The notes under the pieces are model-generated. The model did not search any database. It had not been told where the DNA came from and saw nothing but the letters and a program-made list of their open reading frames with translations. From Candidatus Acidiferrum sp. (lineage in GTDB: Bacteria; Acidobacteriota; Terriglobia; Acidiferrales; UBA7541), in assembly GCA_049686315.1 (NCBI GenBank), contig JBAVHY010000158.1, positions 2,469 to 66,468 on the forward strand: a stretch of 64,000 nucleotides of DNA, written 5' to 3'. The position numbers and the translations under genes are program-made. Shown here piece by piece: positions 1 to 64,000 of this stretch. Numbering within the stretch: the stretch's first letter is position 1; each line of letters begins with the position of its first letter.

Positions 1-237
1 ATGTCGGCGGTCAGGGAACGTGCGATTTGTAGAAACGGAGGGAGTGCCGCGCTGCGGTCGACGTGGATCACCGGTTCCCACAAAATTCGCGGCATCACTT
101 TGATTCTATCAAGGCCGGAGATGACTGGTCTAACTGAAAATTACATTACGGCCCTTGTCACCTGGACCAGTATGCGGCAGCCTGACCAAATATGCGTAAT
201 AGCAAAGTATTCGTCTCACCACTCTAGCTAGGAAGGA

Positions 238-993
238 ATGACCATGAAGCATCGTTGCATCAGGATCGTTGGCGCAGTGCTTCTTGTCGGCACTGTGTTC
301 CCGACGCTCTTCATCGTTCAAACCGCTCGGACTACGCAAACGGAAAAGGCTCCCGGTCCCTACGCGCTCATCGGGATCATGCGCGCTCTCGATGAGAGTC
401 ATACCGTTGACTTGGAGGCCGGGTATATCCGCCACCTCGATTGGCACCGTCAAGTCAGGGATCCATTCAACTGGTACAGCTATTCAATCGTGGCATCCAC
501 TGAACGCCAGCGGTGCATCATTTACGCGACCTTCGGACACACCGCTGCTGAACTGAGCAATCCCGTATCACCGGCCGAAGACTGGCGAGACGCGACAATC
601 AACATTCTGCCGCATCTCCAATTCGTAGGGAGCACAGTATACGAGTTCCTGCCGGCGCTTTCGCGCGGCAGCGGTCTGCCCACTCCAACTACGCAGGCCG
701 AGTACACCACAGTGGAACTCAACTACGGTACGGGAAAGGCTTTCGAAGCCGCACTTGCTGCTGAGCAATCGAAGCTGCAAGGCGAGACACTCTGGTACCG
801 CATAGTCGCGGGAGGAAACGCGTCGCGCTACATCCGCCTTCGCCCGCGCGCAAGCCTGGCGGCCATTCTTGATGAGCGCGCTGATCAGGCTCTACCTGAC
901 AAAGTGAACGGCATGATCTCGAAGATGACCGTCGAGACCCTCAATCTGCGGCCGAACATGCTGGTGAATGTCACGCCCGAGCCTGCGCGCTAA
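238..993 (+). CDS. hypothetical exported protein
   Basis: 251-aa ORF. The ATG is preceded by GGAAGGA. The N-terminus has a hydrophobic signal-like segment (IRIVGAVLLVGTVFPTLFIV). No family recognised. Confidence 0.5.
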   Translation: MTMKHRCIRIVGAVLLVGTVFPTLFIVQTARTTQTEKAPGPYALIGIMRALDESHTVDLEAGYIRHLDWHRQVRDPFNWYSYSIVASTERQRCIIYATFGHTAAELSNPVSPAEDWRDATINILPHLQFVGSTVYEFLPALSRGSGLPTPTTQAEYTTVELNYGTGKAFEAALAAEQSKLQGETLWYRIVAGGNASRYIRLRPRASLAAILDERADQALPDKVNGMISKMTVETLNLRPNMLVNVTPEPAR

Positions 994-1071
994 GCGCCGG
1001 GGAGGACTTCAATGCCCCACGATCCACACGTATGCGTCGGTGGTGCTGAGTCGGTACTCCGTGAGACACCG

Positions 1072-3147
1072 ATGCCTGTCGAAGCCGAAGTTCGCGAAAT
1101 CCGCGGCGCGTGCCCACTCGATTGTCCGGACACGTGCAGTTGGATTGTGACCGTCAAGAACGGCGAAGCGGTTGCTCTTCGCGGCGATCCTGCCCATCCC
1201 TACACCAGCGGATCACTGTGCAACAAGGTCGAGAATTACTTGACCTATGTTCGCTCGCCCGATCGCGTGCTGTACCCCATGCGCCGCAGCGGACCGAAGG
1301 GAAGTGGCGAGTTCACACGGATTTCCTGGGACGAGGCCCTCAAGACGATCGCGGCGGAGCTCCATGGCGTGATCGCGAAGCATGGTGCCGAGGCTATTTG
1401 GCCCTATGCGGGCAGCGGCAACATGGGGCTGATCCATGGCATCTACGGCGCCGGAAAGCGGCTGTGGAACGTGCTCGGTGCGTCGCAATCTGTCTACACC
1501 ATGTGTACGATCGCAGGCGGATTCGGTACAGGTTACACGCTGGGCGACAATCGTGTAGGGATGGACCCGGAGACGTTCCGATTCTCGCGACTCGTTGTGC
1601 TTTGGGGTGCGAACGTACTGTCAACGCATCCCCATCTGTGGCGACCTATCCTGGAGGCGCGAAAGAACGGAGCGTCAATCGTCTGCATCGATCCGATTCG
1701 CACGCGTACCGCTGCAGCCAGTGATTGGCACCTCGCACCGATTCCCGGAACTGATGCCGCGCTCGCCCTCGGCCTGCTTCATGTCGTGCTGATGGAAGGT
1801 AAGGAGGACCGGCAATTCATCAGCGAAAACACTGTCGGCTGGGAGTCATTTCGCCGGCGGATTCGGGACTTTCCACCATCCCGCGCAGCTGCGATTACCG
1901 GGCTTCCGGCCGAATCGATCGTCGAACTGGGCAAGCGACTTGCCGAGACGCGGCCGACGGGCATTCGCGTCGGCATCGGCCTGCAACGTCACGGCGGCGG
2001 CGGGATGGCGGTGCGTACGATCACGTGCATTCCTGGCGTAACTGGTGACTGGAGGTACCCGGGCGGGGGCGTCTTCTACGATACACGCGGATTCTTTGGC
2101 GTGAACTGGGCCGCCCTGTCGCGCGATGATCTCAGGCCTCGGCAAACGCGCGTGCTGGACATGAAGCGCCTCGGCGACGGATTGCTCGAAATCGACAATC
2201 CACCAGTCAAAGCGCTATTCGTCTACGCCAGCAATCCCGCGGCGAGCGCCCCAAATCAGACCAAGGTCTTGCGCGGCCTCGCGCGGGACGATCTGTTTAC
2301 TGTCGTGGTCGAGCACTTTCTCACCGACACCGCTCGTTACGCGGACATCATATTGCCCGCTACGATGCAAATCGAGCACCGCGACATGCTGATCTCGTAC
2401 GGGCATCTATATCTCTCCTGGAACGAGCCAGCTGTGCTGGCTCCCGGCGAGTGCCTGTCTGCGACCGAGATGTTCCGGCGCCTGGCGCGAACGATGGGGC
2501 TCGATACAGCACCGCTGTATGACAGTGATGAGACGATCGCCCGGCAGCTTCTCGATAGCGGGCATCCGTCGTTGGCGGGCATCACATTTGAAGAGTTGAA
2601 GGCTCGCTGCTGGATGCGGCTGAACTATCCCGATCCCTTTGTGCCGTTCGCAACCGCCTTTCCGACTGCGTCCGGCAAGCTGGAATTCGTCTCCGATCGC
2701 ATGGCACAGTCGGGATTGGATCCAGTGGCGGGATACTCGCCTTCGCACGAGACGTCGCAGCGCGATACGGCCCTGGCCCGCGAATACCCACTCGCCCTCA
2801 TCACGCCCGCCGATCACTACCTCCTGAATTCGATCTTCGCCAACGTGCCAAGGCAGCGGCGGCGATCGGGAGTTGCAACGCTATTGATCCATCCCGACGA
2901 TGCCGCGCCCCGGCAAATTGCCCCTGGGGACGATGTGCGCATCACCAACGCTCGAGGCGTCTTCTTTGCCGTCGCCGACGTAAGCGATCGCGTTCGCCCT
3001 GGCGTGGTCGCCAGCACCAAAGGCCGCTGGCCGGGCTTTTCGAAAGAGGGTGCGACAATCAACGCTACTGTCGGCGAGCGCGACTCGGACATGGGCAGCG
3101 GCGCGGTCTATCATGACAACCGCGTGCGCGTCGACAAGGCGCTTTAA
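1072..3147 (+). CDS. molybdopterin (bis-MGD) oxidoreductase, MopB superfamily, cytoplasmic
   Basis: N-terminal 4Fe-4S motif CPLDCPDTCS...C. The MopB-like body is about 690 aa and has no signal or Tat motif. I prefer the ATG at 1072 (MPVEAEVREIRGACPLDC) over the upstream 1012 start. Substrate not assignable. Confidence 0.85.
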   Translation: MPVEAEVREIRGACPLDCPDTCSWIVTVKNGEAVALRGDPAHPYTSGSLCNKVENYLTYVRSPDRVLYPMRRSGPKGSGEFTRISWDEALKTIAAELHGVIAKHGAEAIWPYAGSGNMGLIHGIYGAGKRLWNVLGASQSVYTMCTIAGGFGTGYTLGDNRVGMDPETFRFSRLVVLWGANVLSTHPHLWRPILEARKNGASIVCIDPIRTRTAAASDWHLAPIPGTDAALALGLLHVVLMEGKEDRQFISENTVGWESFRRRIRDFPPSRAAAITGLPAESIVELGKRLAETRPTGIRVGIGLQRHGGGGMAVRTITCIPGVTGDWRYPGGGVFYDTRGFFGVNWAALSRDDLRPRQTRVLDMKRLGDGLLEIDNPPVKALFVYASNPAASAPNQTKVLRGLARDDLFTVVVEHFLTDTARYADIILPATMQIEHRDMLISYGHLYLSWNEPAVLAPGECLSATEMFRRLARTMGLDTAPLYDSDETIARQLLDSGHPSLAGITFEELKARCWMRLNYPDPFVPFATAFPTASGKLEFVSDRMAQSGLDPVAGYSPSHETSQRDTALAREYPLALITPADHYLLNSIFANVPRQRRRSGVATLLIHPDDAAPRQIAPGDDVRITNARGVFFAVADVSDRVRPGVVASTKGRWPGFSKEGATINATVGERDSDMGSGAVYHDNRVRVDKAL

Positions 3148-3334
3148 TCGGATGCGCACTTTCGTCCAGGATCGTTATCACGATCGCCCGTGGTTATGGA
3201 TTTTGCGGGTGCGCGTTTGGCGGAGAAGGGCCACATCGATTTGTCGGCACCGGGAAACTGTCGCGAAACGGGGTTCGGGACCGTCGGCTTCTGAATGAGT
3301 GACCATACTGAACGCGGCGCAGGAGGCCGCCACT

Positions 3335-4190
3335 ATGGGACGTCGGAAAAAGACAAGCAAACGCTCACGGGCGAAAACAATACTTCGGCTGCCCGACTTG
3401 GAACAGTCGAAGAATGCAGTTCTAAACTCGCACGCAGCAGCGAGTTCGCAAGAATCGTATGGGCATGCCATTGATGAATTCATCGGTTGGTACTGTTCCG
3501 AGCCGCGCTTGGCCTTTAACCGCAGTGTTGTCCTTCGTTATCGATTCTTTCTCGAACAGAAGAACCTGGTGCCTTCGACAATCAACGTGCGCCTAGCGGC
3601 CGTGAGACGACTCGCACACGAGGCGGCTGATACAGGCCTCCTGAGTCCCGAATTGGCAGCCGGAATCGGTCGCGTTAAAGGCGCAAAACGCTTAGGTGTT
3701 CGGATCGGAAACTGGCTGAGCGTCGAACAGTCCAGAACCTTGCTCGCAGAGTCGGGAGGAGATGGCCTGCGAGGTAAACGTGATCGCGCGATTCTAGCGT
3801 TGCTCATTGGGTGCGGCCTGCGACGCGCCGAACTGGTAGGACTCGGGCTAGATGATTTTCAGATCCGCGAGGAACACCGGGTGATCGCCGACCTGATTGG
3901 TAAAGGAAAGCACATCCGCACAGTTGCAGTTCCGGTATGGGCAAAGCGCGCCGTTGATGAGTGGATCGATGCAGCCAAGATAAGTACAGGTGCGCTCTTC
4001 CGGCGAATAGGCAGGTCCGCATGACTTGCGTCGCACCTGCGCACGACTATGCCACCTGGCTGGGGGCGAACTTGAACAGATTCAGTTCTTGCTTGGTCAC
4101 GCATCGGTTCAGACGACCGAGCATTATCTGGGATGCAAACAGAAACTACGACAGGCGGTGAATGATAATCTGGGACTGGAAGACGTCTGA
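3335..4190 (+). pseudogene. tyrosine recombinase / phage-type integrase, disrupted by an internal deletion and frameshift
   Basis: AGGAGG lies 8 nt before the ATG at 3335. The N-terminal SAM-like domain and the box I region (GCGLRRAEL) run in one frame to a TGA at 4022-4024. The box II region and catalytic Tyr (HDLRRTCARLCHLAGGELEQIQFLLGHASVQTTEHYLGCKQ) continue in another frame from 4020 to a TGA at 4188-4190. About 30 aa normally found between ...GALFRRI and HDLRR are missing. Confidence 0.7.
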
Positions 4191-5020
4191 CGGATAACCT
4201 ACAGCCCCGAAGCGGACTGGCCCGTGGCAGCCGCTCAAGGCCATCCGGATGGTTGGTTCTCCTGACCTGCAGATTCTATATTAAGTTCCACGTCACTCTC
4301 GTGTGCGATCTTCGGAAGTCCCGTGAGTTTGTGAAGACACGCTGCTCCATGTTGCGGAAACGTTTCGCCTGTTCGGTGTACTATTCCTTGGAAACCGAAT
4401 TCCAGGCGGGGCGAGATCTTTTCGATGACACGTCAAGGGGAATCAGTGCAGCTGGATTTGGCCACACCCAAACCGTGGCGCCGCTGGATTCCCTCGTGGT
4501 TACGATCGCTGATTTGGGCGGACTTCGCGAATAAATATGACGCCTTTCTCTGACGGAACCGTTCAAGTCTACGCGATGGAACGCCACCAACTGATGGAAC
4601 TTGCTCGACAGCGCGTCCACAATCTTAATCTTACTCCGGGCGAATGCAAACTGTACTTCCAGTCTGAGGCCTGCCCACCTTTGCCCTGAGGGCCGCTTGG
4701 CCTAAATGGGTCGGCGTTTCGGTCTGCGATCTCGTACCAGTCCCTCGAAACGAAGTTCGGGGAAAAGCGTGGGGAGGTCCGCGAACCGGACTTCTTAGTT
4801 CGAAATAGCTTCCGAAGTGATCCAAGCAAATTGACATCGTCGACGTGCTGATCGCGGAAGGACCAGGTCGGAGCCTACTGACCGATGATGTTCGGGCTTT
4901 TATGGTTGGTTTGGATGCTCACGGTGTGAATTCACGAGTTCCATGTGAGCCTTGCGGAACATGTTTTCCATGAGCCAGAATCTCGACCGAAAATCATAGC
5001 CCTATATGTAATTGCGCGTC

Positions 5021-8000
5021 TTATTCTGTCTTCATGGTCCTGGCCGCCTGAAATTGCCCGAGCACGCGCACCGTTACGATCTGGTGTGGCCGCAGTGCAA
5101 CCTCCACCGACGAATTCTTGACCGGAAGCTCCTTTGAATCCTCTTCCATGGCATTGCACAGCCACGCTCGTTGAAGCTGCAACATGGGGAATCGGAGCAT
5201 TGTGGTGCTTTCTTTTCCACCGGTTTCGAGCAGACGCAGCACTGTCCCGTTACCATCGTCGGCCGCTTTCCAGGCCTCGACGACCACATTTGGTGCATCC
5301 ACCTGCAAGAAGCTGAGTGGCACAGGCGCCAGGGGCCGGTCTGGATTTCCGACCTTATCCTGATCGATCACCTGATCCGTTTCCAGCGGTGTCATCGCCG
5401 CTCGGCCGAACCGCGTGAGACTTTCGGGTGCCAGTGTTGCGCCGCTGGTCATCACGTAGCGAAACGTGGCTTCGCCGCCTTGCTCGGCACGATAGTTCGT
5501 GTGCCAGTAATTGTTCATCACATAGGAAAAGATCGTCGCACTCTTAGCAGAGAACGCCTCCGGCCAGACGCCCCGGTTGATGTCGCCCAGCGTAACGAGC
5601 GGCGCATCCACAGGAGCTATCGCCACCTCCGCATCGCCGGCCGAAGCCTTCACCCAGTGGCCGACGCTGAACCATTCGAGGCCCGCACCCTTCAGCATGT
5701 TCTTGCTCGGATCCACCCAGCCGTTCTGGATTTCGTAGCTGAAAGATGGCTCGGCCGAGGCCACCGGAAACGCAAAATAGACCGCTTCTTTGTCGCGAAT
5801 GGACTCCTTCGTGACATGATTCACGAACTCGATTTGTTTCTCAGCATCATACAGAAGAATCTCGCTCTGCACCGATGGCGTGTGCACTCCCTTCGACTCG
5901 ACCTCGAGGATTTGCCCAAACGGAGTCTTCCTGAACCCGACAAGTCGTCCGTCGCGGGATGGCGAAACTTTCAATTCCGCAAATGGCAGTGACTTGCGCA
6001 TGTAAACAATCTGCGTTGGCGCCTTTCCTCCGCCTTCGACGTATACGTACTGATTGAAGCGGTAAGGGCTTGCTGTATCCACCAACTCACGGTTGAGCTG
6101 TTTGTCGAGGATGCTCTTCACCGCGCCTGTCGCGGCGTCCACTTGCACGCGGTAAAAGGAATTTTCAATGGTATCGGTTGTTTCTGCCTGCCGTTCCTTT
6201 ACAGCCGCAACGCTTCCACCTTCCTCCTTGTGTTCCTGAAGGGAATAACATTTGAAGCCCATTGCCGGGACGTCTGTCGCTAGAAACCGCACGTGCCTGT
6301 AACCCGGCCCTTCGCTCAGAACTTCAAACGGCACCGGCGTCTTTCCGGGATATTCCGCAACAATGGTGTCGCGGTTCAGATCCAGTTCCGCAAGCCCACT
6401 GCGCTGCCAGCTCAGCGAATTGAAAACCATGAGCGAGCCGGCCGGCATGTGAATCTGGTTTGCAATCTGGCTGAGCGACTGCTGCGCCAGTGAACTGACG
6501 GCCTGGCGGCTCTCCGCGACGTACTGATCCTTTGTTGCCAACTGCCCGACAGACTCTTCGCTATTCGGGCGGTACACAGAATCCCACGAATCCCAGGTGT
6601 GTTCCGCGTAGAGCATGAGATTCATCCAAATGCGGTCGAGGAGTTGCCGCGGGACGGCCAGGGTCGGATTTAGGTAGCGCGAAATCGTCGACAGTTCTTC
6701 GGCGGAAATCGCCCGCGTCTGGCTGTTTCGGTCGATCGCTGTGTTCTTTGCATCCGAACCTGCCCCGTCCTCCCAGTACGGACCGCCGTCGCCGGAAGCG
6801 GTCGCTAGTTGGGAGCCATATTTCTGCTCGACATAACGAAAATAGTCTGGAAAGGAGGTGAGAATGAATTTCGGATACGCGTACGTGGTGTTCCACTTGG
6901 CAACAAATTCCGGTTCGCTCAACCGAGCGTCCGTGTTCTCCAATTGACTGCCGAACATTAATACGGCATCCGGCTTGTACTCTGGCGCGGAGAATTGTTG
7001 CAAATAAGCCGGAAGCCCCTGGCGGCAATTGCCCACATCCGGCGGCAAATCGCATACGAACCAAAGCTGCGAATACTGCCGAGTATTGGCCATCAGGATT
7101 CTCGAGCCGTCCGGGCCTTCCCGCCAGAATGGTGACTTTTCATTCCATTTCCCGTACAACACAATCGGGCCACGGTCGCTATTCGTAGCCTCCGCGAAAT
7201 ACCGAATGCCCGCGGCATTCAGTACGGAGGGATACGACCAAGTCACGCTCGGGACATCCGTGATATTCGCGTAGTCAAAAGGAACACCTTCAGTACGGTG
7301 CAGCGTGTGCGCGTATGACAGCGAACGAATCAGTTCCTCCAGGCTTGCATAGCCGGTCAGCAGGTTCGAGTACTGTGCTGGAACGCTGACCTTGCCTTCG
7401 TGAATGTACTGCAGCAGTCGTTTCCTTGCTGCCTCGTTGCGCGTCGCAAAATAGTTTTGCGCCACCCACGAACCGTCCAGACTGAATCGCATCTCGGGAT
7501 GCGTCGGCAAGAAATCCAACAGCTTGTCGATGTTGCGGTTCTGCAATTCCGCAACCTTCGCCTGGTAGTCGGTGTAGCCGATGTCGAGGTGGGCGTGCGG
7601 CACGAAATAGACTAACCATTTCCGCTCCGGGCCGACCTTAGCGCTTGATCGATATGTTTTGCCGCCGGTGTTAATTGCCACGTCCGCCATGACCTGCCCC
7701 GAGAATTCCGGCACGTCGAAATCAATTCGCTCCTGTCCAAAATCGTTTACGCCCGCCAGCACGGCGTGAAAGTGTTTTCCTCCCAGCGACAGGTCTACAG
7801 AGCCCGGCTCGAGCTTATCAGCACCGGCAATGGTCACCCGGGTTACCTCGTACGTCTGGTTTTCTTTTTGCCGGAAAAACACGCTAGGCTTCACCGCAGC
7901 CGACGGCTGGACTCTCCCGCTGAGACGTTGCGTCAGTTTCAATGCGTCATAAATCAACGAGGCGCGAGTGCCCAGGTTATCCGCATCTTCGACGGCCGTC

Positions 8001-8521
8001 AGAACCAGTTTGTTTTCCCTGGCTTTGAAAAACTTCGCGGGTAAGTCGATTTCCAGCGTATCTCCCCCATAAATTGGCGAGTCGATGCGATCATCGCCCG
8101 GGTAGTAGCTGATCTTACGGTCGAAATAAAAACGTCCCTTGTGGCCGTTCAACTCAATCATCAGGTCCGGGACGCTCGGATTCACAAGGAAGACGGAAAT
8201 GGTGAGCCGGTATCTTCCCGATGGCGGTTCCGGCAACGAAAAAAGAATCGTGTACGGCGTCGGGTGTTTGCCATTCACCCATGTGGTTTGCCACGCCGGC
8301 CAATCGGCGTTCTTACTCTGGCCAACCGTGAATACCGGTTTCAGCGTTTCGCTTTCCAGATCGAAATTGTGGCCGAACTCGCGCGAGGTTTGATCAAACT
8401 CTCCCATCTGCCAGACAAGAACATTCTTCGCGGTCACCTGAGCCGCAGCGCTGTACGCGAACAACCCCAGCGGAAAGACCGCGCTGATTGACAGACGGCA
8501 CACCCAGTTCCGAGTTGTCAT
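5021..8521 (-). CDS. glycoside hydrolase family 38 (alpha-mannosidase-like), exported, with a long N-terminal extension
   Basis: 1166-aa ORF with a signal peptide (SISAVFPLGLFAYSAAAQ). The GH38 N-terminal catalytic signature VYFVPHAHLDIGYTDYQ sits near residue 305, followed by a long GH38-type central and C-terminal body. Confidence 0.85.
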   Translation of the reverse strand: MTTRNWVCRLSISAVFPLGLFAYSAAAQVTAKNVLVWQMGEFDQTSREFGHNFDLESETLKPVFTVGQSKNADWPAWQTTWVNGKHPTPYTILFSLPEPPSGRYRLTISVFLVNPSVPDLMIELNGHKGRFYFDRKISYYPGDDRIDSPIYGGDTLEIDLPAKFFKARENKLVLTAVEDADNLGTRASLIYDALKLTQRLSGRVQPSAAVKPSVFFRQKENQTYEVTRVTIAGADKLEPGSVDLSLGGKHFHAVLAGVNDFGQERIDFDVPEFSGQVMADVAINTGGKTYRSSAKVGPERKWLVYFVPHAHLDIGYTDYQAKVAELQNRNIDKLLDFLPTHPEMRFSLDGSWVAQNYFATRNEAARKRLLQYIHEGKVSVPAQYSNLLTGYASLEELIRSLSYAHTLHRTEGVPFDYANITDVPSVTWSYPSVLNAAGIRYFAEATNSDRGPIVLYGKWNEKSPFWREGPDGSRILMANTRQYSQLWFVCDLPPDVGNCRQGLPAYLQQFSAPEYKPDAVLMFGSQLENTDARLSEPEFVAKWNTTYAYPKFILTSFPDYFRYVEQKYGSQLATASGDGGPYWEDGAGSDAKNTAIDRNSQTRAISAEELSTISRYLNPTLAVPRQLLDRIWMNLMLYAEHTWDSWDSVYRPNSEESVGQLATKDQYVAESRQAVSSLAQQSLSQIANQIHMPAGSLMVFNSLSWQRSGLAELDLNRDTIVAEYPGKTPVPFEVLSEGPGYRHVRFLATDVPAMGFKCYSLQEHKEEGGSVAAVKERQAETTDTIENSFYRVQVDAATGAVKSILDKQLNRELVDTASPYRFNQYVYVEGGGKAPTQIVYMRKSLPFAELKVSPSRDGRLVGFRKTPFGQILEVESKGVHTPSVQSEILLYDAEKQIEFVNHVTKESIRDKEAVYFAFPVASAEPSFSYEIQNGWVDPSKNMLKGAGLEWFSVGHWVKASAGDAEVAIAPVDAPLVTLGDINRGVWPEAFSAKSATIFSYVMNNYWHTNYRAEQGGEATFRYVMTSGATLAPESLTRFGRAAMTPLETDQVIDQDKVGNPDRPLAPVPLSFLQVDAPNVVVEAWKAADDGNGTVLRLLETGGKESTTMLRFPMLQLQRAWLCNAMEEDSKELPVKNSSVEVALRPHQIVTVRVLGQFQAARTMKTE

Positions 8522-8857
8522 GTTCTCATCCTGCGGAGTCGTTAACAGTCTCGCTCAATCTTGCCCAACTCTGCAAGACCACGGGAAGATCAGTGGCGAG
8601 GTCCGCGCAGACTTCTGGACCAGAACAAGCTGACCTTCGGCTGCCCGACTTGGAACGCCATCTTTGAAGCCCGGCGATGCTGGCAGTATTGTTCTCCGTG
8701 CTCGTCCCGCTGTCATTTCCTCAGGTGTAGGCGTTGAGTCCGTGGCTGAATTGCTCGAGTAACAAGAATTCCGCGGCCTGCCCATCGCCAATGACGGCCG
8801 CGCATTGACATCCCCTCTTGCGCTGAATACGCTTCTGAGTCTCACCTTGGAGTCATC

Positions 8858-10480
8858 ATGAAAGCCGCAAAATGCGCTCTTCTCACTGTCATCAGCACTT
8901 TGTCGCTCGCACCAGATTTGTTCTACGCCCAGGAGCCGCAGCGCCATCACGACGCCGATGAAAAACTCGGCACGGCCTCCTTCCCTACCTCCTGCGCTCC
9001 CGCAGTGCAACCCAAATTCGAGCGCGGCATGGTCCTTCTGTACTCCTTCGAGTACGAAGTAGCCGACGCGCAATTCGAGGAAGTCGCCAAAAAAGATCCG
9101 CGATGCGCAATGGCTTACTGGGGACAAGCAATGACTCTTTACCACGAACTCTGGAATCGCCCCAGCAAAGCCGACCTTTCCCAAGGCGCCGAACTCCTCG
9201 CAAAAGCCCGCTCGCTGAAGCCGCCGACCGCCCGAGAACGCGACTACGTCATGGCGCTCTCGGTCTTTTACTCGGACACCGATGAAGTCGACCACAATCA
9301 GCGCGCCGATGCTTACGCCAAAGCCATGCAAGGTGTCCACGAACGCAATCCCAACGACAACGAAGCCGCCATCTTCTACGCGCTTTCGCTTCTCGCCTCA
9401 GGTCCCGACCGCGACCCCAATCTCACCAACGCCAAAACCGCCGTTGCCATTCTCAACAAGCTCTACGACCAGCAACCAGATCATCCGGGCATCGCGCATT
9501 ACATCATCCACGGTTGCGACAATCCGGCAATGGCCAGTCTCGCGCTTCCCGCCGCGCGCAAATACGCGAGCATCGCGCCGTCTTCGCCTCACGCCGTGCA
9601 CATGCCTTCGCACATCTTCGCGCGCCTGGGATTTTGGCGGGACGACATTAACTCCAACCTCGCCGCCATTAGCGCCGCCGACAGCATGGCCGCGCATCAT
9701 CACGTGATGCACCACAAAGTGCACTCTATGGACTTCCTCGAATATGCGTACATACAGATCGGCGACAACGCCAGCGCCAAGGCGACCATCGAGCAGATTG
9801 CAGCGATTCGCCCCGAACAAATGGATCCCGAATTTGAGAATTATTTGCTGGTGCGCCAGGCGGAAGGGCCCGCCAAGTACGCTCTCGAGCGCCGCCAGTG
9901 GAAAGAAACCCTAGGCCTGCAACCCAACGCTGGCGCACCGCCTGACGTTCAGTTGGTCACCTACTGGGGGCGCGCAGTTGCCGCTGGCCATCTTCACGAC
10001 GCAATCGCCGCGCAAGACGCACTGAAGCACTACGATGAACTGCTCGAAGCCACGCGCAAAGGCCCTCGGCCCTACATCGCCGACGGCCTGAAGAACGAAC
10101 ACCAACTTATTCAAGCCTGGGCCGCTTACGCCGCGGGCAACGCCGACGATGCGGTTCGGCTGTTGCGCGCCGTTGCCGACGACCAGGACAAAGTCGGCAA
10201 AGCCGAAACCGAACTGCCCGCCCGCGAAATGCTTGCTGACATGTTACTTGACCTCAAGCGTGCGCAAGAAGCGCTGACCGAATACGAAATTTCCCTGCGG
10301 ACCGACCCCAATCGTTTCAACGGCCTGTACGGCGCGGCACAGGCCGCCATGGAGTTCCAGCAAAAAGAGAAAGCGGCTACCTACTACACCCAGTTGCTGA
10401 AGAATTGCGAAGGCATCCACTCCGATCGCCCCGAGCTAGCCCAAGCCAAAACCTTGCTGGCCTCTGCGGGCGGTATGTAG
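8858..10480 (+). CDS. exported helical-repeat (TPR-like) protein of unknown function
   Basis: 540 aa with a signal peptide (ALLTVISTLSLAPDLFYAQ). Conserved-looking block HPGIAHYIIHGCDNPAMA...HAVHMPSHIFARLGFW. C-terminal TPR-like helices. Confidence 0.6.
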   Translation: MKAAKCALLTVISTLSLAPDLFYAQEPQRHHDADEKLGTASFPTSCAPAVQPKFERGMVLLYSFEYEVADAQFEEVAKKDPRCAMAYWGQAMTLYHELWNRPSKADLSQGAELLAKARSLKPPTARERDYVMALSVFYSDTDEVDHNQRADAYAKAMQGVHERNPNDNEAAIFYALSLLASGPDRDPNLTNAKTAVAILNKLYDQQPDHPGIAHYIIHGCDNPAMASLALPAARKYASIAPSSPHAVHMPSHIFARLGFWRDDINSNLAAISAADSMAAHHHVMHHKVHSMDFLEYAYIQIGDNASAKATIEQIAAIRPEQMDPEFENYLLVRQAEGPAKYALERRQWKETLGLQPNAGAPPDVQLVTYWGRAVAAGHLHDAIAAQDALKHYDELLEATRKGPRPYIADGLKNEHQLIQAWAAYAAGNADDAVRLLRAVADDQDKVGKAETELPAREMLADMLLDLKRAQEALTEYEISLRTDPNRFNGLYGAAQAAMEFQQKEKAATYYTQLLKNCEGIHSDRPELAQAKTLLASAGGM

Positions 10481-10667
10481 GCGCGGGGCTTTCAGGTCCG
10501 ATATAGATCCAACAGATGTTGAGCAAGACCGAGAGGCTGCGTAACTAGCAGCACTTACTGCGAGTTCCGCTACCGCGCGATTTGTCGCGTACTCGGAAAA
10601 GCGGCGGTTACGGGCCAGAAACGGCGTTCGAGGAAACCGATGCGGTCTTCCCGAACCGAACCATCCA

Positions 10668-11516
10668 TTACCTGAGAGGCGTGAATTTCACTCCTGGTCC
10701 TAGTCCGGCGATAAACACGATCGCCAGAACTGCCGCTGCTATCATCCATCCCCACCTGCGTTCGATCTCGGGCATCTGCAATTCGCTGCTGGGGATGCGC
10801 GGTCCATGGAGCAGGGTCCACATCCAGGCCAGTCCGGAATGCCCGCCAAATGAGGCAGCCGCTGCCGAGAGCAGAATCAAGAGTGGTCCAACCGGATTGA
10901 GCGCGCCCGCGGCGCACGAGAGGATGCCGCTGGTGAGATAAGGTGCGAGCGTAAGCTGCCGCCCGCGCCGCACACGGATTTCCGAGTCCTTCCCCAGGAA
11001 CGGACGCAATTCTCGCAAGCACAGAGGAACGAACAACATGAAATACGTAACCGCTCCCAGCACGACGAGTCCCACGCGCCACGCCCACAGCGGCTGCCAT
11101 CCGCCCACCACCGCAGCCCAGTCACCGAAGTTCCCGATTCCGGAGAACAGAAAATATCCGCCGGCATCGAGCAGATTGAACGTCATCAGCAGCCAGAAGA
11201 AATAACGCCAAGGTGCCGATTGCTTGATAGCACGCGCGGCCCCCCAAAAGACGGCCCCGAAGATCAGATTGGCGAGCGTGCCGCCCGCCGCCACGAGACG
11301 GCTGTCCGCGCTGCACTCGAAGTGCACCGTGGAGAGCGCCAGCGGTCGCGCGCCCGCAGCGACGCACATGCCCCCGTGCCCAAGCCCTTCGTGAATAATG
11401 TCAGTGATCACCGCGGCAGAAATGGCGATGGCAGCGATGGTCCACAGATCGAGTAAGCGCGAAGGGTTGGATTCTGTCGAGGCGTCCTTTGCCAGATCGC
11501 CGGGCATGCATGGCAT
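10668..11516 (-). CDS. polytopic membrane protein, unknown function
   Basis: Multiple hydrophobic helices. It carries HEGLGH, which is HExxxH and not a canonical HExxH. The start is uncertain (ORF is open to 11669; Met codons at 11516 and 11507). Confidence 0.5.
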   Translation of the reverse strand: MPCMPGDLAKDASTESNPSRLLDLWTIAAIAISAAVITDIIHEGLGHGGMCVAAGARPLALSTVHFECSADSRLVAAGGTLANLIFGAVFWGAARAIKQSAPWRYFFWLLMTFNLLDAGGYFLFSGIGNFGDWAAVVGGWQPLWAWRVGLVVLGAVTYFMLFVPLCLRELRPFLGKDSEIRVRRGRQLTLAPYLTSGILSCAAGALNPVGPLLILLSAAAASFGGHSGLAWMWTLLHGPRIPSSELQMPEIERRWGWMIAAAVLAIVFIAGLGPGVKFTPLR

Positions 11517-11675
11517 TCTAGAACGGATTCCATCTACAAGCGAATCCTTCGTGGATTGTCGGAAGGGAGGTGATCCAAGAACCCTTCCACACTTCGTCTC
11601 GCGCTTCAGAAACGGGGTTCGCGGAGATGAGAACGCAAGCGGTCTTCCGCGAAACGGCACTTCACCCATCCGGGC

Positions 11676-12254
11676 TTACCGGGAGTTAGCACGCTGGAGC
11701 GTCGTTCGTTTGCGAAACACGCGGACAATGATTAAGGCATGGATGCCAATAGCTACCACCGCCCCCGCTGCGTGCATCCAGATCATACCGCCCGACCGCT
11801 GAATCATTACTAAGGCAAAAGTTCCCAATGGAATAAACGTTGCGATGGCGGTACCCAGTCCAGGGTTATAAGTACGGAAAATAATCGCGTGCAGAATATG
11901 AAAAAAACCGTTCACTATCAGCAGGTAAGTCGCAATCAATCCGAATCCGATATTGACAGTTGCTGCGAGCCTTATTGAAACTCCAATCACACCCCAGACC
12001 CCGGGCACGTTAATAATAAATACTGCCAAGTGTGACAAGACATCCCGGCCTTTGCCTACGGTCTTGTTAATAAACAATCTGAATCGGTCGTTGTCATGCT
12101 CTTCGTATTGATGAAGCATGTAAACAGGCAGGCAAAGGAAGGTTGCTACAAGAGTGGGCGGCCAATCATGCACAACGACTGGTGCAAGCATCAGCAACAG
12201 CAACCCGGAGAGAAAACCTCCATATACCCAGTTGGTAATCAATCGGTCAAGCAT
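11676..12254 (-). CDS. HXXEE domain-containing membrane protein
   Basis: 192 aa with about 6 TM segments. The diagnostic LHQYEEHDND (HxxEE) motif follows the second helix. Confidence 0.7.
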   Translation of the reverse strand: MLDRLITNWVYGGFLSGLLLLMLAPVVVHDWPPTLVATFLCLPVYMLHQYEEHDNDRFRLFINKTVGKGRDVLSHLAVFIINVPGVWGVIGVSIRLAATVNIGFGLIATYLLIVNGFFHILHAIIFRTYNPGLGTAIATFIPLGTFALVMIQRSGGMIWMHAAGAVVAIGIHALIIVRVFRKRTTLQRANSR

Positions 12255-12477
12255 TCGTTCTTCGTTCGGGTTGAATGCAGTCGAACATTGTGGCTTGCCG
12301 GAAGTATACCAACAGACTCACAAGTCCAGATAAATGGGGTTCGAGGAGATCGGAGCGCGAGCAGCATGCCGTCAGAATGTATTTCCTAACAACCGGACTT
12401 GACAGCCAAGAGAAACTGGCAGTTATCGTCTACGTGGCCCGAATGAAGTCATGCCCACTCGGCACTCATCCTTCGAA

Positions 12478-12678
12478 TCAAGATCGGGATTCTGCACCAA
12501 CTCCGAACTTTCTAAGAATGTCTTCCATAAGGCACCATTTCGTGAAGCCCGATTGCAACAAGTTCGCTCCAACAAACGCGGTGAACCAATACCAGTTGTG
12601 ACTCACCCAAGTTCCCAGCGCCAGGGACACCAGAACAAATGTTCCTGCGATCACGCGGATATAACGCTCCATTGTCAT
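12478..12678 (-). CDS. DUF2892 (YgaP-like) small membrane protein
   Basis: 66 aa with two TM helices and a typical ERYIRVIAG...[18 protein letters not shown] pattern. Its ATG overlaps the RND stop (ATGA). Confidence 0.7.
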
Positions 12679-15600
12679 TTGCCACCTCGCTCACTCATGT
12701 AATAAAGAACGGGAACAGCCATACGCGAAAGAAACGTCGACGCCACTTCTCCCGCCATTAACGAAATCGCCAGGCCCTGGAAGATCGGATCGAACAGGAT
12801 GACACCCGCGCCAACAACCACCGCTGCCGCAGTCAGCAGCATAGGTCTGAATCTTACAGCCCCGGCATCCACCACAGCCTCTTCCAGAGGCATTCCCTGT
12901 TCCCGCCGCAACTTGATGAAGTCCACAAGGATGATTGAGTTCCTGACGATGATCCCGGCGCCGGCGATGAATCCAATCATAGAGGTCGCGGTGAAGAACG
13001 CGCCCATGGCCGCGTGTGCCGGCAAAATGCCGACCAGGGTCAGCGGAATCGGTGCCATGATGACGAGTGGGGTCTTGAAGGATCCGAACCAGCCCACCAC
13101 TAACACGTAGATCAGAACTAGTACCGCCGCGAATGCCAATCCCAGGTCGCGGAAAACTTCATAGGTAATGTGCCACTCGCCATCCCACTTCACGGCGAGC
13201 TTTTTCTCATCAGGTGGCTGAACAGCTGTGAATTGCTCGATCCCGTAGCCCTCGGGGATTTTCAGCGCATCAATCTTTTTTCCTAATGTGCCAATTGCGT
13301 AGACGGGACTCTCTTCGGCTCCAGCTACATCCGCCGTTACGTAGACCACTTCGCGTTGGTTTTTTCGGTAGATGTTCTTATCGATCGTTCCTTCCTGAAC
13401 CTTCACGAGTTCGCCAAGCGGCACCATCGCTCCATCGGGCGAATCCAGATAGAGGCCGCGCAATGAGTCTGTGCTTGAGCGACTTTCGCGCGACAGTTGA
13501 ACGCGTATGGGCACGTCTTCGCGTTCCTTGACTTGATGCATCAACCCGACCTGCTTGCCACCCAATGCCATCGCTACCGATTGAGAAACATCCTCTGGTG
13601 AAATTCCACGCATTGCCGCTTTATCCTGCTGCACCTGAAGATCGAGTTTCTTCTGGTCCGCCACCACATACCAGTCGACATCCACCACTCCCGGCGTGTC
13701 CTCGAAAATCTTGCGAATCTGCCGCGCCACTTCGATCTGTCGTTGATAATCCGGCCCATACACTTCCGCCACCAGCGTCGAGATCACTGGAGGCCCTGGG
13801 GGGACTTCCGCCACTTTTACGCGCGCATTCCATTTCTTGGCAATCTCCTGAATCGGACCGCGCATTTCTTTCGCGATTTCGTGGCTCTGGCGCTTGCGAT
13901 CGTCGATGGAGAGCAAATTCACCTGAATGTCACCCTGGTTCGCGCCGCGACGGAGATAGTAATGCCGCACCAGTCCGTTAAAGTTGTATGGTCCAGATGT
14001 CCCGGCATACGTTTGGTAGTTCACAACTTCCGGTTGAGAATGCAGGTATGTGCCGATCTCTTGCTCCACGGCGAGAGTGCGCTCGAGCGGTGTGCCTTCC
14101 GGCATGTCGACGATGACCTGGAATTCGCTTTTGTTATCGAAAGGCAGCATCTTGACGCGCACGGCCTTGAAGGCAACCAGCGAGCAGGCCAACAATAAGA
14201 GCACCACCACCGTGGCCAGAAATGCCCAGCGTTTCCGCCAGTTCTGAATCAGTCCACCCATCAATTTGCGGTAGAACTTGGTAGTTCTACCTTCCGCTTC
14301 ACCTTCGGCATGTTTTCCGGTGTGTCCGCGCAGCAACCTCAGGGCGGCCCAGGGCGAAACGACGAACGCAACCATAAGTGAAAACAACATGGCCGCGGAG
14401 GCGCCTACTGGGATTGGCCGCATGTACGGCCCCATGAGCCCGCGCACAAACGCCATGGGTAGAATCGCGGCAATCACGGCGAACGTCGCCAGGATCGTCG
14501 GATTGCCGACTTCGTCCACCGCTTCGACCGCAACATCGCTCCACGATCGGCCCCGACTCTCCGGTAAACGAAAATGTCGCACGATGTTTTCGACCACGAC
14601 AATCGCATCGTCAACAAGGATGCCTATGGAAAATATCAGCGCGAATAGCGTTACTCGATTCAGCGTGTAGCCGTATGCATAAAAGATGAACAGAGTAAGC
14701 GCCAAGCTTACTGGAATAGCCAGCAACACGACGCCCGATTCGCGCCACCCCAACGCCAAACCGACCAACAGAGTCACTGATATCGTGGCAAGAAAAAGGT
14801 GTTTCAGGAGTTCATCCGATTTGTGCTTTGCCGTTTGGCCGTAGTTTCGAGTGACTGTGACCTGCAGGTCGCTCGGGATTACATACCCGCGCAGAGAATC
14901 CATTTTTGTCAATACATCTTGTGAGACGTTGGTTGCGTTGGCTCCCTTGCGCTTTGCCACCGTCAGGGTGACCGCCGGATATGTCCCTCCCGGGCCGTTT
15001 GTAGCTCCTCCTGTTCCGAAATAGACGTAATCTGCGGGTTCTTCTGGGCCGTCTGTTACTGAGGCCACGGCTCCGAGATAAACGGGACGGCCACTTTGGA
15101 CTGCAACCACGATCTTTCGCGCTTCCTCCGCGCTTTGGAGAAAACTTCCTGCTTCCACCACGAATTCCTGATTTCCCTCAGCAAATGATCCGGCCTCAAG
15201 GCGTTGGTTGCTCGTTTGGAGAGCCCGTGCAATCACTAATGGGCTGAGGTGATAAGCCGCGAGTTTCTGCGTATCAAGAGCGATCTTCAGTTCGCGCTTT
15301 TGTCCTCCGAGCAGTGTGGTCTCCGAGACATTTGCTACCTGCTTGACGCTCTGTTGCACTTCTGCTGCGATTTGTCTCAACGTAGCCCCGTCGTAATTCT
15401 TTCCCCAGAATGTCATTGCCAGCACCGGAACATCGTCAATCGAACGGGCCTTGATCAGCGGCTGGCTCGCGCCCTGCGGGATCCGATCAAAGTTTGCGTA
15501 CAGCTTGTTGTAGGTGCGGACAATCGCATCCTCTTCTTTGATTCCCACGTAGAAACGTACAATAACCAACGCACCGCCTGGCTGACTGGTGGAATACAAG

Positions 15601-15851
15601 TATTCGACGCCAGGAAGTTCGTTGAGCAGGCGTTCCATCGGAATGGTTACGCGCTGCTCAACCTCTTCTGCCGACGTCCCTGGCATGCTCACGAACACAT
15701 CCAGCATCGGTACGACAATCTGCGGCTCTTCTTCGCGGGGTGTTTGCCAGATACTGAACAGCCCCAACAACAATGCAGCCACGATCACAAGCGGCGTGAG
15801 CGGGGAATCGATAAACGTATGTGCGATTGTTCCTGCCAGCCCTCGCTTCAC
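12675..15851 (-). CDS. RND efflux transporter permease (AcrB/CzcA superfamily)
   Basis: 1058 aa with a 12-TM RND architecture and two large periplasmic loops. The N-terminus ([22 protein letters not shown]) is typical of the family. Confidence 0.95.
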
Positions 15852-17053
15852 GAATGCTTCTCCCCGTGTGCTGGCGCTGCGCCAGTCTTCTTTCCATCAA
15901 GTTCCTGACTACCAGGATTCAGCACCGCGACTTCTCCGTCATTTAGTCCTGAGAGCACCTCGACCCTATTGCCCGTACTCTTTCCAAGCGTTAAAACGCG
16001 CCAGTGGATCAGGCTTGTGTCGTCCACCACATAAATTCCCCGCAATTGGCCGCGGCTCACCAGGGCCTCAACCGACAACACAAGGGCCCGCTTCTCTCCT
16101 TGCACAAAATACGCTCGCCCGAACATCCCGGACTGAACTCCAAACTCTTTGGGCAAGTCCACACGTGCTTTCAGGGTGTGCGAAGTTGGATCTGCGCCGG
16201 CCTCAATCTCCGCCACTTTTCCCGTGAGAGACTTCTCCGGCAAACGATCCAACTGCACCCGTACCAAGCTATTCTTCTTCACGGCTGAGAGCGCTTCGGC
16301 CGGTAGCGTGGCTTCCAGTTGGTAGCGCGACGTGTCCTCCACCACAAACAGCGACATTCCTGGCGATACTAATGAGCCGGGTTCCACAGATCTACGAATC
16401 ACCCGGCCGTCAAACGGCGCTACAATTCGCGCGTAACTCGCGACACTTTCAGCCGCACGTGCTTCGGATTCGGCTTGCGCCACACCTGCTTCTGACTGGC
16501 TTAACGCCGCCTTAGCTTGTTCGAGATTCGCTTGCGCCGCCTCCTGTTTCGCCGCAACCTCGTCAAACTCCTGGGGGCTCACCGACTTCTGCTCTTTCAG
16601 GTAGTTATAGCGGTCATAGGTTTTCTTCATGACATCGGCCTGCGCTTGTGCCGCAGCCACCGCCTTGGTGGCCTGCACCACTCCGGCGCTTGCGCCTCGC
16701 GAGGCTGCTTGCGCTGCGCTGCGGTGTGCCGACAACTCGCGCTCATCCAATTGAGCAAGCACTTGTCCACGTTTTACGTTGTCACCCTCCCGCACGGCAA
16801 CCAGCAGCACCGTGCCTATCGTTCTCGCTGCTACTTGGGCCGTGGATTGTGCAATCACACTCCCCGGCGCTTCGAGTTCGTCCGCGACGTTTTGCAGCTG
16901 TATTTTTTGTAGGCGCAATCCCTGCACTACCTCTGCTTTTTGCGCGGTGTTCTTCATGCCACCGCCGCACCCGGCGGCAAGCATACCCGCCGCGATCAGA
17001 ACGATCCGCAATCCCTGTCGCATCGTATCTCCCGTTCTTTTCTTGAAATTCAT
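15848..17053 (-). CDS. RND periplasmic adaptor (membrane fusion protein, HlyD/AcrA family), lipoprotein
   Basis: 401 aa with lipobox LAAGC. It has a coiled-coil hairpin (AQA/EAA-rich) flanked by barrel-sandwich segments. ATGA overlaps on both sides. Confidence 0.9.
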
Positions 17054-18453
17054 GGCTGGCCTCCGCCTGTAATCAATGCCGACTCCGGCGTCAGGACACC
17101 AGCTGCTCGCTCCAACTGTGCTCTTGCGACTTGCCAGTCCTGCAGCGCTGCAAGATATCCGGTTGTGGCATCCAGTTGCGCTGTCTGCGCACGCAACAGT
17201 TCCGTCACGGTGGTGAGGCCTGCCTCATAACGATTCTGAATAATCCGCAGACTTTCTTTGGCCTGTTCCGCCGCATCGCGTGCCGACGCCGTCCTCTGCG
17301 CTGCGGCATTCCCGTCCAGATAGGCCCTGCGCACTTCCATCTGCACACCTGAACGGAACCACTCCACGGTGTGTTTGGCTTTGTTGGCGTTCGCAGTGGC
17401 TTCCGCGACACGCGCTTTCTGCGCGCCGCCTGCAAAGAGGTTGAAATCGAGTCTTGCGCCCGCCGTCCAGTTCGTCCCTGAAGGACCACCCAGCGCCATT
17501 GCGTCGCGTTCCGCGCTTCCGAACAGCGCGATCTTTGGCCCGAATTCCGCTTTGGCCGCTTTTGTTTCCTCACTCATGGCGGTTTCTTGCAATCGAGCTG
17601 CGCGAAGACCAGGCCTTTGCTCAAGGGCCACGTGAGTCCAATCCTCGATTGTTCTGGACGGCATCCCGGGTTCGACTAAGGTCGCTGCAGGTTCCACCGG
17701 GTCGTCGAGGGTTATGCCCATCTCCCTCGCCAGTTGCATCTCCGCAAGTGCCAGGTTGTTCTCCGCGCGGATTTGACGGTCTCTCATCTGCGAGACAAAA
17801 ACCTTGGCGCTCAGCAGGTCCGAGTCCACCAGGAGTCCCGCCTTATACATGCTCTCCATGCGTTGCGCGCTCGATTCCGCCGTCTTCAGTGCTTCGCCCG
17901 CGGCTTTCACGTTTTCCTTCAAGACCAGTACGTCGTAGTAACTCCGGACGATCCCCAGGACCAAATCCTGCCGCGCCTGTTCCGTCTCGAAATCAGCAGC
18001 GGTCACCAGGCGTTTCGTGCCGCGCTGGTGAAACACGGTCTTCCCTGAATCGAACAGCATCCACTGGCCGTCGATGCGTGTCTGAAAGTTGTCCAGGGGA
18101 GTGGGTGTGTTCAGGCTATTCAGCGCAAAATCGGGAGTCGAAAACTGACGCTGCGTCAGTTTGGTCCCGAACACATACACTGGGTTATTCCCACGTGTGA
18201 AGTCCTGGTGAAAGTCGAATCGCGGAAACCATGCGGACTGCACTTGCTTCAACCGCGCCCGCGTCGCCTCGGCCTCGTCGGTGCTCGTTTGGAATGCCGG
18301 ATTCTGTTGCAGAGCCAAATGCACCGCCTGCCCCAACGTGAGCGGTTGAGCCGCAGCCTTTTCTTGCGCATGTGCCGGTGACGCCAGCGCAAGAAACAGA
18401 ATCACTACACTGACTTGCTTTCGCGCCGGAATTGCACTCCTTCCTTGATTCAT
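17050..18453 (-). CDS. TolC-family outer membrane efflux protein
   Basis: It shows the two-repeat OEP architecture. I prefer the start at 18453 (MNQGRS..., signal ...LALASPAHA, AAGGAAGG RBS) over 18579, because that removes the overlap with osmC. Confidence 0.85.
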   Translation of the reverse strand: MNQGRSAIPARKQVSVVILFLALASPAHAQEKAAAQPLTLGQAVHLALQQNPAFQTSTDEAEATRARLKQVQSAWFPRFDFHQDFTRGNNPVYVFGTKLTQRQFSTPDFALNSLNTPTPLDNFQTRIDGQWMLFDSGKTVFHQRGTKRLVTAADFETEQARQDLVLGIVRSYYDVLVLKENVKAAGEALKTAESSAQRMESMYKAGLLVDSDLLSAKVFVSQMRDRQIRAENNLALAEMQLAREMGITLDDPVEPAATLVEPGMPSRTIEDWTHVALEQRPGLRAARLQETAMSEETKAAKAEFGPKIALFGSAERDAMALGGPSGTNWTAGARLDFNLFAGGAQKARVAEATANANKAKHTVEWFRSGVQMEVRRAYLDGNAAAQRTASARDAAEQAKESLRIIQNRYEAGLTTVTELLRAQTAQLDATTGYLAALQDWQVARAQLERAAGVLTPESALITGGGQP

Positions 18454-18461
18454 CGCATGCC

Positions 18462-18932
18462 TCAAGCGGAGACCCGCTCCGGATTGGACGCGAACTGGAG
18501 CCAACTCGACGGTTCTTCGTGAATCTCGTATACCGTTTCGAGCGTCGCCTTTTCTTTCAGCATTGCGCCTACCGAGCAATACTTTTCTTCCGATAGCTGA
18601 ATGGCCTGCTCGATTGCCGTCTTGTCGAGGCCAAATCCCGTCAGCACGTGCCGCAGGCGGATCGCCGTGAACACTTGCGGTGGCCGCTCCGCTTGATCCG
18701 CTTCCACGTGCACTTCATAGGCGGTCACCTTCTGGTGGTGCTTCTGTCGCAGCATGGTGATGACGTCGAAGGCTGTGCAACCCGCCAGCGCGACGGCGAC
18801 AAGTTCAATTGGCTTTGCGCCCGTCGCTCCGGCGGCATCATCTAGAATGATGTGGTGGCCGCTGCCGGTTTCCGCGATGAACTGCCGTTGCGATTTCAAT
18901 GCCTGCGTCAGACTTACTTTTGCCGTGATCAT
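18462..18932 (-). CDS. OsmC/Ohr family peroxiredoxin-like protein
   Basis: It carries the OsmC fold signature (GAKPIELVAVALAGCTAFDV ... EKYCSVGAML) with both conserved Cys. It ends 8 nt upstream of the tolC-like start. Confidence 0.85.
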   Translation of the reverse strand: MITAKVSLTQALKSQRQFIAETGSGHHIILDDAAGATGAKPIELVAVALAGCTAFDVITMLRQKHHQKVTAYEVHVEADQAERPPQVFTAIRLRHVLTGFGLDKTAIEQAIQLSEEKYCSVGAMLKEKATLETVYEIHEEPSSWLQFASNPERVSA

Positions 18933-19114
18933 CTGCAACTCCTCTTGGTGCTTCTGCACCAGAACAAATGCAATTCACGGGAATTTGTTACAACAAAATC
19001 GCTGGCGGCTTTTGGAAGGTTCAAAGCATGGCCAATCTCTTCTAAGCCTCAGTCTATCTATCAGTTGTGATCCGTCACCGTGAAAACCAGGCGGGTGTGC
19101 TATGGTGAAAGTCC

Positions 19115-20011
19115 ATGCGAAAAGAGATCGAGCAAGCGGTGGCGCTCCTAGAAAAACATGACCCACAGGCGCTCGAACAAGCTCTGGAATTGCTGCAAGG
19201 CACGGTTTTTTCCTTCAGCATGAAGGTTTGCGGACAGCGCGAAGACGCCGAGGACACTATGCAGGAAGTCCTCGTGAAAGCGCTTCCGTACCTCCCGAAA
19301 TTTGAAAACCCACGCGCGCTGCTTGTCTGGCTCTACAAAGTCGCCAAGAATCGCTGCTTGATGAGCCGTCGCAATAGCAAATTTGCGCCCAAGCAGGATA
19401 TGTCCTTAGACGAGTTCATGCCGGATCGTCAAGGCCTTGCGCGGCTCGCCAAGGAAGGTCCGGTTAACCCAGAGTCTCTGGCCATCCGCAGCCAGCAGGC
19501 CAGACGCTTGCGCGAAGTGATTCAGGAACTGCCGCCGCAGTACCGCATCATCCTCGTATTGAGGGATATGGAAGGGCTGACCGACGAAGAGGTGGGAGAC
19601 ATCACGGGCCTTCGCGCGGGAAATGTGCGTGTGCGGCTCCATCGTGCGCGGTTGTTTGTCCGCCAAAAATTGGCACGCCAGAATCGCAGCGGTGTTGTTC
19701 TGGGGAAAACCGGCAGCTCGTCTCACCCGGCCCCGGCAACTACGGAAAAGCGTCCTGCTTCTTGCAAGGCCCTGTTCGCTGAACTTTCCAACTACCTCGA
19801 CGAACAGCTCGATGATTCTCTCTGCGAAAAAATGGAGCAGCACCTAGAAGGTTGCGAACCCTGCGTTGCCTTTCTTGCCAGCCTCGAATCCACGATCGCG
19901 CAGCTTCGCAACGCGCCTTCCGCGTCGCTCAGCAAATCTTCAGCCGCAAAAATCCGCCGCGAGCTTCTGCGGCAATACCCGTATCCTCTTCCCGCCAATG
20001 ACGGAAACTAA
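19115..20011 (+). CDS. ECF sigma-70 factor fused to a C-terminal ZAS-type (zf-HC2) anti-sigma domain
   Basis: Sigma region 2 (EDAEDTMQEVLVKALPYL...WLYKVAKNRCL) and region 4 (LPPQYRIILVLRDMEGLTDEEVGDITGLRAGNVRVRLHRAR) are followed by C217-x26-H243-x3-C247-x2-C250 (HLEGCEPC). No TM segment. Confidence 0.85.
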   Translation: MRKEIEQAVALLEKHDPQALEQALELLQGTVFSFSMKVCGQREDAEDTMQEVLVKALPYLPKFENPRALLVWLYKVAKNRCLMSRRNSKFAPKQDMSLDEFMPDRQGLARLAKEGPVNPESLAIRSQQARRLREVIQELPPQYRIILVLRDMEGLTDEEVGDITGLRAGNVRVRLHRARLFVRQKLARQNRSGVVLGKTGSSSHPAPATTEKRPASCKALFAELSNYLDEQLDDSLCEKMEQHLEGCEPCVAFLASLESTIAQLRNAPSASLSKSSAAKIRRELLRQYPYPLPANDGN

Positions 20012-20951
20012 GAACAGCACTTCCAAAACTCTGCTCAGGGTTTTCTTCCTCCTTATCTTTATTGCATGTTTCAGCGGTTTTCTCTCTCCACCTGTTGCGC
20101 TCACTCTTGGCATTCTGTTCGGCCTGATTCTCTCTAATCCGTACCCGCTGCAAAGCCGTGCGGCGTCTGGCTGGCTCCTTCAGGGTTCGGTCGTGGCGCT
20201 TGGTTTCGGTATGAATCTGCACGAAGTCATCAGGGCGGGCCGCAGCGGGTTCATCTATACTGCCTTGGGAATCACTTTCGCCCTCGTTGTTGGACTTTCC
20301 CTCGGCAAACTTCTGAGGATTCGGGGAAACTCTTCTTATCTCATCACGGCGGGCACTGCTATCTGCGGCGGAAGCGCCATCGCCGCGATCGCACCAATTC
20401 TTCACGCGGACGAAGAAGAAATGGCTGTCTCCCTGGGAACAGTCTTTGTTCTCAACTCCGTCGCCTTACTCATTTTTCCGCCACTGGGCCACCTGCTCGG
20501 TCTCTCGCAAACGCAGTTTGGCTTGTGGGCGGCCCTTGCCATTCATGACACAAGCTCCGTCGTAGGAGCAGCTTCGCGTTACGGCGCACAATCTCTGATT
20601 ATCGGAGCCACAGTAAAACTCGCTCGAGCGCTTTGGATCGTTCCCCTCGCACTGGCAACTGCTGCCATCAAACGCAGCAAGTCGAAGATGCACTTTCCCT
20701 GGTTCATTCTTTTCTTTTGTCTCGCCGCGGTTGTAAGCACTTATCTTCCGACGTTTACTCCATTTTCCAAATCTCTCTTTCAATTCGGGCGGCTAGGGCT
20801 AACCGCCACACTCTTCTTAATTGGCAGCGGAATCTCCCGCGCAACTCTCCGCCATGTTGGCTGGCGGCCTCTTGCTCAGGGAATTCTTCTTTGGATCGTG
20901 GTCGGTCTCAGTTCGCTCTACTTCATTCGCACTGGTTGGGTCGCACTCTAG
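19998..20951 (+). CDS. YeiH/UPF0324 family membrane protein (putative sulfate exporter family)
   Basis: Polytopic membrane protein with TAICGGSAIAAIAP and WAALAIHDTSSVVGAA blocks typical of the family. The ATG at 19998 overlaps the sigma-gene end by 14 nt. Confidence 0.8.
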   Translation: MTETKNSTSKTLLRVFFLLIFIACFSGFLSPPVALTLGILFGLILSNPYPLQSRAASGWLLQGSVVALGFGMNLHEVIRAGRSGFIYTALGITFALVVGLSLGKLLRIRGNSSYLITAGTAICGGSAIAAIAPILHADEEEMAVSLGTVFVLNSVALLIFPPLGHLLGLSQTQFGLWAALAIHDTSSVVGAASRYGAQSLIIGATVKLARALWIVPLALATAAIKRSKSKMHFPWFILFFCLAAVVSTYLPTFTPFSKSLFQFGRLGLTATLFLIGSGISRATLRHVGWRPLAQGILLWIVVGLSSLYFIRTGWVAL

Positions 20952-21389
20952 GCGCACAAGATGCCAGTCTTGCAACAAAGAATTGCTCAGCGAGTTGTTG
21001 CAAACTACTTGGATCACCAAGCAATTGGCCGTCAGTGGCCGGAAACGGGGATGTGGGAAAGGACTAGAGTGTGCACACCAAACATCATCTCAAAACAGGG
21101 TTGACTGCATCGGGTATGCCTCGAGGACGCCGGTGGAATTCGTCACGTAGTGCTCCGGGAGAAGACTGTCCTGCCGGCAGCGGATCGGCTATGCGACAAA
21201 TGATCGGAAGCCAGATCGTAGGGACCGGCGCAAACCCAGCAGGCCAGCGGCACGGTTTCTTGCGCACTTTCTCATCGACAGTAGCCACGGATAAAACCTC
21301 CGAGATCTTTTGGAGCAACTTTGGAGCAATCTAAGAAGGGCCTGAAACTCGTAAGCGCAACCAAAGCAACGGCTTAGATTGAAGTTCCG

Positions 21390-21439
21390 CCTGCCTTACA
21401 AGCAGGAGGCCGAAGGTTCGAGTCCTTCACTGCCCACCA
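21390..21439 (+). pseudogene. 3' half of a tRNA-Val(UAC)-like gene (anticodon arm to CCA); no 5' half present
   Basis: The parts seen are: anticodon stem cctgc/gcagg with loop cttacaa (anticodon TAC), a 5-nt variable region, T arm gaagg-ttcgagt-ccttc, acceptor 3' strand actgccc, discriminator a, and cca. No complementary gggcagt and no D arm lie upstream. Confidence 0.5.
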
Positions 21440-21505
21440 CTTACTCAAGGAAAATCACCTAAGACTTCTAGCACGTGCGTGCGAATGAGCTGGTAGCTTC
21501 GAAAT

Positions 21506-22297
21506 TTATCCGGCTTCGGACAGCTCGATGAGCGCCTGGAAGTTCTGCACAATTACAGCCTCGCGGCGTGTATTGACGATTCCGAGCCTTTCCCATTCCG
21601 AAAGCAGGCGGCTGACCGTGAAGAGAGTGGTGCCAGTTAATTGAGCCAACTCTTCACGGGAGAGACCGATTTCGAGAACGCCCTTGGTATGCGGGCGCAT
21701 TTGGTTGGACAGACGGATCAATTGGCTACTCAGTCTGGGAGCAACTCTTTGCGTGGAGATTTCACGAAAACGCTCCTCCAATTGCTGCAGGCAAAGCCCC
21801 AAGAATCGCGTGGTATTGCGTCGCAGATTTGGATAGCGGTCGGATAGTGATTCGAAGGTGCTAGCGTCCCATACGAGTGCAGTTGTGGGTTGTTGCGTCG
21901 TGCGGGCTGTCAGCAAGTTATTGGTTCCAAGGTATGACTCCAAGGCCCCGACAAGTTCTCCTGGCCCGCTAAGCCGCAACATGACTTCGCAACCCGTTGG
22001 GCCTAGTTGCGTCGTTTTGATGCAGCCGCTGAGCACCAAAAGAACCTGGCGGCAAGGAACACCCTCAAGGAAGACAACCTCCCGCCGCAAAAATCTTTTC
22101 TCTCGGGCTGCGGCCAGAATTTCTCTGCAGTCAACTGGCGAGAGATTGGAAAAGATGGCAAGCTGCCGTAAGCACTCGTCGTGCTCGCCGGTCACTGCAT
22201 CCCGGCCAGGCCGGGTCAGAACCCTACGGACACTCGCAACACGGTCACTTTGGGGCCGCAGAGAGGACTTCAAAGGCAGGGGGAGCTTGTTGAACAT
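21506..22297 (-). CDS. Crp/Fnr family transcriptional regulator
   Basis: cNMP-binding-like beta-roll (FLRREVVFLEGVPCRQVLLVLSGCIKT) plus a C-terminal HTH (SREELAQLTGTTLFTVSRLLSEWERLGIV). Confidence 0.85.
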   Translation of the reverse strand: MFNKLPLPLKSSLRPQSDRVASVRRVLTRPGRDAVTGEHDECLRQLAIFSNLSPVDCREILAAAREKRFLRREVVFLEGVPCRQVLLVLSGCIKTTQLGPTGCEVMLRLSGPGELVGALESYLGTNNLLTARTTQQPTTALVWDASTFESLSDRYPNLRRNTTRFLGLCLQQLEERFREISTQRVAPRLSSQLIRLSNQMRPHTKGVLEIGLSREELAQLTGTTLFTVSRLLSEWERLGIVNTRREAVIVQNFQALIELSEAG

Positions 22298-22380
22298 GGG
22301 CGGGCTCCTTGAGCGAGAACATAATGTCCGGGTGAGGGGGTCGGCTGCGCCCCCTTATTCCTCGACCGAAAAGTCAGAAA

Positions 22381-22701
22381 TCAAACCGTCACCGGGATGG
22401 CAATTTTGTGGAACGTGGAATATCCTTCCTCGAAATCCTTAAGAATTGGGGCTCCCTCAAGGTATTTCTCCACCATCTTCTCGACCTTGGGGTACAGTTC
22501 GTGATTGTAAATATCCGCGTACACCTTCGTTTCCCACAGGGTTATGGCCACCAGTTCTCTGTTTCCCGATGTGACCAGTAGTAGCTCGTCCACGAACCCC
22601 TTCTGTTTGTTCAAGAGAGGCACGATCTCCTTCTCAAACATGACCGGAAATTCCTTCGCAAGGTTTGGCTTTAGCAGCAGGGTGATATGACATGCAAACA
22701 T
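22381..22701 (-). CDS. small hypothetical protein (possibly ABM/Dabb-like alpha+beta fold)
   Basis: 106-aa ORF. Its size and beta-alpha-beta pattern (ITLLLKP...VAITLWETKVYADIY) suggest the fold. The assignment is weak. Confidence 0.4.
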   Translation of the reverse strand: MFACHITLLLKPNLAKEFPVMFEKEIVPLLNKQKGFVDELLLVTSGNRELVAITLWETKVYADIYNHELYPKVEKMVEKYLEGAPILKDFEEGYSTFHKIAIPVTV

Positions 22702-23090
22702 ACAGCCCTTCCCTTTTCATTCACCGGAGGGCGATGCCGCTGAGTCACCTACTCTTAAATAGGAAGGTACACGATCTGGAGTTCATTCCGCCCTTGGCAC
22801 ATGTCTAGTCCTGTGGGCTCAGGATTGCTGTGCCAGGCGTCACCTGGCAACGTGCGCTGCAACGCCTCGCTTGGTCGGGCCAACCATATGAATGACCTTT
22901 TGAGTAGATCGATTCCAGGAAAGCTTCGGCACTATACATCGATTCAAGGCTTCCAAGGGATCGTGACAAGTAAGAATATACGGGCACCAATCTTCCCTTT
23001 CTTGATGATCGCAAGGAGTTTATACATGTAATGGACATCTCTAAAAAGAAAGTCGCCGCGACCGCTGGATTCGAAAGGAGAGGCTGGACA

Positions 23091-23444
23091 ATGAAAATCC
23101 TATGGCAGGAGAAGCCGGAGAAGCAGGACTATCCGGCCGCGGAATCGTATCTGAGCCTGCTGTTCTCTCGGAGTGAAGTTCTGCGGCTTATTGGGAAATT
23201 GAAGGATGCCTATGTGATTTCCTTTAAGGCCAAAGATATTTTCCGAGCCTCGGGACTCTCGCTCATGGGAGTCAGCAACAGTCACGTGAAAGCGGACCGG
23301 GACAAGATCAATGCCGGGAAGGAACTATCGCCACTGCTATTGGTGCGCTACAAGGGCCGTGTGATTATCGCCGATGGCTACCACCGACTGTGCGCGGTGT
23401 ACTCGTTCGACGAGGATGCAGAGATTCCCTGCAAGATCGTTTAA
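23091..23444 (+). CDS. small ParB/Srx-fold-like protein
   Basis: About 117 aa ending LSPLLLVRYKGRVIIADGYHRLCAVYSFDEDAEIPCKIV. This resembles the ParB N-terminal-domain motif (L.PI.V...I.DGHHR). The local DNA is visibly less GC-rich than its surroundings. Confidence 0.4.
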   Translation: MKILWQEKPEKQDYPAAESYLSLLFSRSEVLRLIGKLKDAYVISFKAKDIFRASGLSLMGVSNSHVKADRDKINAGKELSPLLLVRYKGRVIIADGYHRLCAVYSFDEDAEIPCKIV

Positions 23445-23477
23445 TCCGCAGGCGGTGACCGCCGAAATTCCTTGCGT

Positions 23478-24134
23478 TTACGCCTGGCCCACCCGCCTTC
23501 GGCGTGCAGTTTGCGTTCGTGCCGTGCATGTGGTGCACGGCTTGATTCTCGTTGGTTCTTGCTTGACCCCATTAACAACTCGGATGTAACCCTCCTCGAC
23601 GGTGTAACTCACCGAACAGCCTTCCGATGGACAGGAATAACCGTTGATCATCGCGTTCACCTTCATGCGTTGATTATGGGAGGGACAAAGAGGCAAGAGA
23701 GTGGGGCGATTTCTCTTTGTGGAAACCCGAGTCGAAATCCGCGCAGAAATCCGAGTGGAAATCCGACTGGGTATCCGAAGCTGAGTGGGTATCCGTATCC
23801 GAAGCCGGATTTTAGGTTCCCGGCCATTCGCAACCGCATCCGCAAATGTGCCGCCGAAGAACGCGCAGATGCTTAGTACGACGCACATGCCGCCTAGATC
23901 ATATAGCCGCGGCGCACTTTCCGAATGGCCCATCAAGCGCAGCACAAAGCCGGCTACCGGGACAGCAAGACCAACCACTCCCAAGGGCAGTACGAACCTG
24001 AAGAGGTAGAGAGACCACTGTTTTCTGCTTACCAGCCCGAATGCCGAGATTGGCATCGGAACGAAAAAAACGATGAACGCGAGAACCAGCCGCAAAATAA
24101 AGGTGGGGTGGGCTGGAGAGAGCGGAAATTCCAC
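23478..24134 (-). CDS. membrane protein with a basic 4-aa repeat linker and a C-terminal Cys/His zinc-ribbon-like domain
   Basis: The ORF track gives a GTG start. About 3 N-terminal TM helices are followed by IRLRIRIPTQLRIPSRISTRISARISTRVST, then LCPSH...YSCPSEGCSVSY...KPCTTC. No family recognised. Confidence 0.45.
   Translation of the reverse strand: MEFPLSPAHPTFILRLVLAFIVFFVPMPISAFGLVSRKQWSLYLFRFVLPLGVVGLAVPVAGFVLRLMGHSESAPRLYDLGGMCVVLSICAFFGGTFADAVANGREPKIRLRIRIPTQLRIPSRISTRISARISTRVSTKRNRPTLLPLCPSHNQRMKVNAMINGYSCPSEGCSVSYTVEEGYIRVVNGVKQEPTRIKPCTTCTARTQTARRRRVGQA
23722..23807. repeat. imperfect 12-nt-period tandem repeat (GAAAYCCGNNNN then GTATCCG-type units) inside the CDS
   Basis: Consecutive units gaaacccgagtc / gaaatccgcgca / gaaatccgagtg / gaaatccgactgg, followed by gtatccgaagctgagtgg and gtatccgtatccgaagccg. 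The period is a multiple of 3. Confidence 0.7.
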
Positions 24135-24287
24135 GGAGAAAAACCTCTTGCTGGCTTAACACGATAGCCGCTTCTCTTCGAGTTTACAACAGGTTACAGC
24201 CTGAACAATGGCCTAATTGCACAGCAAAACAAGGGGGGAAACAGCTCAGGCGGTCAGAAAGCGGCTCAGCCAGCGCCGTAGTTATTG

Positions 24288-24449
24288 TCAAACGGGCAGT
24301 TGTGTGGCGCCGGGCGCTGCCGGCGCGTCCTTCTCTGCTACCACCACGCGGTCTTTGCCATCCATCTTCGCCTGGTACAGGGCTTCATCCGCTGCTCGCA
24401 GCAGCCCTTCGACGCTCTGGCCGTTATCGCTACGCCCAACTGAAACCGT
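24288..24449 (-). pseudogene. C-terminal remnant of a GGDEF (diguanylate cyclase) domain
   Basis: The minus-strand frame reads [41 protein letters not shown]...QLPV*. This matches the GGDEF C-terminal consensus (TvSiG.a....s.e.Ll..AD.AlY.AK..GrnrV). Upstream of TVSVG the frame loses all similarity and lies inside the iorB-like 3' end. Confidence 0.5.
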
Positions 24450-26673
24450 GTTTGGACAACGGCAGCGAGCGGATGCGCTTGCCGGTCAAAGCGAAAATCG
24501 CATTGCATACCGCGGGCAAAATCGGCGGCAGCGCCGGTTCTCCCAACCCCGTTGGAGGATTGTCTGTTGTAAGGAAGTGGACTTCAATCTCTGGAGGCAC
24601 CTCTGCCATGCGCAACGGCGGATACTCGTGAAAGTTGCTCTGCACAGCGCGGCCGCGCTCAAACGTGATCTCGTAACCCATCAAATGACTTAAACCCTCG
24701 ATGACTGCCCCCTGCACTTCGTTGATGGCGCCGCTCGAATTGATGATCTGGCTGCCGACATCGCCGGCAACCCACACCTTCGGGATCTTTACTTTATCGC
24801 CGGAAATAATTTGAACCTCGACGACTTCGGCAAAATATCCGCGATGACTGAAATGGAAAGCAACGCCCATGGCCGCGCCCTTTGGTAAGGAACGAGAACC
24901 CCAGCCGGACTTTTCAGCGACAAGTTCGAGGACGCCGCGCATGCGACCCGCATTAAACTGAGGCGCTGCGGCGTTCGGAGCACCTGGCGCGCCCGCCGCC
25001 GTTTCGATTGGCGGAACCGCAAGCAATGCGAGCCTGAATTTCACCGGATCTTGCCCGGCCGCGTGAGCCAGTTCGTCTATAAAAGATTGCATCACAAATG
25101 CCAACCCATTGCTCCCGGGAGCGCGCAGTGCGCCTGTGGGAATGCCCAGGGGCATGAGCGTAGTCTCCAGCGCGAAGTTTGGCACGAAACGCGCCGGAAA
25201 TTCGTCCGGCGAGATCCCAGCAGCGGGAGCAAAACGCTCCCCTTCCCCGAAGCTGACAAAATGATTCCGCCAAGCGGTAAGCGCGCCCGAGGCATCGACG
25301 GCGCCCTTGAAAAAATGGAATCCCGCCGGCCGGTAAAAGTCATGCTGCATGTCTTCTTCGCGGGTCCAGAGCAGCTTGACGGGCGCGCCATTGACGACTT
25401 TCGCGATCCAGGCGCCTTCGATTGTGTAATCGTTGGTCAGGCGCCGGCCAAAACCACCGCCCATGCGGGGAAGGTGCATCACAATGTCGCTTTCGGGAAT
25501 ACCGAGCGTCCTAGCGACTTGCGGTAAACCGCGCTGCGGCGTTTGACTCGGGACCCACAGTTCCAGTTTGCCGTCCTTGTACTGAGCGGTGCAGTTTTGC
25601 GGCTCGAGGGGCGCGTGGGCAAGGAACGGATAAAAATAAGACGCTTCGACGACCTTGGAGACTTTCTGCAGTGTTGTTTCCACGTCGCCATCAGTGCGCA
25701 GAGATCGCGCCGGCTTTTGTTTCGAGATTTTCTCCGCGTCACGAGCGAAGGATTCCGTGCTCTGCTGCGCCGTTGGCCCCTCGTCCCATTTCGCTTGCAG
25801 TTTCTCCCGAGCCGTATGAGCCTGCCACCAACTGTCGGCCACGACAGCTACGCCACTGAGCAAGCCGGTTAAATCGGTGCCGCCTTCGACCGCGAAAACA
25901 TGGCGCACGCCGGGCATGGACTTGATTTCGTCGAGATTCGCGCTGGCCAGCTTGCCTGCGTACACGGGGCACTTTTCGAACACCGCGAAGAGCATGCCAG
26001 GCAGCTTGAAGTCAATCCCAAACAGGGGCTTGCCGGTGACAATGGAAATATTGTCCACACCAGAGACGGGCTTACCGATAATTTTGTAGTCTTTAGGATC
26101 TTTTAACTGAACTTTTGTGATGTCCGGCGGAGGTAATTGGGCTGCTTTGGCTGCAAGTTCACCGTAGCCTAGGGAACGATTCGTTTGTTTATGAAGCACC
26201 CGGCCCGACAGAGTCGAACATTCCGATTCCGGCACGCTCCAGGTTTGCGCCGCGGCGCTAATGAGCATTTGGCGTCCAGCAGCGCCAACTTGGCGCATGG
26301 GAATCCAATTGTTCGGCGTCGCCGTGCTCCCGCCAGCCACCTGCAGTCCATATTTTGCAAAATCAACATCACCCTGCTCGATTTTGACACTCTTCCAATC
26401 AACATCCAGCTCTTCGGCGATGAGCATGGGAAGCATGGTCTTGACGCCTTGTCCAACCTCCGGATTTTTTGCAACCAGGGTGACGACACCGTCCGACGCA
26501 AGGTGGATGAACGCATGGGGCGAAAGTGCAGGGGCCGGTGGGGCCTGCGAGCTCATGGCAAGCACGTCTGGCACAGCATCGAAATGGTAGGCAAGCACAA
26601 AGCCTCCTCCGGCAATTGCGCTAACCCGAAGGAAGGAGCGGCGACTAACAAGCATGGGTTCAGCAGTGGCCAT
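24430..26673 (-). CDS. xanthine dehydrogenase-family molybdopterin-binding subunit (IorB / aldehyde oxidoreductase beta-like), Tat-exported
   Basis: 747 aa with a Tat signal ([15 protein letters not shown]). The family body is present and the C-terminus is typical ([20 protein letters not shown]). Confidence 0.9.
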
Positions 26674-27000
26674 GGCGCCTCGCTATTCTCGTTTTTGGCG
26701 GAACGATTTGCAGCCAGCGGTGCCGGGTGGTGAATGGGCTGGCGAATGCGCAGAACCGTTCCGCAACCGCAGAGATTCCTATTTCTGCGGTTACGACCTA
26801 TTTGTGTCCAGAAAAAGATAGTGCGACAGAATCATGGAGTCAACGCGGAAATGCTGAAGGAGAAGTTTAAGGAGATGAAAGGACCTCGCCGTGGAATAAA
26901 CCGCCGTCGGTGGCCTCACAAAAGTGGTCAGGGATCGTGCTGTAGATAGAACTTTGGAGGGGTCTATTCTAAACTAACGTGCTTTCAGAGCGGAGGCGAA

Positions 27001-27468
27001 ATGACAGCAATTCCGAACGGGGCCGTCTTGACGCTATTGATTCCCTGTGTTGCAGTGAGCGGTAGCCGCTTGGTTGCCGCGCGAGTTGAGGCCAATGCGG
27101 CTCAGAAGAAAAGTGAAGGGTCTCGAATTGCGTTTTCCCACGATTTGCCGCCGTTGAAGGGTGACAAACTCAGCGTCACGCTTGTGGAGGTCATTTATGG
27201 GCCCGGTGAGTCCTCCACGCCTCACAGTCACCCTTGCCCCGTTATCGGTTACGTCCTTGAAGGAGCGCTTCGGACACAAGTGCAGGGCGAACCTGCAGCC
27301 ATCTACAAAGCCGGCGAGAGCTTCTATGAAGCTCCCAACGGGGTTCATTTAGTATCCGCCAACGCCAGTGATAAAGAACGGGCAAGGTTGCTTGCTTATT
27401 TTGTTTGTGACCAGCACTCGGCGCTCAGCGTGGACGTCCCGGCAAGTGAGCCGACAAAGGAGAAATAA
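27001..27468 (+). CDS. exported cupin-domain protein
   Basis: GGAGG RBS and a signal-like N-terminus. Cupin motifs HSHPCPVIGYVLEG ... GESFYEAPNGVHLVSAN. Confidence 0.75.
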   Translation: MTAIPNGAVLTLLIPCVAVSGSRLVAARVEANAAQKKSEGSRIAFSHDLPPLKGDKLSVTLVEVIYGPGESSTPHSHPCPVIGYVLEGALRTQVQGEPAAIYKAGESFYEAPNGVHLVSANASDKERARLLAYFVCDQHSALSVDVPASEPTKEK

Positions 27469-27642
27469 CCGTGCTTGTGATATTCGGGATAACCACGGCG
27501 ATTTCGTTCGTGATCAAGTCTCTGCTGGACTATCCCGCCTTTTCCGCTTCCGCAGGAGCCATGTCGCCGGCGCTGTACCAAAGCAGCAAATCCGGAACGA
27601 ATTCATGAACACTTTCCCCCATTTTTCGCATCAGTACCTCTT

Positions 27643-28596
27643 ATGAACGAGCTAGAACACAGGTCAAGTTGGATTCATTTGGCGGTATCCGCGGACTGGC
27701 CGCTCATCGCCATCCCCGGAATCATCTGGGGGGCCTCCTTTCTATTCATCGCCGAGGGACTAAAGGCCATGGGGCCCAGCGGCGTAGCCTTCGTCCGGCT
27801 GTTCATCGGATCTATTACCCTGGCATGGTTTCCCGCGGCGCGCAAACCAGTCGACTGGTTGGCATGGCCGCGCATTGTCCTGGTAGGTGTTTTGTGGTTT
27901 GCCTTTCCTCTGAGCTTGTTCCCATTCGCGGAGCAGAGAGTTTCTTCGGCGCTGACCGGTATGTTGAACGCATCGGTTCCACTGTTTACCGCCATCGTTG
28001 CCACAGTGATCGCCAGTCGACTTCCCGAACGCCGAGTGATTGCGGGTTTAGCCATCGGATTGGCGGGCGCTGGGCTGATTGCCTGGCCGACGATCCATGA
28101 GGGTCGTAGCAGCGTCGTTGGCGTTTTGCTGATCCTGGCCGCTGTTATCTCCTACGGATTCGCGTTGAATATTGCTCGTCCCTTGCAGCAGCAGTACGGA
28201 GCCCTTCCCCTGATTCTCCGCGCACAAAGTGTGGCCGTGTTATTGACCGCTCCGCTCGGCGTGCCGGACGTACTGGCTGCGCGCTGGACACTGGCGCCCT
28301 TCTTTTCCCTACTGATGCTGGGAGCATTCGGGACGGGAATCGCATTCGTGTTGCTGGGGACCGCCGCTGGAAGAGTGGGAGCCACGCGCGCGTCGTCGGC
28401 GGGGTTCTTGATTCCTCCAGTCGCGCTGCTGCTGGGAGTCCTGGTGAGGGGCGAGTACGTAGCAATGCTTTCAATTGTTGGCAGCGCGGTTTGCGTGGCA
28501 GGTGCGTGGCTCATGCGCGGCGCACAGATCAGCCCTCAACGTGACGCCAAGCTCGCCCCGTCATCGACGCTCGCTGCCCCCAGGTACGAATCATGA
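27643..28596 (+). CDS. EamA/DMT-family transporter
   Basis: About 10 TM segments arranged as two EamA-like halves. The GIIWGASFLFIAEGL start is typical. Confidence 0.85.
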   Translation: MNELEHRSSWIHLAVSADWPLIAIPGIIWGASFLFIAEGLKAMGPSGVAFVRLFIGSITLAWFPAARKPVDWLAWPRIVLVGVLWFAFPLSLFPFAEQRVSSALTGMLNASVPLFTAIVATVIASRLPERRVIAGLAIGLAGAGLIAWPTIHEGRSSVVGVLLILAAVISYGFALNIARPLQQQYGALPLILRAQSVAVLLTAPLGVPDVLAARWTLAPFFSLLMLGAFGTGIAFVLLGTAAGRVGATRASSAGFLIPPVALLLGVLVRGEYVAMLSIVGSAVCVAGAWLMRGAQISPQRDAKLAPSSTLAAPRYES

Positions 28597-28720
28597 AAGC
28601 GGCCAAGCGCTGGCTCCATTTTGCTAATTCACGGCACCTGACAATTGGCCGCATCCCGATATTTGGGGCGCTCTTCACTGTAGTTAGTCAAGGTTGGTTC
28701 ATGACATTTTGGGAGGAAAC

Positions 28721-29173
28721 ATGCGCCGCGCAATCTGGATAGCTATAGCTGGCGCCCTGGCGATCCTTATCGCATCGGGTCTGGCAGCACGCCCGGACGA
28801 CCGAGACGAACTTCTCAAGGTGCGCGAAGAGGTTTGGCGCGCCTGGTTCGCCAATGATACGAAAAAACTCGAAGCGTTGGTCCCGCCGGACACCATTGTC
28901 ATCAGCGCCGGGGAAGAGAAATGGAAAAACCAGGCAGACATTCTCCAATCCGCCGCCCAGTTTCAAGCAAAAGGTGGAAAGCTCCTCCGGCTGGAATTTC
29001 CGCGCACCGAAATTCAACGTTTCGGCGATGTTGCGATTACTTACAGTCAATATCTGTATGAAACCGAAGTGGATGGCAAGCGATCGGTCACATCCGGGCG
29101 CGTTACGGAGATATTTGTTCTGCGCAAGGCAAAGTGGACAAATCCTGGCTGGCATACCGATACGGAAAAATGA
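28721..29173 (+). CDS. DUF4440 / SnoaL-like (NTF2 fold) exported protein
   Basis: GGGAGG RBS, a signal peptide and the NTF2-like pattern (VWRAWFANDTKKLEALVPPDTIVIS ... VTEIFVLRKAKWTNPGWH). Confidence 0.7.
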   Translation: MRRAIWIAIAGALAILIASGLAARPDDRDELLKVREEVWRAWFANDTKKLEALVPPDTIVISAGEEKWKNQADILQSAAQFQAKGGKLLRLEFPRTEIQRFGDVAITYSQYLYETEVDGKRSVTSGRVTEIFVLRKAKWTNPGWHTDTEK

Positions 29174-29283
29174 GAGGAACTTGCGGGGCCTTGACCAATC
29201 CCTAAGATCGCATGAAGCGAAGCTATGTCTTGCAGAGAAATCGGTGGATCTCGGAAGGAGTAACTCTTCGCGCTACCCAGCCG

Positions 29284-30618
29284 CTACTCGACCATCTGCA
29301 AATTCAGCGCGATACGCACTCCGTTCACCAGCACCTGGCCCTTATCGATGAGCTCCTGGTTTGTAATTTCGGAATTAGCGAATTTCTGCGCTAGATTTTT
29401 CGGAAGAAGGAACTCAATCGCCTCCGAACGCTCTTTGCCGCCCGAATTGGAAACCAACGCGTTGACCACCGAGAAATCGTAATAGTCCACCGGCAAGTCG
29501 CCAGGAACCAGGTCCAGCACATCTTTCATTTTTGGCGCCACGAAGAGGTCAAATGTAAGCGCCGCGCGTTTGTAGAGCGACATTTTCTCCGGATCGTATC
29601 GCGCGTTATTCTTCAACGTCATCTGCAGCACCATCTGCTTGCTGACGACCACGAAGGTTGGCGGGTCGTAGTCCACAAAACCAAACTTCGCGCGCCCCTC
29701 CTTCGAAAGCGCATCGAGTTGCGGTTGATACTGCGTCTGCAGCTTATCCGCGTCCGCCGGTATCGCTGCAGGCTTGGATTGCGACAAATCCACTTTCGGC
29801 GCGGCACGAATGCCGGATTCCGCGGCGTCTCCTGACCCTGCCGATGGCAAAAGATTCGGATTGCTTCGAATCAGCCGGCTCGCTGAAGTGGAAGCACCCG
29901 CCGTCGAACTCGCGTCAATCTTAGTGGATTTCGAGCGAGCCTGAGTATCAACGACCAGGGGATCACGATCCAGCAAGGACAATCCGTATTCCTGGCCACC
30001 CAGAAAAATCAACGAGCGATTCAGGATATCCTGTCGCGCGTTGTCATCCTTCTCCAGCACCATCTGAAACGCGTCCTTGCGGTCCAGCACCACCACAAGA
30101 AGCTCCTTCCCCTCGTAGTCATAGCTCTTCCCTGCATCGCGCACGTGAAAGGCCACCTCAAACCCGATGGCGTCGCACTCTGTGTCTGGCGGGATGTTCT
30201 GCGTGACAATTTGCAGCAGCGGAAGAATCACATCGCGAAACGTGCGCGCCGCCCGCTCGTTCCTCGTGAACTGCTTGGAGTCATACGCGGCGTTGTAATT
30301 TCCCGTAGCTTTCAGCGTCACGCGGTCTTTGAAGCGCACAAACTCCAACCCGCGCGTATCTGCCTCGATCTGCTGCGACGGATCCAGGCCCACGATCCGA
30401 CTAAGATAAAAGGGAAACGGGAAATGCGCCCTGGCGATTTCCTGGTTGATGTTCTTCAGCTGCGCAAAGTATTGCTTTTCAAGGGATTTCAGTTGCGGGT
30501 TCAGGATTTCATTGGGACTGACCTGGGCGGTGGCACTCAACGCCGAACTAAAGACCAGAACCGTCAGGCACACATATTTGAGCGCACAACTCCGCGCGAT
30601 TCGGCACATCGTTTCCAT
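29284..30618 (-). CDS. secreted two-domain protein of unknown function (last gene of the respiratory operon)
   Basis: 444 aa with a signal peptide (LTVLVFSSALSATAQ). Two similar-looking halves are separated by a Ser/Ala-rich linker. It lies 19 nt downstream of the monoheme cytochrome gene. Confidence 0.5.
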   Translation of the reverse strand: METMCRIARSCALKYVCLTVLVFSSALSATAQVSPNEILNPQLKSLEKQYFAQLKNINQEIARAHFPFPFYLSRIVGLDPSQQIEADTRGLEFVRFKDRVTLKATGNYNAAYDSKQFTRNERAARTFRDVILPLLQIVTQNIPPDTECDAIGFEVAFHVRDAGKSYDYEGKELLVVVLDRKDAFQMVLEKDDNARQDILNRSLIFLGGQEYGLSLLDRDPLVVDTQARSKSTKIDASSTAGASTSASRLIRSNPNLLPSAGSGDAAESGIRAAPKVDLSQSKPAAIPADADKLQTQYQPQLDALSKEGRAKFGFVDYDPPTFVVVSKQMVLQMTLKNNARYDPEKMSLYKRAALTFDLFVAPKMKDVLDLVPGDLPVDYYDFSVVNALVSNSGGKERSEAIEFLLPKNLAQKFANSEITNQELIDKGQVLVNGVRIALNLQMVE

Positions 30619-30637
30619 TCTCCGAGTTTAGCATTCA

Positions 30638-31138
30638 CTACTTGGTTGTGTATTGAGACCCTGGCCGCCCCGGTCTTTGGTACGCCGGCTCCGCGATGGC
30701 GCGCGCAAAAGCGATGACAGCCTTGATTTCGTCGGCACTCAACGTCCTGCCGTAAGGCGGCATCATCGCGGATTTCCCCAGGGCGCTTCCCCCAAGAGTA
30801 ATGATGTTCTGCATGTACTCGTCGCTTTCGCCGTTCAGTTTTTCTCCATCGTTCATCAGCGGCGGTACCGGAGTTACGTTGCTGCGATTTGACGGGCCGG
30901 CCGGACTGGCATCCGCGTGGCACCAGACGCAGTATTGGTAAAACACGCGCTTTCCCTGGGATTCGTGATAACCGAGCGTGATCAGCTTAACACTGTCGTT
31001 CCAATCCGGTTCTATGTCGTACGCGCCAAACGCCACATCCGGCTTCACTACCGCGGCACTCTGCTTGCATCCTGAAAGGGCCAGCACACAAAGCACGCTG
31101 CACACCAGAAGCACGGCCATCAACGTTTTGGCTTTCAT
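30638..31138 (-). CDS. monoheme c-type cytochrome, lipoprotein
   Basis: The start at 31138 gives MKAKTLMAVLLVCSVLCVLALSGC (lipobox LSGC). There is a single CWCH motif and a distal Met region (SAMMPPYG). ATGA overlap with the upstream gene. Confidence 0.8.
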   Translation of the reverse strand: MKAKTLMAVLLVCSVLCVLALSGCKQSAAVVKPDVAFGAYDIEPDWNDSVKLITLGYHESQGKRVFYQYCVWCHADASPAGPSNRSNVTPVPPLMNDGEKLNGESDEYMQNIITLGGSALGKSAMMPPYGRTLSADEIKAVIAFARAIAEPAYQRPGRPGSQYTTK

Positions 31139-33270
31139 CGGCCGGCCTCTTGCGCGACCGCGGGTACATTTCCCGCTCGCTTTTCTGACTGCGGTTTGCT
31201 CCCGGCTCGCAGTGTCATCAGATACGCCGTCAGCGCGCGTATCTCCTCCTCCGTGAAACTCCGCCGCGATTCGATCGTGTCCGGCTGTAGCGCTTGCGGA
31301 TTGCGCAACCATGCTTCGATCCACGCCGCCGTCAGCCAGTTCCCTGCGTTGTTCAAGTTCGGCCCCACGTAACCGCCGGCTCCTCCAATCGTGTGGCACG
31401 ATTGGCATTGGTATTTCACTTCATACAATTGCTTGCCCATTGACGCCATCGCGGGTGTGAATTGCCGCGCGTCGACGCTTTCGGGATCAACGTCTGGTTT
31501 CTGCACCGCCATTGCCAGGTAGTCCGCGGCAATCGCTGCCTCTTTGTCGGACATATTGAATTGCGGCATGCGCAAAATCAGCGCCGGGCGGATGGTCTGA
31601 GGATTCTTCAGAAAATCGGCGATCCATTTCTTCTGCGCCCGGCTGCCTTCATAGGAAAGGTCCGGCGCGAGGGTTCCACCATAGCCGTTGAAGCGGTGGC
31701 AGGCGTAGCATTTGTATCGTTCATAGACTTCCGCAAATGCGCCCACCGCCTGGAACGACGCGTCTTTCTTCGGTACCACCAAATGTTGCCGAGCGCTGGT
31801 CGGCGCTGGCCCAGTCTCGCTTAACAATGCTATCGTCACAGCGTCCAGGTCGGCCTGATTCCAGCTGTACTGCGGCATGCGCGCCGCCGGATTTACTGCC
31901 ATCGGGTCTTGCAACTTCGCTTGAATGTACGACACCAGGTTGCGGTCGATTTTCGCTTTGCCAAACTCCAGCTCCGATGCGTTCTTCGCTCCCAACGCCG
32001 TCAAGTCGGGCCCAAAGTCTTTCTGTATCCCAGTTCCACTCAGCGCGTGGCAGCTTGCGCAGCCTTTCTCGGCAAATAGCCGCTTCCCGGTTTTCACTTC
32101 CTCGTCCGTAACCGCGCCAAGTTGCGGCATATTTGCCAGCAAATCGGAATCCGTCAACTTGTTCATCACGTACTGTGAAACTTTGTACAGGTCTTCATCG
32201 CTCCAGCCGTACCGCGGCATATTGGCATGGACCAAATATCCTTGCGGATTGCGCAGCCACGACACCAGCCACTCTTGGTTGACCTTGCTTCCCACCTTGG
32301 TCAACTCCGGCCCGATGTTGCCGCCAATCAGTTTCGTTTCCCCTCCGCGCGTCACCGCCAAGGGATGGCAGGTGGTGCACATCATTTGCCGGAACCGCAC
32401 TTCTCCCTGCGCAATCAAATCCGGCTTTTTGCTCCAGGTCGCCACCACTGCCGAATTAATCTTGTTTGTCTCGATGGGCTTGGCTTTCTGCACGCTCAGG
32501 AACGCAGAAAGCGCCTTGATCTCCTCTTCCTTCAGCCGGAATTTCGGCATGCGCGATTCGTCGCCGCTTTCGTACCCGTTCACTATCGTGTTGCCGTCTT
32601 TATCGAGAACCGTGCGCGGCTCCTTCAGCCACTTGTAAATCCATTCGCGCGTGACTTTATAACCGACGGTCGACAGCTCCGGGCCCAGCATGGGCCGTTC
32701 CACATTGTTCAGCTTGTGGCAACCCTGGCAGTTCAAGCGCGCCAGCAGTTCCCTGCCCCGCGCAAGCTGTGGTGTCTCCTTGAGATCGACTTGGTGGCAA
32801 CTGCCGCAGGAAGCCTGCAAAAAATGTGCCGGTAAAATTGGTTGTTCCCACGCCAGTGTGGTCTCGTGCGCTTCTGCCACTTCGGTTGCGGGTCCCTGGC
32901 CGCGGTGACATATCGTGCAGCCCCAATCGCGCACATTGTGTGGAATCGGCGGATGCGCGCGAAACGGCTGCGGCACCAAGGAATCCACCAGGCTTGCCTG
33001 GGCAATGCCCTGATGACAGGTCGTGCAGCGATCGGTCACATTCATCCCCGGCAACCACACCTGATCAATGTTCGGACTGTAATCGGCCAGCAGTTTCTTC
33101 GTGTCCGGCCGGCCCTGCGCAAACTTCACAAACGAGCGTTTGTAGTGCTTCCATTCGGCACGGAAGTCTTTCACCGGTGAAATTGCCAGCACCAACACGC
33201 ATGCCACTGTGGATACCGCAAAGGTGAGCCGCAATCTCCCCGACAACTTACCCATTTCTTCAGCCGGCAT
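31135..33270 (-). CDS. membrane-anchored octaheme c-type cytochrome
   Basis: N-terminal TM helix. Eight CxxCH motifs at residues 82, 118, 155, 181, 298, 404, 521 and 622. The last five sit in class-I-like repeats with GP(E/D)L and (R)MP(x)(F/Y) signatures. Confidence 0.85.
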   Translation of the reverse strand: MPAEEMGKLSGRLRLTFAVSTVACVLVLAISPVKDFRAEWKHYKRSFVKFAQGRPDTKKLLADYSPNIDQVWLPGMNVTDRCTTCHQGIAQASLVDSLVPQPFRAHPPIPHNVRDWGCTICHRGQGPATEVAEAHETTLAWEQPILPAHFLQASCGSCHQVDLKETPQLARGRELLARLNCQGCHKLNNVERPMLGPELSTVGYKVTREWIYKWLKEPRTVLDKDGNTIVNGYESGDESRMPKFRLKEEEIKALSAFLSVQKAKPIETNKINSAVVATWSKKPDLIAQGEVRFRQMMCTTCHPLAVTRGGETKLIGGNIGPELTKVGSKVNQEWLVSWLRNPQGYLVHANMPRYGWSDEDLYKVSQYVMNKLTDSDLLANMPQLGAVTDEEVKTGKRLFAEKGCASCHALSGTGIQKDFGPDLTALGAKNASELEFGKAKIDRNLVSYIQAKLQDPMAVNPAARMPQYSWNQADLDAVTIALLSETGPAPTSARQHLVVPKKDASFQAVGAFAEVYERYKCYACHRFNGYGGTLAPDLSYEGSRAQKKWIADFLKNPQTIRPALILRMPQFNMSDKEAAIAADYLAMAVQKPDVDPESVDARQFTPAMASMGKQLYEVKYQCQSCHTIGGAGGYVGPNLNNAGNWLTAAWIEAWLRNPQALQPDTIESRRSFTEEEIRALTAYLMTLRAGSKPQSEKRAGNVPAVAQEAGR

Positions 33271-33967
33271 GGGTCCCCCAGGGCCACACCCAGGACCAGC
33301 CTGGGCCGCGGAAAAATGTTCCGACCACAGTGAGGCACACCGCCGTGGCGATGAACCACGTCATCACCCACCAGGAGAGCGGCTTCGTGCGCAGCGCTCC
33401 CATCCATCCACTCGCCGCTTTGGATTGATAAGACGCCACCAACAGCGCGGCGACCAACACTGTTGGCACAATGATCGTCCAAGCATCGAACACCACCAGG
33501 ACAATCAACAGTACAATCACCACGCCAAGCACAATTCCCAACCGCTTCGAGGCTTGCTGGCCCCACAACGGTTTCCCTTCCACGTTCACATTGAAGTAAG
33601 GAATCACGATCAGCGCCAGCAACACCAGCGTCGGAATCAGAATCCCCGCCACGAACGGTGGAAAGAAATGCAACAATTCCTGCAAGCCCAGGAAATACCA
33701 CGGTGCCTTCGCCGGATTTGGCGTCAGCAGCGGGTTGGCCAGTTGTTCCAGAGGCGCGTCCCAGAACAGCGCAATCAGCACCATCCCGATAATCAACACC
33801 TCAAGAACGATGGCCTCGCGAACCAACACGTGCGGAAAGGTCATCACTTTCGGTCCGCGCTCATCAATTACTTTTGCGGACGTATTCCGGGTGATGAAAA
33901 CGATTCGGCGCGGCTCTTTCTTCGCGTCCGAACTGAATCCCGATTCGATTTTAGTTTTTTCCGTCAT
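33260..33967 (-). CDS. cytochrome b C-terminal / subunit IV-like (PetD-like) membrane protein
   Basis: Contains [21 protein letters not shown] (PEWY-type motif) and extra C-terminal helices. It overlaps the cyt b gene end by 17 nt. Confidence 0.8.
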
Positions 33968-34703
33968 CGTCTTTTGACCGTACCGTCAGCCCGCCGTCCT
34001 TCTGCACACGCCAGAAATGCATGCCGATGAACAGGAACGCGAGTAACGGGAGAATGACCACGTGCAGCACGTAAAACCGCAGCAGCGCGTTTTCGCCAAC
34101 AATGTTTCCTCCGAGCGCCACGAAGCGAACCTTGTTCCCAATGATGGGCATCGCGGAGATGATGTTCGTTCCCACTGTCACCGCCCAAAACGCCAATTGG
34201 TCCCAAGGCAGTAGGTAACCCGTGTAACTAAGGAATAGCGTGAGCAGCAGCAGAATGACTCCAATAACCCAGTTGAATTCGTGGGGCGGCTTGTACCCGC
34301 CGCGATAGAACACATGGAACATGTGCCAGAACACAAGCAGGACCATCAGGTGCGCGCCGATGCGATGCATGTTTCGAAGAAATACTCCATTCGACACGAC
34401 GAATCGCAAGTCTTTCATGTCGTGATACGCCTTTGGCGCGGCCGGGTGGTAATAGAACATCAGCAACACGCCGGTCACCACGAGGAGCAGGAACAGCAGA
34501 AACGATAGCGAGCCAAGGTAATAAGCGGCGCGCACGCGCAGGGACTTCTCGCGTACTTTTACCGGCAGCCAGTGCAGGAACAGGTTGCCGAACACCGCCA
34601 AGCTTCGCGTGCGGTTGGTAATCGCAGGTCCGCGCCGGAAGATCGACTTCCACACGCGCGTGGCGCGTAAAGTGTCGAGGGCTGTCTGGAGAGTGGTGGC
34701 CAT
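33951..34703 (-). CDS. cytochrome b (b6-like N-terminal four-helix core)
   Basis: The four conserved heme-ligand His contexts are present: [28 protein letters not shown] and IGMHFWRV. Length is 250 aa, typical of split cyt b. Confidence 0.9.
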
Positions 34704-34711
34704 GGTTCTCC

Positions 34712-35212
34712 TCAGGCCTGCAAAACCTGATCGGGTTTTATGCTTTGCAGTTTATCCACCAGCAATTCCCCGTCAGCCGTAAGACTGATGGAATAATGCG
34801 GCAACGGACGCGGCGCCGGCCCTTCCATCTTCTTCCCATCGGGCTGGAATTTGCTCCCGTGACATGGGCAAGCGATCATGTTCGCTTCCGGCTTCCATTG
34901 CGTGACGCAGCCAAGATGCGTGCACACGGCCGATACCGCATAAAATCCCGCCGCCGTCCGCACGATGTACACCTGCTGCTCCTGAAGTATCGTGACCGAA
35001 TTCACCGGGTACAGATCCGGACTCCCCGCCCGAAATGTGGTCGAAGGCTCAAACAGCACATTGGGTGAAAAATACTGATACGTCAGCGCCGCGCCGCCCA
35101 GTCCCGCAATTCCCAGCGCTCCCATCGTGATTTCGTTCAGAAAATCTCTGCGCGACACTGCAGGTTTTTCGCTGAACTGTCCTGCCGCCGGCATCTGCGT
35201 GCTATCGCTCAT
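34712..35212 (-). CDS. Rieske [2Fe-2S] protein, Tat-targeted
   Basis: Tat motif SRRDFL plus a TM anchor. The cluster boxes are CTHLGC and CPCHGS. Confidence 0.9.
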
Positions 35213-37161
35213 GGGTTTAGAACGATCTCCTCGTGAGTTGTCATGCTTGCGTCTCCGTCAAATACTTCAAATGCTTCCATCGAAATGGTGTTCACCGGGC
35301 AGCGCTCCGCGCACAACCCGCAGCGGATGCACACGGTTTCGTCCTTAACCATCACCGAGCCTTCCGCCCGGTTCAGTTCCTCCGGTGAAACATGCTGCAA
35401 GTCCATGGTGCGAAGTTCCCGTTCCCTGCTGAGCCGCTCCTTCTCTTCCTCGGTAAACGCAAAATCCTTCAACGGCACGAGGGCCAAGCAATTCTCTGGA
35501 CACACATCCACGCAACCTCCGCAGAGGATGCACTCCGTCCCATTCGCTTCGTTGCCTTCGAATATCGTATTGATCCAGCACTGTAGGCAGCGGCTGGCTT
35601 CCCTTCGTGCTTGCTCTTCGGTGTAGCCGGTTTCCACTTCCGCCACGCCGGTGCGCCGCTCGATCGGTAGCGCCGGCACGGTCAGGCGCGAATATTCGTC
35701 GTAATGCTCTGCCATCTCATGATGGTCGAGCACGGTGATCTGCACGTACCTTTCTTTCGGCTTCCAGTCCGGCCCGCGAAGGTACTTGTCGATCTCTGAC
35801 GCCGCCTTCTTACCGTCGGCAACCGCGTTGATGATGAGGCGTGGTCCGAAAGCAATGTCCCCCGCCGCGAAAATTCCGGGCGCCGTGGTCATCAACGTAT
35901 CCGGATTGATTTTCAGTGTCCCTTGGCGCGTGGTTTCCACACCGTCCGCGGGTTTCAGGAAGGACAGATCGGAAGCCTGGCCAATCGCCAGAATCACCGT
36001 TTCGCACGGAATCACAAACTCCGTGCCGAGTTCGAATTTCGGATTGAAGCGCTTGTTCTCGTCGAACACGGAAATGCACTTTGTCACTTCCAAGCCCGTC
36101 AGCTTGTCGTTTTTCCCCACGAACTGTTTCGGCCCCAGCGAAGGACGCAGTTTGATTCCTTCCAGTACCCCTTCTTCAATCTCCTCCTCGGACGCCGGCA
36201 TTTCCACGCGCGATTCCAGGCACACGAGCTGTACTTCCCGCGCACCCATGCGCAACGCCGCCCGCGAAACGTCCATGAACTCCTTCATGGCCACGTCCAT
36301 TTCACTGGAGGTCAGCTCATTCGGAAGCACAACGCTCGCCATGTCGGTCATCAGCTTCTGCTGCTGTTCCCGCATGGCCGAGCGCGCCACGTCGATGGCT
36401 ACGTTGCCTCCGCCAATCACGACTACTCGCTTGCCAACTTCGAATCGGTAGCCCAGATTGACGTTCAGCAGAAAATCGATACCCTTCACCACTCCATCCA
36501 ATTCATGACCGGGCAAATTCAAGTCTCGACTGCGATGCAATCCGAACGCCATCAGCACCGCTTTGTATCCTTGCGCCCGCAAGTCCTCGAGCGTGAAATC
36601 CTGTCCCAGCCGCATGTTCAATTTCAACTGGGGTCCCAGGTCGAGAATTTCCCGAATCTGCGCCTGCAAGACGTCGCGCGGCAATCGGTACTCGGGGATT
36701 CCCAAGTGCATCATCCCGCCCGGTACCGCCGCCGCTTCAAAGATGGTCACGGAGTAACCCAACAGCGCGAGATCGTGTGCCGCGGACATGCCTGCGGGAC
36801 CTGAGCCGATGACCGCCACCTTCTCGGAATACTTCACTTCGGGCTTTCCACCGAACACGTCGATCGGGTTTTTTGACTCCGGCCCGTGCCGCTCGGTAAC
36901 AAACCGTTTCAGCGCGCGGATCGAGATGGGCGTGTCGAATTGACCCCGACGGCATGCAGGCTCACAGGGATGCCCGCACACCCGGCCGCAAATCGACGCA
37001 AACGGGTTGGGGGTCCGGGCATAGCGGTAGGCTTCTTCGTACCTTCCTTCGGCAATCAGCGAGACGTACCGCCCGGCCTGGGTGTGCACCGGGCACGCCT
37101 GCATGCAAGGAAAGTTCGACTCCAGCCATTCCAAATCGACGAGCTTGGTTCTAGTCGTCAC
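35209..37161 (-). CDS. NfnB/GltD-like FAD/NAD(P)-binding iron-sulfur oxidoreductase with a C-terminal 2x[4Fe-4S] ferredoxin domain
   Basis: GTG start and no signal peptide. The N-terminal Cys clusters (CMQACPV ... CGRVCGHPCEPACRR) are followed by a Rossmann motif (KVAVIGSGPAGMSAAHDLALLGYSVTIFE) and a second dinucleotide fold (VVVIGGGNVAIDVA). The C-terminus has CILCGGCVDVCP and CIRCGLCAERCP. The stop overlaps the Rieske start (ATGA). Confidence 0.85.
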   Translation of the reverse strand: MTTRTKLVDLEWLESNFPCMQACPVHTQAGRYVSLIAEGRYEEAYRYARTPNPFASICGRVCGHPCEPACRRGQFDTPISIRALKRFVTERHGPESKNPIDVFGGKPEVKYSEKVAVIGSGPAGMSAAHDLALLGYSVTIFEAAAVPGGMMHLGIPEYRLPRDVLQAQIREILDLGPQLKLNMRLGQDFTLEDLRAQGYKAVLMAFGLHRSRDLNLPGHELDGVVKGIDFLLNVNLGYRFEVGKRVVVIGGGNVAIDVARSAMREQQQKLMTDMASVVLPNELTSSEMDVAMKEFMDVSRAALRMGAREVQLVCLESRVEMPASEEEIEEGVLEGIKLRPSLGPKQFVGKNDKLTGLEVTKCISVFDENKRFNPKFELGTEFVIPCETVILAIGQASDLSFLKPADGVETTRQGTLKINPDTLMTTAPGIFAAGDIAFGPRLIINAVADGKKAASEIDKYLRGPDWKPKERYVQITVLDHHEMAEHYDEYSRLTVPALPIERRTGVAEVETGYTEEQARREASRCLQCWINTIFEGNEANGTECILCGGCVDVCPENCLALVPLKDFAFTEEEKERLSRERELRTMDLQHVSPEELNRAEGSVMVKDETVCIRCGLCAERCPVNTISMEAFEVFDGDASMTTHEEIVLNP

Positions 37162-37194
37162 CTGGTTCGCTCCGGACCCCCGTTCGCGTTCTGA

Positions 37195-37806
37195 TTACTT
37201 CTTAACTGTCAGGTCGGCGGTCACCGTTCCCGCAGCGACTTCTACCGCTTGCGTGGTGACTTTTCCGTCTTCGCTCCAGGTCTTCAACGTGTACTTGCCC
37301 GGAGGAACGTTCTTGATTTCATAGTTTCCGTTCTTGTCCGTCAACGCGAAGTACGGTGTCGGCGAGACAAAGACGTACCCATTCATTTCTGGGTGCACGT
37401 TGCAGAGCAATCCCGCCACTCCAACATCAGTAAATTGGAAGCTCTTCTTTTCACCCTTCGGCCAGGTGCCCATGTTGTGCGATAGCTTCTTGTTGCCGCT
37501 GATGCTGGGCCAATACACGTTGTGCCCCACCGGATCGCTGTTCAGGAATTCCACTATCGTTCCCACTTGCACGACGATCACGTGTGGCACAAACGTCATT
37601 TTCACCTGATCCACCACCGGCTTAGCTGTAGGCGCGTCGAACTTCTTGTCCGGAATCGCGTCGATATACACAGCGATGTTTTCAGCCGACTTGATCCCCT
37701 GCACGCTGACCTTCCCCTTGATGTCCCCCGCCAGGCTCGCGCCCGCAAGGAGTAGCACTGCAACGCATACCGCGACTGCTTTAACCGCAACTAGACGTAG
37801 CTTCAT
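37195..37806 (-). CDS. exported cupredoxin (type-1 copper ligand set) fused to a CarboxypepD_reg-like beta-sandwich
   Basis: Signal peptide present. Candidate ligands are H95 (PVGHNV), C135, H138 and M141 (LLCNVHPEM). The C-terminal TDKNGNYEIKNVPPGKYTLKTW is typical of the regulatory-like domain. Confidence 0.7.
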   Translation of the reverse strand: MKLRLVAVKAVAVCVAVLLLAGASLAGDIKGKVSVQGIKSAENIAVYIDAIPDKKFDAPTAKPVVDQVKMTFVPHVIVVQVGTIVEFLNSDPVGHNVYWPSISGNKKLSHNMGTWPKGEKKSFQFTDVGVAGLLCNVHPEMNGYVFVSPTPYFALTDKNGNYEIKNVPPGKYTLKTWSEDGKVTTQAVEVAAGTVTADLTVKK

Positions 37807-37866
37807 TGTTCTCCTCTCGTTTCCCTGGATTGATGCCTAAGAAGTTTCTTGGCCCGTGCCCAATGG

Positions 37867-39336
37867 TCAGAACACGTAGTCTATACCCGTCATGAACGTG
37901 TTTGGGCGGTAGAAAACCGTGTTGCCGTTGACGTCGGTAATGGGCAGTTCCCATTGGCGTGAATATTCGCCAACTATCTTGATGTTGGCGCGCACAAGTA
38001 TCTGGAAACCCGGGCTAAAACGGTTCCGCGTTCTGTCTTTGGAAACCCCGTTGAAGAAATCAGTGGGCGAATTCACAAAGTCATAGCGCATGGTTCCGAT
38101 CAACCAGGGATACAACCAGTAATTTCCACCCACAAACCCGCCGGTGTAAGTGATGGCCGGCGCCTTCAGCAGTGTCTGCACCCCACTCTCTGAGTCGGTC
38201 AACACCGTATGATTATCATCGTGGCCCACCATTCCCAGCCCGAACAGTTCCAGGTGCCGGTACTTGAAACGCAGGTCCGCCCCGGCACGGTAAAACGACT
38301 CGTTGAAGCTACCCAATCCTGGATAGGTGGGGGGCGTGCTCCCGATATTCTGGACGTTGTCGCCGTGATAGAAGAACCCGCCAACCCGGATTGAGGTGTG
38401 GTCGCGGGGGCCGGTTGGCCCTGCCGCTTGTATAGCGTGGCGACTTTCCAAGTCGCGCTCCAGGTTGAGCTTATAGGAAGCCCGGAGATACACATCCTTT
38501 GTGTTCCGGATCGCGGGCCCATCGTTATTGCCGTTGGCGATCGCCAATGACCATGTGAAATTCCCGTTGTCCGGATAGCCCCCAAATTCAATTGCTCGCT
38601 GCGGCGCACCCAGCGTGAACGGATTGTTCGTGGTACCCGCCCCGCCGGCCATGTTCACCTGGTCATACACATCATAGTCGGAGAGGTAGATGGTCCGGGC
38701 TTGAGAGAAGGGCAGGTCCAGTTCGAATTGCCCGAACCTCACATTCAGCGAATTCTTCGGCAGGTGGAAGATGCGGCCCAAATCGTTGTACTTCAGATAG
38801 CCGTCACCCAATCCTCCATTGGCACCCGATCCTCCCGTGGAAATGTCATCGTCGATCCAGAATGAGAGATTGGGCCCAAAGCTCCCCGCGCTGATAATCG
38901 TGAAGGTGTTGGGTTGAAATAGATCGACGCGTGGCAAGTAGGAAGAAGTCTGATTGACGCCACTGGGCTGACCGGCGTTCCACGCCAGTGCACCCGAATA
39001 GCGGAAGGAAATCGGCACGGTCCCGGGGATTTCTCCTGGGTACACCGCTTCCGGAAATGCTTCCTTCTGGGCCTTCGATCCCAGCATCACAGGGTCTTGC
39101 TTCACAAACGTATCGTCATCCTTCGGGAACTTGAAGCCATTTTTCTTGAAGGCTTCGCCGAAGTCGTTCAATTCGGGGTAATTGTTGTGACAGGTGGTGC
39201 AGGAGGTTCCGTACTTCCGAGAAAACGCAGGTATGGCTTTGCCCGATGGCACCACAACGAGAAGCATCAGCCCCACCAGCGATCCAAACAACACAACAGC
39301 GACAATCTTAACGAGAAGTTCTTTGTTAATATTCAC
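37867..39336 (-). CDS. fused monoheme cytochrome c / outer-membrane beta-barrel protein (Cyc2-like architecture)
   Basis: 489 aa with an N-terminal signal or anchor and a single CTTCH at residues 46-50 (SRKYGTSCTTCHNNYPELNDFGEAFKKNGF). The rest is Gly/aromatic-rich with an alternating beta-strand pattern. It ends ...GIDYVF, a terminal aromatic typical of OMPs. Confidence 0.6.
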   Translation of the reverse strand: MNINKELLVKIVAVVLFGSLVGLMLLVVVPSGKAIPAFSRKYGTSCTTCHNNYPELNDFGEAFKKNGFKFPKDDDTFVKQDPVMLGSKAQKEAFPEAVYPGEIPGTVPISFRYSGALAWNAGQPSGVNQTSSYLPRVDLFQPNTFTIISAGSFGPNLSFWIDDDISTGGSGANGGLGDGYLKYNDLGRIFHLPKNSLNVRFGQFELDLPFSQARTIYLSDYDVYDQVNMAGGAGTTNNPFTLGAPQRAIEFGGYPDNGNFTWSLAIANGNNDGPAIRNTKDVYLRASYKLNLERDLESRHAIQAAGPTGPRDHTSIRVGGFFYHGDNVQNIGSTPPTYPGLGSFNESFYRAGADLRFKYRHLELFGLGMVGHDDNHTVLTDSESGVQTLLKAPAITYTGGFVGGNYWLYPWLIGTMRYDFVNSPTDFFNGVSKDRTRNRFSPGFQILVRANIKIVGEYSRQWELPITDVNGNTVFYRPNTFMTGIDYVF

Positions 39337-39439
39337 TTATCCCCCAGCTTTGGCCCATGAACGGGCACACATTGGTGACGGGTGATGCGCGAACCGGTTC
39401 AAAAACGGAGCCATTCTCGGCTGTACGTTACTTTGCTGC

Positions 39440-39477
39440 GGTGACCAGAGTCACTGCCTGATGTGACCTGCGTCACA
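39440..39477. promoter_or_regulatory. two CRP/FNR-type inverted repeats (TGTGA-N6-TCACA class), centres 22 bp apart
   Basis: The sites are ggtgaCCAGAGtcact (39440-39455) and tgtgaCCTGCGtcaca (39462-39477). The second has perfect half-sites. Both lie in the 274-bp divergent region between the porin-cytochrome gene and the iclR-like ORF. Confidence 0.4.
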
Positions 39478-39661
39478 CTCGCGCCAGGATTGGCCTCTAT
39501 GATCCGGCACAATCGTGGCCACTCTCTCTACTGCATCTCGATGCGCATCACAGTAGAAGTCGCTTGAACTTGGTTCGAGGTAGGCTTACAGTGCCGAACG
39601 CGAGTGTCCGTTGAAAAAACGTTTGCAAAGAAGAACAGATGCCCAAGATCGGCGCGATTCA

Positions 39662-40483
39662 ATGAAGCGGCAAGCCAAGCTTCAGTTAGCCAAGAAGAAC
39701 AAGCGGCCCGTAAAATCACTACTCAAGGCTCTTCGGATCCTCGATAAGCTTGGTGATTGTCCTTGCGGATCGGGAATTACAGAGATGAGCGATGCGCTCA
39801 AATCGCCCAAGAGCACGGTCCACCGGCTTATCGTAACGCTGGAGGAAGCGGGGTACGTTATTTTTGACCCGCTGACGTCGAAATACAGCCTGGGGAATCG
39901 GGTTGCCAGACTAGGCGAACAGCTAAACCAACAATCGCCCCTACTAACGTTTGGGGTGCCGTTGTTAGAACAACTTACAAAAGAGTGCCATGAGGCTAGC
40001 CACCTGGCTATCATGCAGGGAACCGAAGTTGTTTATGTCTCTCACGAAGAAAGCAAGGAACCCGTTCGAATCAGCTTCGGGAGAGGGCACCGAGCCCCGG
40101 TGCATTGCACGGCGCTCGGCAAAGCGCTTTTGGCCGGCCTCTCTGAGAGCGAAATCTTTATACTTTACAAGAACAGCAGGAAACTTGAGCGGCTCACTCC
40201 GAACACCGTGACATCCATGCGAACTCTAATGGCAGAGATTGCGATTGTGCGCAAAGAAGGCATCGCCTACGACAGTGAAGAATATATGACGGGATTGCGC
40301 TGCATGGCCGCGCCGATTCGGGACTTCACATCCAGAATTGTCGCCGCGATGAGTCTCTCGATGTTCAAGCACAAAATGACCGAAGAGAAGAAAGCCTTTT
40401 TCAGGGACGCTCTGAGAAGAGTCAGCATGGAGTTTTCGGAGAAGTTGGGGTTTCTGCCTGCCGCGAGGAAACCTGGTTTCTGA
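39662..40483 (+). CDS. IclR family transcriptional regulator
   Basis: N-terminal wHTH (VKSLLKALRILDKL...ITEMSDALKSPKSTVHRLIVTLEEAGYV) and an IclR effector domain (...GLRCMAAPIRD). I prefer the ATG at 39662 over the TTG at 39611. Confidence 0.85.
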   Translation: MKRQAKLQLAKKNKRPVKSLLKALRILDKLGDCPCGSGITEMSDALKSPKSTVHRLIVTLEEAGYVIFDPLTSKYSLGNRVARLGEQLNQQSPLLTFGVPLLEQLTKECHEASHLAIMQGTEVVYVSHEESKEPVRISFGRGHRAPVHCTALGKALLAGLSESEIFILYKNSRKLERLTPNTVTSMRTLMAEIAIVRKEGIAYDSEEYMTGLRCMAAPIRDFTSRIVAAMSLSMFKHKMTEEKKAFFRDALRRVSMEFSEKLGFLPAARKPGF

Positions 40484-40957
40484 AGCTCTCCTTCAGTTGC
40501 TGCCGCCAAAGCCTCCTAGTTCCCTCGTGCCAACTCCCTTACGATCCGCAACTCCGCCGTCGAATCTTCCAGGGCGGTGAAGCGCTTTTCGCCGGGCGTG
40601 TCAGGCGTGCTGGCGTGTGTTCCACAATGCGGAACAGCGTTCCAAAAATACTCCTTGACACCCTTTATTCCAAGGTGTTACCAAGTTTCGCCAAGCAACG
40701 AGCAAAGATGCTTGCTTGCGTTGCAGTCGTGCTGGGGTCCGGGGTTATCGAAATTCTGAATCGATTATCGCTGCTATTTGGCGCCACCAGTGTCTCGAAA
40801 TGGTGGTATTGATGCAGCCAGCGAGACACGGAATTGCGCTTGGGCACAGCGAATGGGCCCTACAGTGTTGCGAAGGGGACTTTTGAAAAACGCATTCTTC
40901 AATGAGCGTGAATTTGAACTGGGCGGACATTTTTATTTCAGACAGGAGGAAGTATTC

Positions 40958-43900
40958 ATGAGGCGAAATTGTCGATTCCTATGTATGCCGAGCTTGCTCC
41001 TTGCGTTCGCTCTTTGGGCCTTCGGTCCTTCGCACGTTCATGCACAGACAGTCAGCACGGGCGCGATTGCCGGCGCAGTAACTGATCCGTCGGCTGCGGC
41101 AATTCCGTCCGTAAGCATTACGGCTACAGAGAAGGCTACGGCGTCCAAGCGAGTGGTTCAGACGGATTCGAGCGGTGTTTACCGTTTCAACCTGCTTCCT
41201 CCTGGGGAGTACGAACTGCGATTCGAGGCCGCGGGGTTCAAAACTGTGGTGCCGCCAACGCTTAGCGTAACTGTGACGGAAACCCGCACGCTCAACGTGC
41301 AGATGATTCTGGGTGAGGCGAAGGAGACCGTGGAGGTTTCGGCAACGGCCCAGGTCGTGCAATCGGAAAACGCCACATTGGGTACCGTAGCTGATAGCCG
41401 CACCATAACGGAGATTCCTCTTTCGACGCGCAACTATACGCAAATTCTTACGATGTCCACGGGCGTCGTCGCGGACGTAAGTAACGCGGCGAATCTAGGG
41501 AATGGAACGCAGGATTTTTACGTCAACGGAGCCAGCAATACCAGCAACAACTTCCAGATGGACGGCTCCGATGTGAACAATTTCGGCAGCGGCCGCGCCG
41601 GGAGCTTCCTGCAACAGGGCGGCATCCCCATTCCCAATCCAGACGCAATTCAAGAGTTTAAGATTCAAACCAGCCTGTACGATGCGGGGTACGGCCGCGG
41701 GGCCGGCGCGAATGTCGAGGTGGTGACAAAAACGGGCACCAATCAACTTCACGGCGCGGTGTTCGAATTCCTGCGCAACGACAAGCTCGACGCCAATGAT
41801 TTCTTCTTGAATCAACAACACCAGCCGCGCGCTGTGATGAAGCAGAATCAGTTTGGCGGAAGCCTGGGCGGCCCGGTAATCAAGGACAAATTCTTCTTGT
41901 TTGGCTCCTATCAGGGCACTCGCCAGGTCAATGGCCTGAGCGCGGGTTCCCTTTCACAGAATTCCCTTCCTCCGCTGACGAATGATCGTTCGGCGGCAAC
42001 GTTGGGAGCGGAGTTCTGCGGGCAGAAAGGGGCGGAGGGCGGAGTCGCGGTGGCCTGCGACGGTTCGAACATCAATCCCGTGGCGTCAAAGCTGCTAAAC
42101 ATGAAGATTCCCAACGGCACCTATCTCATCCCTACTCCGCAAACGATCACCAATGGCCAGGGATTTTCGGCGTATAGCATTCCAGGTCATTTCACCGAAG
42201 ACCAATTCCTGATTAATGCCGACTACGTGATCTCGCCGAAAAACCGCCTCACCGAGCGCTACTTCTTTGCCAAGGCGCCGCAGAGCATCCCGTTCAGCCA
42301 GTGTTTTTTCAACACTCCGTGCACGCCGGGGTCGGGCCAGGACGCGCAATTCCAGAACCACGTGGCTTCCCTCAAGCTGGCATCGCTGCTGTCGAACAGC
42401 CTGGTCAACGAGGTCCAGGTGAGCTACTCCAGGAACCGCGGGCTTCTCAACAGCGAGAGCAAAATCACGGATCAAAGTCTCGGCATAACGCCGGGCGACC
42501 CGACCTTCCCAAAGATGCCGACGATAGCCGTCAACGGGCTCTTCAGCATCGGAGGAAATTTTAACGACGATTCCGATTCCACCGTAAACCAGTATCAATA
42601 CTCGGACCAACTCGCTTGGACTCGCGGCCGCCATACGGTTCGGGGAGGGTTCGAGTTCGAGCGCGCGCAGTTCGACTTTAACGATCCTGGTCCGCGCCGT
42701 GGAATCCTCGACATCCTGAGCTTTCCCGATTTTCTGCTAGGGTTGAGCGCGGCGCAGAATGGAACGCAATTCAGCAACATTTTTCTGAGCGAGGGCATTG
42801 CCGGCTCGCTGTCCAAAGCGTATCGCGCCAACAACTACGCGAGTTTCGTGCAGGACGATTTCAAGGTGAACTCGCGTCTGACCATCAACCTCGGCCTTCG
42901 GTGGGAGATCAACGGTGGCGTCAGCGAAGATCAAGGGCGTTTTAGTAGCGTGTTTCCGAGCCTGGCCAAGGCGAGCAACCCCCAGGTTTCCGCTGGCGGC
43001 ACGCTCGAGGGATGGGTAGTGCCTTCAAATTTCCCGTTGCCCATTCCGACTGGCGTAACCAAACTCTCCGGGAAGACACTGGCTCGCAATGGCGCGCCTT
43101 TGCATAACTTGGGGCCCCGCCTGGGTTTTGCTTGGCGCCCGCTGCCAAGTTCGAGTCGCCTGGTGCTGCGCGGCGGATATGGCGTGTTCTACACCCGCAC
43201 GAACGGCAACTCCGTTCTGCAAACGGTGACGTCTCCGCCCTTCGTGAGCTTCGGCGTGGGAGCCGGCGGCGGCAATTCTCTGGCGACGTTTGAGGCGCCG
43301 TTCAATCCCCCGCCGGCGCCCGCAATTTTCCCGACCCGAACGCTTACTTCGGGACTCTCGGCCGACTACGTAGCCGAAAATTACGATTCGCCGATGGTGC
43401 AGCAGTACAATCTTGAGACGCAATACGAATTCCTGCCCAGAACTGTGTTGGAAGTGGGATACGTGGGCTCGCGTGGCACACGCCTGGCCTCCTCGCGCTT
43501 AACTAACACCGCGCTCTTGGCCAGCCCAACAGATCCTGTCAACGGAATCACCACCAACACCGTGGCCAACGCGGGGCTTCGCGTGCCGATCCTGGGATTC
43601 GCCCCCAACGGGCTCACCAGCATCGAAAGCTACGGGTTCTCCATGTACAACGGCTTGCAGGTGACGGTGCGAAGGCAATTGAGCCACGGCATCCAGTTCC
43701 AAGGCGCCTACACGTGGGGTAAGAATCTGACCGACGTCGAAGGCGTCGGGTTTCAGTCCGTCTTTCTCGGCGGCGATGGCAATAGCAACGATCCCAGCGA
43801 CCGCCATCAGCGCTGGGGTCCCGCGGATTTCGATCGCCAGCAGCGATTCGTCTTGACGTATCTGTGGGAAATTCCGCGTCCCCGCGGCGAGAATCTCGTC

Positions 43901-44401
43901 AACCGGAGATTGCTTGGCGGCTGGACCCTCTCGGGTGTTTCCATCTTTCAAAGCGGCTTGCCGGTCACGGTTACGGACCCTTCGGGCGGAACGATCTACG
44001 GAAGCGGGAGCACTTCACGCGCAGAATTGTGCCCCGGGTTCACGCAAGGGCAGGTGGCTACCAGCGGCGGAGTGGAAGCACGACTGAACAACTACTTCAA
44101 CAAAACCGCATTTTGCGCGCCGCCGACCATCGGCGATGGCACCGGGTACGGTGACACCGGACGCGCCGCCTTCCGTGGGCCACATCAGGCTAACTTCGAT
44201 ATGGGTCTAATCAAAACGACCAAAGTCGGAGGCTTAAGCGAAGCGGCAACTCTGGAATTTCGCGCCGACTTTTACAATGCTTTCAACCATCCACAATTTG
44301 CAAATCCTGGGTTCATCTTGGGAACCCCGAGCTTTGGGCAAATCCAGGCAACTTCTGTGGCGCCGCGGTTGATCCAGTTCGGCTTGAAGTATAGTTTCTA
44401 G
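40958..44401 (+). CDS. TonB-dependent receptor-like outer membrane protein with an N-terminal CarboxypepD_reg domain
   Basis: AGGAGG RBS and a signal peptide ending HVHAQ. The CarboxypepD_reg segment (GAIAGAVTD...YRFNLLPPGEYELRFEAAGFK) is followed by a plug-like region and a long beta-barrel ending ...FGLKYSF. Confidence 0.85.
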   Translation: MRRNCRFLCMPSLLLAFALWAFGPSHVHAQTVSTGAIAGAVTDPSAAAIPSVSITATEKATASKRVVQTDSSGVYRFNLLPPGEYELRFEAAGFKTVVPPTLSVTVTETRTLNVQMILGEAKETVEVSATAQVVQSENATLGTVADSRTITEIPLSTRNYTQILTMSTGVVADVSNAANLGNGTQDFYVNGASNTSNNFQMDGSDVNNFGSGRAGSFLQQGGIPIPNPDAIQEFKIQTSLYDAGYGRGAGANVEVVTKTGTNQLHGAVFEFLRNDKLDANDFFLNQQHQPRAVMKQNQFGGSLGGPVIKDKFFLFGSYQGTRQVNGLSAGSLSQNSLPPLTNDRSAATLGAEFCGQKGAEGGVAVACDGSNINPVASKLLNMKIPNGTYLIPTPQTITNGQGFSAYSIPGHFTEDQFLINADYVISPKNRLTERYFFAKAPQSIPFSQCFFNTPCTPGSGQDAQFQNHVASLKLASLLSNSLVNEVQVSYSRNRGLLNSESKITDQSLGITPGDPTFPKMPTIAVNGLFSIGGNFNDDSDSTVNQYQYSDQLAWTRGRHTVRGGFEFERAQFDFNDPGPRRGILDILSFPDFLLGLSAAQNGTQFSNIFLSEGIAGSLSKAYRANNYASFVQDDFKVNSRLTINLGLRWEINGGVSEDQGRFSSVFPSLAKASNPQVSAGGTLEGWVVPSNFPLPIPTGVTKLSGKTLARNGAPLHNLGPRLGFAWRPLPSSSRLVLRGGYGVFYTRTNGNSVLQTVTSPPFVSFGVGAGGGNSLATFEAPFNPPPAPAIFPTRTLTSGLSADYVAENYDSPMVQQYNLETQYEFLPRTVLEVGYVGSRGTRLASSRLTNTALLASPTDPVNGITTNTVANAGLRVPILGFAPNGLTSIESYGFSMYNGLQVTVRRQLSHGIQFQGAYTWGKNLTDVEGVGFQSVFLGGDGNSNDPSDRHQRWGPADFDRQQRFVLTYLWEIPRPRGENLVNRRLLGGWTLSGVSIFQSGLPVTVTDPSGGTIYGSGSTSRAELCPGFTQGQVATSGGVEARLNNYFNKTAFCAPPTIGDGTGYGDTGRAAFRGPHQANFDMGLIKTTKVGGLSEAATLEFRADFYNAFNHPQFANPGFILGTPSFGQIQATSVAPRLIQFGLKYSF

Positions 44402-44533
44402 GATCAGCTTGAATTGCCATTGGCCTTTGTCCTGGCCACCCGCCAGATAGAGGAGGATGCAAGAGACTGCGAAGGGCCTCATCTCTTGCCTGCAGTTTAT
44501 TTGCTAAGTGTCCGGCACGGAAGAGGCATACCT

Positions 44534-45583
44534 ATGAACAAGTCGCACAAGTTGCTGAGAGCAAGCCTGCCGTCGAGTTTGTTTTTGTTGCTGTGTTGTC
44601 CGATCGTCGCTCAGCAGCCCGGCGGCCCGGCCAACCATTCACTTGAAGCCACTCCCAAAACGATCGCGTTCGGTTACTACTCGGCTGACGCGACCCCAGT
44701 TCTCCATATCAAATCCGGCGACACTGTGGAAGTCCATACGCTGATCACTTCAGACCCTGAAAAACTGGAGCGTGCGGGAGTTCCACCGGAACAGGTCGAG
44801 CAATCGCTCCGGGACATTTTCAAGGAAGTCAAAGACCGAGGCCCGGGGGGACATGTATTGACTGGGCCGATCTTCATCGAAGGCGCGGAACCTGGCGACG
44901 TCCTGGAAGTGCGCATCCTGGCCATCCGTTTGGCCATTCCATATGCTTACAATGGGTTCGGGCCCGGATCGGGTTTCCTACCTGAAGAATTCCCCTACCC
45001 GAAAATGAAGATTATTCCTCTCGACGATAAGCGGATGGTTGCGCGGTTCGGACCGGGAATTGAGATCCCACTTCACCCGTTCTTTGGGAGTATGGGAGTT
45101 GCTCCCCCTTCGGGACGCATCAGCAGCAATCCGCCCTGGATCCACGCAGGCAACTTGGACAACAAGGATTTGGTGGCGGGCACGACGCTCTATATCCCCG
45201 TGCACGCATCCGGGGCGCTATTTGAAGTGGGCGACGGCCACGCTGGGCAAGGCGACGGCGAAGTCGATATCACTGCGATGGAGACCTCTTTGATCGGCAA
45301 GTTTCAATTCATCGTCCGGAAGGATATGCATCTCCTGTGGCCCCGCGCGGAAACCCCCACACACTTCATGACCATGGGCCTGCACGAAAATCTGAACGAA
45401 GCCACTAAGCTTGCTGTGCGCGAGATGATTGATTTTCTGATGACTTCGAAGCATCTTTCTCGCGACGATGCCTATATGTTGTCCAGCGTCGCCGCCGACC
45501 TCCACATCACAGAATTGGTCGACGGCAATAAGGGAGTCCATATGATGATCCCGAAGGCCATTTTCCTGTCCCCATCAAAATGA
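44534..45583 (+). CDS. acetamidase/formamidase family amidohydrolase, exported
   Basis: Signal peptide (SLFLLLCCPIVAQQ). Family blocks HVLTGPIFIEGAEPGD, GNLDNKDLVAGTTLYIPV and GALFEVGDGHAGQGDGEVDITAMET. Confidence 0.85.
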   Translation: MNKSHKLLRASLPSSLFLLLCCPIVAQQPGGPANHSLEATPKTIAFGYYSADATPVLHIKSGDTVEVHTLITSDPEKLERAGVPPEQVEQSLRDIFKEVKDRGPGGHVLTGPIFIEGAEPGDVLEVRILAIRLAIPYAYNGFGPGSGFLPEEFPYPKMKIIPLDDKRMVARFGPGIEIPLHPFFGSMGVAPPSGRISSNPPWIHAGNLDNKDLVAGTTLYIPVHASGALFEVGDGHAGQGDGEVDITAMETSLIGKFQFIVRKDMHLLWPRAETPTHFMTMGLHENLNEATKLAVREMIDFLMTSKHLSRDDAYMLSSVAADLHITELVDGNKGVHMMIPKAIFLSPSK

Positions 45584-45729
45584 TGGCTCGCTGAGCCACA
45601 CGCCAGGTGTTGTGGTATCCGCCGCTGGACAAAGGAATAGTTGGGGGAGCGCGGCCGCGCAAAGCACGCGACCTTCGTCACCGGTAGCGGTAGAGATCCA
45701 TCTCCATCGGAAAAGGATGAACCTTGAAA

Positions 45730-46854
45730 ATGATGAGGAAATTGATTCTCTTGCTTTTTGTTTCGCTGGCGCCGCATGCGCACGCAGTTTTCGCACAGGA
45801 TGCGCCAGACCCCAAGGCGCCGAAGGCCGAACGGCATGAGTTCATAATTGTGAATTTCAAGACGGAGAGCGGAGTCACACTGCCCCGCGCGCTCGTAGTG
45901 TATGGAACATATGGCGAGTTGAACGCCGCGAAGGACAACGCCGTGTTGCTCCCGTCGCATTACATGGCCGACTTTCATGGGTATGAATGGCTGATCGGAG
46001 CTGACAAGGCTCTCGATCCTTCGAAACTATTTCTTGTGGCAACGGAATTATTTGGAAATGGAAACTCCTCCTCGCCGAGCAACACTCCGGAACCTTATCA
46101 TGGCCCGCGATTCCCGGTGACGACAATACGCGACAGCGTGGAAGCGGTGCATAGACTCCTGGTGGAAGACCTGAAAATTACCCACCTGCGCGCGATTATC
46201 GGGTTTTCGATGGGCGCGCAGCAGGCGTTTCAATGGGCGGTGAGCTATCCGAGGTTTGCAGATCGAGTCGTGGCGACAGCAGGAACGGCCAAGTGCTATC
46301 CGCACGGCGTGGTGAGACTCGAAGGTCAGATTGCCGCGCTGACGACAGACCCGACATTTGAGAATGGCGACTACAAGGAACAGCCAAAGAAAGGTCTGGA
46401 AGCTTTCGCGGTGGTTTGGACGGGATGGCTTTTCTCGCAGGAGTGGTGGCGGCGGGAACTGTGGCGGGAAGGGGCCAAGCCAGGGAGGACGTTCGAGGAG
46501 GTGTTGCACGAATTCCGGACGAATTTCATCCCAGGTGCGGATGCCAACAATTTGATTTTGCAGATGCGGACGTGGGAGAAGCACAACGTGGGGACTACGG
46601 CCGGATTCGATGGAGACGTGGAACGCGCGCTAAAGTCCATCAAAGCCCCGATCTTGTATATGCCCTCGGAAACGGATTTGTATTTTCCAATAGGGGATGC
46701 GCGATATGAGGCAGCGCTTATTCCGGGCGCATCGCTAGTGCCGATCGCATCGTTGTGGGGACACACCGCGGGCGCGGCGAGCAACCCCTCAGATGCAAGA
46801 TTTCTGAATGAAACGATTGGGAGGTTTTTGAAGGCAGAGAGCCATGTGCCCTAG
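45730..46854 (+). CDS. alpha/beta hydrolase (MetX/homoserine O-acetyltransferase-like fold), exported
   Basis: Signal peptide (LILLLFVSLAPHAHAVFAQ) and nucleophile elbow GFSMG (IIGFSMGAQQAFQWAVSYP). I prefer the ATG at 45730 over the TTG at 45724. Confidence 0.75.
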   Translation: MMRKLILLLFVSLAPHAHAVFAQDAPDPKAPKAERHEFIIVNFKTESGVTLPRALVVYGTYGELNAAKDNAVLLPSHYMADFHGYEWLIGADKALDPSKLFLVATELFGNGNSSSPSNTPEPYHGPRFPVTTIRDSVEAVHRLLVEDLKITHLRAIIGFSMGAQQAFQWAVSYPRFADRVVATAGTAKCYPHGVVRLEGQIAALTTDPTFENGDYKEQPKKGLEAFAVVWTGWLFSQEWWRRELWREGAKPGRTFEEVLHEFRTNFIPGADANNLILQMRTWEKHNVGTTAGFDGDVERALKSIKAPILYMPSETDLYFPIGDARYEAALIPGASLVPIASLWGHTAGAASNPSDARFLNETIGRFLKAESHVP

Positions 46855-46880
46855 AGGTGCAAAAGAGTTCTTCGCCCTAA

Positions 46881-47813
46881 CTACCAGATGTCAACTCGCG
46901 GCTCGCCCTTGGGGAGTTGCCCGGCAGTCTTTGCTTTAATCTCGCTGAGAAGCTTCCGAATACGCTGGTTGAATTCTGCATCGTCCTTGCAAGGGGTTGA
47001 GCCCACGGCCCGTAGATAACTCTCCATATCTTTCGCCGCCGATCGATAATCCCCCTTTCTTAGATGGACGTCCGCAAGCGTAAGAAATGCGCTCCTTGCT
47101 GATGGATTAGGAAGTCGAAGGGCTTTGTGTGCAGCCTCCTCGGCATCGTCTAAACGATTCTGGTTGAATAGCACAGTCGAAAGCACTGCATATCCGTCCG
47201 ACAAACTTGGATCCTCTTCCATGCCTCGGCGCACAATGGATTCCGCCTCTTTGGACCTTCCGAGCCTGGCCAACACCAGACTGTAGCCAAAATATGCACG
47301 TGCACAGCGTCCGCCGCTTAGATTGATAGCGCTTTGAAAGGACTGTAGGGCCTCGTCCGTTTGCTGGAGCTGGGTCTCAGCTACGCCCTCGTTATAGTAC
47401 GCTTCATAGAAACCGGGAAATTCCTGAATGGCACGCCTGAAGTGGCGCAAGCTCCCTGTGGCATCTCCCTTCGCTAGCTCTTCCACGCCCCGAACAAAAG
47501 CGCCTTGCGCTTTGGCAGGGACCTGCAACTCTCGGACACTTACCGTGGCTTTTTGCTCGTCGACGGGCGAGGTGGACTTATGCGTCTGCGCTCGCGCAAC
47601 TGGCAGCCAGGCAACCAACACAAAACTAATAAGAACGAGGGTAAGAAAAAGTGCTGCCTGCCACGACGTTTCCGGCTGATTTGGTTCTGCGTCCCTAACT
47701 TTTCGCCGACGGCAAGTTTTCTCTCCAGTTACCAGAAATGGGGCAGGTGACCTCCATACGGAGGGCCAGTCGAATCGCTCCGTGCATCTATAATTGAGAT
47801 GGCTGGCCAACAT
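46881..47813 (-). CDS. TPR repeat protein with an N-terminal membrane anchor
   Basis: A hydrophobic helix (AALFLTLVLISFVLVAWLPVA) is followed by about 5 TPR-like repeats (AIQEFPGFYEAYYNEGVA..., AINLSGGRCARAYFGYSL...). The start is uncertain. Confidence 0.7.
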   Translation of the reverse strand: MLASHLNYRCTERFDWPSVWRSPAPFLVTGEKTCRRRKVRDAEPNQPETSWQAALFLTLVLISFVLVAWLPVARAQTHKSTSPVDEQKATVSVRELQVPAKAQGAFVRGVEELAKGDATGSLRHFRRAIQEFPGFYEAYYNEGVAETQLQQTDEALQSFQSAINLSGGRCARAYFGYSLVLARLGRSKEAESIVRRGMEEDPSLSDGYAVLSTVLFNQNRLDDAEEAAHKALRLPNPSARSAFLTLADVHLRKGDYRSAAKDMESYLRAVGSTPCKDDAEFNQRIRKLLSEIKAKTAGQLPKGEPRVDIW

Positions 47814-48162
47814 CTTCTTCCCCGCGCCTCAGGGGTGGGGCATTCCGGGCGAAAGATTGCTCTTCAGAGAGGCGATCGTGGCCTCTGGGGAAGTAGACAC
47901 CGAATTCGTCGGGAAGGTGCTCCTTCCGAAAGGCCAACGTCTCGTTGATACTTCAACGAATCGCTCTTGTCTGTGCCCGAAGTCACAGCGCGACAACCTG
48001 GCAGTATCCCGACTTCACGACCTAGGTATAGGGACTCGGCTAACTTTGAAAGGCTGTGGTTTCTCGCTTCCAACCTGTAGTATATCAATTCACCTTTTGG
48101 CACGGCCTATGCAGCGCTCGGCATAGTTGAGAGGCTAGGGAATTTCTTAAGGACACTTAACC

Positions 48163-49806
48163 TTGGCGACGACTCCATGGCGACGGTTCTTTTCTGGTTT
48201 TTTGTTATTCACGCTGAACGGGGCGGCGCTGTTCGCGCAACGTGCTCAGACGGCTTCCATCTCTACCCGCATTGATGTGCAGCCCTCGCAGTTGCTGTCC
48301 ACGCCTGTTTCCGCGAACTGGCTCTCGTACAACGGTGACTACACCGGGCGACGTTACAGCACCCTGCACGAAATAAACGTTAGTAACGTCTCGCAGCTTC
48401 GCGCGCAATGGGCCTTTCATGTGTCGAATTCCAACCGCTTGGAAGTGACGCCTGTTGTGGTGGATGGAATCATGTTGCTGACTTCCGCGAACGACGCCTA
48501 CGCCCTCGATGCGCAGACGGGGCGGACGCTGTGGCACTATGCACGGCCCATCACCGAAGGTCTGATTGACGATGCCTCACAGCATCACAACCGCGGCGTC
48601 GGCATCTGGCATTCACGCATTTACATGGAAACAGACAACGCGCATCTACTCTGCCTGGATGCGAGTTCCGGCCATCTTCTGTGGGATGTCGCTTACACTG
48701 ACGGAAACCCCAACTATGGCGCAACCAGCGCACCGCTCGTGGTCAAGGATAGAGTGCTCGTGGGAACTTCCGGCGGCGACGATGGCGTGCGCGGATTTGT
48801 TGCGGCATACGACGCCGAAACCGGCAAAGAGGCGTGGCGATTCTGGACCATTCCAGCCCCAGGAGAATTCGGCTCCTCCAGTTGGCCCGGCGATAGCTGG
48901 AAACTGGGGGGCGGCACGACCTGGATGCCCGGCACCTTTGACCCTGAATTGAATATGATCTTTTGGGGCACCAGCAATCCCGCGCCTGATTTCGATGGAG
49001 GGCCGCGTCCTGGCGATGATCTTTATACGGATTGCCTGCTGGCCCTCGATGCGGACACTGGAAAGCTGCAATGGTATTTCCAATTCACACCGCATGACCT
49101 GTTCGATTACGACGCGGTTGAAACGCCCATGCTCGTTGATGCGGTTTTCAAAGGTCAGCCTAGAAAACTGGTCGTGGAAGCCAACCGAAACGGTTTTCTC
49201 TATGTGCTCGATCGCACGAACGGCAAATTTCTATCGGCAACGCGTTTTGCCGAAAAGCTAAACTGGTCTACCGGGATTGACGCCGCTGGCCGGCCCATTG
49301 GAACACAGCTTAAGCCAACGGAAACCGGTACCCGCATCTGTCCAGGCATGGTAGGAGCCACGAACTGGCACTCGCCCGCGTTTAGTCCGGAAACGTCCAT
49401 GCTTTATTTCATGGCGCTGGAGAGTTGCGACATTTATATGACCAAAGCTCAGAAATTTGTTCCTGGCCAGACTTACTACGCTACGGGAGTTCGCCGGAGC
49501 GAGAGCGACCAGAACGAGAAAATCCTCCTGGCCTACTCGATCGATGGCGATAAGCCGGCGTGGCGCTACGTTCAGTCCGGCGAGGGGCATTCCTCAGCTG
49601 GCGTCATGACCACTGCCGGGGGGCTGGTTTTCTTCGGTGACGACGCACGATCGTTCGAAGCCGTTGACGCGGCGACTGGAAAACCGCTATGGCATTTCAA
49701 TACCGGGCAGAACATCAGCGCCTCGCCCATGACATACGCGGTCAACTCAAAACAGTATGTGGCCATTGCCGCCGGTAGCGACGTTTTCACGTTCACTTTG
49801 CCATAA
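48163..49806 (+). CDS. PQQ-dependent dehydrogenase, methanol/ethanol family (soluble, exported)
   Basis: TTG start in frame, with a signal peptide. The family N-terminus is present (WLSYNGDYTGRRYSTLHEINVSNVSQLRAQWAF), as are propeller repeats and the active-site region FTPHDLFDYDAVETP. There is no C-terminal cytochrome domain. Confidence 0.9.
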   Translation: MATTPWRRFFSGFLLFTLNGAALFAQRAQTASISTRIDVQPSQLLSTPVSANWLSYNGDYTGRRYSTLHEINVSNVSQLRAQWAFHVSNSNRLEVTPVVVDGIMLLTSANDAYALDAQTGRTLWHYARPITEGLIDDASQHHNRGVGIWHSRIYMETDNAHLLCLDASSGHLLWDVAYTDGNPNYGATSAPLVVKDRVLVGTSGGDDGVRGFVAAYDAETGKEAWRFWTIPAPGEFGSSSWPGDSWKLGGGTTWMPGTFDPELNMIFWGTSNPAPDFDGGPRPGDDLYTDCLLALDADTGKLQWYFQFTPHDLFDYDAVETPMLVDAVFKGQPRKLVVEANRNGFLYVLDRTNGKFLSATRFAEKLNWSTGIDAAGRPIGTQLKPTETGTRICPGMVGATNWHSPAFSPETSMLYFMALESCDIYMTKAQKFVPGQTYYATGVRRSESDQNEKILLAYSIDGDKPAWRYVQSGEGHSSAGVMTTAGGLVFFGDDARSFEAVDAATGKPLWHFNTGQNISASPMTYAVNSKQYVAIAAGSDVFTFTLP

Positions 49807-49874
49807 CATCTACCGGAAAATCAGGCTACACATAGGGGGATTCAAGGAGGCAATTTGCCGGCACCGGGAATGTC

Positions 49875-49903
49875 TTGACTAGAACAGCAGTTCGTCCTAC
49901 ACT
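49875..49903 (+). promoter_or_regulatory. sigma-70-like promoter candidate (TTGACT-N17-TACACT)
   Basis: The -35 ttgact (49875-49880), a 17-nt spacer and the -10 tacact (49898-49903) end 25 nt upstream of the ATG at 49928. This is pattern matching only. Confidence 0.3.
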
Positions 49904-49927
49904 CCGCGGCCAATAGGGGGGTGTTCC

Positions 49928-52900
49928 ATGCTAAATCGCTCCTGGCATGTAATCTCGGCCATTTCAATCGTTTTAATACTACTTGGTAACGCCACAGTAA
50001 TTCGCGCCGATGTTACTGGCTCGATACAGGGTGTGGTGCGCGATCCTTCTCAGGGCGCCATCACGGGCGCGCAGATCACGATTACGAATGCACAAACGAA
50101 TCTCACTTATGAAACGAAGACCGGCGCGGATGGCTCCTATCACGTCCTGGCGCTTCCCGCGGGCGTGTACAAGCTTACCGTGACCGCGCCCGGATTCCGC
50201 ACATTCGTCGAAAGTGACGTCGAAGTGAAAGTGAACGACCAGCTTCACATTGACGTCACTCTGAACGTCGGCTCCGCGACACAGGAAGTCATCAATGTTC
50301 AAGCGAATGCCGTGCAAGTGCAGACGGAAAGCACGCAACTTGGCGACGTGATCGACTCCAAGAAAATGCTCGCCCTGCCACTGAATGGGCGGAGCTATAT
50401 CGACCTTCTGGGCTTGCAGGCGGGCGTCGCGCCCTCGTCGGCCGGAACAATCGAAGGCGGCGGGACTGCCGGGCTCGGGACTCGGCCGGTCTCTGGAATT
50501 TTGAGCGCGGGCAACATCTCCGTGAATGGCCAGCGCGAAACGGCGAACGCCTTCCTGGTGAATGGCGGAGACGTGAGCGAGGGGCGTAACCTCGGCGCCG
50601 GTTTGGTCCCCAACTTAGACTCGGTGGAGGAATTTCGCCTCATCACCAATAGCTTTGATGCGGAGTATGGGAAATTCAGCGGTGCGGTGATGAACGCGAT
50701 CACCAAATCCGGCACCAACTCGTTTCATGGCGACGTCTTCGAATTTCTTCGTAATGACAAGCTCGATGCCAAGAATTACTTCGCCCCTTCCAAGTCCGAA
50801 TTGCGCCGCAATCAATTTGGCTACACCTTGGGCGGCCCCATCTGGAAAGATCATCTGTTCTTTTTCTCGGACTACCAGGGCACCCGCCAGGTGCAGGGCG
50901 CCGAAACGGGGTTGGTTACTGTGCCAACCACTGACCAGCGCAACGGTAACTTTGATCCGTCGACAGTGACGGGGACAATCGACGGGCCGTACTGGGCCCA
51001 AGTGCTCTCGCAGCGCTTGGGCTACACCGTAGCGCAAGGTGAGCCGTACAGCTTTCCTGCGGTCACAGATGCGCAGGGCAACGTCACCAGCCCAGCCTGC
51101 AGCTCGACGGCGCTGTGCGTGTTTCCCGTTGACCCGGTCTCGGGTCTAGCTATGATTCCCCAGTCGGCTTGGGCGCCCCCGACTAGCCACATACTCCCGT
51201 ACATGCCCAGCCAGACTCTCGCCGGAAGTGTGAACAACTACTCCAACAACAGCCAGAAGAGCAGCGTGACCGACAACAAGTTCGGGGAGCGTGTGGATTT
51301 CAACAACCAAAAGACGGGAAACTGGTCGTGGTACTACCACTTGGACAACACGACGGTGGACAACGCCCTGGCGGGTTTCGCCACCGTGCCTGGATTCCCC
51401 ACGAACACACCTTCGCGAGCCCAAGAGTTCGTCATGAGCAACACCAAGACCTTCGGCGCCACCTCCGTAAACGAGGCGCGCATCAGCTTCTTCCGTACCG
51501 TGCTGCACAAGGACAATCCCGCGGGCAGTTTCGCCGACGTGTCCTCGCTCGGTTTTGTGACCGGTGAAAGCACCCTGGGCATTGTCCCACTGCCTGGGTA
51601 CAAGCAATATATGCCACAAGTGAGCTTGAGCCTGATTGGACTGAACATCGGCGTACCCACACTCAATACCTTCCAGCCCAACACCACGTACATGGCCAGT
51701 GACGTGTTTTCGAAGGTGGTCGGCAAACATACCTGGAAATTCGGAGGGGAATTCCGCTACCTCATGGTGAACGAAAGGAATTACGCCAGCCCCAACGGGC
51801 AATTCACATTTGATGGTTCCGTGACTGGCTCTGACATGGCCGACTTCCTCCTCGGCGCAACCTGCAACTCTTGTGGTGGTGCTTACGTCCAGGCCGCCAA
51901 ACAGGTGCTGGATTCCCGAACCCGTTATGGCGGGGCCTTCGTTCAGGACTCTTGGAAAGTGAAATCCAACCTCACCCTCAATCTCGGCCTCCGCTGGGAA
52001 GTCAGCATGCCTTGGTACGACTGGCAAGGAAAAATCCAGACCTTCGTTCCCGGGCAACAGTCCACTGTGTTCCCACTCGCTCCCGGGGGGTTAGTGTTCC
52101 CCGGCGACCCTGGCATTCCCAAAACGCTGGCGCCGACGCGCTATAACAACTTCGGCCCACGACTCGGTTTGGCGTATTCGCCAGGGTTTTCGGACGGCGT
52201 GTTGGGCAAAATCTTTGGCGGCCCGGGCAAATCAAGCATTCGGGCATCCTACGGTCTGTATTACACCTCGGTCGAAGACCTGAATCTATTTTACGAGGTG
52301 GCGGATGCGCCTTTCGGCCTATATTGGCAATCTCCGACGTCGGTACTGTTTGACCAACCTTTCCTGATTCGACAGAGTGGGCAATCGCTGGGACAACGTT
52401 TTCCTTACACCTTGCCGATTCCAGGTGCCGCGTCCAACAAGACACTGGACTTCTCGGTATTCGAGCCCATCAACTATTTTCCGGGCTACTACGTTCACAA
52501 CAGGCTGCCTTACGCGGAGCACTTCAATCTCTCGATCCAACGCGAACTCACCAAATCAACCGTGCTCACCTTGGCTTACGTCGGTACCGAGGGGCACCAC
52601 CTCATCACCCAGCAGGAATCCAACCCAGGCGACCCAACTCTGTGCCAACAACTCACTGCCCAGGGGGCCATGGACACGACCGCAGGCGCGGCTGGCTGCG
52701 GATTTGGCGCCGAGAACGACGTTTTCCAGCTTCCGAGCGGCAACTTCGTGTACAGCACCAGGGACAAACTTCTAAATCCAAACTACTGCCCGAATTCGGC
52801 TCTCCAGGTGTGTTTTGGCTATGGCAACACGTACACATTCACGAGCGCCAATTCCATCTACAACGCTGGGCAAATCACCGTCGAACGCAAGGCCAACGAC

Positions 52901-53641
52901 GTCACCTTCCTGGCTGCCTACACTTTTGCCAGGGCCTTGGACGATTCCTCCGGGTTCGGTGACTTGGTGAACTTCGTAAATCCTAAAATCAGCCGTGGCT
53001 TGTCCTCCGCGGACGTCACTCACAATTTTGTGGCCAGTTACATTTGGGCCGTGCCCTTCGACCGCCTCTTTGGGAACGCCCCGAAGCGTTTGACCCAGGG
53101 TTGGCAGATTCAGGGAATCACCCGCTTCTCGACCGGTTTTCCGATACAGTTGAACCAAGCCAACGGTGACCTAGCTCTGTGGGGTAGCTCGTCCACGGAT
53201 ATGCCGAATCGGGTTGGTCCATTGCAGATCCTGAATCCGCGCAAATCGAATCCGAATTGCCCAACCAGCGACGGCACCGGATGCTACTTTATCCCGCCTC
53301 CACTAAATCTTGCCACACCACAATTCCCAGGGGACGTGACAGCGGCAGCCTGCTTGCCGAGTGTGGGTGCATTCGCGCAGAATTGCATTCCAGGAACATT
53401 CGGGACTGCCAACCGCCGCTTCTTCCATGGCCCCGGTTTCAACAACACCGATTTCGGCATATCCAAACGAACGGTCATCAAGGAGAATCTCGCGTTCGAT
53501 TTGCGTTTGGAATTTTTCAACATCTTCAACCATACGCAATTTACAAATCCTTCCGGAGACATCACCAACTCGAGCTTCGGAATCGTTACCAACGCGCGCG
53601 ATCCGCGGATTGGGCAGGTCAGCGCGAAGTTCTACTGGTAA
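49928..53641 (+). CDS. TonB-dependent receptor-like outer membrane protein with an N-terminal CarboxypepD_reg domain (paralog of 40958-44401)
   Basis: Signal peptide, then GSIQGVVRD...YHVLALPAGVYKLTVTAPGFR. The plug-like block (LNGRSYIDLL...NISVNGQRETANAFLVNGGDV) and the FEFLRNDKLDA block are shared with the paralog. It ends ...VSAKFYW. Confidence 0.85.
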   Translation: MLNRSWHVISAISIVLILLGNATVIRADVTGSIQGVVRDPSQGAITGAQITITNAQTNLTYETKTGADGSYHVLALPAGVYKLTVTAPGFRTFVESDVEVKVNDQLHIDVTLNVGSATQEVINVQANAVQVQTESTQLGDVIDSKKMLALPLNGRSYIDLLGLQAGVAPSSAGTIEGGGTAGLGTRPVSGILSAGNISVNGQRETANAFLVNGGDVSEGRNLGAGLVPNLDSVEEFRLITNSFDAEYGKFSGAVMNAITKSGTNSFHGDVFEFLRNDKLDAKNYFAPSKSELRRNQFGYTLGGPIWKDHLFFFSDYQGTRQVQGAETGLVTVPTTDQRNGNFDPSTVTGTIDGPYWAQVLSQRLGYTVAQGEPYSFPAVTDAQGNVTSPACSSTALCVFPVDPVSGLAMIPQSAWAPPTSHILPYMPSQTLAGSVNNYSNNSQKSSVTDNKFGERVDFNNQKTGNWSWYYHLDNTTVDNALAGFATVPGFPTNTPSRAQEFVMSNTKTFGATSVNEARISFFRTVLHKDNPAGSFADVSSLGFVTGESTLGIVPLPGYKQYMPQVSLSLIGLNIGVPTLNTFQPNTTYMASDVFSKVVGKHTWKFGGEFRYLMVNERNYASPNGQFTFDGSVTGSDMADFLLGATCNSCGGAYVQAAKQVLDSRTRYGGAFVQDSWKVKSNLTLNLGLRWEVSMPWYDWQGKIQTFVPGQQSTVFPLAPGGLVFPGDPGIPKTLAPTRYNNFGPRLGLAYSPGFSDGVLGKIFGGPGKSSIRASYGLYYTSVEDLNLFYEVADAPFGLYWQSPTSVLFDQPFLIRQSGQSLGQRFPYTLPIPGAASNKTLDFSVFEPINYFPGYYVHNRLPYAEHFNLSIQRELTKSTVLTLAYVGTEGHHLITQQESNPGDPTLCQQLTAQGAMDTTAGAAGCGFGAENDVFQLPSGNFVYSTRDKLLNPNYCPNSALQVCFGYGNTYTFTSANSIYNAGQITVERKANDVTFLAAYTFARALDDSSGFGDLVNFVNPKISRGLSSADVTHNFVASYIWAVPFDRLFGNAPKRLTQGWQIQGITRFSTGFPIQLNQANGDLALWGSSSTDMPNRVGPLQILNPRKSNPNCPTSDGTGCYFIPPPLNLATPQFPGDVTAAACLPSVGAFAQNCIPGTFGTANRRFFHGPGFNNTDFGISKRTVIKENLAFDLRLEFFNIFNHTQFTNPSGDITNSSFGIVTNARDPRIGQVSAKFYW

Positions 53642-53772
53642 TCCGGCAAACCAGGCGAGACCCAACGCAATCCGTACTTCCCTTCTCGCCTGGGTTCGGC
53701 ACGCATGTTAGGCTGTCTCCGATGAAATGCCGCGGGAACGATTCGTTCAGTCACCTTGGTAGGTTCTTGCGA

Positions 53773-55389
53773 ATGTCTGTCGTGGTTCTCAGCCTTAGCT
53801 ATGCAGGACCGGCGCTCGCTCAGACGGCTCAAGTGTACCGTGAAAAGGCCAATGCACTGGTCCGCTCCAAGTCATGGGAGGAGGCCATCTCCAACTATCG
53901 CAAAGCTCTGGAACTCGATCCTAAGGACGCAGAAACGCATTACGATCTTGCGCTGGCCTTGAAATACAACGGTGAAACAAAACAAGCCGTCGAGGAGTTT
54001 GAGTCCGCCATCCGGCTGAAGCCCGGCTGGGGTGAGGCCCACTACGGCTTGGGCGCAGCTCTATATGACCTTCATGATCAGGCCGGCGCGCTGAAGGAAC
54101 TGCGCAAGGCGGTAGCGGGCGAGTCCTCCAACGCCGCCGCGCATCGGTTCCTCGCGCATATTTATTCGGAACAAAATGATTTTTCCGCTGCCGAACGCGA
54201 GCTCAGCCGCGCCGCGGCGCTGAAGCCTTCTGCGGAAGTTCATTTCGAACTGGGGGAAGTGGAAGGCCAGCTGGGAAAACTGGATGCCGCCTCAACTCAG
54301 TTTCGCACCGCCCTTCGCCTCGATCCGGAGCTGGCGAGAGCGTACGTCATGCTGGGCATAACGCTGCGACGTCAGGGCGATCACAAGGGAGCGCTCGCGA
54401 ATTTCAGGAAGGCCGTCGAGATCGATGCCACGGACCCCAATGCCCAATACAATCTGGGCATGGAATTAAAAGCCGAAGCCGACATTCCGGGCGCGATCGC
54501 CGCATTCCGGAGCGCGATTAAACTGAAACCTGATTTCGAGAAGGCTCACTATAGTTTGGGAATCGCTCTCCGCTCCCAAGGAGACACCGCTGCAGCGCAC
54601 AAGGAACTGGATGAATTGAACCAGCTGCATCAGTTTCGCACCCGCCTGGCGCAAGCAAAACTGCTTATCCTGCAAGGTGTGGACGCGCTTAAGAGGCAAC
54701 AACTCGACGAGGCTCTGAATTTCTTCCAGAAGGCAGTCGAGGAAAGCCCCGAGCTACCCACCGGCTACTACTATCTTGGCGTGACGTGGGACCGCAAACA
54801 GGACGACGCACACGCCAAGGAAGCCTACAACAAGGCGCTACAATTGAAACCCGACTATGCGCAGGTCCACTCCAGCCTGGGCCTTCTTTACTGGCGCGAA
54901 AATGACCGTGAGCGCGCGCTTCAGGAGTTTCATCAGGCGGTCATGTCGGATGGCGATCTTCCGGAGGCGCACTACAATTACGGTCTTGCCCTGGCGCAAT
55001 CGGGACAGCTTGACGAAGCGGTTCGGGAGTTGAACGAAGCCCTGAGCCTTGATCCCAAGTACACGGACGCGCGTATCCAATTAGGGTTGGTTCTGAGTCA
55101 GAAAAATGACACGCAAGGCGCGATCAGCGTCTTCCGGGAGCTTGTGCATCGCGATCCACGTTTCGCGGAGGCTCATAACAATCTCGGATTGGCGCTGTTG
55201 CAAGCAGGAGAAAATGGCGCTGCAAAATCTGAGTTTCTGGAGGCTGTTCGCCTCAAGCCTTCTTACGCAGAGGCGCACTACAACCTTGGATTGGCATTGC
55301 AGAAACAGGGAAAGGAGGCGGAGTCGCGCGCGGAGTTCGAGAAAGCCTTCGAAATTGCGCCCGAATTAAGGAACGCGGCTCGCCCTTAA
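53773..55389 (+). CDS. exported TPR repeat protein (more than 10 TPR units)
   Basis: The start gives MSVVVLSLSYAGPALAQ (alternative ATG at 53722). There are repeated A..Y..AL.L.P....A.YNLG TPR units throughout. The longer ORF from 53257 overlaps the receptor gene. Confidence 0.8.
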   Translation: MSVVVLSLSYAGPALAQTAQVYREKANALVRSKSWEEAISNYRKALELDPKDAETHYDLALALKYNGETKQAVEEFESAIRLKPGWGEAHYGLGAALYDLHDQAGALKELRKAVAGESSNAAAHRFLAHIYSEQNDFSAAERELSRAAALKPSAEVHFELGEVEGQLGKLDAASTQFRTALRLDPELARAYVMLGITLRRQGDHKGALANFRKAVEIDATDPNAQYNLGMELKAEADIPGAIAAFRSAIKLKPDFEKAHYSLGIALRSQGDTAAAHKELDELNQLHQFRTRLAQAKLLILQGVDALKRQQLDEALNFFQKAVEESPELPTGYYYLGVTWDRKQDDAHAKEAYNKALQLKPDYAQVHSSLGLLYWRENDRERALQEFHQAVMSDGDLPEAHYNYGLALAQSGQLDEAVRELNEALSLDPKYTDARIQLGLVLSQKNDTQGAISVFRELVHRDPRFAEAHNNLGLALLQAGENGAAKSEFLEAVRLKPSYAEAHYNLGLALQKQGKEAESRAEFEKAFEIAPELRNAARP

Positions 55390-55392
55390 TCA

Positions 55393-56187
55393 ATGACCTC
55401 ACGGCGAAAGTTTGCATTCGAGATTGTAATCGTGGCAGTTGCGATTTTTTATGGCTTGCCGGCAATCGAGCCCGGGGCGGCCGGAGGTGGTTCGTCGCAA
55501 TCGAATCCTTCCGCAAAGGTCTGCGAGTTCTCACCGCCCGGTGCCGCCTTTTCCATTCCCTATGTTTCGCATGCTCCGGAGCTGAACACCGATCCCAATT
55601 CCGTCACCTGGACAACGGCGGCTTCCACGTGGATTCAGAAAGATTGTAGCCACGAAACTGACTATGCCAGGCTCAAGACGGAGGTGCGCGGCTTTTGGAC
55701 TGATTCCGATTTGTATCTCCTGTTCATCTCGCCCTACATCGAACTCAATCTCTGGTTGCCTGCGGACAATAGCAAGGACCGGTTGAAACTTTGGGACCGC
55801 GATGTAGTTGAGTTTTTTCTGGGGGACGACTGGAGGGACATCAAACGCTATCGGGAATTTGAAATCGCTCCCACGGGAGATTGGGTGGATTTGGCTATCG
55901 ACCTGAACCATGACAGCTATGATGCCAAGTGGGATTCCGGATGGCAGCGGCAGGGACGAATCGATGAAAAAACCCACATATGGTATGCCGCCGCCCGCGT
56001 GCCGCTGCGTTCGGTGAGCGAAAAGCCAATCGCGGCCGGCACCCGGTGGAGAGTCAACCTGTATCGAATCGACGGGCTGGGCGAGGACCCGGTGCGCCGC
56101 TTTATGTGCTGGCAGCCTACTTGCGTGGTCAACCAGGATCCCAATCACGTGCCTGAACATTTTGGAACTTTAGTGTTCGCTAAATAA
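55393..56187 (+). CDS. CBM9-like / DOMON-like carbohydrate-binding-family protein with an N-terminal anchor
   Basis: An N-terminal helix is followed by YREFEIAPTGDWVDLAIDLN and WRVNLYRIDG blocks typical of CBM9_2-type domains. It starts 3 nt after the TPR gene stop, and its own stop overlaps the next ATG (TAATG). Confidence 0.55.
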   Translation: MTSRRKFAFEIVIVAVAIFYGLPAIEPGAAGGGSSQSNPSAKVCEFSPPGAAFSIPYVSHAPELNTDPNSVTWTTAASTWIQKDCSHETDYARLKTEVRGFWTDSDLYLLFISPYIELNLWLPADNSKDRLKLWDRDVVEFFLGDDWRDIKRYREFEIAPTGDWVDLAIDLNHDSYDAKWDSGWQRQGRIDEKTHIWYAAARVPLRSVSEKPIAAGTRWRVNLYRIDGLGEDPVRRFMCWQPTCVVNQDPNHVPEHFGTLVFAK

Positions 56188-57509
56188 TGAATTTCTCCGA
56201 GGATAAACAAATGCCACTTGCAAAAGAACCGAGCCGCCGCGGATTCATGAAAATGCTGGCGGCCTCGCCATTGTTAGCTCAGATTGCCGCTCAAGGGCTT
56301 TATGTAAAGTCCGCTGCGGCGATCGGTCTAAACCCGAATAGCAATGTTTATAGCCGGCTCGGGGTCAAGACCGTGATCAATTGCCGCGGAACTTGGACGT
56401 ACCTCAGCGGCTCCCTGCAATTTCCAGAGGCCCGCGAGGCTCAAGCTGAAGCCGGGCGTTATTTTGTGAACATGGTCGAGCTACACCGCGCTGTCGGGCG
56501 TCGATTAGCCGAACTGACGGGAGCGGAATCCGGAATCATCACTTCCGGCGCCGCGGGAGCGATGGCCGCTGCAACGGCAGCTTGCATCGCTGGAAGCGAT
56601 CCGCAGAAAATTTGGCAACTGCCTGATACCACCGGGCTGAAACACGAAGTGATTATGGTTGGCGGCCGTAGCGCTTTCGACAGTGCCATCCGCCTGACCG
56701 GCGCAAAGCTGGTTCTCGTCGATAAACCAGACGATATTGCCAATGCGATTACCGCGAACACCGCCATGATTTACACCACGGATCTAAAAGAAAAGCTCGA
56801 ACGCGAAGCCGCTCTTGCAAAGCAGTTCAACGTGCCGCTGTTACTGGACGACGCCGCCGGTATTCCGCCGATCGACAACATCAAGTTATACGCAAAGATG
56901 AAGCTCGACTTATACACCTTTTCCGGCGGCAAGGGTCTGCGAGGCCCTCAATGCAGCGGTGTGCTCTTGGGCCGAAAGGATCTGATCGAAGCCGCCCTGC
57001 GAAATTCTTGCCCTTACGAGGGCGCCGTCTGCCGGCCCATGAAGGTTGGAAAAGAAGAGGTAATTGGCTGCCTGACCGCGATCGAAACTTGGCTGAATAC
57101 GGATTCGAAGATACTCTACGACGAATGGAACGCGCGCATCGATCGGATCAAGAAACTTGTGGAGACCGTGCCGGGAGTGCAGACGGAAATCTACATCCCG
57201 GACGATGGCAATCGCTATCCCACCTTGCGCGTATCATGGGACCAGCAGGCGTGGGGCTTCGGCATCACGGATTGCGTCCAGAAACTCCGCGAAGGTGATC
57301 CCGTCATCGAAGTGCTCGGCGTGGATAATCCTAGTCTGGTGCCCGCAGTGCATGAAGGGATAGAGAAACCAAAACCAACCGCAAAGGAAATCAAGAAACA
57401 GAATCATATTGAACTGGTCTCCATGACCATTCAGCCCGGCGAAGAAGTGATTGTGGGCCAGCGGCTGCGTTCGATTCTCAGTTCAGCTCGCAAAGGCAAT
57501 GCGGGATGA
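56187..57509 (+). CDS. SelA-like (DgaE / L-seryl-tRNA selenium transferase-like) PLP-dependent enzyme, Tat-targeted
   Basis: Tat motif SRRGFMKMLAASPLLAQ. The fold-type-I PLP body carries the SelA-family lysine block YTFSGGKGLRGPQCSGVLLG (K249). Confidence 0.8.
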   Translation: MNFSEDKQMPLAKEPSRRGFMKMLAASPLLAQIAAQGLYVKSAAAIGLNPNSNVYSRLGVKTVINCRGTWTYLSGSLQFPEAREAQAEAGRYFVNMVELHRAVGRRLAELTGAESGIITSGAAGAMAAATAACIAGSDPQKIWQLPDTTGLKHEVIMVGGRSAFDSAIRLTGAKLVLVDKPDDIANAITANTAMIYTTDLKEKLEREAALAKQFNVPLLLDDAAGIPPIDNIKLYAKMKLDLYTFSGGKGLRGPQCSGVLLGRKDLIEAALRNSCPYEGAVCRPMKVGKEEVIGCLTAIETWLNTDSKILYDEWNARIDRIKKLVETVPGVQTEIYIPDDGNRYPTLRVSWDQQAWGFGITDCVQKLREGDPVIEVLGVDNPSLVPAVHEGIEKPKPTAKEIKKQNHIELVSMTIQPGEEVIVGQRLRSILSSARKGNAG

Positions 57510-58750
57510 ACCGACTTCTCTGTTCAGTTGTCTGCATCCTATGCGCGGCGTCCTCTTCACTTGCCCAGCAGCGTCCGGCGATAAGTCCCTCGCCTGACGC
57601 CCTCGGAGCAAACGGCATCGACGCCGGCGACTACGTTTATATTTCCGCTCAAGGCCCGCGCCGCCCGGATGGCACCACCCCAACGGACTTCCCCGATCAG
57701 GTCCGCCAGTCTCTCGATAACGTAAAGAGGGCGGTTGAATCTGCCGGCCTCTCCATGGATCACCTAGTCTACGTCCAAGTCTACCTCGAGAACACAAATC
57801 ATTACCGCGAACTCAACGATGTCTTCGGTAATTACTTTCCCAAGGATCCACCCGCTCGCGGCGTTTTGGGCGTAGCTCGGCTCCCAGAATCCTCGCTGCA
57901 AATTACCGCCGTCGCTCTCCGCGATCTTCACGGCAAGCAAGCCGTCCTCTTGCCCAATCTTCCGCCAAACACGGCCTACTCGCCGGCCATGCTCACTCAC
58001 GACCGCCTTTTTGTTTCCACCATGCCAGGCAGCGAGCCAGCAACCGGAACCGTGCCGCAAGACCCCGCGGCACAAGTCAATCTTGCCCTGGACCGCTTGA
58101 AGTCCGTGCTACAGGCGGCGGGGCTCACATTGGCCAACATGGTTTTCGTGAATCCCTATCTCGACTCGGAAGTCCCCACGCGCATCATGAATGAGCAATA
58201 TGCGCGGCGCTTCGAATTTGGAAACACTCCCGCGCGGGCCACCATCGAAGTATCCAGTCTGCCCGAAGGTGCGCACATTGCCTTTACTGGGGTGGCCGTC
58301 CGCGATCTCACCAAACGGAAAGCCGTTCGCCCGAAAAATATGCCGCCAAGCCCCACGGCTAGCCCCTGCGTTTTTGCGGGAGACACTTTGTATTGTTCCG
58401 CGAAAAGCGGATTCATTCCTGGGCCTAACGGAGGCATTTACACCGCTTCAGTGGCGGACCAAACCCGGCAGACGATGCGGAACCTTCTCGATAACCTAGA
58501 AGAAGCGGACATGAACTTCGATCAGGTGGTTTCGACCACGATTTACATGGACGATCTAAAGGATGTTGACGTGTTTCGCAATGTCTACAAAAGATATTTC
58601 AGAGCAACGCTGCCTGCACAAACCGCGGTTCAGCAGCTCCTGCCCGCTGAACGAAAGCCCGACGACGAAGAGCACTACCCCACTTTGGAGCAAGTGTCAC
58701 TCATAGCCGTGCGTGGACGAGACAAGTCAACACTGCGTCCTTTGCCGTAA
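57506..58750 (+). CDS. secreted protein made of three tandem RidA/YjgF/TdcF-like domains
   Basis: Signal peptide (SVVCILCAASSSLAQ). The three repeats of about 115 aa each carry the D..V...VY/IY and P(A)R...V..LP-type blocks: PPARGVLGVARLP, TPARATIEVSSLP and LPAQTAVQQLLP. ATGA overlap with the upstream gene. Confidence 0.85.
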   Translation: MNRLLCSVVCILCAASSSLAQQRPAISPSPDALGANGIDAGDYVYISAQGPRRPDGTTPTDFPDQVRQSLDNVKRAVESAGLSMDHLVYVQVYLENTNHYRELNDVFGNYFPKDPPARGVLGVARLPESSLQITAVALRDLHGKQAVLLPNLPPNTAYSPAMLTHDRLFVSTMPGSEPATGTVPQDPAAQVNLALDRLKSVLQAAGLTLANMVFVNPYLDSEVPTRIMNEQYARRFEFGNTPARATIEVSSLPEGAHIAFTGVAVRDLTKRKAVRPKNMPPSPTASPCVFAGDTLYCSAKSGFIPGPNGGIYTASVADQTRQTMRNLLDNLEEADMNFDQVVSTTIYMDDLKDVDVFRNVYKRYFRATLPAQTAVQQLLPAERKPDDEEHYPTLEQVSLIAVRGRDKSTLRPLP

Positions 58751-59013
58751 ATTCAGAGCGATAAATATACAAGCGGCCTATACGACTGAACTTTGCTCAA
58801 GACTCAATCGGAATTCTCAGGCATGGGCACGAATGCCCTCACCGCAAGGATGCGGACCCGTCTGTGCCAGATGAATGCACACGACACAACCAAGTTACAG
58901 CCAGGCTCGGCCGTAGAAGGATTATGAAAACGCACAAGTCTCGGGTGCGGCGAACGGTTTCTGAGCTTGGACCGCTGCGACTGTGTTCCTTGCCGCGTTC
59001 GTCACAGCACTCG

Positions 59014-60096
59014 TCAATACCGTTTGATAATAAAAACTGTCTTATCGTCAATACGATCTTGCTCACCAATCTGTCGCAGGCCGCCGTCTCGTTTGAGAGC
59101 GTATTCGAGCAATGCATTGCACATTTCTTTTGCCGGCTGCAGGTAGTGCTCGCGCATGACGCTTTCAAGTTGCCGCCGTTCTTCCTTGTCGTTACCGTCA
59201 TAAACCCCGTCGGTATAAAGGAAGAGGATGTCCCCCGGACTCATCAGCGTTAGCTCTGCCACGTTCGAGGAGTTTGCTTTCCTCTGCCTGAATTCCAAGG
59301 ACAGGTACCTGTTACGATCCGGATGATCTTCGGCGAGCTGGAGGCCGAGCGGTAGAAATTGCACCATTCGGCTTTTATCAATCTCCATGAACCTGCGGTA
59401 TTCAGCGGAGAAGACCAGCGGGGGTGGATGTCCAAAATTCACGAATCGAAAATAGCCATAAGGATGTACTTCAGCGTAAAGCATGGTTGCAATCTCCTGG
59501 TCGCTCTCGTTCCCGCTCCTGCCGAGGGCATTGCGAGCGGTGACCGACTGTGCCAATCGCAAGTTGATCCTATCGAACAAATCCGGAGTCGTTTTCCCGC
59601 GGTGATCGAGTTCGGAAAGCATCAGGGCATGAAACGTGTCGTGAACCGTGGATGCGATTTTCGCTGAAATGATTCCGTGCCCTTCAGCGTCCACCACCAG
59701 GACACCCGCTGTGCTATAAAGCTCATGCAGATCTTCGGCCACCCGCACCTGCTCCGAACTTCGCGCCCGTCTATATTCGCCTTCCATTTCAGGTTTATAG
59801 CCTGGTCTGGATTTCAGCCATTCCACATGGTCGTCCACCGAATTGCGTGGCGGCGCACCTGCCGGAAGCGGCTCGAGGTACTCCTTCGATCGCTTCAAAG
59901 CCCGCTGAATGCGTGCATCGATGTCGTAACGTTGCTGAAAGTTTATGTATTCAAAGAGGTCGCCGCCGACCGTTCCGGCGGGAATGGAATTGCCATACAT
60001 CTCGATTCCCTGCACATGAGGAATCGCCCCTTCCACGGGCATCAGCCGCTTACGCAGATACTCATCGATACTTGGAGGGTTGTAAGTTCCTGCCAT
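59014..60096 (-). CDS. PP2C-family (SpoIIE/RsbU-like) serine phosphatase
   Basis: Family motifs GGDLFEY, VLVVDAEGHGIISA and GDILFLYTDGVYD, with a terminal DDKTVFIIKR. Confidence 0.85.
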   Translation of the reverse strand: MAGTYNPPSIDEYLRKRLMPVEGAIPHVQGIEMYGNSIPAGTVGGDLFEYINFQQRYDIDARIQRALKRSKEYLEPLPAGAPPRNSVDDHVEWLKSRPGYKPEMEGEYRRARSSEQVRVAEDLHELYSTAGVLVVDAEGHGIISAKIASTVHDTFHALMLSELDHRGKTTPDLFDRINLRLAQSVTARNALGRSGNESDQEIATMLYAEVHPYGYFRFVNFGHPPPLVFSAEYRRFMEIDKSRMVQFLPLGLQLAEDHPDRNRYLSLEFRQRKANSSNVAELTLMSPGDILFLYTDGVYDGNDKEERRQLESVMREHYLQPAKEMCNALLEYALKRDGGLRQIGEQDRIDDKTVFIIKRY

Positions 60097-60282
60097 AGGG
60101 CAACTCCAGGATGGGGTGAACTCGCTCCTTTGATGTTTGTCGAAGACTGAAGGATGCGCCAGTCCGTCGTAAAGCGTCTACTGTTTTTTGGTATCTCTTC
60201 GGGTGACGGCGCAGCAGGTCAACAGCAAGAATACAATGCACGGGGGCTGAGAATTCCTCGTCCGACGCTCATCCGCTGGCCG

Positions 60283-61710
60283 TTAATTTGCCTTGTTGCC
60301 ACTTGCTGCCTCCTGCTGCCAGCCTCCGCCGAGGGCCCTGTAAAGTTGCACGAGACTCTGGTATTCCGTGCCGCGTGCTCCCGCGAGTGTGAGTTCAGCG
60401 GCAAAGAGCGACCGTTGGCCATCCAAGACTTCGAGATAAGTGGTGGTGCCGCCCTTGTAGCGCATATTGGAAAGGCGGACGGACTCCTGCAAGTCCGCAA
60501 CGCTGTCTTCCTGGCGAATGCGGACCTGATGGAATTTCTCGTAGGCGATCAGGGCATCGGATACGTCGCCGAACGCGCGCTGAATCGTTTGCCGGTATGC
60601 GATTAGAGCCTGTTGGTTCTGCGACTCGGCTAGCTTCAGATTCCCGCGAAGAGCTCCGCCTGTGAAAATCGGTTGGTTCACTTGGGCGCCGTAAGACCAG
60701 ATTCCGAGTTGCGAACTCATTAAGCCGGAGAAGGCGCTGCTGCGTCCGAAGGCGCCTCCACCGGAGCCTGTCAGAGAGATTTGCGGAAAGAACTGAGCCT
60801 TGGCGACTCCGATTTCGGCGTTTGAGACGACCAAGATTTGTTCGGCCTCGCGAATATCGGGCCGGCGCTCGATGAGCGAGGAAGGCAGGCCTGGCGGCAC
60901 TTCGGGGGGAAGCGGTTGCTCGACAAGCGGGCGCCCGCGCGGGATGGCCTGAGGATAGTTGCCAAGAAGAATGCTGATGGCATTTTCCTCCTGTGCGATC
61001 TGCCGCTCCAAGTCAGGAATGGTGGCATTCGCCGAATCGAGAACTTGTTGAGACTGCAAAACATCAAGCTTGTTGGCCACGCCGTGCTCGACGCGCAGAT
61101 TGGTGAGCTTCACGGAGTCTTCCTGGGTCTTGACGGTTTCGTGAGTGATTTGCAGTTGAAGGTCAAGTTGCAGGAGCGCGAAATAGTCACTCGCCACGTC
61201 GCTCACGAGGGTTAAGAGGACCGTCTGCCGGGCATCCTCTGTTGCAAGAAGTTGCGCGCGGGACGCCTCAGTGGCGCGGCGTAGCTTACCGAAGAAGTCC
61301 AACTGGAAGGCTGCGTCGGCGGTCAGCAAGAAGAAGTTGTAATTTGTTTGAAAGTTGGACTCTTTTCCGCCAGCGAAATTGCCGTTCCCCTTGACCTGCG
61401 GGAATAGATTGGAACGTGTAATGGCAACCTGAGCGCGAGCTGCGTTGATGCGCTCCGTCGCCAGTTGCAGGTCGTAGTTTTGCTTCAGCGCTGTGCGGAT
61501 GAGTTCCTGCAGTTGCGGGTCCTGAAAGACCTGCCACCAAGGAAGATCAGCATAGGACGCAGCCTGAGCCTGGAGTTGTGGGTTTTCGCTGAGATCACGA
61601 TAAGCGGTTGGAGGTTGCACGACAGGCCGATGGTAGTTCGGACCGACGCTGCATCCAGCGACTAAACCCAAAGTCATCATGGAGAATAGGAGGGGCGTTA
61701 GTTTTTTCAT
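60283..61710 (-). CDS. RND efflux outer membrane lipoprotein, NodT family
   Basis: The start at 61710 gives MKKLTPLLFSMMTLGLVAGC (lipobox). It has the GPNYHRP motif and two OEP repeats. The longer ORF to 61947 overlaps the RND gene. Confidence 0.85.
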   Translation of the reverse strand: MKKLTPLLFSMMTLGLVAGCSVGPNYHRPVVQPPTAYRDLSENPQLQAQAASYADLPWWQVFQDPQLQELIRTALKQNYDLQLATERINAARAQVAITRSNLFPQVKGNGNFAGGKESNFQTNYNFFLLTADAAFQLDFFGKLRRATEASRAQLLATEDARQTVLLTLVSDVASDYFALLQLDLQLQITHETVKTQEDSVKLTNLRVEHGVANKLDVLQSQQVLDSANATIPDLERQIAQEENAISILLGNYPQAIPRGRPLVEQPLPPEVPPGLPSSLIERRPDIREAEQILVVSNAEIGVAKAQFFPQISLTGSGGGAFGRSSAFSGLMSSQLGIWSYGAQVNQPIFTGGALRGNLKLAESQNQQALIAYRQTIQRAFGDVSDALIAYEKFHQVRIRQEDSVADLQESVRLSNMRYKGGTTTYLEVLDGQRSLFAAELTLAGARGTEYQSLVQLYRALGGGWQQEAASGNKAN

Positions 61711-61759
61711 TAAGTTGCTCCGCCGTTCTTGCTTCGCGCTGTACTCGCGGTTGTCCATC

Positions 61760-64000
61760 TCAGTCCCCGGGCGCGGGAGAGGGCGTTGCCGGAAACGCTG
61801 CCGAAACTTGTTCCTTGCCGGCACCTGACCATTTCTCAACCAGGTAGAAGATCGCCGGCACGAAGAAGATCCCGATGAAACTGGCGGCCAGCATTCCGCC
61901 GATAACCGTGGTGCCCATGATTTGGCGAGCAACCGACCCGGCACCACTCGCCGTCCACAACGGCACGCAACCGAGAATGAAGGCGAATGAGGTCATCAGG
62001 ATCGGCCGAAGGCGAAGCCTGGCTCCTTCGAGCGCAGCGTCCGCCAGAGGCTTTCCGTCCTCGTACTTTGCCTTGGCGAACTCGACGATCAGAATCGCGT
62101 TCTTGGCGGCCAGGCCGATGAGCATGACGAGTCCAATTTGCGAGTAGATATCCGTCTCAATCTGAACCATGTAAGGCGGCAAGAAAACGCCGAGCAGCAC
62201 GCGGCGCAACCAAAGGATAGCAAAGGCTCCGAAAACCGCCACAGGCGTACTTAAGAGAACACTGAACGGCAGCGTCCAGCTTTCGTAAAGCGCTGCCAGA
62301 ATCAGGAAAACAAAGAGCAGAGAAAGGCCAAAGATGGCTGGGGCAGGCACGCCTTCCCGCGCTTTCTGTTCTTGAAACGATATACCCGAATAGTCAAAAC
62401 CCATCTCTCGCGGCATGGTCTGCTTAAAAACATCCTCAAGGGCGGCGGTGGCCTGGTCCGCGCTGTAGCCCGGCGCGGCGCTTCCGTTGATCTGGGCGGA
62501 GCGATATTCGTTGAAGCGTAATGTAAATTCCGGGCCGAGGCGCGGCTTTACCGTGGTAAGCGTGGAAAGGGGGACATTCTCTCCCTTATTGTTGCGGACA
62601 TAGAACTGGCCGACGTTTTCCGCCTTGGCGCGGTCTTCGCCTTCCGCTTCGATATAGACCTGCCACTGGCGGCCAAAGCGATTGAAATAGTTGATGAAAT
62701 AGCCGCCCATGAAGGCCTGAATCGTGCGGTAGACATCGTTGAGGGCCACGCCTTGTTTCAGCACTTTGTCACGATCGACTTGGACAAACTCTTGCGGGAC
62801 GCTGGCCAAAAAAGTGGTGCTGAGGCTGGCGATTTCCGGCCGCTTTCTGGCAGCTTCAAGAAAAGTGCTCAAGTTTGTGGCGAGGAATTGAATATCGCCA
62901 CCCGAACGGTCCTCGAGGATGAAGGTAAACCCGCCCGCAGTGCCTACACCTGGAATGGCGGGCGGGGAAAAACCGAAGGCAACTGCGGTGGGCAACCTGC
63001 TCAACTGCTGGTTTAGATGTGCCTTGAGGAATTGAAATTGCTCGGCTCGTGTCTTGCGCACTGCCCAGGGCTTGAGGGTTACAAAAAAGGTTGAGTTGTA
63101 ACTGGTGCGAACAAAACTGAGCAAGCTGAATCCGACAAAACAGGTAACGTGTTGGACCCCCGGGGTATTCAACAGGATTTTTTCCACATCCGCGGTGACG
63201 GCCGTCGTGCGTTCCAGGGAAGCCCCATTTGGCAATTGCACATTCACGTAGGCATACCCTTGATCTTCGTCTGGAAGGAAACTTGAGGGGATCCGGTTGG
63301 CAAAAAAGCCACCCGCCACGCAAAATACCGCAAGCATCACGACCACGACGAGGGTCTTTCGGACCAACACTGCGCTCCAAAGCACGTACCCTTCCGTGGC
63401 ACTCTCAAAGACGCGGTTGAACCAATCGAAAAATCGCCGCAGCAATCCTCGACTCGGTGTTTTCGGCTTGAGCAGCAGTGCCGCAAGCGCGGGACTGAGG
63501 GTAAGAGCGTTGAAGGCAGAAAGCAGAACGGAAATCGCGATGGTGACGGCGAATTGCTGGTAGAGCTTGCCGGTGATTCCAGGAATGAAGGCTGTTGGCA
63601 CAAATACAGCGGAGAGAACCAGAGCGATGCCAACAACGGGGCCAGAAAGTTCTTCCATTGCTTTCAACGCCGCGGCCTTAGGAGTCAACCCTTCCTCGAT
63701 GTGGCGTTCCACCCCTTCGACCACCACGATGGCGTCGTCGACCACAAGACCGATCGCCAGTACCAGACCGAAGAGAGAAAGGGTGTTGATGGTAAAACCG
63801 AACACGGGAAAGAGTACGAACGTGCCCACAAGCGAGACGGGCACGGCGAGGAGCGGAATCAGCGTGGCGCGCCAGCCCTGCAGGAAGAGGTAGACCACCA
63901 GGATTACGAGCGCGAGAGCGATCAAAAGCGTGACGACGATTTCCTTTATCCCTTCCGTGACCGAGCGCGTGGTATCCAACGCGACAACGTAATCCAGGTC
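61760..64000 (-). CDS. multidrug-type RND efflux permease (AcrB/HAE1-like), N-terminus beyond the window
   Basis: The ORF is open to the window edge. The family blocks are characteristic ([52 protein letters not shown]). About 745 C-terminal residues are visible. Confidence 0.9.
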   Translation of the reverse strand, partial: DLDYVVALDTTRSVTEGIKEIVVTLLIALALVILVVYLFLQGWRATLIPLLAVPVSLVGTFVLFPVFGFTINTLSLFGLVLAIGLVVDDAIVVVEGVERHIEEGLTPKAAALKAMEELSGPVVGIALVLSAVFVPTAFIPGITGKLYQQFAVTIAISVLLSAFNALTLSPALAALLLKPKTPSRGLLRRFFDWFNRVFESATEGYVLWSAVLVRKTLVVVVMLAVFCVAGGFFANRIPSSFLPDEDQGYAYVNVQLPNGASLERTTAVTADVEKILLNTPGVQHVTCFVGFSLLSFVRTSYNSTFFVTLKPWAVRKTRAEQFQFLKAHLNQQLSRLPTAVAFGFSPPAIPGVGTAGGFTFILEDRSGGDIQFLATNLSTFLEAARKRPEIASLSTTFLASVPQEFVQVDRDKVLKQGVALNDVYRTIQAFMGGYFINYFNRFGRQWQVYIEAEGEDRAKAENVGQFYVRNNKGENVPLSTLTTVKPRLGPEFTLRFNEYRSAQINGSAAPGYSADQATAALEDVFKQTMPREMGFDYSGISFQEQKAREGVPAPAIFGLSLLFVFLILAALYESWTLPFSVLLSTPVAVFGAFAILWLRRVLLGVFLPPYMVQIETDIYSQIGLVMLIGLAAKNAILIVEFAKAKYEDGKPLADAALEGARLRLRPILMTSFAFILGCVPLWTASGAGSVARQIMGTTVIGGMLAASFIGIFFVPAIFYLVEKWSGAGKEQVSAAFPATPSPAPGD

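Follow-up and report, generated by a model that had tools for sequence, protein, structure and literature searches.

A conserved acidobacterial operon joining a Rieske/cytochrome b complex of the anammox family to a Cyc2-type porin-cytochrome and a cupredoxin

We conclude with high confidence that positions 29284-39336 of the 64-kb window (the whole stretch of DNA analysed) hold a self-contained operon, conserved among soil Acidobacteriota, with the genes for a Rieske/cytochrome b complex of b6f type that belongs to the anammox 'Rieske/cyt b + NAD(P) oxidoreductase' family. The locus would seem to form a complete and so far undescribed path for electrons linking extracellular iron, the quinone pool and NAD(P). 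Menaquinol-driven bifurcation is favoured as its function, with moderate confidence, and the conserved identity of the operon together with the bifurcating mechanism has, as the best explanation of the whole, about an even chance of being right. The ORF list of the window contains nine co-directional minus-strand ORFs over this span, preceded by two candidate regulatory sites:

39440-39477, unstranded: two CRP-type palindromes, about 112 and about 134 nt before the start codon of P1
P1, 37867-39336, minus strand: 489 aa, Cyc2-family cytochrome-porin fusion of the outer membrane
P2, 37195-37806, minus strand: 203 aa, secreted type-1 copper protein
P3, 35209-37161, minus strand: 650 aa, cytoplasmic NfnB/GltD-type FAD/NAD(P) flavoprotein without a signal peptide
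P4, 34712-35212, minus strand: 166 aa, Tat-exported (SRRDFL), membrane-anchored Rieske [2Fe-2S] protein of 'SF' type
P5, 33951-34703, minus strand: 250 aa, four-helix b6-type cytochrome b
P6, 33260-33967, minus strand: 235 aa, subunit-IV-like membrane protein with extra C-terminal helices
P7, 31135-33270, minus strand: 711 aa, octaheme cytochrome c, anchored by an N-terminal transmembrane segment
P8, 30638-31138, minus strand: 166 aa, monoheme class-I cytochrome c lipoprotein (lipobox LSGC)
P9, 29284-30618, minus strand: 444 aa, two-domain secreted protein, a lipoprotein in most homologues

The overlaps and gaps in this list are identical to those of the original prediction of nine tightly packed genes: neighbouring ORFs overlap by 4 nt at 35209-35212 and again at 31135-31138, by 17 nt at 33951-33967 and by 11 nt at 33260-33270, and the remaining gaps are 60, 33, 8 and 19 nt, none above the 60 nt that had been given as the upper limit. 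Pfam and NCBIfam domain calls agree with the nine products that had been proposed, and the nine c-type hemes expected beside that of the porin are accounted for by ten CxxCH motifs, eight in P7, one in P8 and one in P1. The mechanical ORF of P8 reaches 31408, and the start at 31138 is backed by independent gene calls of 163-166 aa (loci L001, L091 and L092); the NCBI MAG annotation of P9 (P0121) places its start three codons later. It is predicted with high confidence that P3 is cytoplasmic, that P4, P5 and P6 lie in the membrane with P7 anchored on its periplasmic side, that P8 and P2 are periplasmic carriers, and that P1 is located in the outer membrane with P9 as a secreted partner.

A synteny sample of 50 species-level Acidobacteriota genomes with enough flanking sequence was compared. 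All nine genes occur in the same order in 34 of them and a Cyc2-type gene lies inside the cluster in 46, so that the synteny, whose loss had been named as evidence against the original prediction, is kept in related genomes. The genes flanking the cluster are not conserved across the 50 genomes, and since the gene order recurs in dozens of species-level genomes with differing flanks, the arrangement is far beyond chance. Moreover, another type of Cyc2, bearing the canonical motif, is found upstream of the cluster at four of the 50 loci, as well as at a fifth with short flanks, and downstream of P8 at five; this recruitment of a different Cyc2 type to the same cluster at two positions points independently to selection for the porin-cytochrome link. 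Four of the 50 loci have no Cyc2 nearby, which indicates that Cyc2 is not indispensable to the core complex. P9 co-varies with the P1-type Cyc2, being present at 34 of the 37 loci that carry it and at none of the nine with the other type.

P1 has no match in Pfam or NCBIfam. It consists of a signal peptide, the motif AIPAFSRKY-GTS-CTTCH-NNY-PEL, whose CxxCH (residues 46-50) is the only one in the protein, and a beta-barrel of about 16 strands. The AF2 model, of modest confidence (pLDDT 57), is a beta-barrel whose top Foldseek matches are 16-strand porins, led by OprP (2o4v, E 6e-10) and with OprO (4rjw) among them; OprP and OprO are the reported structural templates for Cyc2 (PMC8406198). The Cyc2-diagnostic motif AxPxFAR[QK][TY] + CxxCH + PxL is found with a single A-to-S change. 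CxxCH is kept in 54 of 56 orthologues, the family profile matches 887 clusters at E<=1e-10, and 78 of 97 full-length matches to it contain AxPxFARKY..CxxCH...PxL. The published marks of Cyc2 (porin-fold matches, motif and family profile) thus bear out the proposal of a Cyc2-like heme-porin.

In P2, an amicyanin-like cupredoxin (residues ~53-147; Pfam Copper-bind, 1.6e-7) sits inside a CarboxypepD_reg/transthyretin-like beta-sandwich; once the cupredoxin is removed, the remainder matches CarboxypepD_reg positions 2-80 of 82 with 37.7 bits, above the gathering score. The ligand set His95/Cys135/His138/Met141 is kept in 69-70 of 70 orthologues. The closest PDB match is amicyanin (2gb2, 2.4e-6), so that the likeness is to amicyanin and not to rusticyanin.

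P3 has the layout Fer4_20 + Pyr_redox_2 + 2x Fer4, with two clusters in the N-terminal Fer4_20 domain and a 2x[4Fe-4S] ferredoxin domain at the C-terminus (Pfam Pyr_redox_2, 2e-31; Fer4_20, 9.5e-21; Fer4_7; NCBIfam PRK12771, 462 bits), and it matches the NfnI large subunit (5jca_L, 7e-71) and GltD (6s6s_G, 1e-55). All six N-terminal and 11 C-terminal cysteines are kept in orthologues and are enough for some four clusters, in line with the anammox model. It is 42.6% identical to the Scalindua rubra subunit over 632 aa (E 6e-157) and 48.5% identical to the homologue of a related cluster in another lineage (L086). One variant locus (L079) is without the flavoprotein gene, and thus the flavoprotein is not indispensable to the core complex.

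In the Rieske protein P4 (Pfam Rieske, 2.3e-11), all 74 orthologues have CTHLGC and CPCHGS. Ser120 and Phe122 are likewise invariant, a pair that belongs to the 200-230 mV class (PMC3509893). Its closest solved relatives are Kuste4569 (9rk4, 7.6e-28) and Kustd1480 (9rk3, 8.7e-22), with measured potentials of +303 and +335 mV, respectively, and a potential of about +200 mV or higher is predicted for P4. P5 (Pfam Cytochrome_B, 8.8e-45; NCBIfam ExtP, 251 bits, under the cut-off of 290) has cytochrome b6 (6rqf_I, 3.8e-42) as its closest PDB match, and its heme ligands H113, H127, H214 and H229 show the b6 spacing and are invariant (81/81 and 80/81 orthologues). There is no cysteine for heme cn in P5, the CxGG position reading [YW]YLG[STA] in the orthologue alignment, so that a covalent heme cn would be absent. 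An extra histidine on the N-side, His44, is kept in 78 of 81 orthologues and aligns with His43 of the Scalindua orthologue; since His43 of Kuste4571 is the residue that AF3 models as ligand to an additional, cytoplasmic-side heme b (PMC12954380), an extra heme b is predicted at His44. P6 is recognised weakly by Pfam Cytochrom_B_C (19 bits) and by NCBIfam ExtQ (2.5e-12), and its quinol-oxidation-site motif APWY, equivalent to PEWY, is invariant in all 81 orthologues.

P7 comprises a c7-like triheme part and, after it, five class-I domains, of which one resembles FixO (Pfam Cytochrome_C7, Cytochrom_C x5 and FixO), and 70 of the 74 orthologues keep its eight CxxCH. Over residues 34-368 it shares 31% identity with the 380-aa cytochrome of the L086 cluster, and similarity to the Scalindua multiheme subunit is weak (30% over 82 aa). 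Pfam and NCBIfam searches found no homologue of cytochrome c1 or cytochrome f in the cluster, and P7 stands in their place. P8 (Pfam Cytochrome_CBB3, 1.2e-8) has one CxxCH in 66 of 66 orthologues. P9 belongs to no family in Pfam or NCBIfam; it is formed by two homologous alpha/beta domains (internal duplication by hhalign, 89%, E 2e-6) joined by a disordered linker (residues 209-282), its 1862 homologues are 'hypothetical' wherever a source gives a name, and its AF2 model (pLDDT 65) has no Foldseek match in the PDB at E<=0.001.

Upstream of P1, the palindromes TGTGACGCAGGTCACA (39477-39462) and AGTGACTCTGGTCACC (39455-39440) lie 22 bp apart, centre to centre, and this region holds the single exact TGTGA-N6-TCACA of the window. 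A CRP-type site occurs between -400 and +60 of the first cluster gene at 38 of 61 related loci, mostly at -145 to -95, against an expectation of 0.046 per region. At nine loci a CRP/FNR-family regulator gene adjoins the cluster, and the seven regulators that were read carry SRETVTR or SRESVSR as recognition helix, which is CRP-like; at L092 such a gene also lies upstream of the cluster. To judge from these sequences, the palindromes are likely an operator of a CRP/FNR-family regulator, which probably turns the operon on or off.

The quinone of Acidobacteria is menaquinone (MK-8). We infer the direction of electron flow and the NAD(P) coupling as in the quinol-based bifurcation proposed for anammox bacteria. 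Menaquinol would be oxidised at the Qo site (APWY, P6), one electron passing along the high-potential branch through the Rieske protein, the octaheme cytochrome, and cytochrome c plus cupredoxin to Cyc2 and on to soluble or chelated Fe(III), or alternatively ending at a terminal oxidase with its genes in another part of the genome. The potential of Fe(III)/Fe(II) couples climbs steeply with falling pH, and in acid soils Fe(III) is an acceptor of high potential. The second electron would cross the membrane by way of hemes bP and bN, reach the extra heme b bound by His44, and pass on over the four FeS clusters in P3 to FAD, so that NAD(P)+ is reduced. This recycled electron would re-enter at the level of NAD(P)H, not of quinol, and thus more energy would be conserved per exported electron, with about 6 versus 4 H+ per electron as the stoichiometric estimate, provided that complex I takes the NAD(P)H back in. 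It counts against bifurcation that heme cn, part of the modelled anammox electron path, is missing from the acidobacterial cytochrome b, and also that a shortage of NAD(P)H is not obvious in heterotrophs. The chain would be reversible in principle and could therefore draw electrons from Fe(II) with the same parts. The three Cyc2 proteins tested biochemically are all Fe(II) oxidases, that is, electron inlets and not outlets (PMC8406198), which weakens the reading of Cyc2 as an outlet.

As had been predicted, the complex is neither a bc1 nor a b6f, since it combines a split b6-type cytochrome b and subunit IV with an octaheme cytochrome in place of c1 or f. The likeness that had been drawn to the Acidithiobacillus Cyc2 - rusticyanin - cytochrome c - bc1 route is limited to Cyc2 plus a cupredoxin, the cluster being without rusticyanin, c4 cytochrome, bc1 or oxidase. 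The proposed anammox parallel is a true homology: P3-P6 are full-length homologues of the Scalindua cluster (37-46% identity; Rieske 42.6%, cytochrome b 46%, subunit IV 37.5%), and the acidobacterial cytochrome b has lost the heme cn cysteine but kept the histidine for the extra heme b. It had already been noted that genes for NAD(P)-binding FeS oxidoreductases adjoin cytochrome b genes beyond the planctomycetes (PMC5600118) and that Solibacter cytochrome b sequences group with those of Kuenenia (PMC3509893); the proposal that the anammox complexes reduce NAD(P)+ draws on Rieske potentials and AF3 models and is not itself proven (PMC12954380). The flavoprotein-Rieske-b-subunit IV-cytochrome module is joined to an HAO-like octaheme protein in the anammox operon and to a cbb3 oxidase operon in the lineage of L085/L086. 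In both, the partner encoded by the operon is an electron sink of high potential, and here the cupredoxin and Cyc2 occupy that position; a high-potential partner in each operon fits bifurcation, which needs such a sink.

The nine genes at 29284-39336 lie together on the minus strand and encode, in order of reading, a predicted Cyc2 heme-porin (P1), a cupredoxin (P2), an NfnB/GltD-like flavoprotein (P3), a Rieske protein (P4), a cytochrome b (P5), a subunit IV (P6), an octaheme cytochrome c (P7), a monoheme lipoprotein cytochrome c (P8) and a secreted protein (P9). The ORF list of the window bears out the original prediction as to the nine ORFs, their strand and all junctions quoted, namely overlaps of 4 nt (ATGA) at 35209-35212 and 31135-31138, of 17 nt at 33951-33967 and of 11 nt at 33260-33270, the remaining gaps being of 60, 33, 8 and 19 nt. 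The P8 gene was taken to start at 31138, rather than at an in-frame upstream ATG at 31408, because independent gene calls in three other assemblies give proteins of 163-166 aa. Motifs of the CxxCH type number eight in P7, and one each in the lipoprotein P8 and the porin P1. It is possible, and this is the reading that we tentatively favour, that these products bifurcate the electrons of menaquinol between an iron-facing outlet (cupredoxin to Cyc2) and cytoplasmic NAD(P)+, in what would be a previously undescribed system of the abundant soil Acidobacteriota.

A conservation scan carried out with one genome per GTDB species and the cytochrome b as query rendered at least 586 confirmed relatives. 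The best 80 of these loci are all from Acidobacteriota, with the exception of two contigs labelled Eremiobacterota, and span Acidoferrales, Terriglobales, Bryobacterales and Pyrinomonadaceae/Blastocatellia, with cytochrome b identities of 58-93%. When the nine window proteins were searched by tblastn, the order and orientation of the nine genes were found to be constant throughout the related loci. A loss of synteny in related genomes would have refuted the original prediction, which is not what the loci show: the complete nine-gene set appears in the window order in 34 of the 50 loci that have enough sequence on both sides of the cluster. A P1-type Cyc2 is located upstream in 37 of the 50, a second Cyc2 type occupies the upstream position of P1 in 4 and lies downstream of P8 in 5, and just 4 lack any Cyc2-type gene within 10 kb. 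The flavoprotein gene is present in 50/50 loci, in two of them as a partial sequence; L079, a locus with short flanks, is without it. Two P1 homologues used as starting points led to the same nine genes, with independently called lengths of 203/650/169/250/235/712/163/443-455 aa at the loci so reached. The genes that flank the cluster in the window (an IclR regulator, EamA, a cupin, a Mo-enzyme and giant outer-membrane proteins) were not found beside it at the other loci. Since the gene order is conserved throughout the loci while the flanks differ, the cluster constitutes a discrete unit under selection. Scans of 28500-40800 for consensus promoters and terminators counted no more of them than expected from shuffled sequence, and on the minus strand no internal terminator was convincing, an outcome that is uninformative on operon structure.

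The two Eremiobacterota-labelled contigs, L009 (Candidatus Cybelea) and L011 (Eremiobacteraceae), carry the full cluster with a cytochrome b 84-92% identical to those of Acidoferrales; they are most likely mis-binned, recent transfer being the other explanation. Outside the cluster, the window holds two outer-membrane proteins of 1207 and 1237 aa (40778-44401 and 49928-53641), each with an N-terminal CarboxypepD_reg domain and an OMP_b-brl_4 barrel, an architecture typical of the TonB-dependent-like receptors of Acidobacteriota; they are unrelated to the operon. The only Rfam match is a marginal partial tRNA at 21374-21429 (30.8 bits, model positions 7-64 of 71), ARAGORN calling no tRNA in the window, and a truncated ORF of the phage integrase family is found at 3299-4024; both may be remnants of one integration event. 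In the Ferrovaceae paper the name "Candidatus Acidiferrum" belongs to a betaproteobacterium, a homonym that has no bearing here.

The only exact TGTGA-N6-TCACA of the window is located 134 nt upstream of the P1 start, and a second, imperfect copy of the palindrome follows 22 bp downstream of it, the pair spanning 39440-39477. The count of CRP-type sites within the window has no significance by itself. Across the related loci, such a site was detected in the 460 nt around the start of the first gene in 38 of 61 loci, the expectation per region being 0.046. The sites lie mostly at -145 to -95, and the loci concerned fall within L003-L076; where P2 is the first gene, the site is found in front of P2. 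This distribution speaks for one regulated promoter, placed at the cluster's head. A gene encoding a CRP/FNR-family regulator adjoins the cluster in nine loci, and L092, another of the contigs compared, also has one. The seven regulator sequences examined combine an N-terminal CxxC-x8-C with a CRP-like recognition helix, SRETVTR or SRESVSR, which hints at a possible redox or O2 control of the operon. The divergent IclR gene was considered as a dedicated regulator and was dropped, as it is not conserved beside the cluster elsewhere. The Crp-family gene at 21506-22297 was also rejected as an orthologue of the CRP/FNR regulators, with which it shares only about 26% identity and neither the cysteine motif nor the RE..R recognition helix.

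P1, of 489 aa, has no matching family in Pfam or NCBIfam. It consists of a signal peptide at a hydrophobic N-terminus, the stretch AIPAFSRKY-GTS-CTTCH-NNY-PEL and a beta-rich remainder; CTTCH, at residues 46-50, is its sole CxxCH and is kept in 54 of 56 orthologues. A motif unique to Cyc2 has been described, AxPxFAR[Q/K][T/Y] before CxxCH and PxL four residues after it, and membership of the family is ascribed to proteins of at least 365 aa with a 16-stranded porin like OprO or OprP, which are the reported templates for Cyc2 (PMC8406198). P1 carries this motif with a single A-to-S change, PAFARKY being found in many orthologues. The profile of the P1 family matched 887 clusters (50% identity level) at E<=1e-10, and AxPxFARKY..CxxCH...PxL with one heme motif is present in 78 of the 97 full-length proteins among the best 150 of the 887. 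An AlphaFold2 model built with 40 homologues is a barrel of modest confidence (pLDDT 57, pTM 0.56), for which Foldseek returned 16-stranded porins, with OprP (2o4v, E 6e-10) at the top and OprO (4rjw) also among the matches. By its motif, its single CxxCH, its length and its modelled OprP/OprO-like barrel, the heme-porin of the original prediction can be assigned to the Cyc2 family as a putative fused cytochrome-porin. In L014 and L002 the P1 gene is split in two ORFs, the heme motif lying on one of 95-112 aa and the barrel on the other, which is either a frameshift error or a pseudogene.

The second Cyc2 type, of about 452-470 aa, has the canonical motif AVPS[FY]ARQTG..CSGCH..PEL. It is located downstream of P8 in L030, L032, L033, L036 and L044, stands in the position of P1 in L050, L053, L068, L073 and L078, and appears as an extra copy in L010. 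Profile homology between P1 and this type is limited to residues 23-157 (97% probability, E 8e-11), that is, to the heme domain and the first strands only. The last gene of the operon goes with only one of the two types:

29284-30618, minus strand: P9, an internal duplication of one alpha/beta domain, with a disordered Ser/Ala/Pro-rich linker

P9 accompanies a P1-type Cyc2 in 34 of 37 loci but never the second type (9 loci), and this co-variation suggests that P9 is a partner of P1-type Cyc2. No Pfam or NCBIfam family includes P9, and a structure search with its modest-confidence model found no PDB fold match. The consensus of its homologues is a lipoprotein in most cases; the P9 of the window is without a lipobox. 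The distance between the P1 barrel and that of the canonical-motif type, together with the co-variation of P9 with the P1 type, could mean that the electron partner of the heme-porin is a humic or quinone compound, Mn or some other soluble, redox-active molecule of acid soils, the rest of the system operating as in menaquinol bifurcation, and the function of divergent Cyc2 clades is indeed called uncertain by the authors who defined the family (PMC8406198). The Cyc2-specific motif of the heme domain is, however, almost unchanged in P1, and no evidence points to any particular alternative substrate, so that we consider a non-iron partner improbable.

The second gene of the operon provides a candidate carrier between the outer membrane and the inner-membrane complex:

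37195-37806, minus strand: P2, a type-1 copper protein, as indicated by the Pfam Copper-bind match and the ligand set

Its ligands H95, C135, H138 and M141 (Cys-x2-His-x2-Met) are kept in 69-70 of 70 orthologues. The cupredoxin domain sits inside a CarboxypepD_reg/transthyretin-like beta-sandwich, whose two halves, once joined without the cupredoxin, match the CarboxypepD_reg profile of Pfam from end to end, with a score that exceeds the gathering threshold. The best PDB match of P2 is amicyanin, and its PDB and family matches include only amicyanin, plastocyanin and related proteins, with no rusticyanin. P8 is a monoheme lipoprotein, and in P7 an N-terminal membrane anchor is combined with a c7-like triheme part and with five class-I domains that resemble QcrC and CcoO/CcoP, cytochromes that feed oxidases. 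The resemblance to Acidithiobacillus that had been drawn from the sequence therefore holds for Cyc2 and a cupredoxin, but not for rusticyanin, the c4 cytochromes or an oxidase, none of which is in the operon.

These same genes are relevant to an inlet for Fe(II) oxidation, in which Cyc2 would oxidise dissolved Fe(II) and pass the electrons to the cupredoxin and c cytochromes, mostly toward a terminal oxidase encoded elsewhere. A fraction would run uphill through the Rieske/cytochrome b complex to menaquinone, the second Qo electron coming from NAD(P)H via P3 (confurcation) or from the proton-motive force. This follows the logic of Acidithiobacillus and Leptospirillum and would allow a litho-heterotrophic use of Fe(II) by soil Acidobacteria. 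Cyc2 and a cupredoxin are the front end of the rus pathway of A. ferrooxidans, and Leptospirillum pairs its Cyc2-type Cyt572 with a bc complex whose nearest relatives are from Brocadiales and Nitrospinales. Every Cyc2 tested is an Fe(II) oxidase (PMC8406198), namely those of A. ferrooxidans, Leptospirillum (Cyt572) and Mariprofundus PV-1; this counts in favour of the inlet, since P1 belongs to the same family, and against an outlet. The lineages concerned also inhabit acidic, iron-rich soils and peat (record titles; PMC7980381). Against the inlet are the lack of an oxidase, a c4 cytochrome and rusticyanin from the cluster, the lack of indications of CO2 fixation within the window, and the fact that the flavoprotein branch, if reversed, uses up NAD(P)H and leaves no reductant for autotrophy. 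Moreover, the related clusters pair their core with sinks, a cbb3 oxidase in one case and in the other an HAO-like protein that is a proposed nitrite reductase. We rank the inlet second among the readings, as a possible but doubtful one.

Bifurcation of menaquinol would rest on the core formed by P3 to P6. P3 is a flavoprotein of the NfnB/GltD type, with a two-Rossmann Pyr_redox_2 region between Fer4_20 and a C-terminal 2x[4Fe-4S] domain; it has no signal peptide, all 17 of its cluster cysteines are conserved, and its gene overlaps that of the Rieske protein by 4 nt. P4 is a Tat-dependent Rieske protein with a Pfam Rieske match, whose boxes CTHLGC (97-102) and CPCHGS (115-120) are invariant in 74/74 orthologues. 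P5 is a four-helix cytochrome b of the b6 type, its closest solved relatives being cytochromes b6, and the histidines that bind hemes bP and bN do not vary: H113/H127 on helix B, with 13 residues between them, and H214/H229 on helix D, with 14. P6 is a separate subunit IV, with a weak match to Pfam Cytochrom_B_C and an APWY (88-91), the PEWY-type Qo motif, that is invariant in 81/81 sequences. No cytochrome f or cytochrome c1 domain is found in the cluster, in which the octaheme cytochrome c follows subunit IV instead. A split b6-type cytochrome b and subunit IV with neither c1 nor f agrees with the earlier statement that this is neither a bc1 nor a b6f complex.

The cysteine that binds heme cn (CxGG) is absent: the P5 of the window is without any cysteine, and the position reads [YW]YLG[STA] in 81/81 sequences. 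Split cytochromes b without this cysteine have been listed as rare (PMC3509893). On the other hand, His44 of P5 is present in 78 of 81 orthologues and is aligned with His43 of the Scalindua orthologue; in Kuste4571, AF3 predicts that His43 binds an additional heme b, located at the dimer interface on the way to the FeS chain of the flavoprotein (PMC12954380). In the Rieske protein, the "SF" pair Ser120/Phe122 is invariant, with Tyr replaced by Phe. Rieske proteins of the "SF" type have been placed in the 200-230 mV class (PMC3509893), while Kuste4569 and Kustd1480 were measured at +303 and +335 mV, Kustd1480 (+335 mV) having the serine and not the tyrosine (PMC12954380). These two Kuenenia proteins (9rk4 and 9rk3) are the best relatives of P4 among all solved structures. 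The locus of Scalindua rubra (L083) has, in this order, a Rieske protein, a 607-aa NAD(P) oxidoreductase, cytochrome b, subunit IV, a multiheme cytochrome and an HAO-like octaheme protein. BLASTP against it gave identities of 42.6% over 632 aa for P3 (E 6e-157), 42.6% for P4, 46% for P5 and 37.5% for P6, and a marginal match only for P7. The four core subunits are thus homologous over their full length to those of an anammox bacterium, and the parallel with anammox that had been suggested is upheld.

The closest non-acidobacterial relative found, L085/L086 (GCA_964620445.1), shares 48.5% identity with P3 and 54.5% with P5, and its cytochrome is 31% identical to residues 34-368 of P7. At 5812-16353 it encodes flavoprotein, Rieske, cytochrome b, subunit IV and cytochrome, then DsbD, a diheme cytochrome c, ccoN, ccoO and fixG; a single operon here encodes both an NAD(P)-linked Rieske/cytochrome b complex and a cbb3 oxidase. 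In L089/L090 (920-9719), the Rieske-cytochrome b-subunit IV trio comes directly after genes for a molybdopterin oxidoreductase, an NrfD-type membrane subunit, a four-cluster protein, a chaperone and a 474-aa polyferredoxin, which is another modular use of this cytochrome b family.

It could also be the case that P4 to P7 are an ordinary complex III, an aerobic menaquinol:cytochrome c (cupredoxin) reductase, with P3 as an NAD(P)H-input or regulatory module of the ancestral "membrane-anchored dehydrogenase" type and with Cyc2 and P9 acting separately. The Qo site has canonical motifs, P7 contains class-I domains like those of cytochromes that feed oxidases, the L085/L086 cluster is part of a cbb3 operon, and cytochrome b has been discussed as a membrane anchor of oxidoreductase subunits (PMC5600118); P3 is missing in L079 and Cyc2 in 4 loci, as this explanation would allow. 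Nevertheless, the tight translational overlaps and the retention of Cyc2, the cupredoxin and P3 across orders and classes point to one functional unit, as does the independent recruitment of a second Cyc2 type. Passing electrons from NAD(P)H to quinone in this way would in addition waste energy in comparison with complex I, as has been argued likewise for anammox (PMC12954380), and we regard an ordinary complex III as unlikely. A direct route from NAD(P)H to cytochrome c bypassing the quinone was rejected, as the Qo motifs are intact and precedent is lacking.

The direction of electron flow and the coupling to NAD(P) are inferred here, and the bifurcation put forward for anammox is favoured. 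According to their signals, P1 belongs to the outer membrane, P2, P8 and P9 to the periplasm, P4 to P7 to the inner membrane and P3 to the cytoplasm. Menaquinol would be oxidised at Qo. One electron would pass through the Rieske protein and the octaheme cytochrome to cytochrome c and the cupredoxin, and from them to Cyc2 and soluble Fe(III), or else to an oxidase encoded elsewhere. The other would pass through bP, bN and the predicted His44 heme into P3, along its FeS chain to FAD, and finally to NAD(P)+. Bifurcation is favoured because the three variants of the core each carry an operon-encoded high-potential sink of their own, namely the HAO-like protein (a proposed nitrite reductase), the cbb3 oxidase, and the cupredoxin with Cyc2; because a reversed flavoprotein branch would consume NAD(P)H and yield no reductant; and because Fe(III) couples are high-potential in acid soils. 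An estimate of the yield argues in the same direction, since an electron recycled at the NAD(P)H level via complex I would raise the return to about 6 H+ per exported electron, against 4. The potentials would also fit, as menaquinone at about -74 mV and a Rieske protein at a predicted +200 mV or above would, by the symmetry rule (PMC12954380), place heme bP near -350 mV, close to NAD(P). Counting against bifurcation are the absence of heme cn and the fact that the anammox mechanism is itself putative (PMC12954380).

If this reading is true, the operon would sustain a "super Q-cycle", through which respiration with Fe(III) or O2 would yield more energy in acid soils. Cyc2 genes have reportedly been found in metagenome surveys that include Acidobacteriota. 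Solibacter cytochromes b have been described to cluster with those of Kuenenia (PMC3509893), and NAD(P)-oxidoreductase-type genes to adjoin cytochrome b genes "in many other cases" (PMC5600118). In a full-text literature search that covered mostly non-subscription journals, no description was found of an operon joining Cyc2, a cupredoxin, a flavoprotein complex, an octaheme cytochrome and P9, of its breadth in Acidobacteriota or its CRP-type operator, or of the loss of heme cn with the extra-heme histidine kept. Quinol bifurcation to NAD(P)+ by the Rieske/cytochrome b complexes that are linked to NAD(P) in anammox bacteria is a debated problem of bioenergetics, and the same core, strongly conserved in a phylum with aerobic, cultivable members, would be a more tractable test system; if bifurcation holds here, the NAD(P)-reducing mechanism shifts from the hard-to-grow anammox bacteria to a phylum with aerobic isolates. 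The regulatory signature and the conserved partner P9 are experimental handles. Acidobacteriota belong to the most abundant bacteria of soils, and for Acidoferrales in particular a major part in iron cycling has been proposed from multiheme cytochrome counts alone (PMC7980381); in the operon there is now a concrete candidate path, complete from quinone pool to cell surface. Moreover, Cyc2 is used as a metagenomic marker of Fe(II) oxidation, and many such inferences would need revision if Cyc2 were an outlet, or bidirectional, in this very common setting.

With the anammox clusters (Kuste4569-4574, Kustd1480-1485 and that of Scalindua rubra) the operon shares the split b6-type cytochrome b, a multiheme cytochrome c in place of cytochrome f, the potential-raising Rieske serine and the histidine at the modelled site of the extra heme b, and quinol bifurcation to NAD(P)+, proposed there, is putative also here. 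The flavoprotein gene, however, precedes the Rieske gene here and follows it in anammox, and the heme-cn site reads YYLGS instead of WCLGG, in which the cysteine is present. The octaheme cytochrome is built differently (a c7-like triheme part plus five class-I domains) and is only marginally similar; the HAO-like octaheme protein of anammox has no counterpart here, while Cyc2, the cupredoxin, the lipoprotein cytochrome c and P9 are additions. The host also differs, a phylum of soil heterotrophs with an ordinary periplasm in one case and bacteria with an anammoxosome in the other. The L085/L086 module has the gene order found here, with the flavoprotein before the Rieske protein, but no Cyc2 and cupredoxin precede it and its cytochrome has 380 aa, against 711 aa here.

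The Cyc2 pathways of iron oxidation (Cyc2-rusticyanin-Cyc1/CycA1-aa3/bc1 in A. ferrooxidans, Cyt572-Cyt579-bc/cbb3 in Leptospirillum, and Cyc2 in the neutrophilic Zetaproteobacteria and Gallionellaceae) have in common with the operon a monoheme cytochrome that carries the Cyc2 motif and is fused to an OprP/OprO-like porin barrel, as well as a periplasmic cupredoxin and c-type cytochromes between the outer membrane and a Rieske/cytochrome b complex. They differ in that the cupredoxin here is amicyanin-like and placed in a transthyretin-like domain, not a rusticyanin; that c4 cytochromes, cytochrome c1 and an oxidase are not part of the operon; that the complex is predicted to include a flavoprotein; and that cyc2 and pet genes, in separate operons or unclustered in those pathways, are joined here in one operon.

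NCBIfam gave ExtP, ExtQ and ExtS as the best names for P5, P6 and part of P7, although the scores were below the equivalog cut-offs (251.5 vs 290, 47.2 vs 150 and 74.2 vs 100, respectively). The extHIJKLMNOPQS cluster of Geobacter encodes an OprP-like porin (ExtI), multiheme cytochromes, a Rieske protein (ExtO), a cytochrome b (ExtP), ExtQ and a lipoprotein cytochrome (ExtS). Its porin is without a fused heme, it has no flavoprotein or cupredoxin, and a rhodanese and a selenocysteine cytochrome are found only there. In both systems, an outer-membrane porin, c-type cytochromes and a Rieske/cytochrome b/subunit IV unit are brought together in one conserved cluster, and Geobacter ext is a precedent for this arrangement.

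What the first reader, a model, noticed from the sequence alone, without database searches (positions are those of the whole stretch)
55393..58750. Exported PLP ammonia-lyase-like enzyme coupled to an exported RidA module: a periplasmic deamination and imine-quenching pair
Three translationally linked genes (TAATG and ATGA junctions) encode an anchored CBM9-like protein, a Tat-signal SelA/DgaE-like PLP enzyme (SRRGFMKML; Lys block FSGGKGLRGPQ) and a Sec-signal triple-RidA protein. SelA-like DgaE is a sugar-acid-phosphate ammonia-lyase. RidA proteins hydrolyse the reactive enamine/imine products of such PLP enzymes. Both activities are normally cytoplasmic. Here both carry export signals, and Tat export fits transport of a folded, PLP-loaded enzyme. 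They sit downstream of a TonB-dependent-like receptor and a TPR protein on the same strand. This suggests an extracytoplasmic pathway that deaminates an imported amino sugar or amino acid derivative. I am not aware of such a pathway having been characterised.
Basis: partly seen in the sequence, partly recalled or inferred. Interest (0 to 1): 0.6.

Follow-up and report, generated by a model that had tools for sequence, protein, structure and literature searches.

The report
Exported PLP lyase with triple RidA
A soil acidobacterium appears to export a vitamin-B6 ammonia-lyase-like enzyme and a three-in-one RidA imine hydrolase, encoded next to a periplasmic PQQ dehydrogenase, so it probably strips ammonia from oxidised amino sugars outside the cytoplasm, a step so far shown only inside cells.

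Summary
Three tightly linked genes encode a CBM9-fold exported protein, a DgaE-family PLP enzyme with a canonical twin-arginine leader, and a Sec-signal 3x-RidA.

Two details need correcting. The PLP gene most likely starts at ATG 56211, which has its own GAGGA, not at the TAATG overlap. The CBM9-like protein is exported rather than clearly anchored.

- **Export:** the RR motif is present in 78 of 78 complete orthologues.
- **Pairing:** 3x-RidA lies directly downstream in 45 of 48 orthologues at 70% identity or more.
- **Wider context:** a PQQ alcohol/sugar-type dehydrogenase is nearby in 40 of 80 loci, in at least five gene orders. It often comes with cytochrome c, a gluconolactonase, a mutarotase-fold protein and a bicupin, all exported.
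- **Divergent clade:** mixed metagenomes give exported lactonase, deacetylase, Tat-RidA, PLP enzyme and RraA-like aldolase.

Best reading: a periplasmic lyase/RidA pair deaminating a beta-hydroxy D-amino acid. The likeliest substrate is a 2-amino-2-deoxy-aldonate made by the PQQ enzyme. The enzyme is not a DgaE orthologue: it scores below cut-off and lacks the His-His loop.

I found no paper describing this. The scan has already met the same theme in at least 18 other genomes. Nothing has been tested at the bench.

The parts
48163..49806 (+). Exported PQQ-dependent dehydrogenase of the alcohol-dehydrogenase type (8-bladed propeller). Candidate first enzyme of the pathway.
   Evidence: Pfam PQQ, 306 bits. 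Nearest solved structures are quinohemoprotein and PedH/XoxF-type dehydrogenases. Hydrophobic leader with WRRFF. Homologues at mostly 60-88% identity lie within 8 kb of the PLP gene in 40 of 80 orthologous loci. The own genome holds only 4 paralogues.
49928..53641 (+). TonB-dependent-receptor-like outer-membrane barrel with an N-terminal CarboxypepD_reg domain.
   Evidence: OMP_b-brl_4, 616 bits; CarboxypepD_reg, 73 bits. Signal peptide visible. Close homologue (50% identity or more) in 15 of 80 loci.
53722..55389 (+). Exported TPR protein. Start inferred at ATG 53722; the longer TTG ORF from 53257 overlaps the receptor gene.
   Evidence: TPR families. Leader ...MSVVVLSLSYAGPALA/QT. Found in 10 of 80 loci.
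55393..56187 (+). Exported CBM9/DOMON-fold beta-sandwich protein with four invariant cysteines.
   Evidence: PF16011 16.4 bits, below the cut-off of 25. Model pLDDT 68. Foldseek top hits are CBM9 (1i82 E 1.8e-8; 4jpq; 7nwo), then the haem-b subunits EbdC and NxrC. C44, C85, C239 and C244 are invariant in 19 sequences. Orthologues carry Sec leaders. Found in 10 of 80 loci.
56211..57509 (+). Tat-signal DgaE-family fold-type-I PLP enzyme; probable beta-eliminating ammonia-lyase. An alternative upstream ATG lies at 56187.
   Evidence: SRRGFMK leader. PLP lysine K249 and Asp D221 are conserved. R263 aligns with the alpha-carboxylate Arg226 of DgaE. The DgaE His162-His163 loop is deleted.
57506..58750 (+). 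Sec-signal 3x-RidA: three Rid domains in one chain, a covalent pseudo-trimer.
   Evidence: The equivalent of catalytic Arg105 is present in domain 1 (R118) and domain 2 (R244). It is Gln (Q372) in domain 3. Across 56 sequences Arg is kept in 51, 56 and 39 respectively.

Best explanation
**What the locus is.** The three genes are the tail of a same-strand set of exported proteins: PQQ dehydrogenase, TonB-like receptor, TPR protein, CBM9-fold protein, PLP enzyme and 3x-RidA.

**Proposed mechanism**
- The PLP enzyme is folded and loaded with PLP in the cytoplasm, then exported by the Tat pathway (inferred).
- In the periplasm it binds a D-configured alpha-amino acid carrying a beta-hydroxyl. It eliminates water through the SelA/DgaE-type aminoacrylate chemistry and releases an enamine/imine (inferred from family chemistry).
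- It lacks the His-His loop with which DgaE protonates the enamine on the enzyme (shown by alignment). The product therefore probably leaves unprotonated.
- The Sec-exported 3x-RidA then hydrolyses it to a 2-oxo acid plus ammonium (inferred from the RidA family and the retained catalytic Arg).

**Likeliest substrate.** A 2-amino-2-deoxy-aldonate of the glucosaminate type. It would be made in the periplasm when the neighbouring PQQ dehydrogenase oxidises an amino sugar taken up through the receptor, giving a 2-keto-3-deoxy-aldonate.

**My odds**
- Exported lyase/RidA working pair: about 0.65.
- Substrate is an oxidised amino sugar: about 0.35.
For: **Shown here**
- DgaE-family homology over residues 52-374, with the PLP Lys, the Asp and the carboxylate Arg kept.
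- The roughly 45-residue leader is an add-on ahead of the DgaE core.
- The twin-arginine consensus is present in 78 of 78 complete orthologues.
- TatC is present in the genome.
- 3x-RidA lies directly downstream in 45 of 48 orthologues at 70% identity or more. It is next door, upstream or downstream, in 12 of 32 more distant ones.
- Nearly all of the 55 3x-RidA orthologues show Sec-type leaders by eye.
- The Arg105 equivalents are conserved.
- A PLP-RidA fusion protein, P0243, exists.
- Two paralogous loci in this genome repeat the theme. One has RraA-like, Tat-RidA, Tat-PLP and MFS genes. The other has Tat-PLP and an amidohydrolase.
- In a divergent clade from mixed metagenomes, RidA is adjacent in 34 of 80 loci, and 28 of 35 RidAs carry an RR motif. 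Exported amidohydrolase (27 loci), RraA-like aldolase (9) and lactonase (8) accompany them.
- Sugar context of the orthologues: PQQ dehydrogenase 40 of 80, mutarotase-fold DUF4380-like 41, bicupin 38, cytochrome c 30 and SMP-30 gluconolactonase 22. All of these were exported in the two loci examined (L040, L054), and the linkage survives in at least five gene orders.

**From papers**
- DgaE H163A releases the free enamine (PMC9529869).
- The Ong pathway deaminates glucosaminate to KDG with a PLP enzyme, and needs a RidA in vivo (PMC9537276).
- 3x-RidA is a recognised architecture (PMC4433059).
Against: - No activity, substrate or localisation has been measured for any member.
- No signal-peptide predictor was available. 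Leaders were judged by motif, hydrophobicity and conservation only.
- The enzyme scores far below the DgaE cut-offs, so the chemistry is extrapolated from about 30% identity.
- The PQQ enzyme is of the alcohol-dehydrogenase type, and its substrate cannot be read from sequence.
- The lactonase, mutarotase-fold protein and bicupin that make the sugar case were not found in this genome with my queries (genome 91% complete).
- No KDG kinase, aldolase or dedicated transporter is conserved next to the pair.
- RidA3 is missing beside many orthologues at 56-70% identity.
- Loci from related genomes are not independent samples.
Confidence: 0.5

Rival explanations
1. This is a periplasmic dehydratase/RidA pair for small beta-hydroxy or beta-thiol amino acids, such as D-Ser, D-Thr or Ser/Cys derivatives. 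Its role would be to scavenge ammonium from external organic nitrogen, with no mechanistic link to sugar oxidation. The PQQ dehydrogenase would then be a neighbour for another reason, for example making the amino acid from an amino alcohol.
For: - 2-Aminoacrylate and 2-aminocrotonate are the canonical RidA substrates (family knowledge; Lambrecht 2012, as cited).
- OngC also deaminates D-Ser and D-Thr (PMC9537276).
- A periplasmic deaminating enzyme with a RidA-type subunit that scavenges ammonium is known in Chlamydomonas (cited in PMC5053998).
- The PQQ enzyme is of the alcohol-dehydrogenase type.
Against: - The closest characterised relative acts on a sugar acid.
- The neighbours include a lactonase and a mutarotase-fold protein. 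In the divergent clade they include a lactonase and a deacetylase. These fit sugar lactones and N-acetyl amino-sugar acids better than free Ser or Thr.
Confidence: 0.2
2. The PLP enzyme performs other fold-type-I chemistry, such as transamination of a keto-sugar made by the PQQ enzyme, desulfuration, racemisation or retro-aldol cleavage. The Rid protein would then have a different role.
For: - The match to DgaE is only about 30% identity and sub-threshold.
- Weak hits also go to class-V aminotransferase and cysteine desulfurase models.
- The His-His loop and at least one phosphate-site Arg of DgaE are missing.
Against: - Both characterised branches of the family, SelA and DgaE, perform beta-elimination through an aminoacrylate (family knowledge).
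- Tight, conserved pairing with, and fusion to, Arg-bearing RidA domains is the signature of enamine or imine release.
- A periplasmic aminotransferase would lack an amino donor/acceptor pool.
Confidence: 0.12
3. The leaders are not functional export signals and the proteins act in the cytoplasm, or the adjacency is fortuitous.
For: No predictor or experiment was run here. Tat-like RR motifs can occur by chance in single sequences.
Against: - The RR consensus is kept in 78 of 78 orthologues spanning 56-92% identity.
- The leader is an extension ahead of the region homologous to cytoplasmic DgaE.
- Purely cytoplasmic relatives form a separate, supported clade.
- Partners carry Sec or Tat leaders.
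- The CBM9-like neighbour has four invariant Cys.
- The pairing survives several rearrangements.
Confidence: 0.03

Closest known systems
[quoted passage not shown]
   Same: - Same fold-type-I SelA-like family, alignable over about 320 residues.
- The PLP Lys, the pyridine-N Asp and the alpha-carboxylate Arg are conserved.
- Expected chemistry is beta-elimination of a D-configured 2-amino-3-hydroxy acid to a 2-keto-3-deoxy acid plus ammonia.
   Different: - Identity is about 30%, at 137-154 bits against cut-offs of 600 and 385.
- It has a 45-residue Tat leader and a different C-terminal 65 residues.
- The His162-His163 proton-donor loop is deleted.
- Arg301 of the phosphate site is Thr.
- There are no PTS or DgaF neighbours.
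- It is paired with RidA, which the dga operon (described in PMC9529869, as DgaE plus the DgaF aldolase) is not reported to include.
- A periplasmic substrate could hardly be a sugar phosphate.
Ong pathway for oxidised chitin in Pseudoalteromonas prydzensis (OngB deacetylase, OngC PLP deaminase, OngD RidA; PMC9537276)
   Same: - A PLP deaminase acts on glucosaminate to give KDG plus ammonia.
- It sits with a RidA that is essential in vivo.
- In the sister clades seen here, a deacetylase-type amidohydrolase is also present.
   Different: - OngC is fold-type III and not homologous.
- OngB, OngC and OngD are cytoplasmic.
- Here every protein carries an export signal.
- The aldonate would be made by a PQQ dehydrogenase rather than by an LPMO.
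- This locus has no deacetylase.
3x-RidA proteins (Niehaus et al. 2015, PMC4433059; e.g. EF_0115)
   Same: Three tandem RidA-subfamily domains, read as a covalent trimer, with catalytic Arg-bearing sites.
   Different: - This one carries a Sec signal peptide. That paper does not mention export (no occurrence of 'signal peptide' or 'periplasm').
- In this genome, one of the three sites has Gln in place of Arg.
Periplasmic L-amino-acid oxidase of Chlamydomonas with a RidA-type subunit; Tat-LAAO/cytochrome c/RidA cluster of Gluconacetobacter (as discussed in PMC5053998)
   Same: An extracytoplasmic deaminating enzyme teamed with a Rid protein, releasing ammonium from external amino compounds.
   Different: The deaminating enzyme there is a flavin oxidase, not a PLP lyase. 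The organisms and substrates also differ.

Membership tests
[quoted passage not shown] | Score at or above the curated cut-off (600 bits) | tested here: not met
   136.9 bits.
[quoted passage not shown] | Strictly conserved His162-His163 loop (proton donor to C3) | tested here: not met
   The four residues HHCV of 7lc0 fall in a gap of the query in the HMMER alignment. Role of the loop is taken from PMC9529869.
[quoted passage not shown] | Phosphate-binding Arg301/Arg332/Arg346 cluster | tested here: inconclusive
   Arg301 aligns with Thr346. Arg332 and Arg346 lie beyond the alignable region.
[quoted passage not shown] | PLP lysine and alpha-carboxylate Arg226 | tested here: met
   K249 is invariant, and R263 aligns with Arg226.
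DgaE family, broad (TIGR01437 selA_rel subfamily) | Score at or above the cut-off (385 bits) | tested here: not met
   154.3 bits. It is still the best-scoring model, so this is a sister clade rather than a member.
SelA (selenocysteine synthase, TIGR00474 / PF03841) | Score at or above the cut-off | tested here: not met
   TIGR00474 21.9 bits against 267.9. PF03841 22.5 bits against 22.8. A separate, weaker match to the DgaE model (46 bits, 479-aa frame) lies elsewhere in the genome; it was not examined.
Tat (twin-arginine) substrates | S/T-R-R-x-F-L-K motif, followed by a mildly hydrophobic stretch and an AxA-type site, ahead of the mature domain | tested here: met
   SRRGFMK, then MLAASPLLAQIAAQGL, then SAAA. 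Motif present in 78 of 78 complete orthologues. TatC is in the genome at 219.9 bits.
Tat (twin-arginine) substrates | Tat-dependent export shown experimentally | not testable with these tools
   No predictor or experiment was available.
RidA subfamily / 3x-RidA | Rid-family model above cut-off, and three tandem domains | tested here: met
   TIGR00004 186.7 bits against 106.25, in three stretches. PF01042 184 bits, in three stretches. Architecture as defined in PMC4433059.
RidA subfamily / 3x-RidA | Catalytic Arg (E. coli Arg105) in the PAR motif | tested here: met
   R118 and R244 are present. The third domain has Q372. Across orthologues Arg is kept in 51, 56 and 39 of 56.
CBM9 carbohydrate-binding module | Pfam CBM9_2 score above cut-off | tested here: not met
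   16.4 bits against 25.
CBM9 carbohydrate-binding module | CBM9 beta-sandwich fold | tested here: met
   Foldseek hits 1i82 (E 1.8e-8), 4jpq and 7nwo, with target TM 0.6, on a model of pLDDT 68. The haem-binding EbdC and NxrC subunits also match, at E 9e-5 to 6e-4.
CBM9 carbohydrate-binding module | Aromatic clamp that binds reducing-end sugars | not tested
   No residue-level superposition was made.
Ong-type glucosaminate pathway | Fold-type-III OngC deaminase with OngB deacetylase, in the cytoplasm | tested here: not met
   The enzyme here is fold-type I and carries export signals. There is no amidohydrolase in this locus. It works like the Ong pathway but is not a member.

The most novel reading that the evidence does not exclude
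This is a complete, non-phosphorylative amino-sugar pathway running in the periplasm of soil Acidobacteriota.

- A PQQ dehydrogenase, possibly lanthanide-dependent, oxidises an amino sugar at C1 and passes the electrons to cytochrome c.
- The lactone opens.
- A Tat-exported PLP lyase plus 3x-RidA then release ammonium and a 2-keto-3-deoxy-aldonate outside the cytoplasm.

The cell would therefore harvest both respiratory electrons and nitrogen before uptake.
Probability: 0.3. Interest if true: 0.75.

Novelty: new variant of a known kind. Interest (0 to 1): 0.6.

Why it matters
- PLP lyases and their RidA partners are textbook cytoplasmic metabolism. A conserved, multi-lineage exported version would add a compartment to amino-compound catabolism.
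- It would give a clear case of a PLP holoenzyme exported by the Tat pathway.
- It would show that reactive enamines are managed in the periplasm too.
- If the substrate is an oxidised amino sugar, it links chitin/chitosan turnover and nitrogen release in peat and forest soils to abundant, mostly uncultured Acidobacteriota.
- It would extend the recently found oxidative chitin pathway.
- The proteins are soluble and small enough for direct assay, so the idea is readily testable.

Tried and rejected
- Gene context was taken from the search for related loci and the genome search instead.
- **Alignment too diverse.** A 24-sequence alignment was too diverse for the locus search. A 9-sequence one worked.
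- **Literature searches that gave nothing useful.**
  - The first search matched unrelated words.
  - No paper mentions PDB 8T7J.
  - 'glucosaminate' plus 'PQQ' found nothing useful.
  - 'pyridoxal, twin-arginine, periplasmic, ammonia-lyase' found nothing relevant.
- **SelA membership.** Considered and rejected on scores.
- **DgaE orthology.** Rejected on score, on the missing His-His loop and on the absence of PTS/DgaF context.
- **Haem-binding DOMON-type reading for the CBM9-like protein.** Considered because EbdC and NxrC appear among the fold hits. It can be neither supported nor excluded, since the candidate ligand region is modelled at low confidence.
- **Conserved KDG genes.** I looked for a KDG kinase, aldolase or transporter beside the pair by clustering all neighbouring ORFs. 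None was found.
- **Missing neighbours in this genome.** The mutarotase-fold protein and the bicupin were not found with these queries.
- **Tree.** The Tat labels are noisy because some public gene starts are miscalled. I use it only to show that a purely cytoplasmic clade separates from the Tat-rich remainder.


Full report
**Observation**

The + strand between 48.1 and 58.8 kb carries six consecutive genes:
- a PQQ dehydrogenase (48163-49806);
- a TonB-receptor-like barrel (49928-53641);
- a TPR protein (most likely 53722-55389);
- a CBM9-like protein (55393-56187);
- a SelA/DgaE-like PLP enzyme (56187 or 56211 to 57509);
- a triple-RidA protein (57506-58750).

The next genes lie on the opposite strand: a SpoIIE-type phosphatase and an RND efflux set. 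The unit therefore ends with RidA.

The ATGA overlap between the PLP and RidA genes is real. The TAATG overlap is in the DNA too. However, all close homologues are 432 aa and begin at the second Met. That ATG, at 56211, has GAGGA 6 nt upstream. I take 56211 as the start.

**What the three proteins are**

*PLP enzyme.*
- Its best family models are TIGR01437 (DgaE family, 154 bits, cut-off 385) and NF047797 (DgaE, 137 bits, cut-off 600). SelA models score only about 22 bits.
- The nearest solved structures are 8t7j (E 1e-31) and Salmonella DgaE 7lc0 (E 1e-27). Both align from residue 52 onward. The first roughly 45 residues are thus an extension in front of the DgaE core.
- The Schiff-base Lys (K249) is invariant in a 24-sequence alignment and D221 is kept in at least 90% of it. 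The Arg matching the alpha-carboxylate Arg226 of DgaE (R263) is invariant in a 9-sequence alignment.
- The DgaE His162-His163 loop is deleted, and Arg301 of the phosphate site is Thr.
- The role of that loop comes from PMC9529869. His163 protonates the enamine on the enzyme, and the H163A mutant releases the free enamine.
- The genome has three such paralogues, none reaching the DgaE cut-off.

*RidA protein.*
- It has three Rid domains behind a Sec-type leader. This is the '3x-RidA' architecture of Niehaus et al. 2015, read there as a covalent trimer.
- The catalytic Arg of the PAR motif is present in domains 1 and 2. In domain 3 it is Gln. Across 56 sequences Arg is kept in 51, 56 and 39.

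*CBM9-like protein.*
- It is below the Pfam cut-off.
- A model (pLDDT 68) hits CBM9 structures first, then the haem-b subunits EbdC and NxrC.
- Its family has four invariant Cys, as expected outside the cytoplasm.
- Most orthologues have cleavable Sec leaders, so 'anchored' is not supported.

**Are the export signals and the pairing conserved?**

A scan of species-representative genomes, using a pattern from the catalytic-lysine region, returned 80 orthologous loci at 56-92% identity. Nearly all are Terriglobia from soil and peat.
- The twin-arginine motif is present in all 78 genes that are complete at the 5' end. It usually reads (S/D/N)RR(S/G/A)F(M/I/V/L)K.
- Nearly all of the 55 3x-RidA orthologues show a hydrophobic Sec-type leader by eye; two or three start calls look truncated.
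- TatC is encoded in this genome.
- 3x-RidA lies directly downstream in 45 of 48 loci at 70% identity or more. It is next to the PLP gene in 4 of 17 loci at 60-70% and in 8 of 15 below 60%.
- Among 50%-identity cluster representatives, about a third of the best 150 relatives carry RR leaders.
- In a quick tree, a purely cytoplasmic clade of 45 sequences (support 97) separates from the Tat-rich remainder. The Tat labels there are noisy.
- One relative is a natural PLP-RidA fusion (P0243).

In the 80 loci the pair is accompanied by:
- a PQQ dehydrogenase homologous to the window's, mostly at 60-88% identity (40 loci);
- a DUF4380-like protein (41 loci);
- a bicupin (38 loci);
- a cytochrome c (30 loci);
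- an SMP-30 gluconolactonase (22 loci);
- the receptor (15 loci), the TPR protein (10) and the CBM9-like protein (10).

In the two loci examined in detail (L040, L054), all of these carry signal peptides. The DUF4380-like protein models confidently (pLDDT 81) as a galactose-mutarotase fold.

The linkage between PQQ dehydrogenase, PLP enzyme and RidA survives in at least five different gene orders. The window genome has only four PQQ-dehydrogenase paralogues. By my estimate, chance adjacency within 8 kb would then be about 1%.

The window's arrangement (PQQ, receptor, TPR, CBM9, PLP, RidA) is one of these variants. The mutarotase-fold protein and the bicupin were not found in this genome, which is 91% complete.

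**Sister clades**

Two paralogous loci in this genome repeat the theme:
- exported RraA-like aldolase, Tat-RidA, Tat-PLP enzyme and an MFS transporter;
- Tat-PLP enzyme next to an amidohydrolase.

In other Acidobacteriota, a RidA lies within 1.5 kb of a paralogue in 13 of 29 loci. Three of these loci (L006, L021, L030) come from the unpublished genome G049, and two of them count among the 13. That figure partly rests on it.

A divergent clade was fetched from mixed soil, sediment and marine metagenomes:
- RidA is adjacent in 34 of 80 loci, and 28 of 35 RidAs carry an RR motif;
- exported PRK09237/EF_0837-type amidohydrolases occur in 27 loci;
- RraA-like aldolases occur in 9 loci, and lactonases in 8.

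The recurring set is lactonase, deacetylase-type hydrolase, RidA, PLP enzyme and aldolase, all exported.

**Mechanism**

*Shown:*
- family membership at the superfamily level;
- retention of the PLP and carboxylate-binding residues;
- loss of the on-enzyme proton donor;
- conserved leaders;
- conserved pairing and fusion with Arg-bearing Rid domains;
- a conserved sugar-oxidation neighbourhood.

*Inferred:*
- The PLP enzyme is exported folded with its cofactor.
- It performs the beta-elimination common to SelA and DgaE on a D-configured 2-amino-3-hydroxy acid.
- The released enamine/imine is hydrolysed by 3x-RidA to a 2-oxo acid plus ammonium.
- The most economical substrate is a 2-amino-2-deoxy-aldonate produced in the periplasm by the PQQ dehydrogenase, with a lactonase where present.
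- The CBM9-fold protein and the receptor would serve in substrate capture.

The cytoplasmic precedent is the Ong pathway. There glucosaminate is deaminated to KDG by a non-homologous PLP enzyme, and a RidA is essential (PMC9537276). An extracytoplasmic precedent for a Rid partner is the Chlamydomonas periplasmic amino-acid oxidase (cited in PMC5053998).

**Limits**
- Nothing has been assayed, and no signal-peptide predictor was available.
- The PQQ enzyme is of the alcohol-dehydrogenase type with unknown substrate.
- No KDG-handling gene is conserved beside the pair.
- Related loci are not independent samples.
- Small D-amino acids remain a serious alternative substrate.

**Novelty**

I found no paper describing a Tat-exported DgaE-like enzyme or an exported bacterial RidA partnered with a PLP lyase in the library searched.

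The same theme has been noted by this scan in at least 18 other genomes. One is the cupin variant of this orthologous group. I looked these notes up after forming my reading, and they agree with it.

I class the finding as a new variant of a known kind: the known kind is a PLP lyase plus RidA, and the variant is its relocation to the periplasm and its tie to PQQ-dependent oxidation.

Noticed in passing
window 48163-49806: The PQQ dehydrogenase that heads the cluster has a leader containing WRRFF. Another first-stage note flags it as carrying a lanthanide-type D-Y-D motif. Its orthologues travel with the PLP/RidA pair in half of the related loci.
   Followed up: partly
L002 (own genome, contig C141) 70-3996: A second cassette in the same genome: RraA-like aldolase with a signal peptide, a Tat-signal single-domain RidA, a Tat-signal DgaE-like enzyme, then an MFS transporter.
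   Followed up: partly
L003 (own genome, contig C370) 1492-4083: A third Tat-signal DgaE-like paralogue lies next to a PRK09237/EF_0837-type amidohydrolase. This is the same deacetylase family that recurs beside the enzyme in metagenomic loci.
   Followed up: partly
P0243 and P0193 (cluster representatives): Natural fusions exist. P0243 (620 aa) joins the PLP enzyme to a C-terminal RidA domain. P0193 (613 aa) joins an N-terminal methyltransferase to the PLP enzyme.
   Followed up: partly
P0137, P0140, P0143, P0150, P0170, P0195, P0196, P0275: A set of Tat-signal relatives of 526-567 aa carries a C-terminal extension of about 150 residues with no Pfam match.
   Followed up: no
L040 7140-7958 and orthologues: The exported bicupin that sits directly upstream of the PLP gene in 38 of 80 loci weakly resembles (S)-ureidoglycine aminohydrolase, another ammonia-releasing enzyme. 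Its role is unknown.
   Followed up: no
L006/L021/L030 (genome G049, unpublished, contig C52): Four DgaE-like copies lie within about 8 kb, together with a RidA and an amidohydrolase. This is a paralogue-rich island.
   Followed up: no
L040 1872-2657 and 8 other loci: A NagB/6-phosphogluconolactonase-family protein without a signal peptide lies next to the exported PQQ dehydrogenase in 9 of 80 loci. This hints at a cytoplasmic amino-sugar branch.
   Followed up: no
window 59014-60096 (- strand): A SpoIIE/PP2C-type phosphatase lies convergent with the end of the cluster. It is not conserved next to the pair in any of the 80 related loci.
   Followed up: partly
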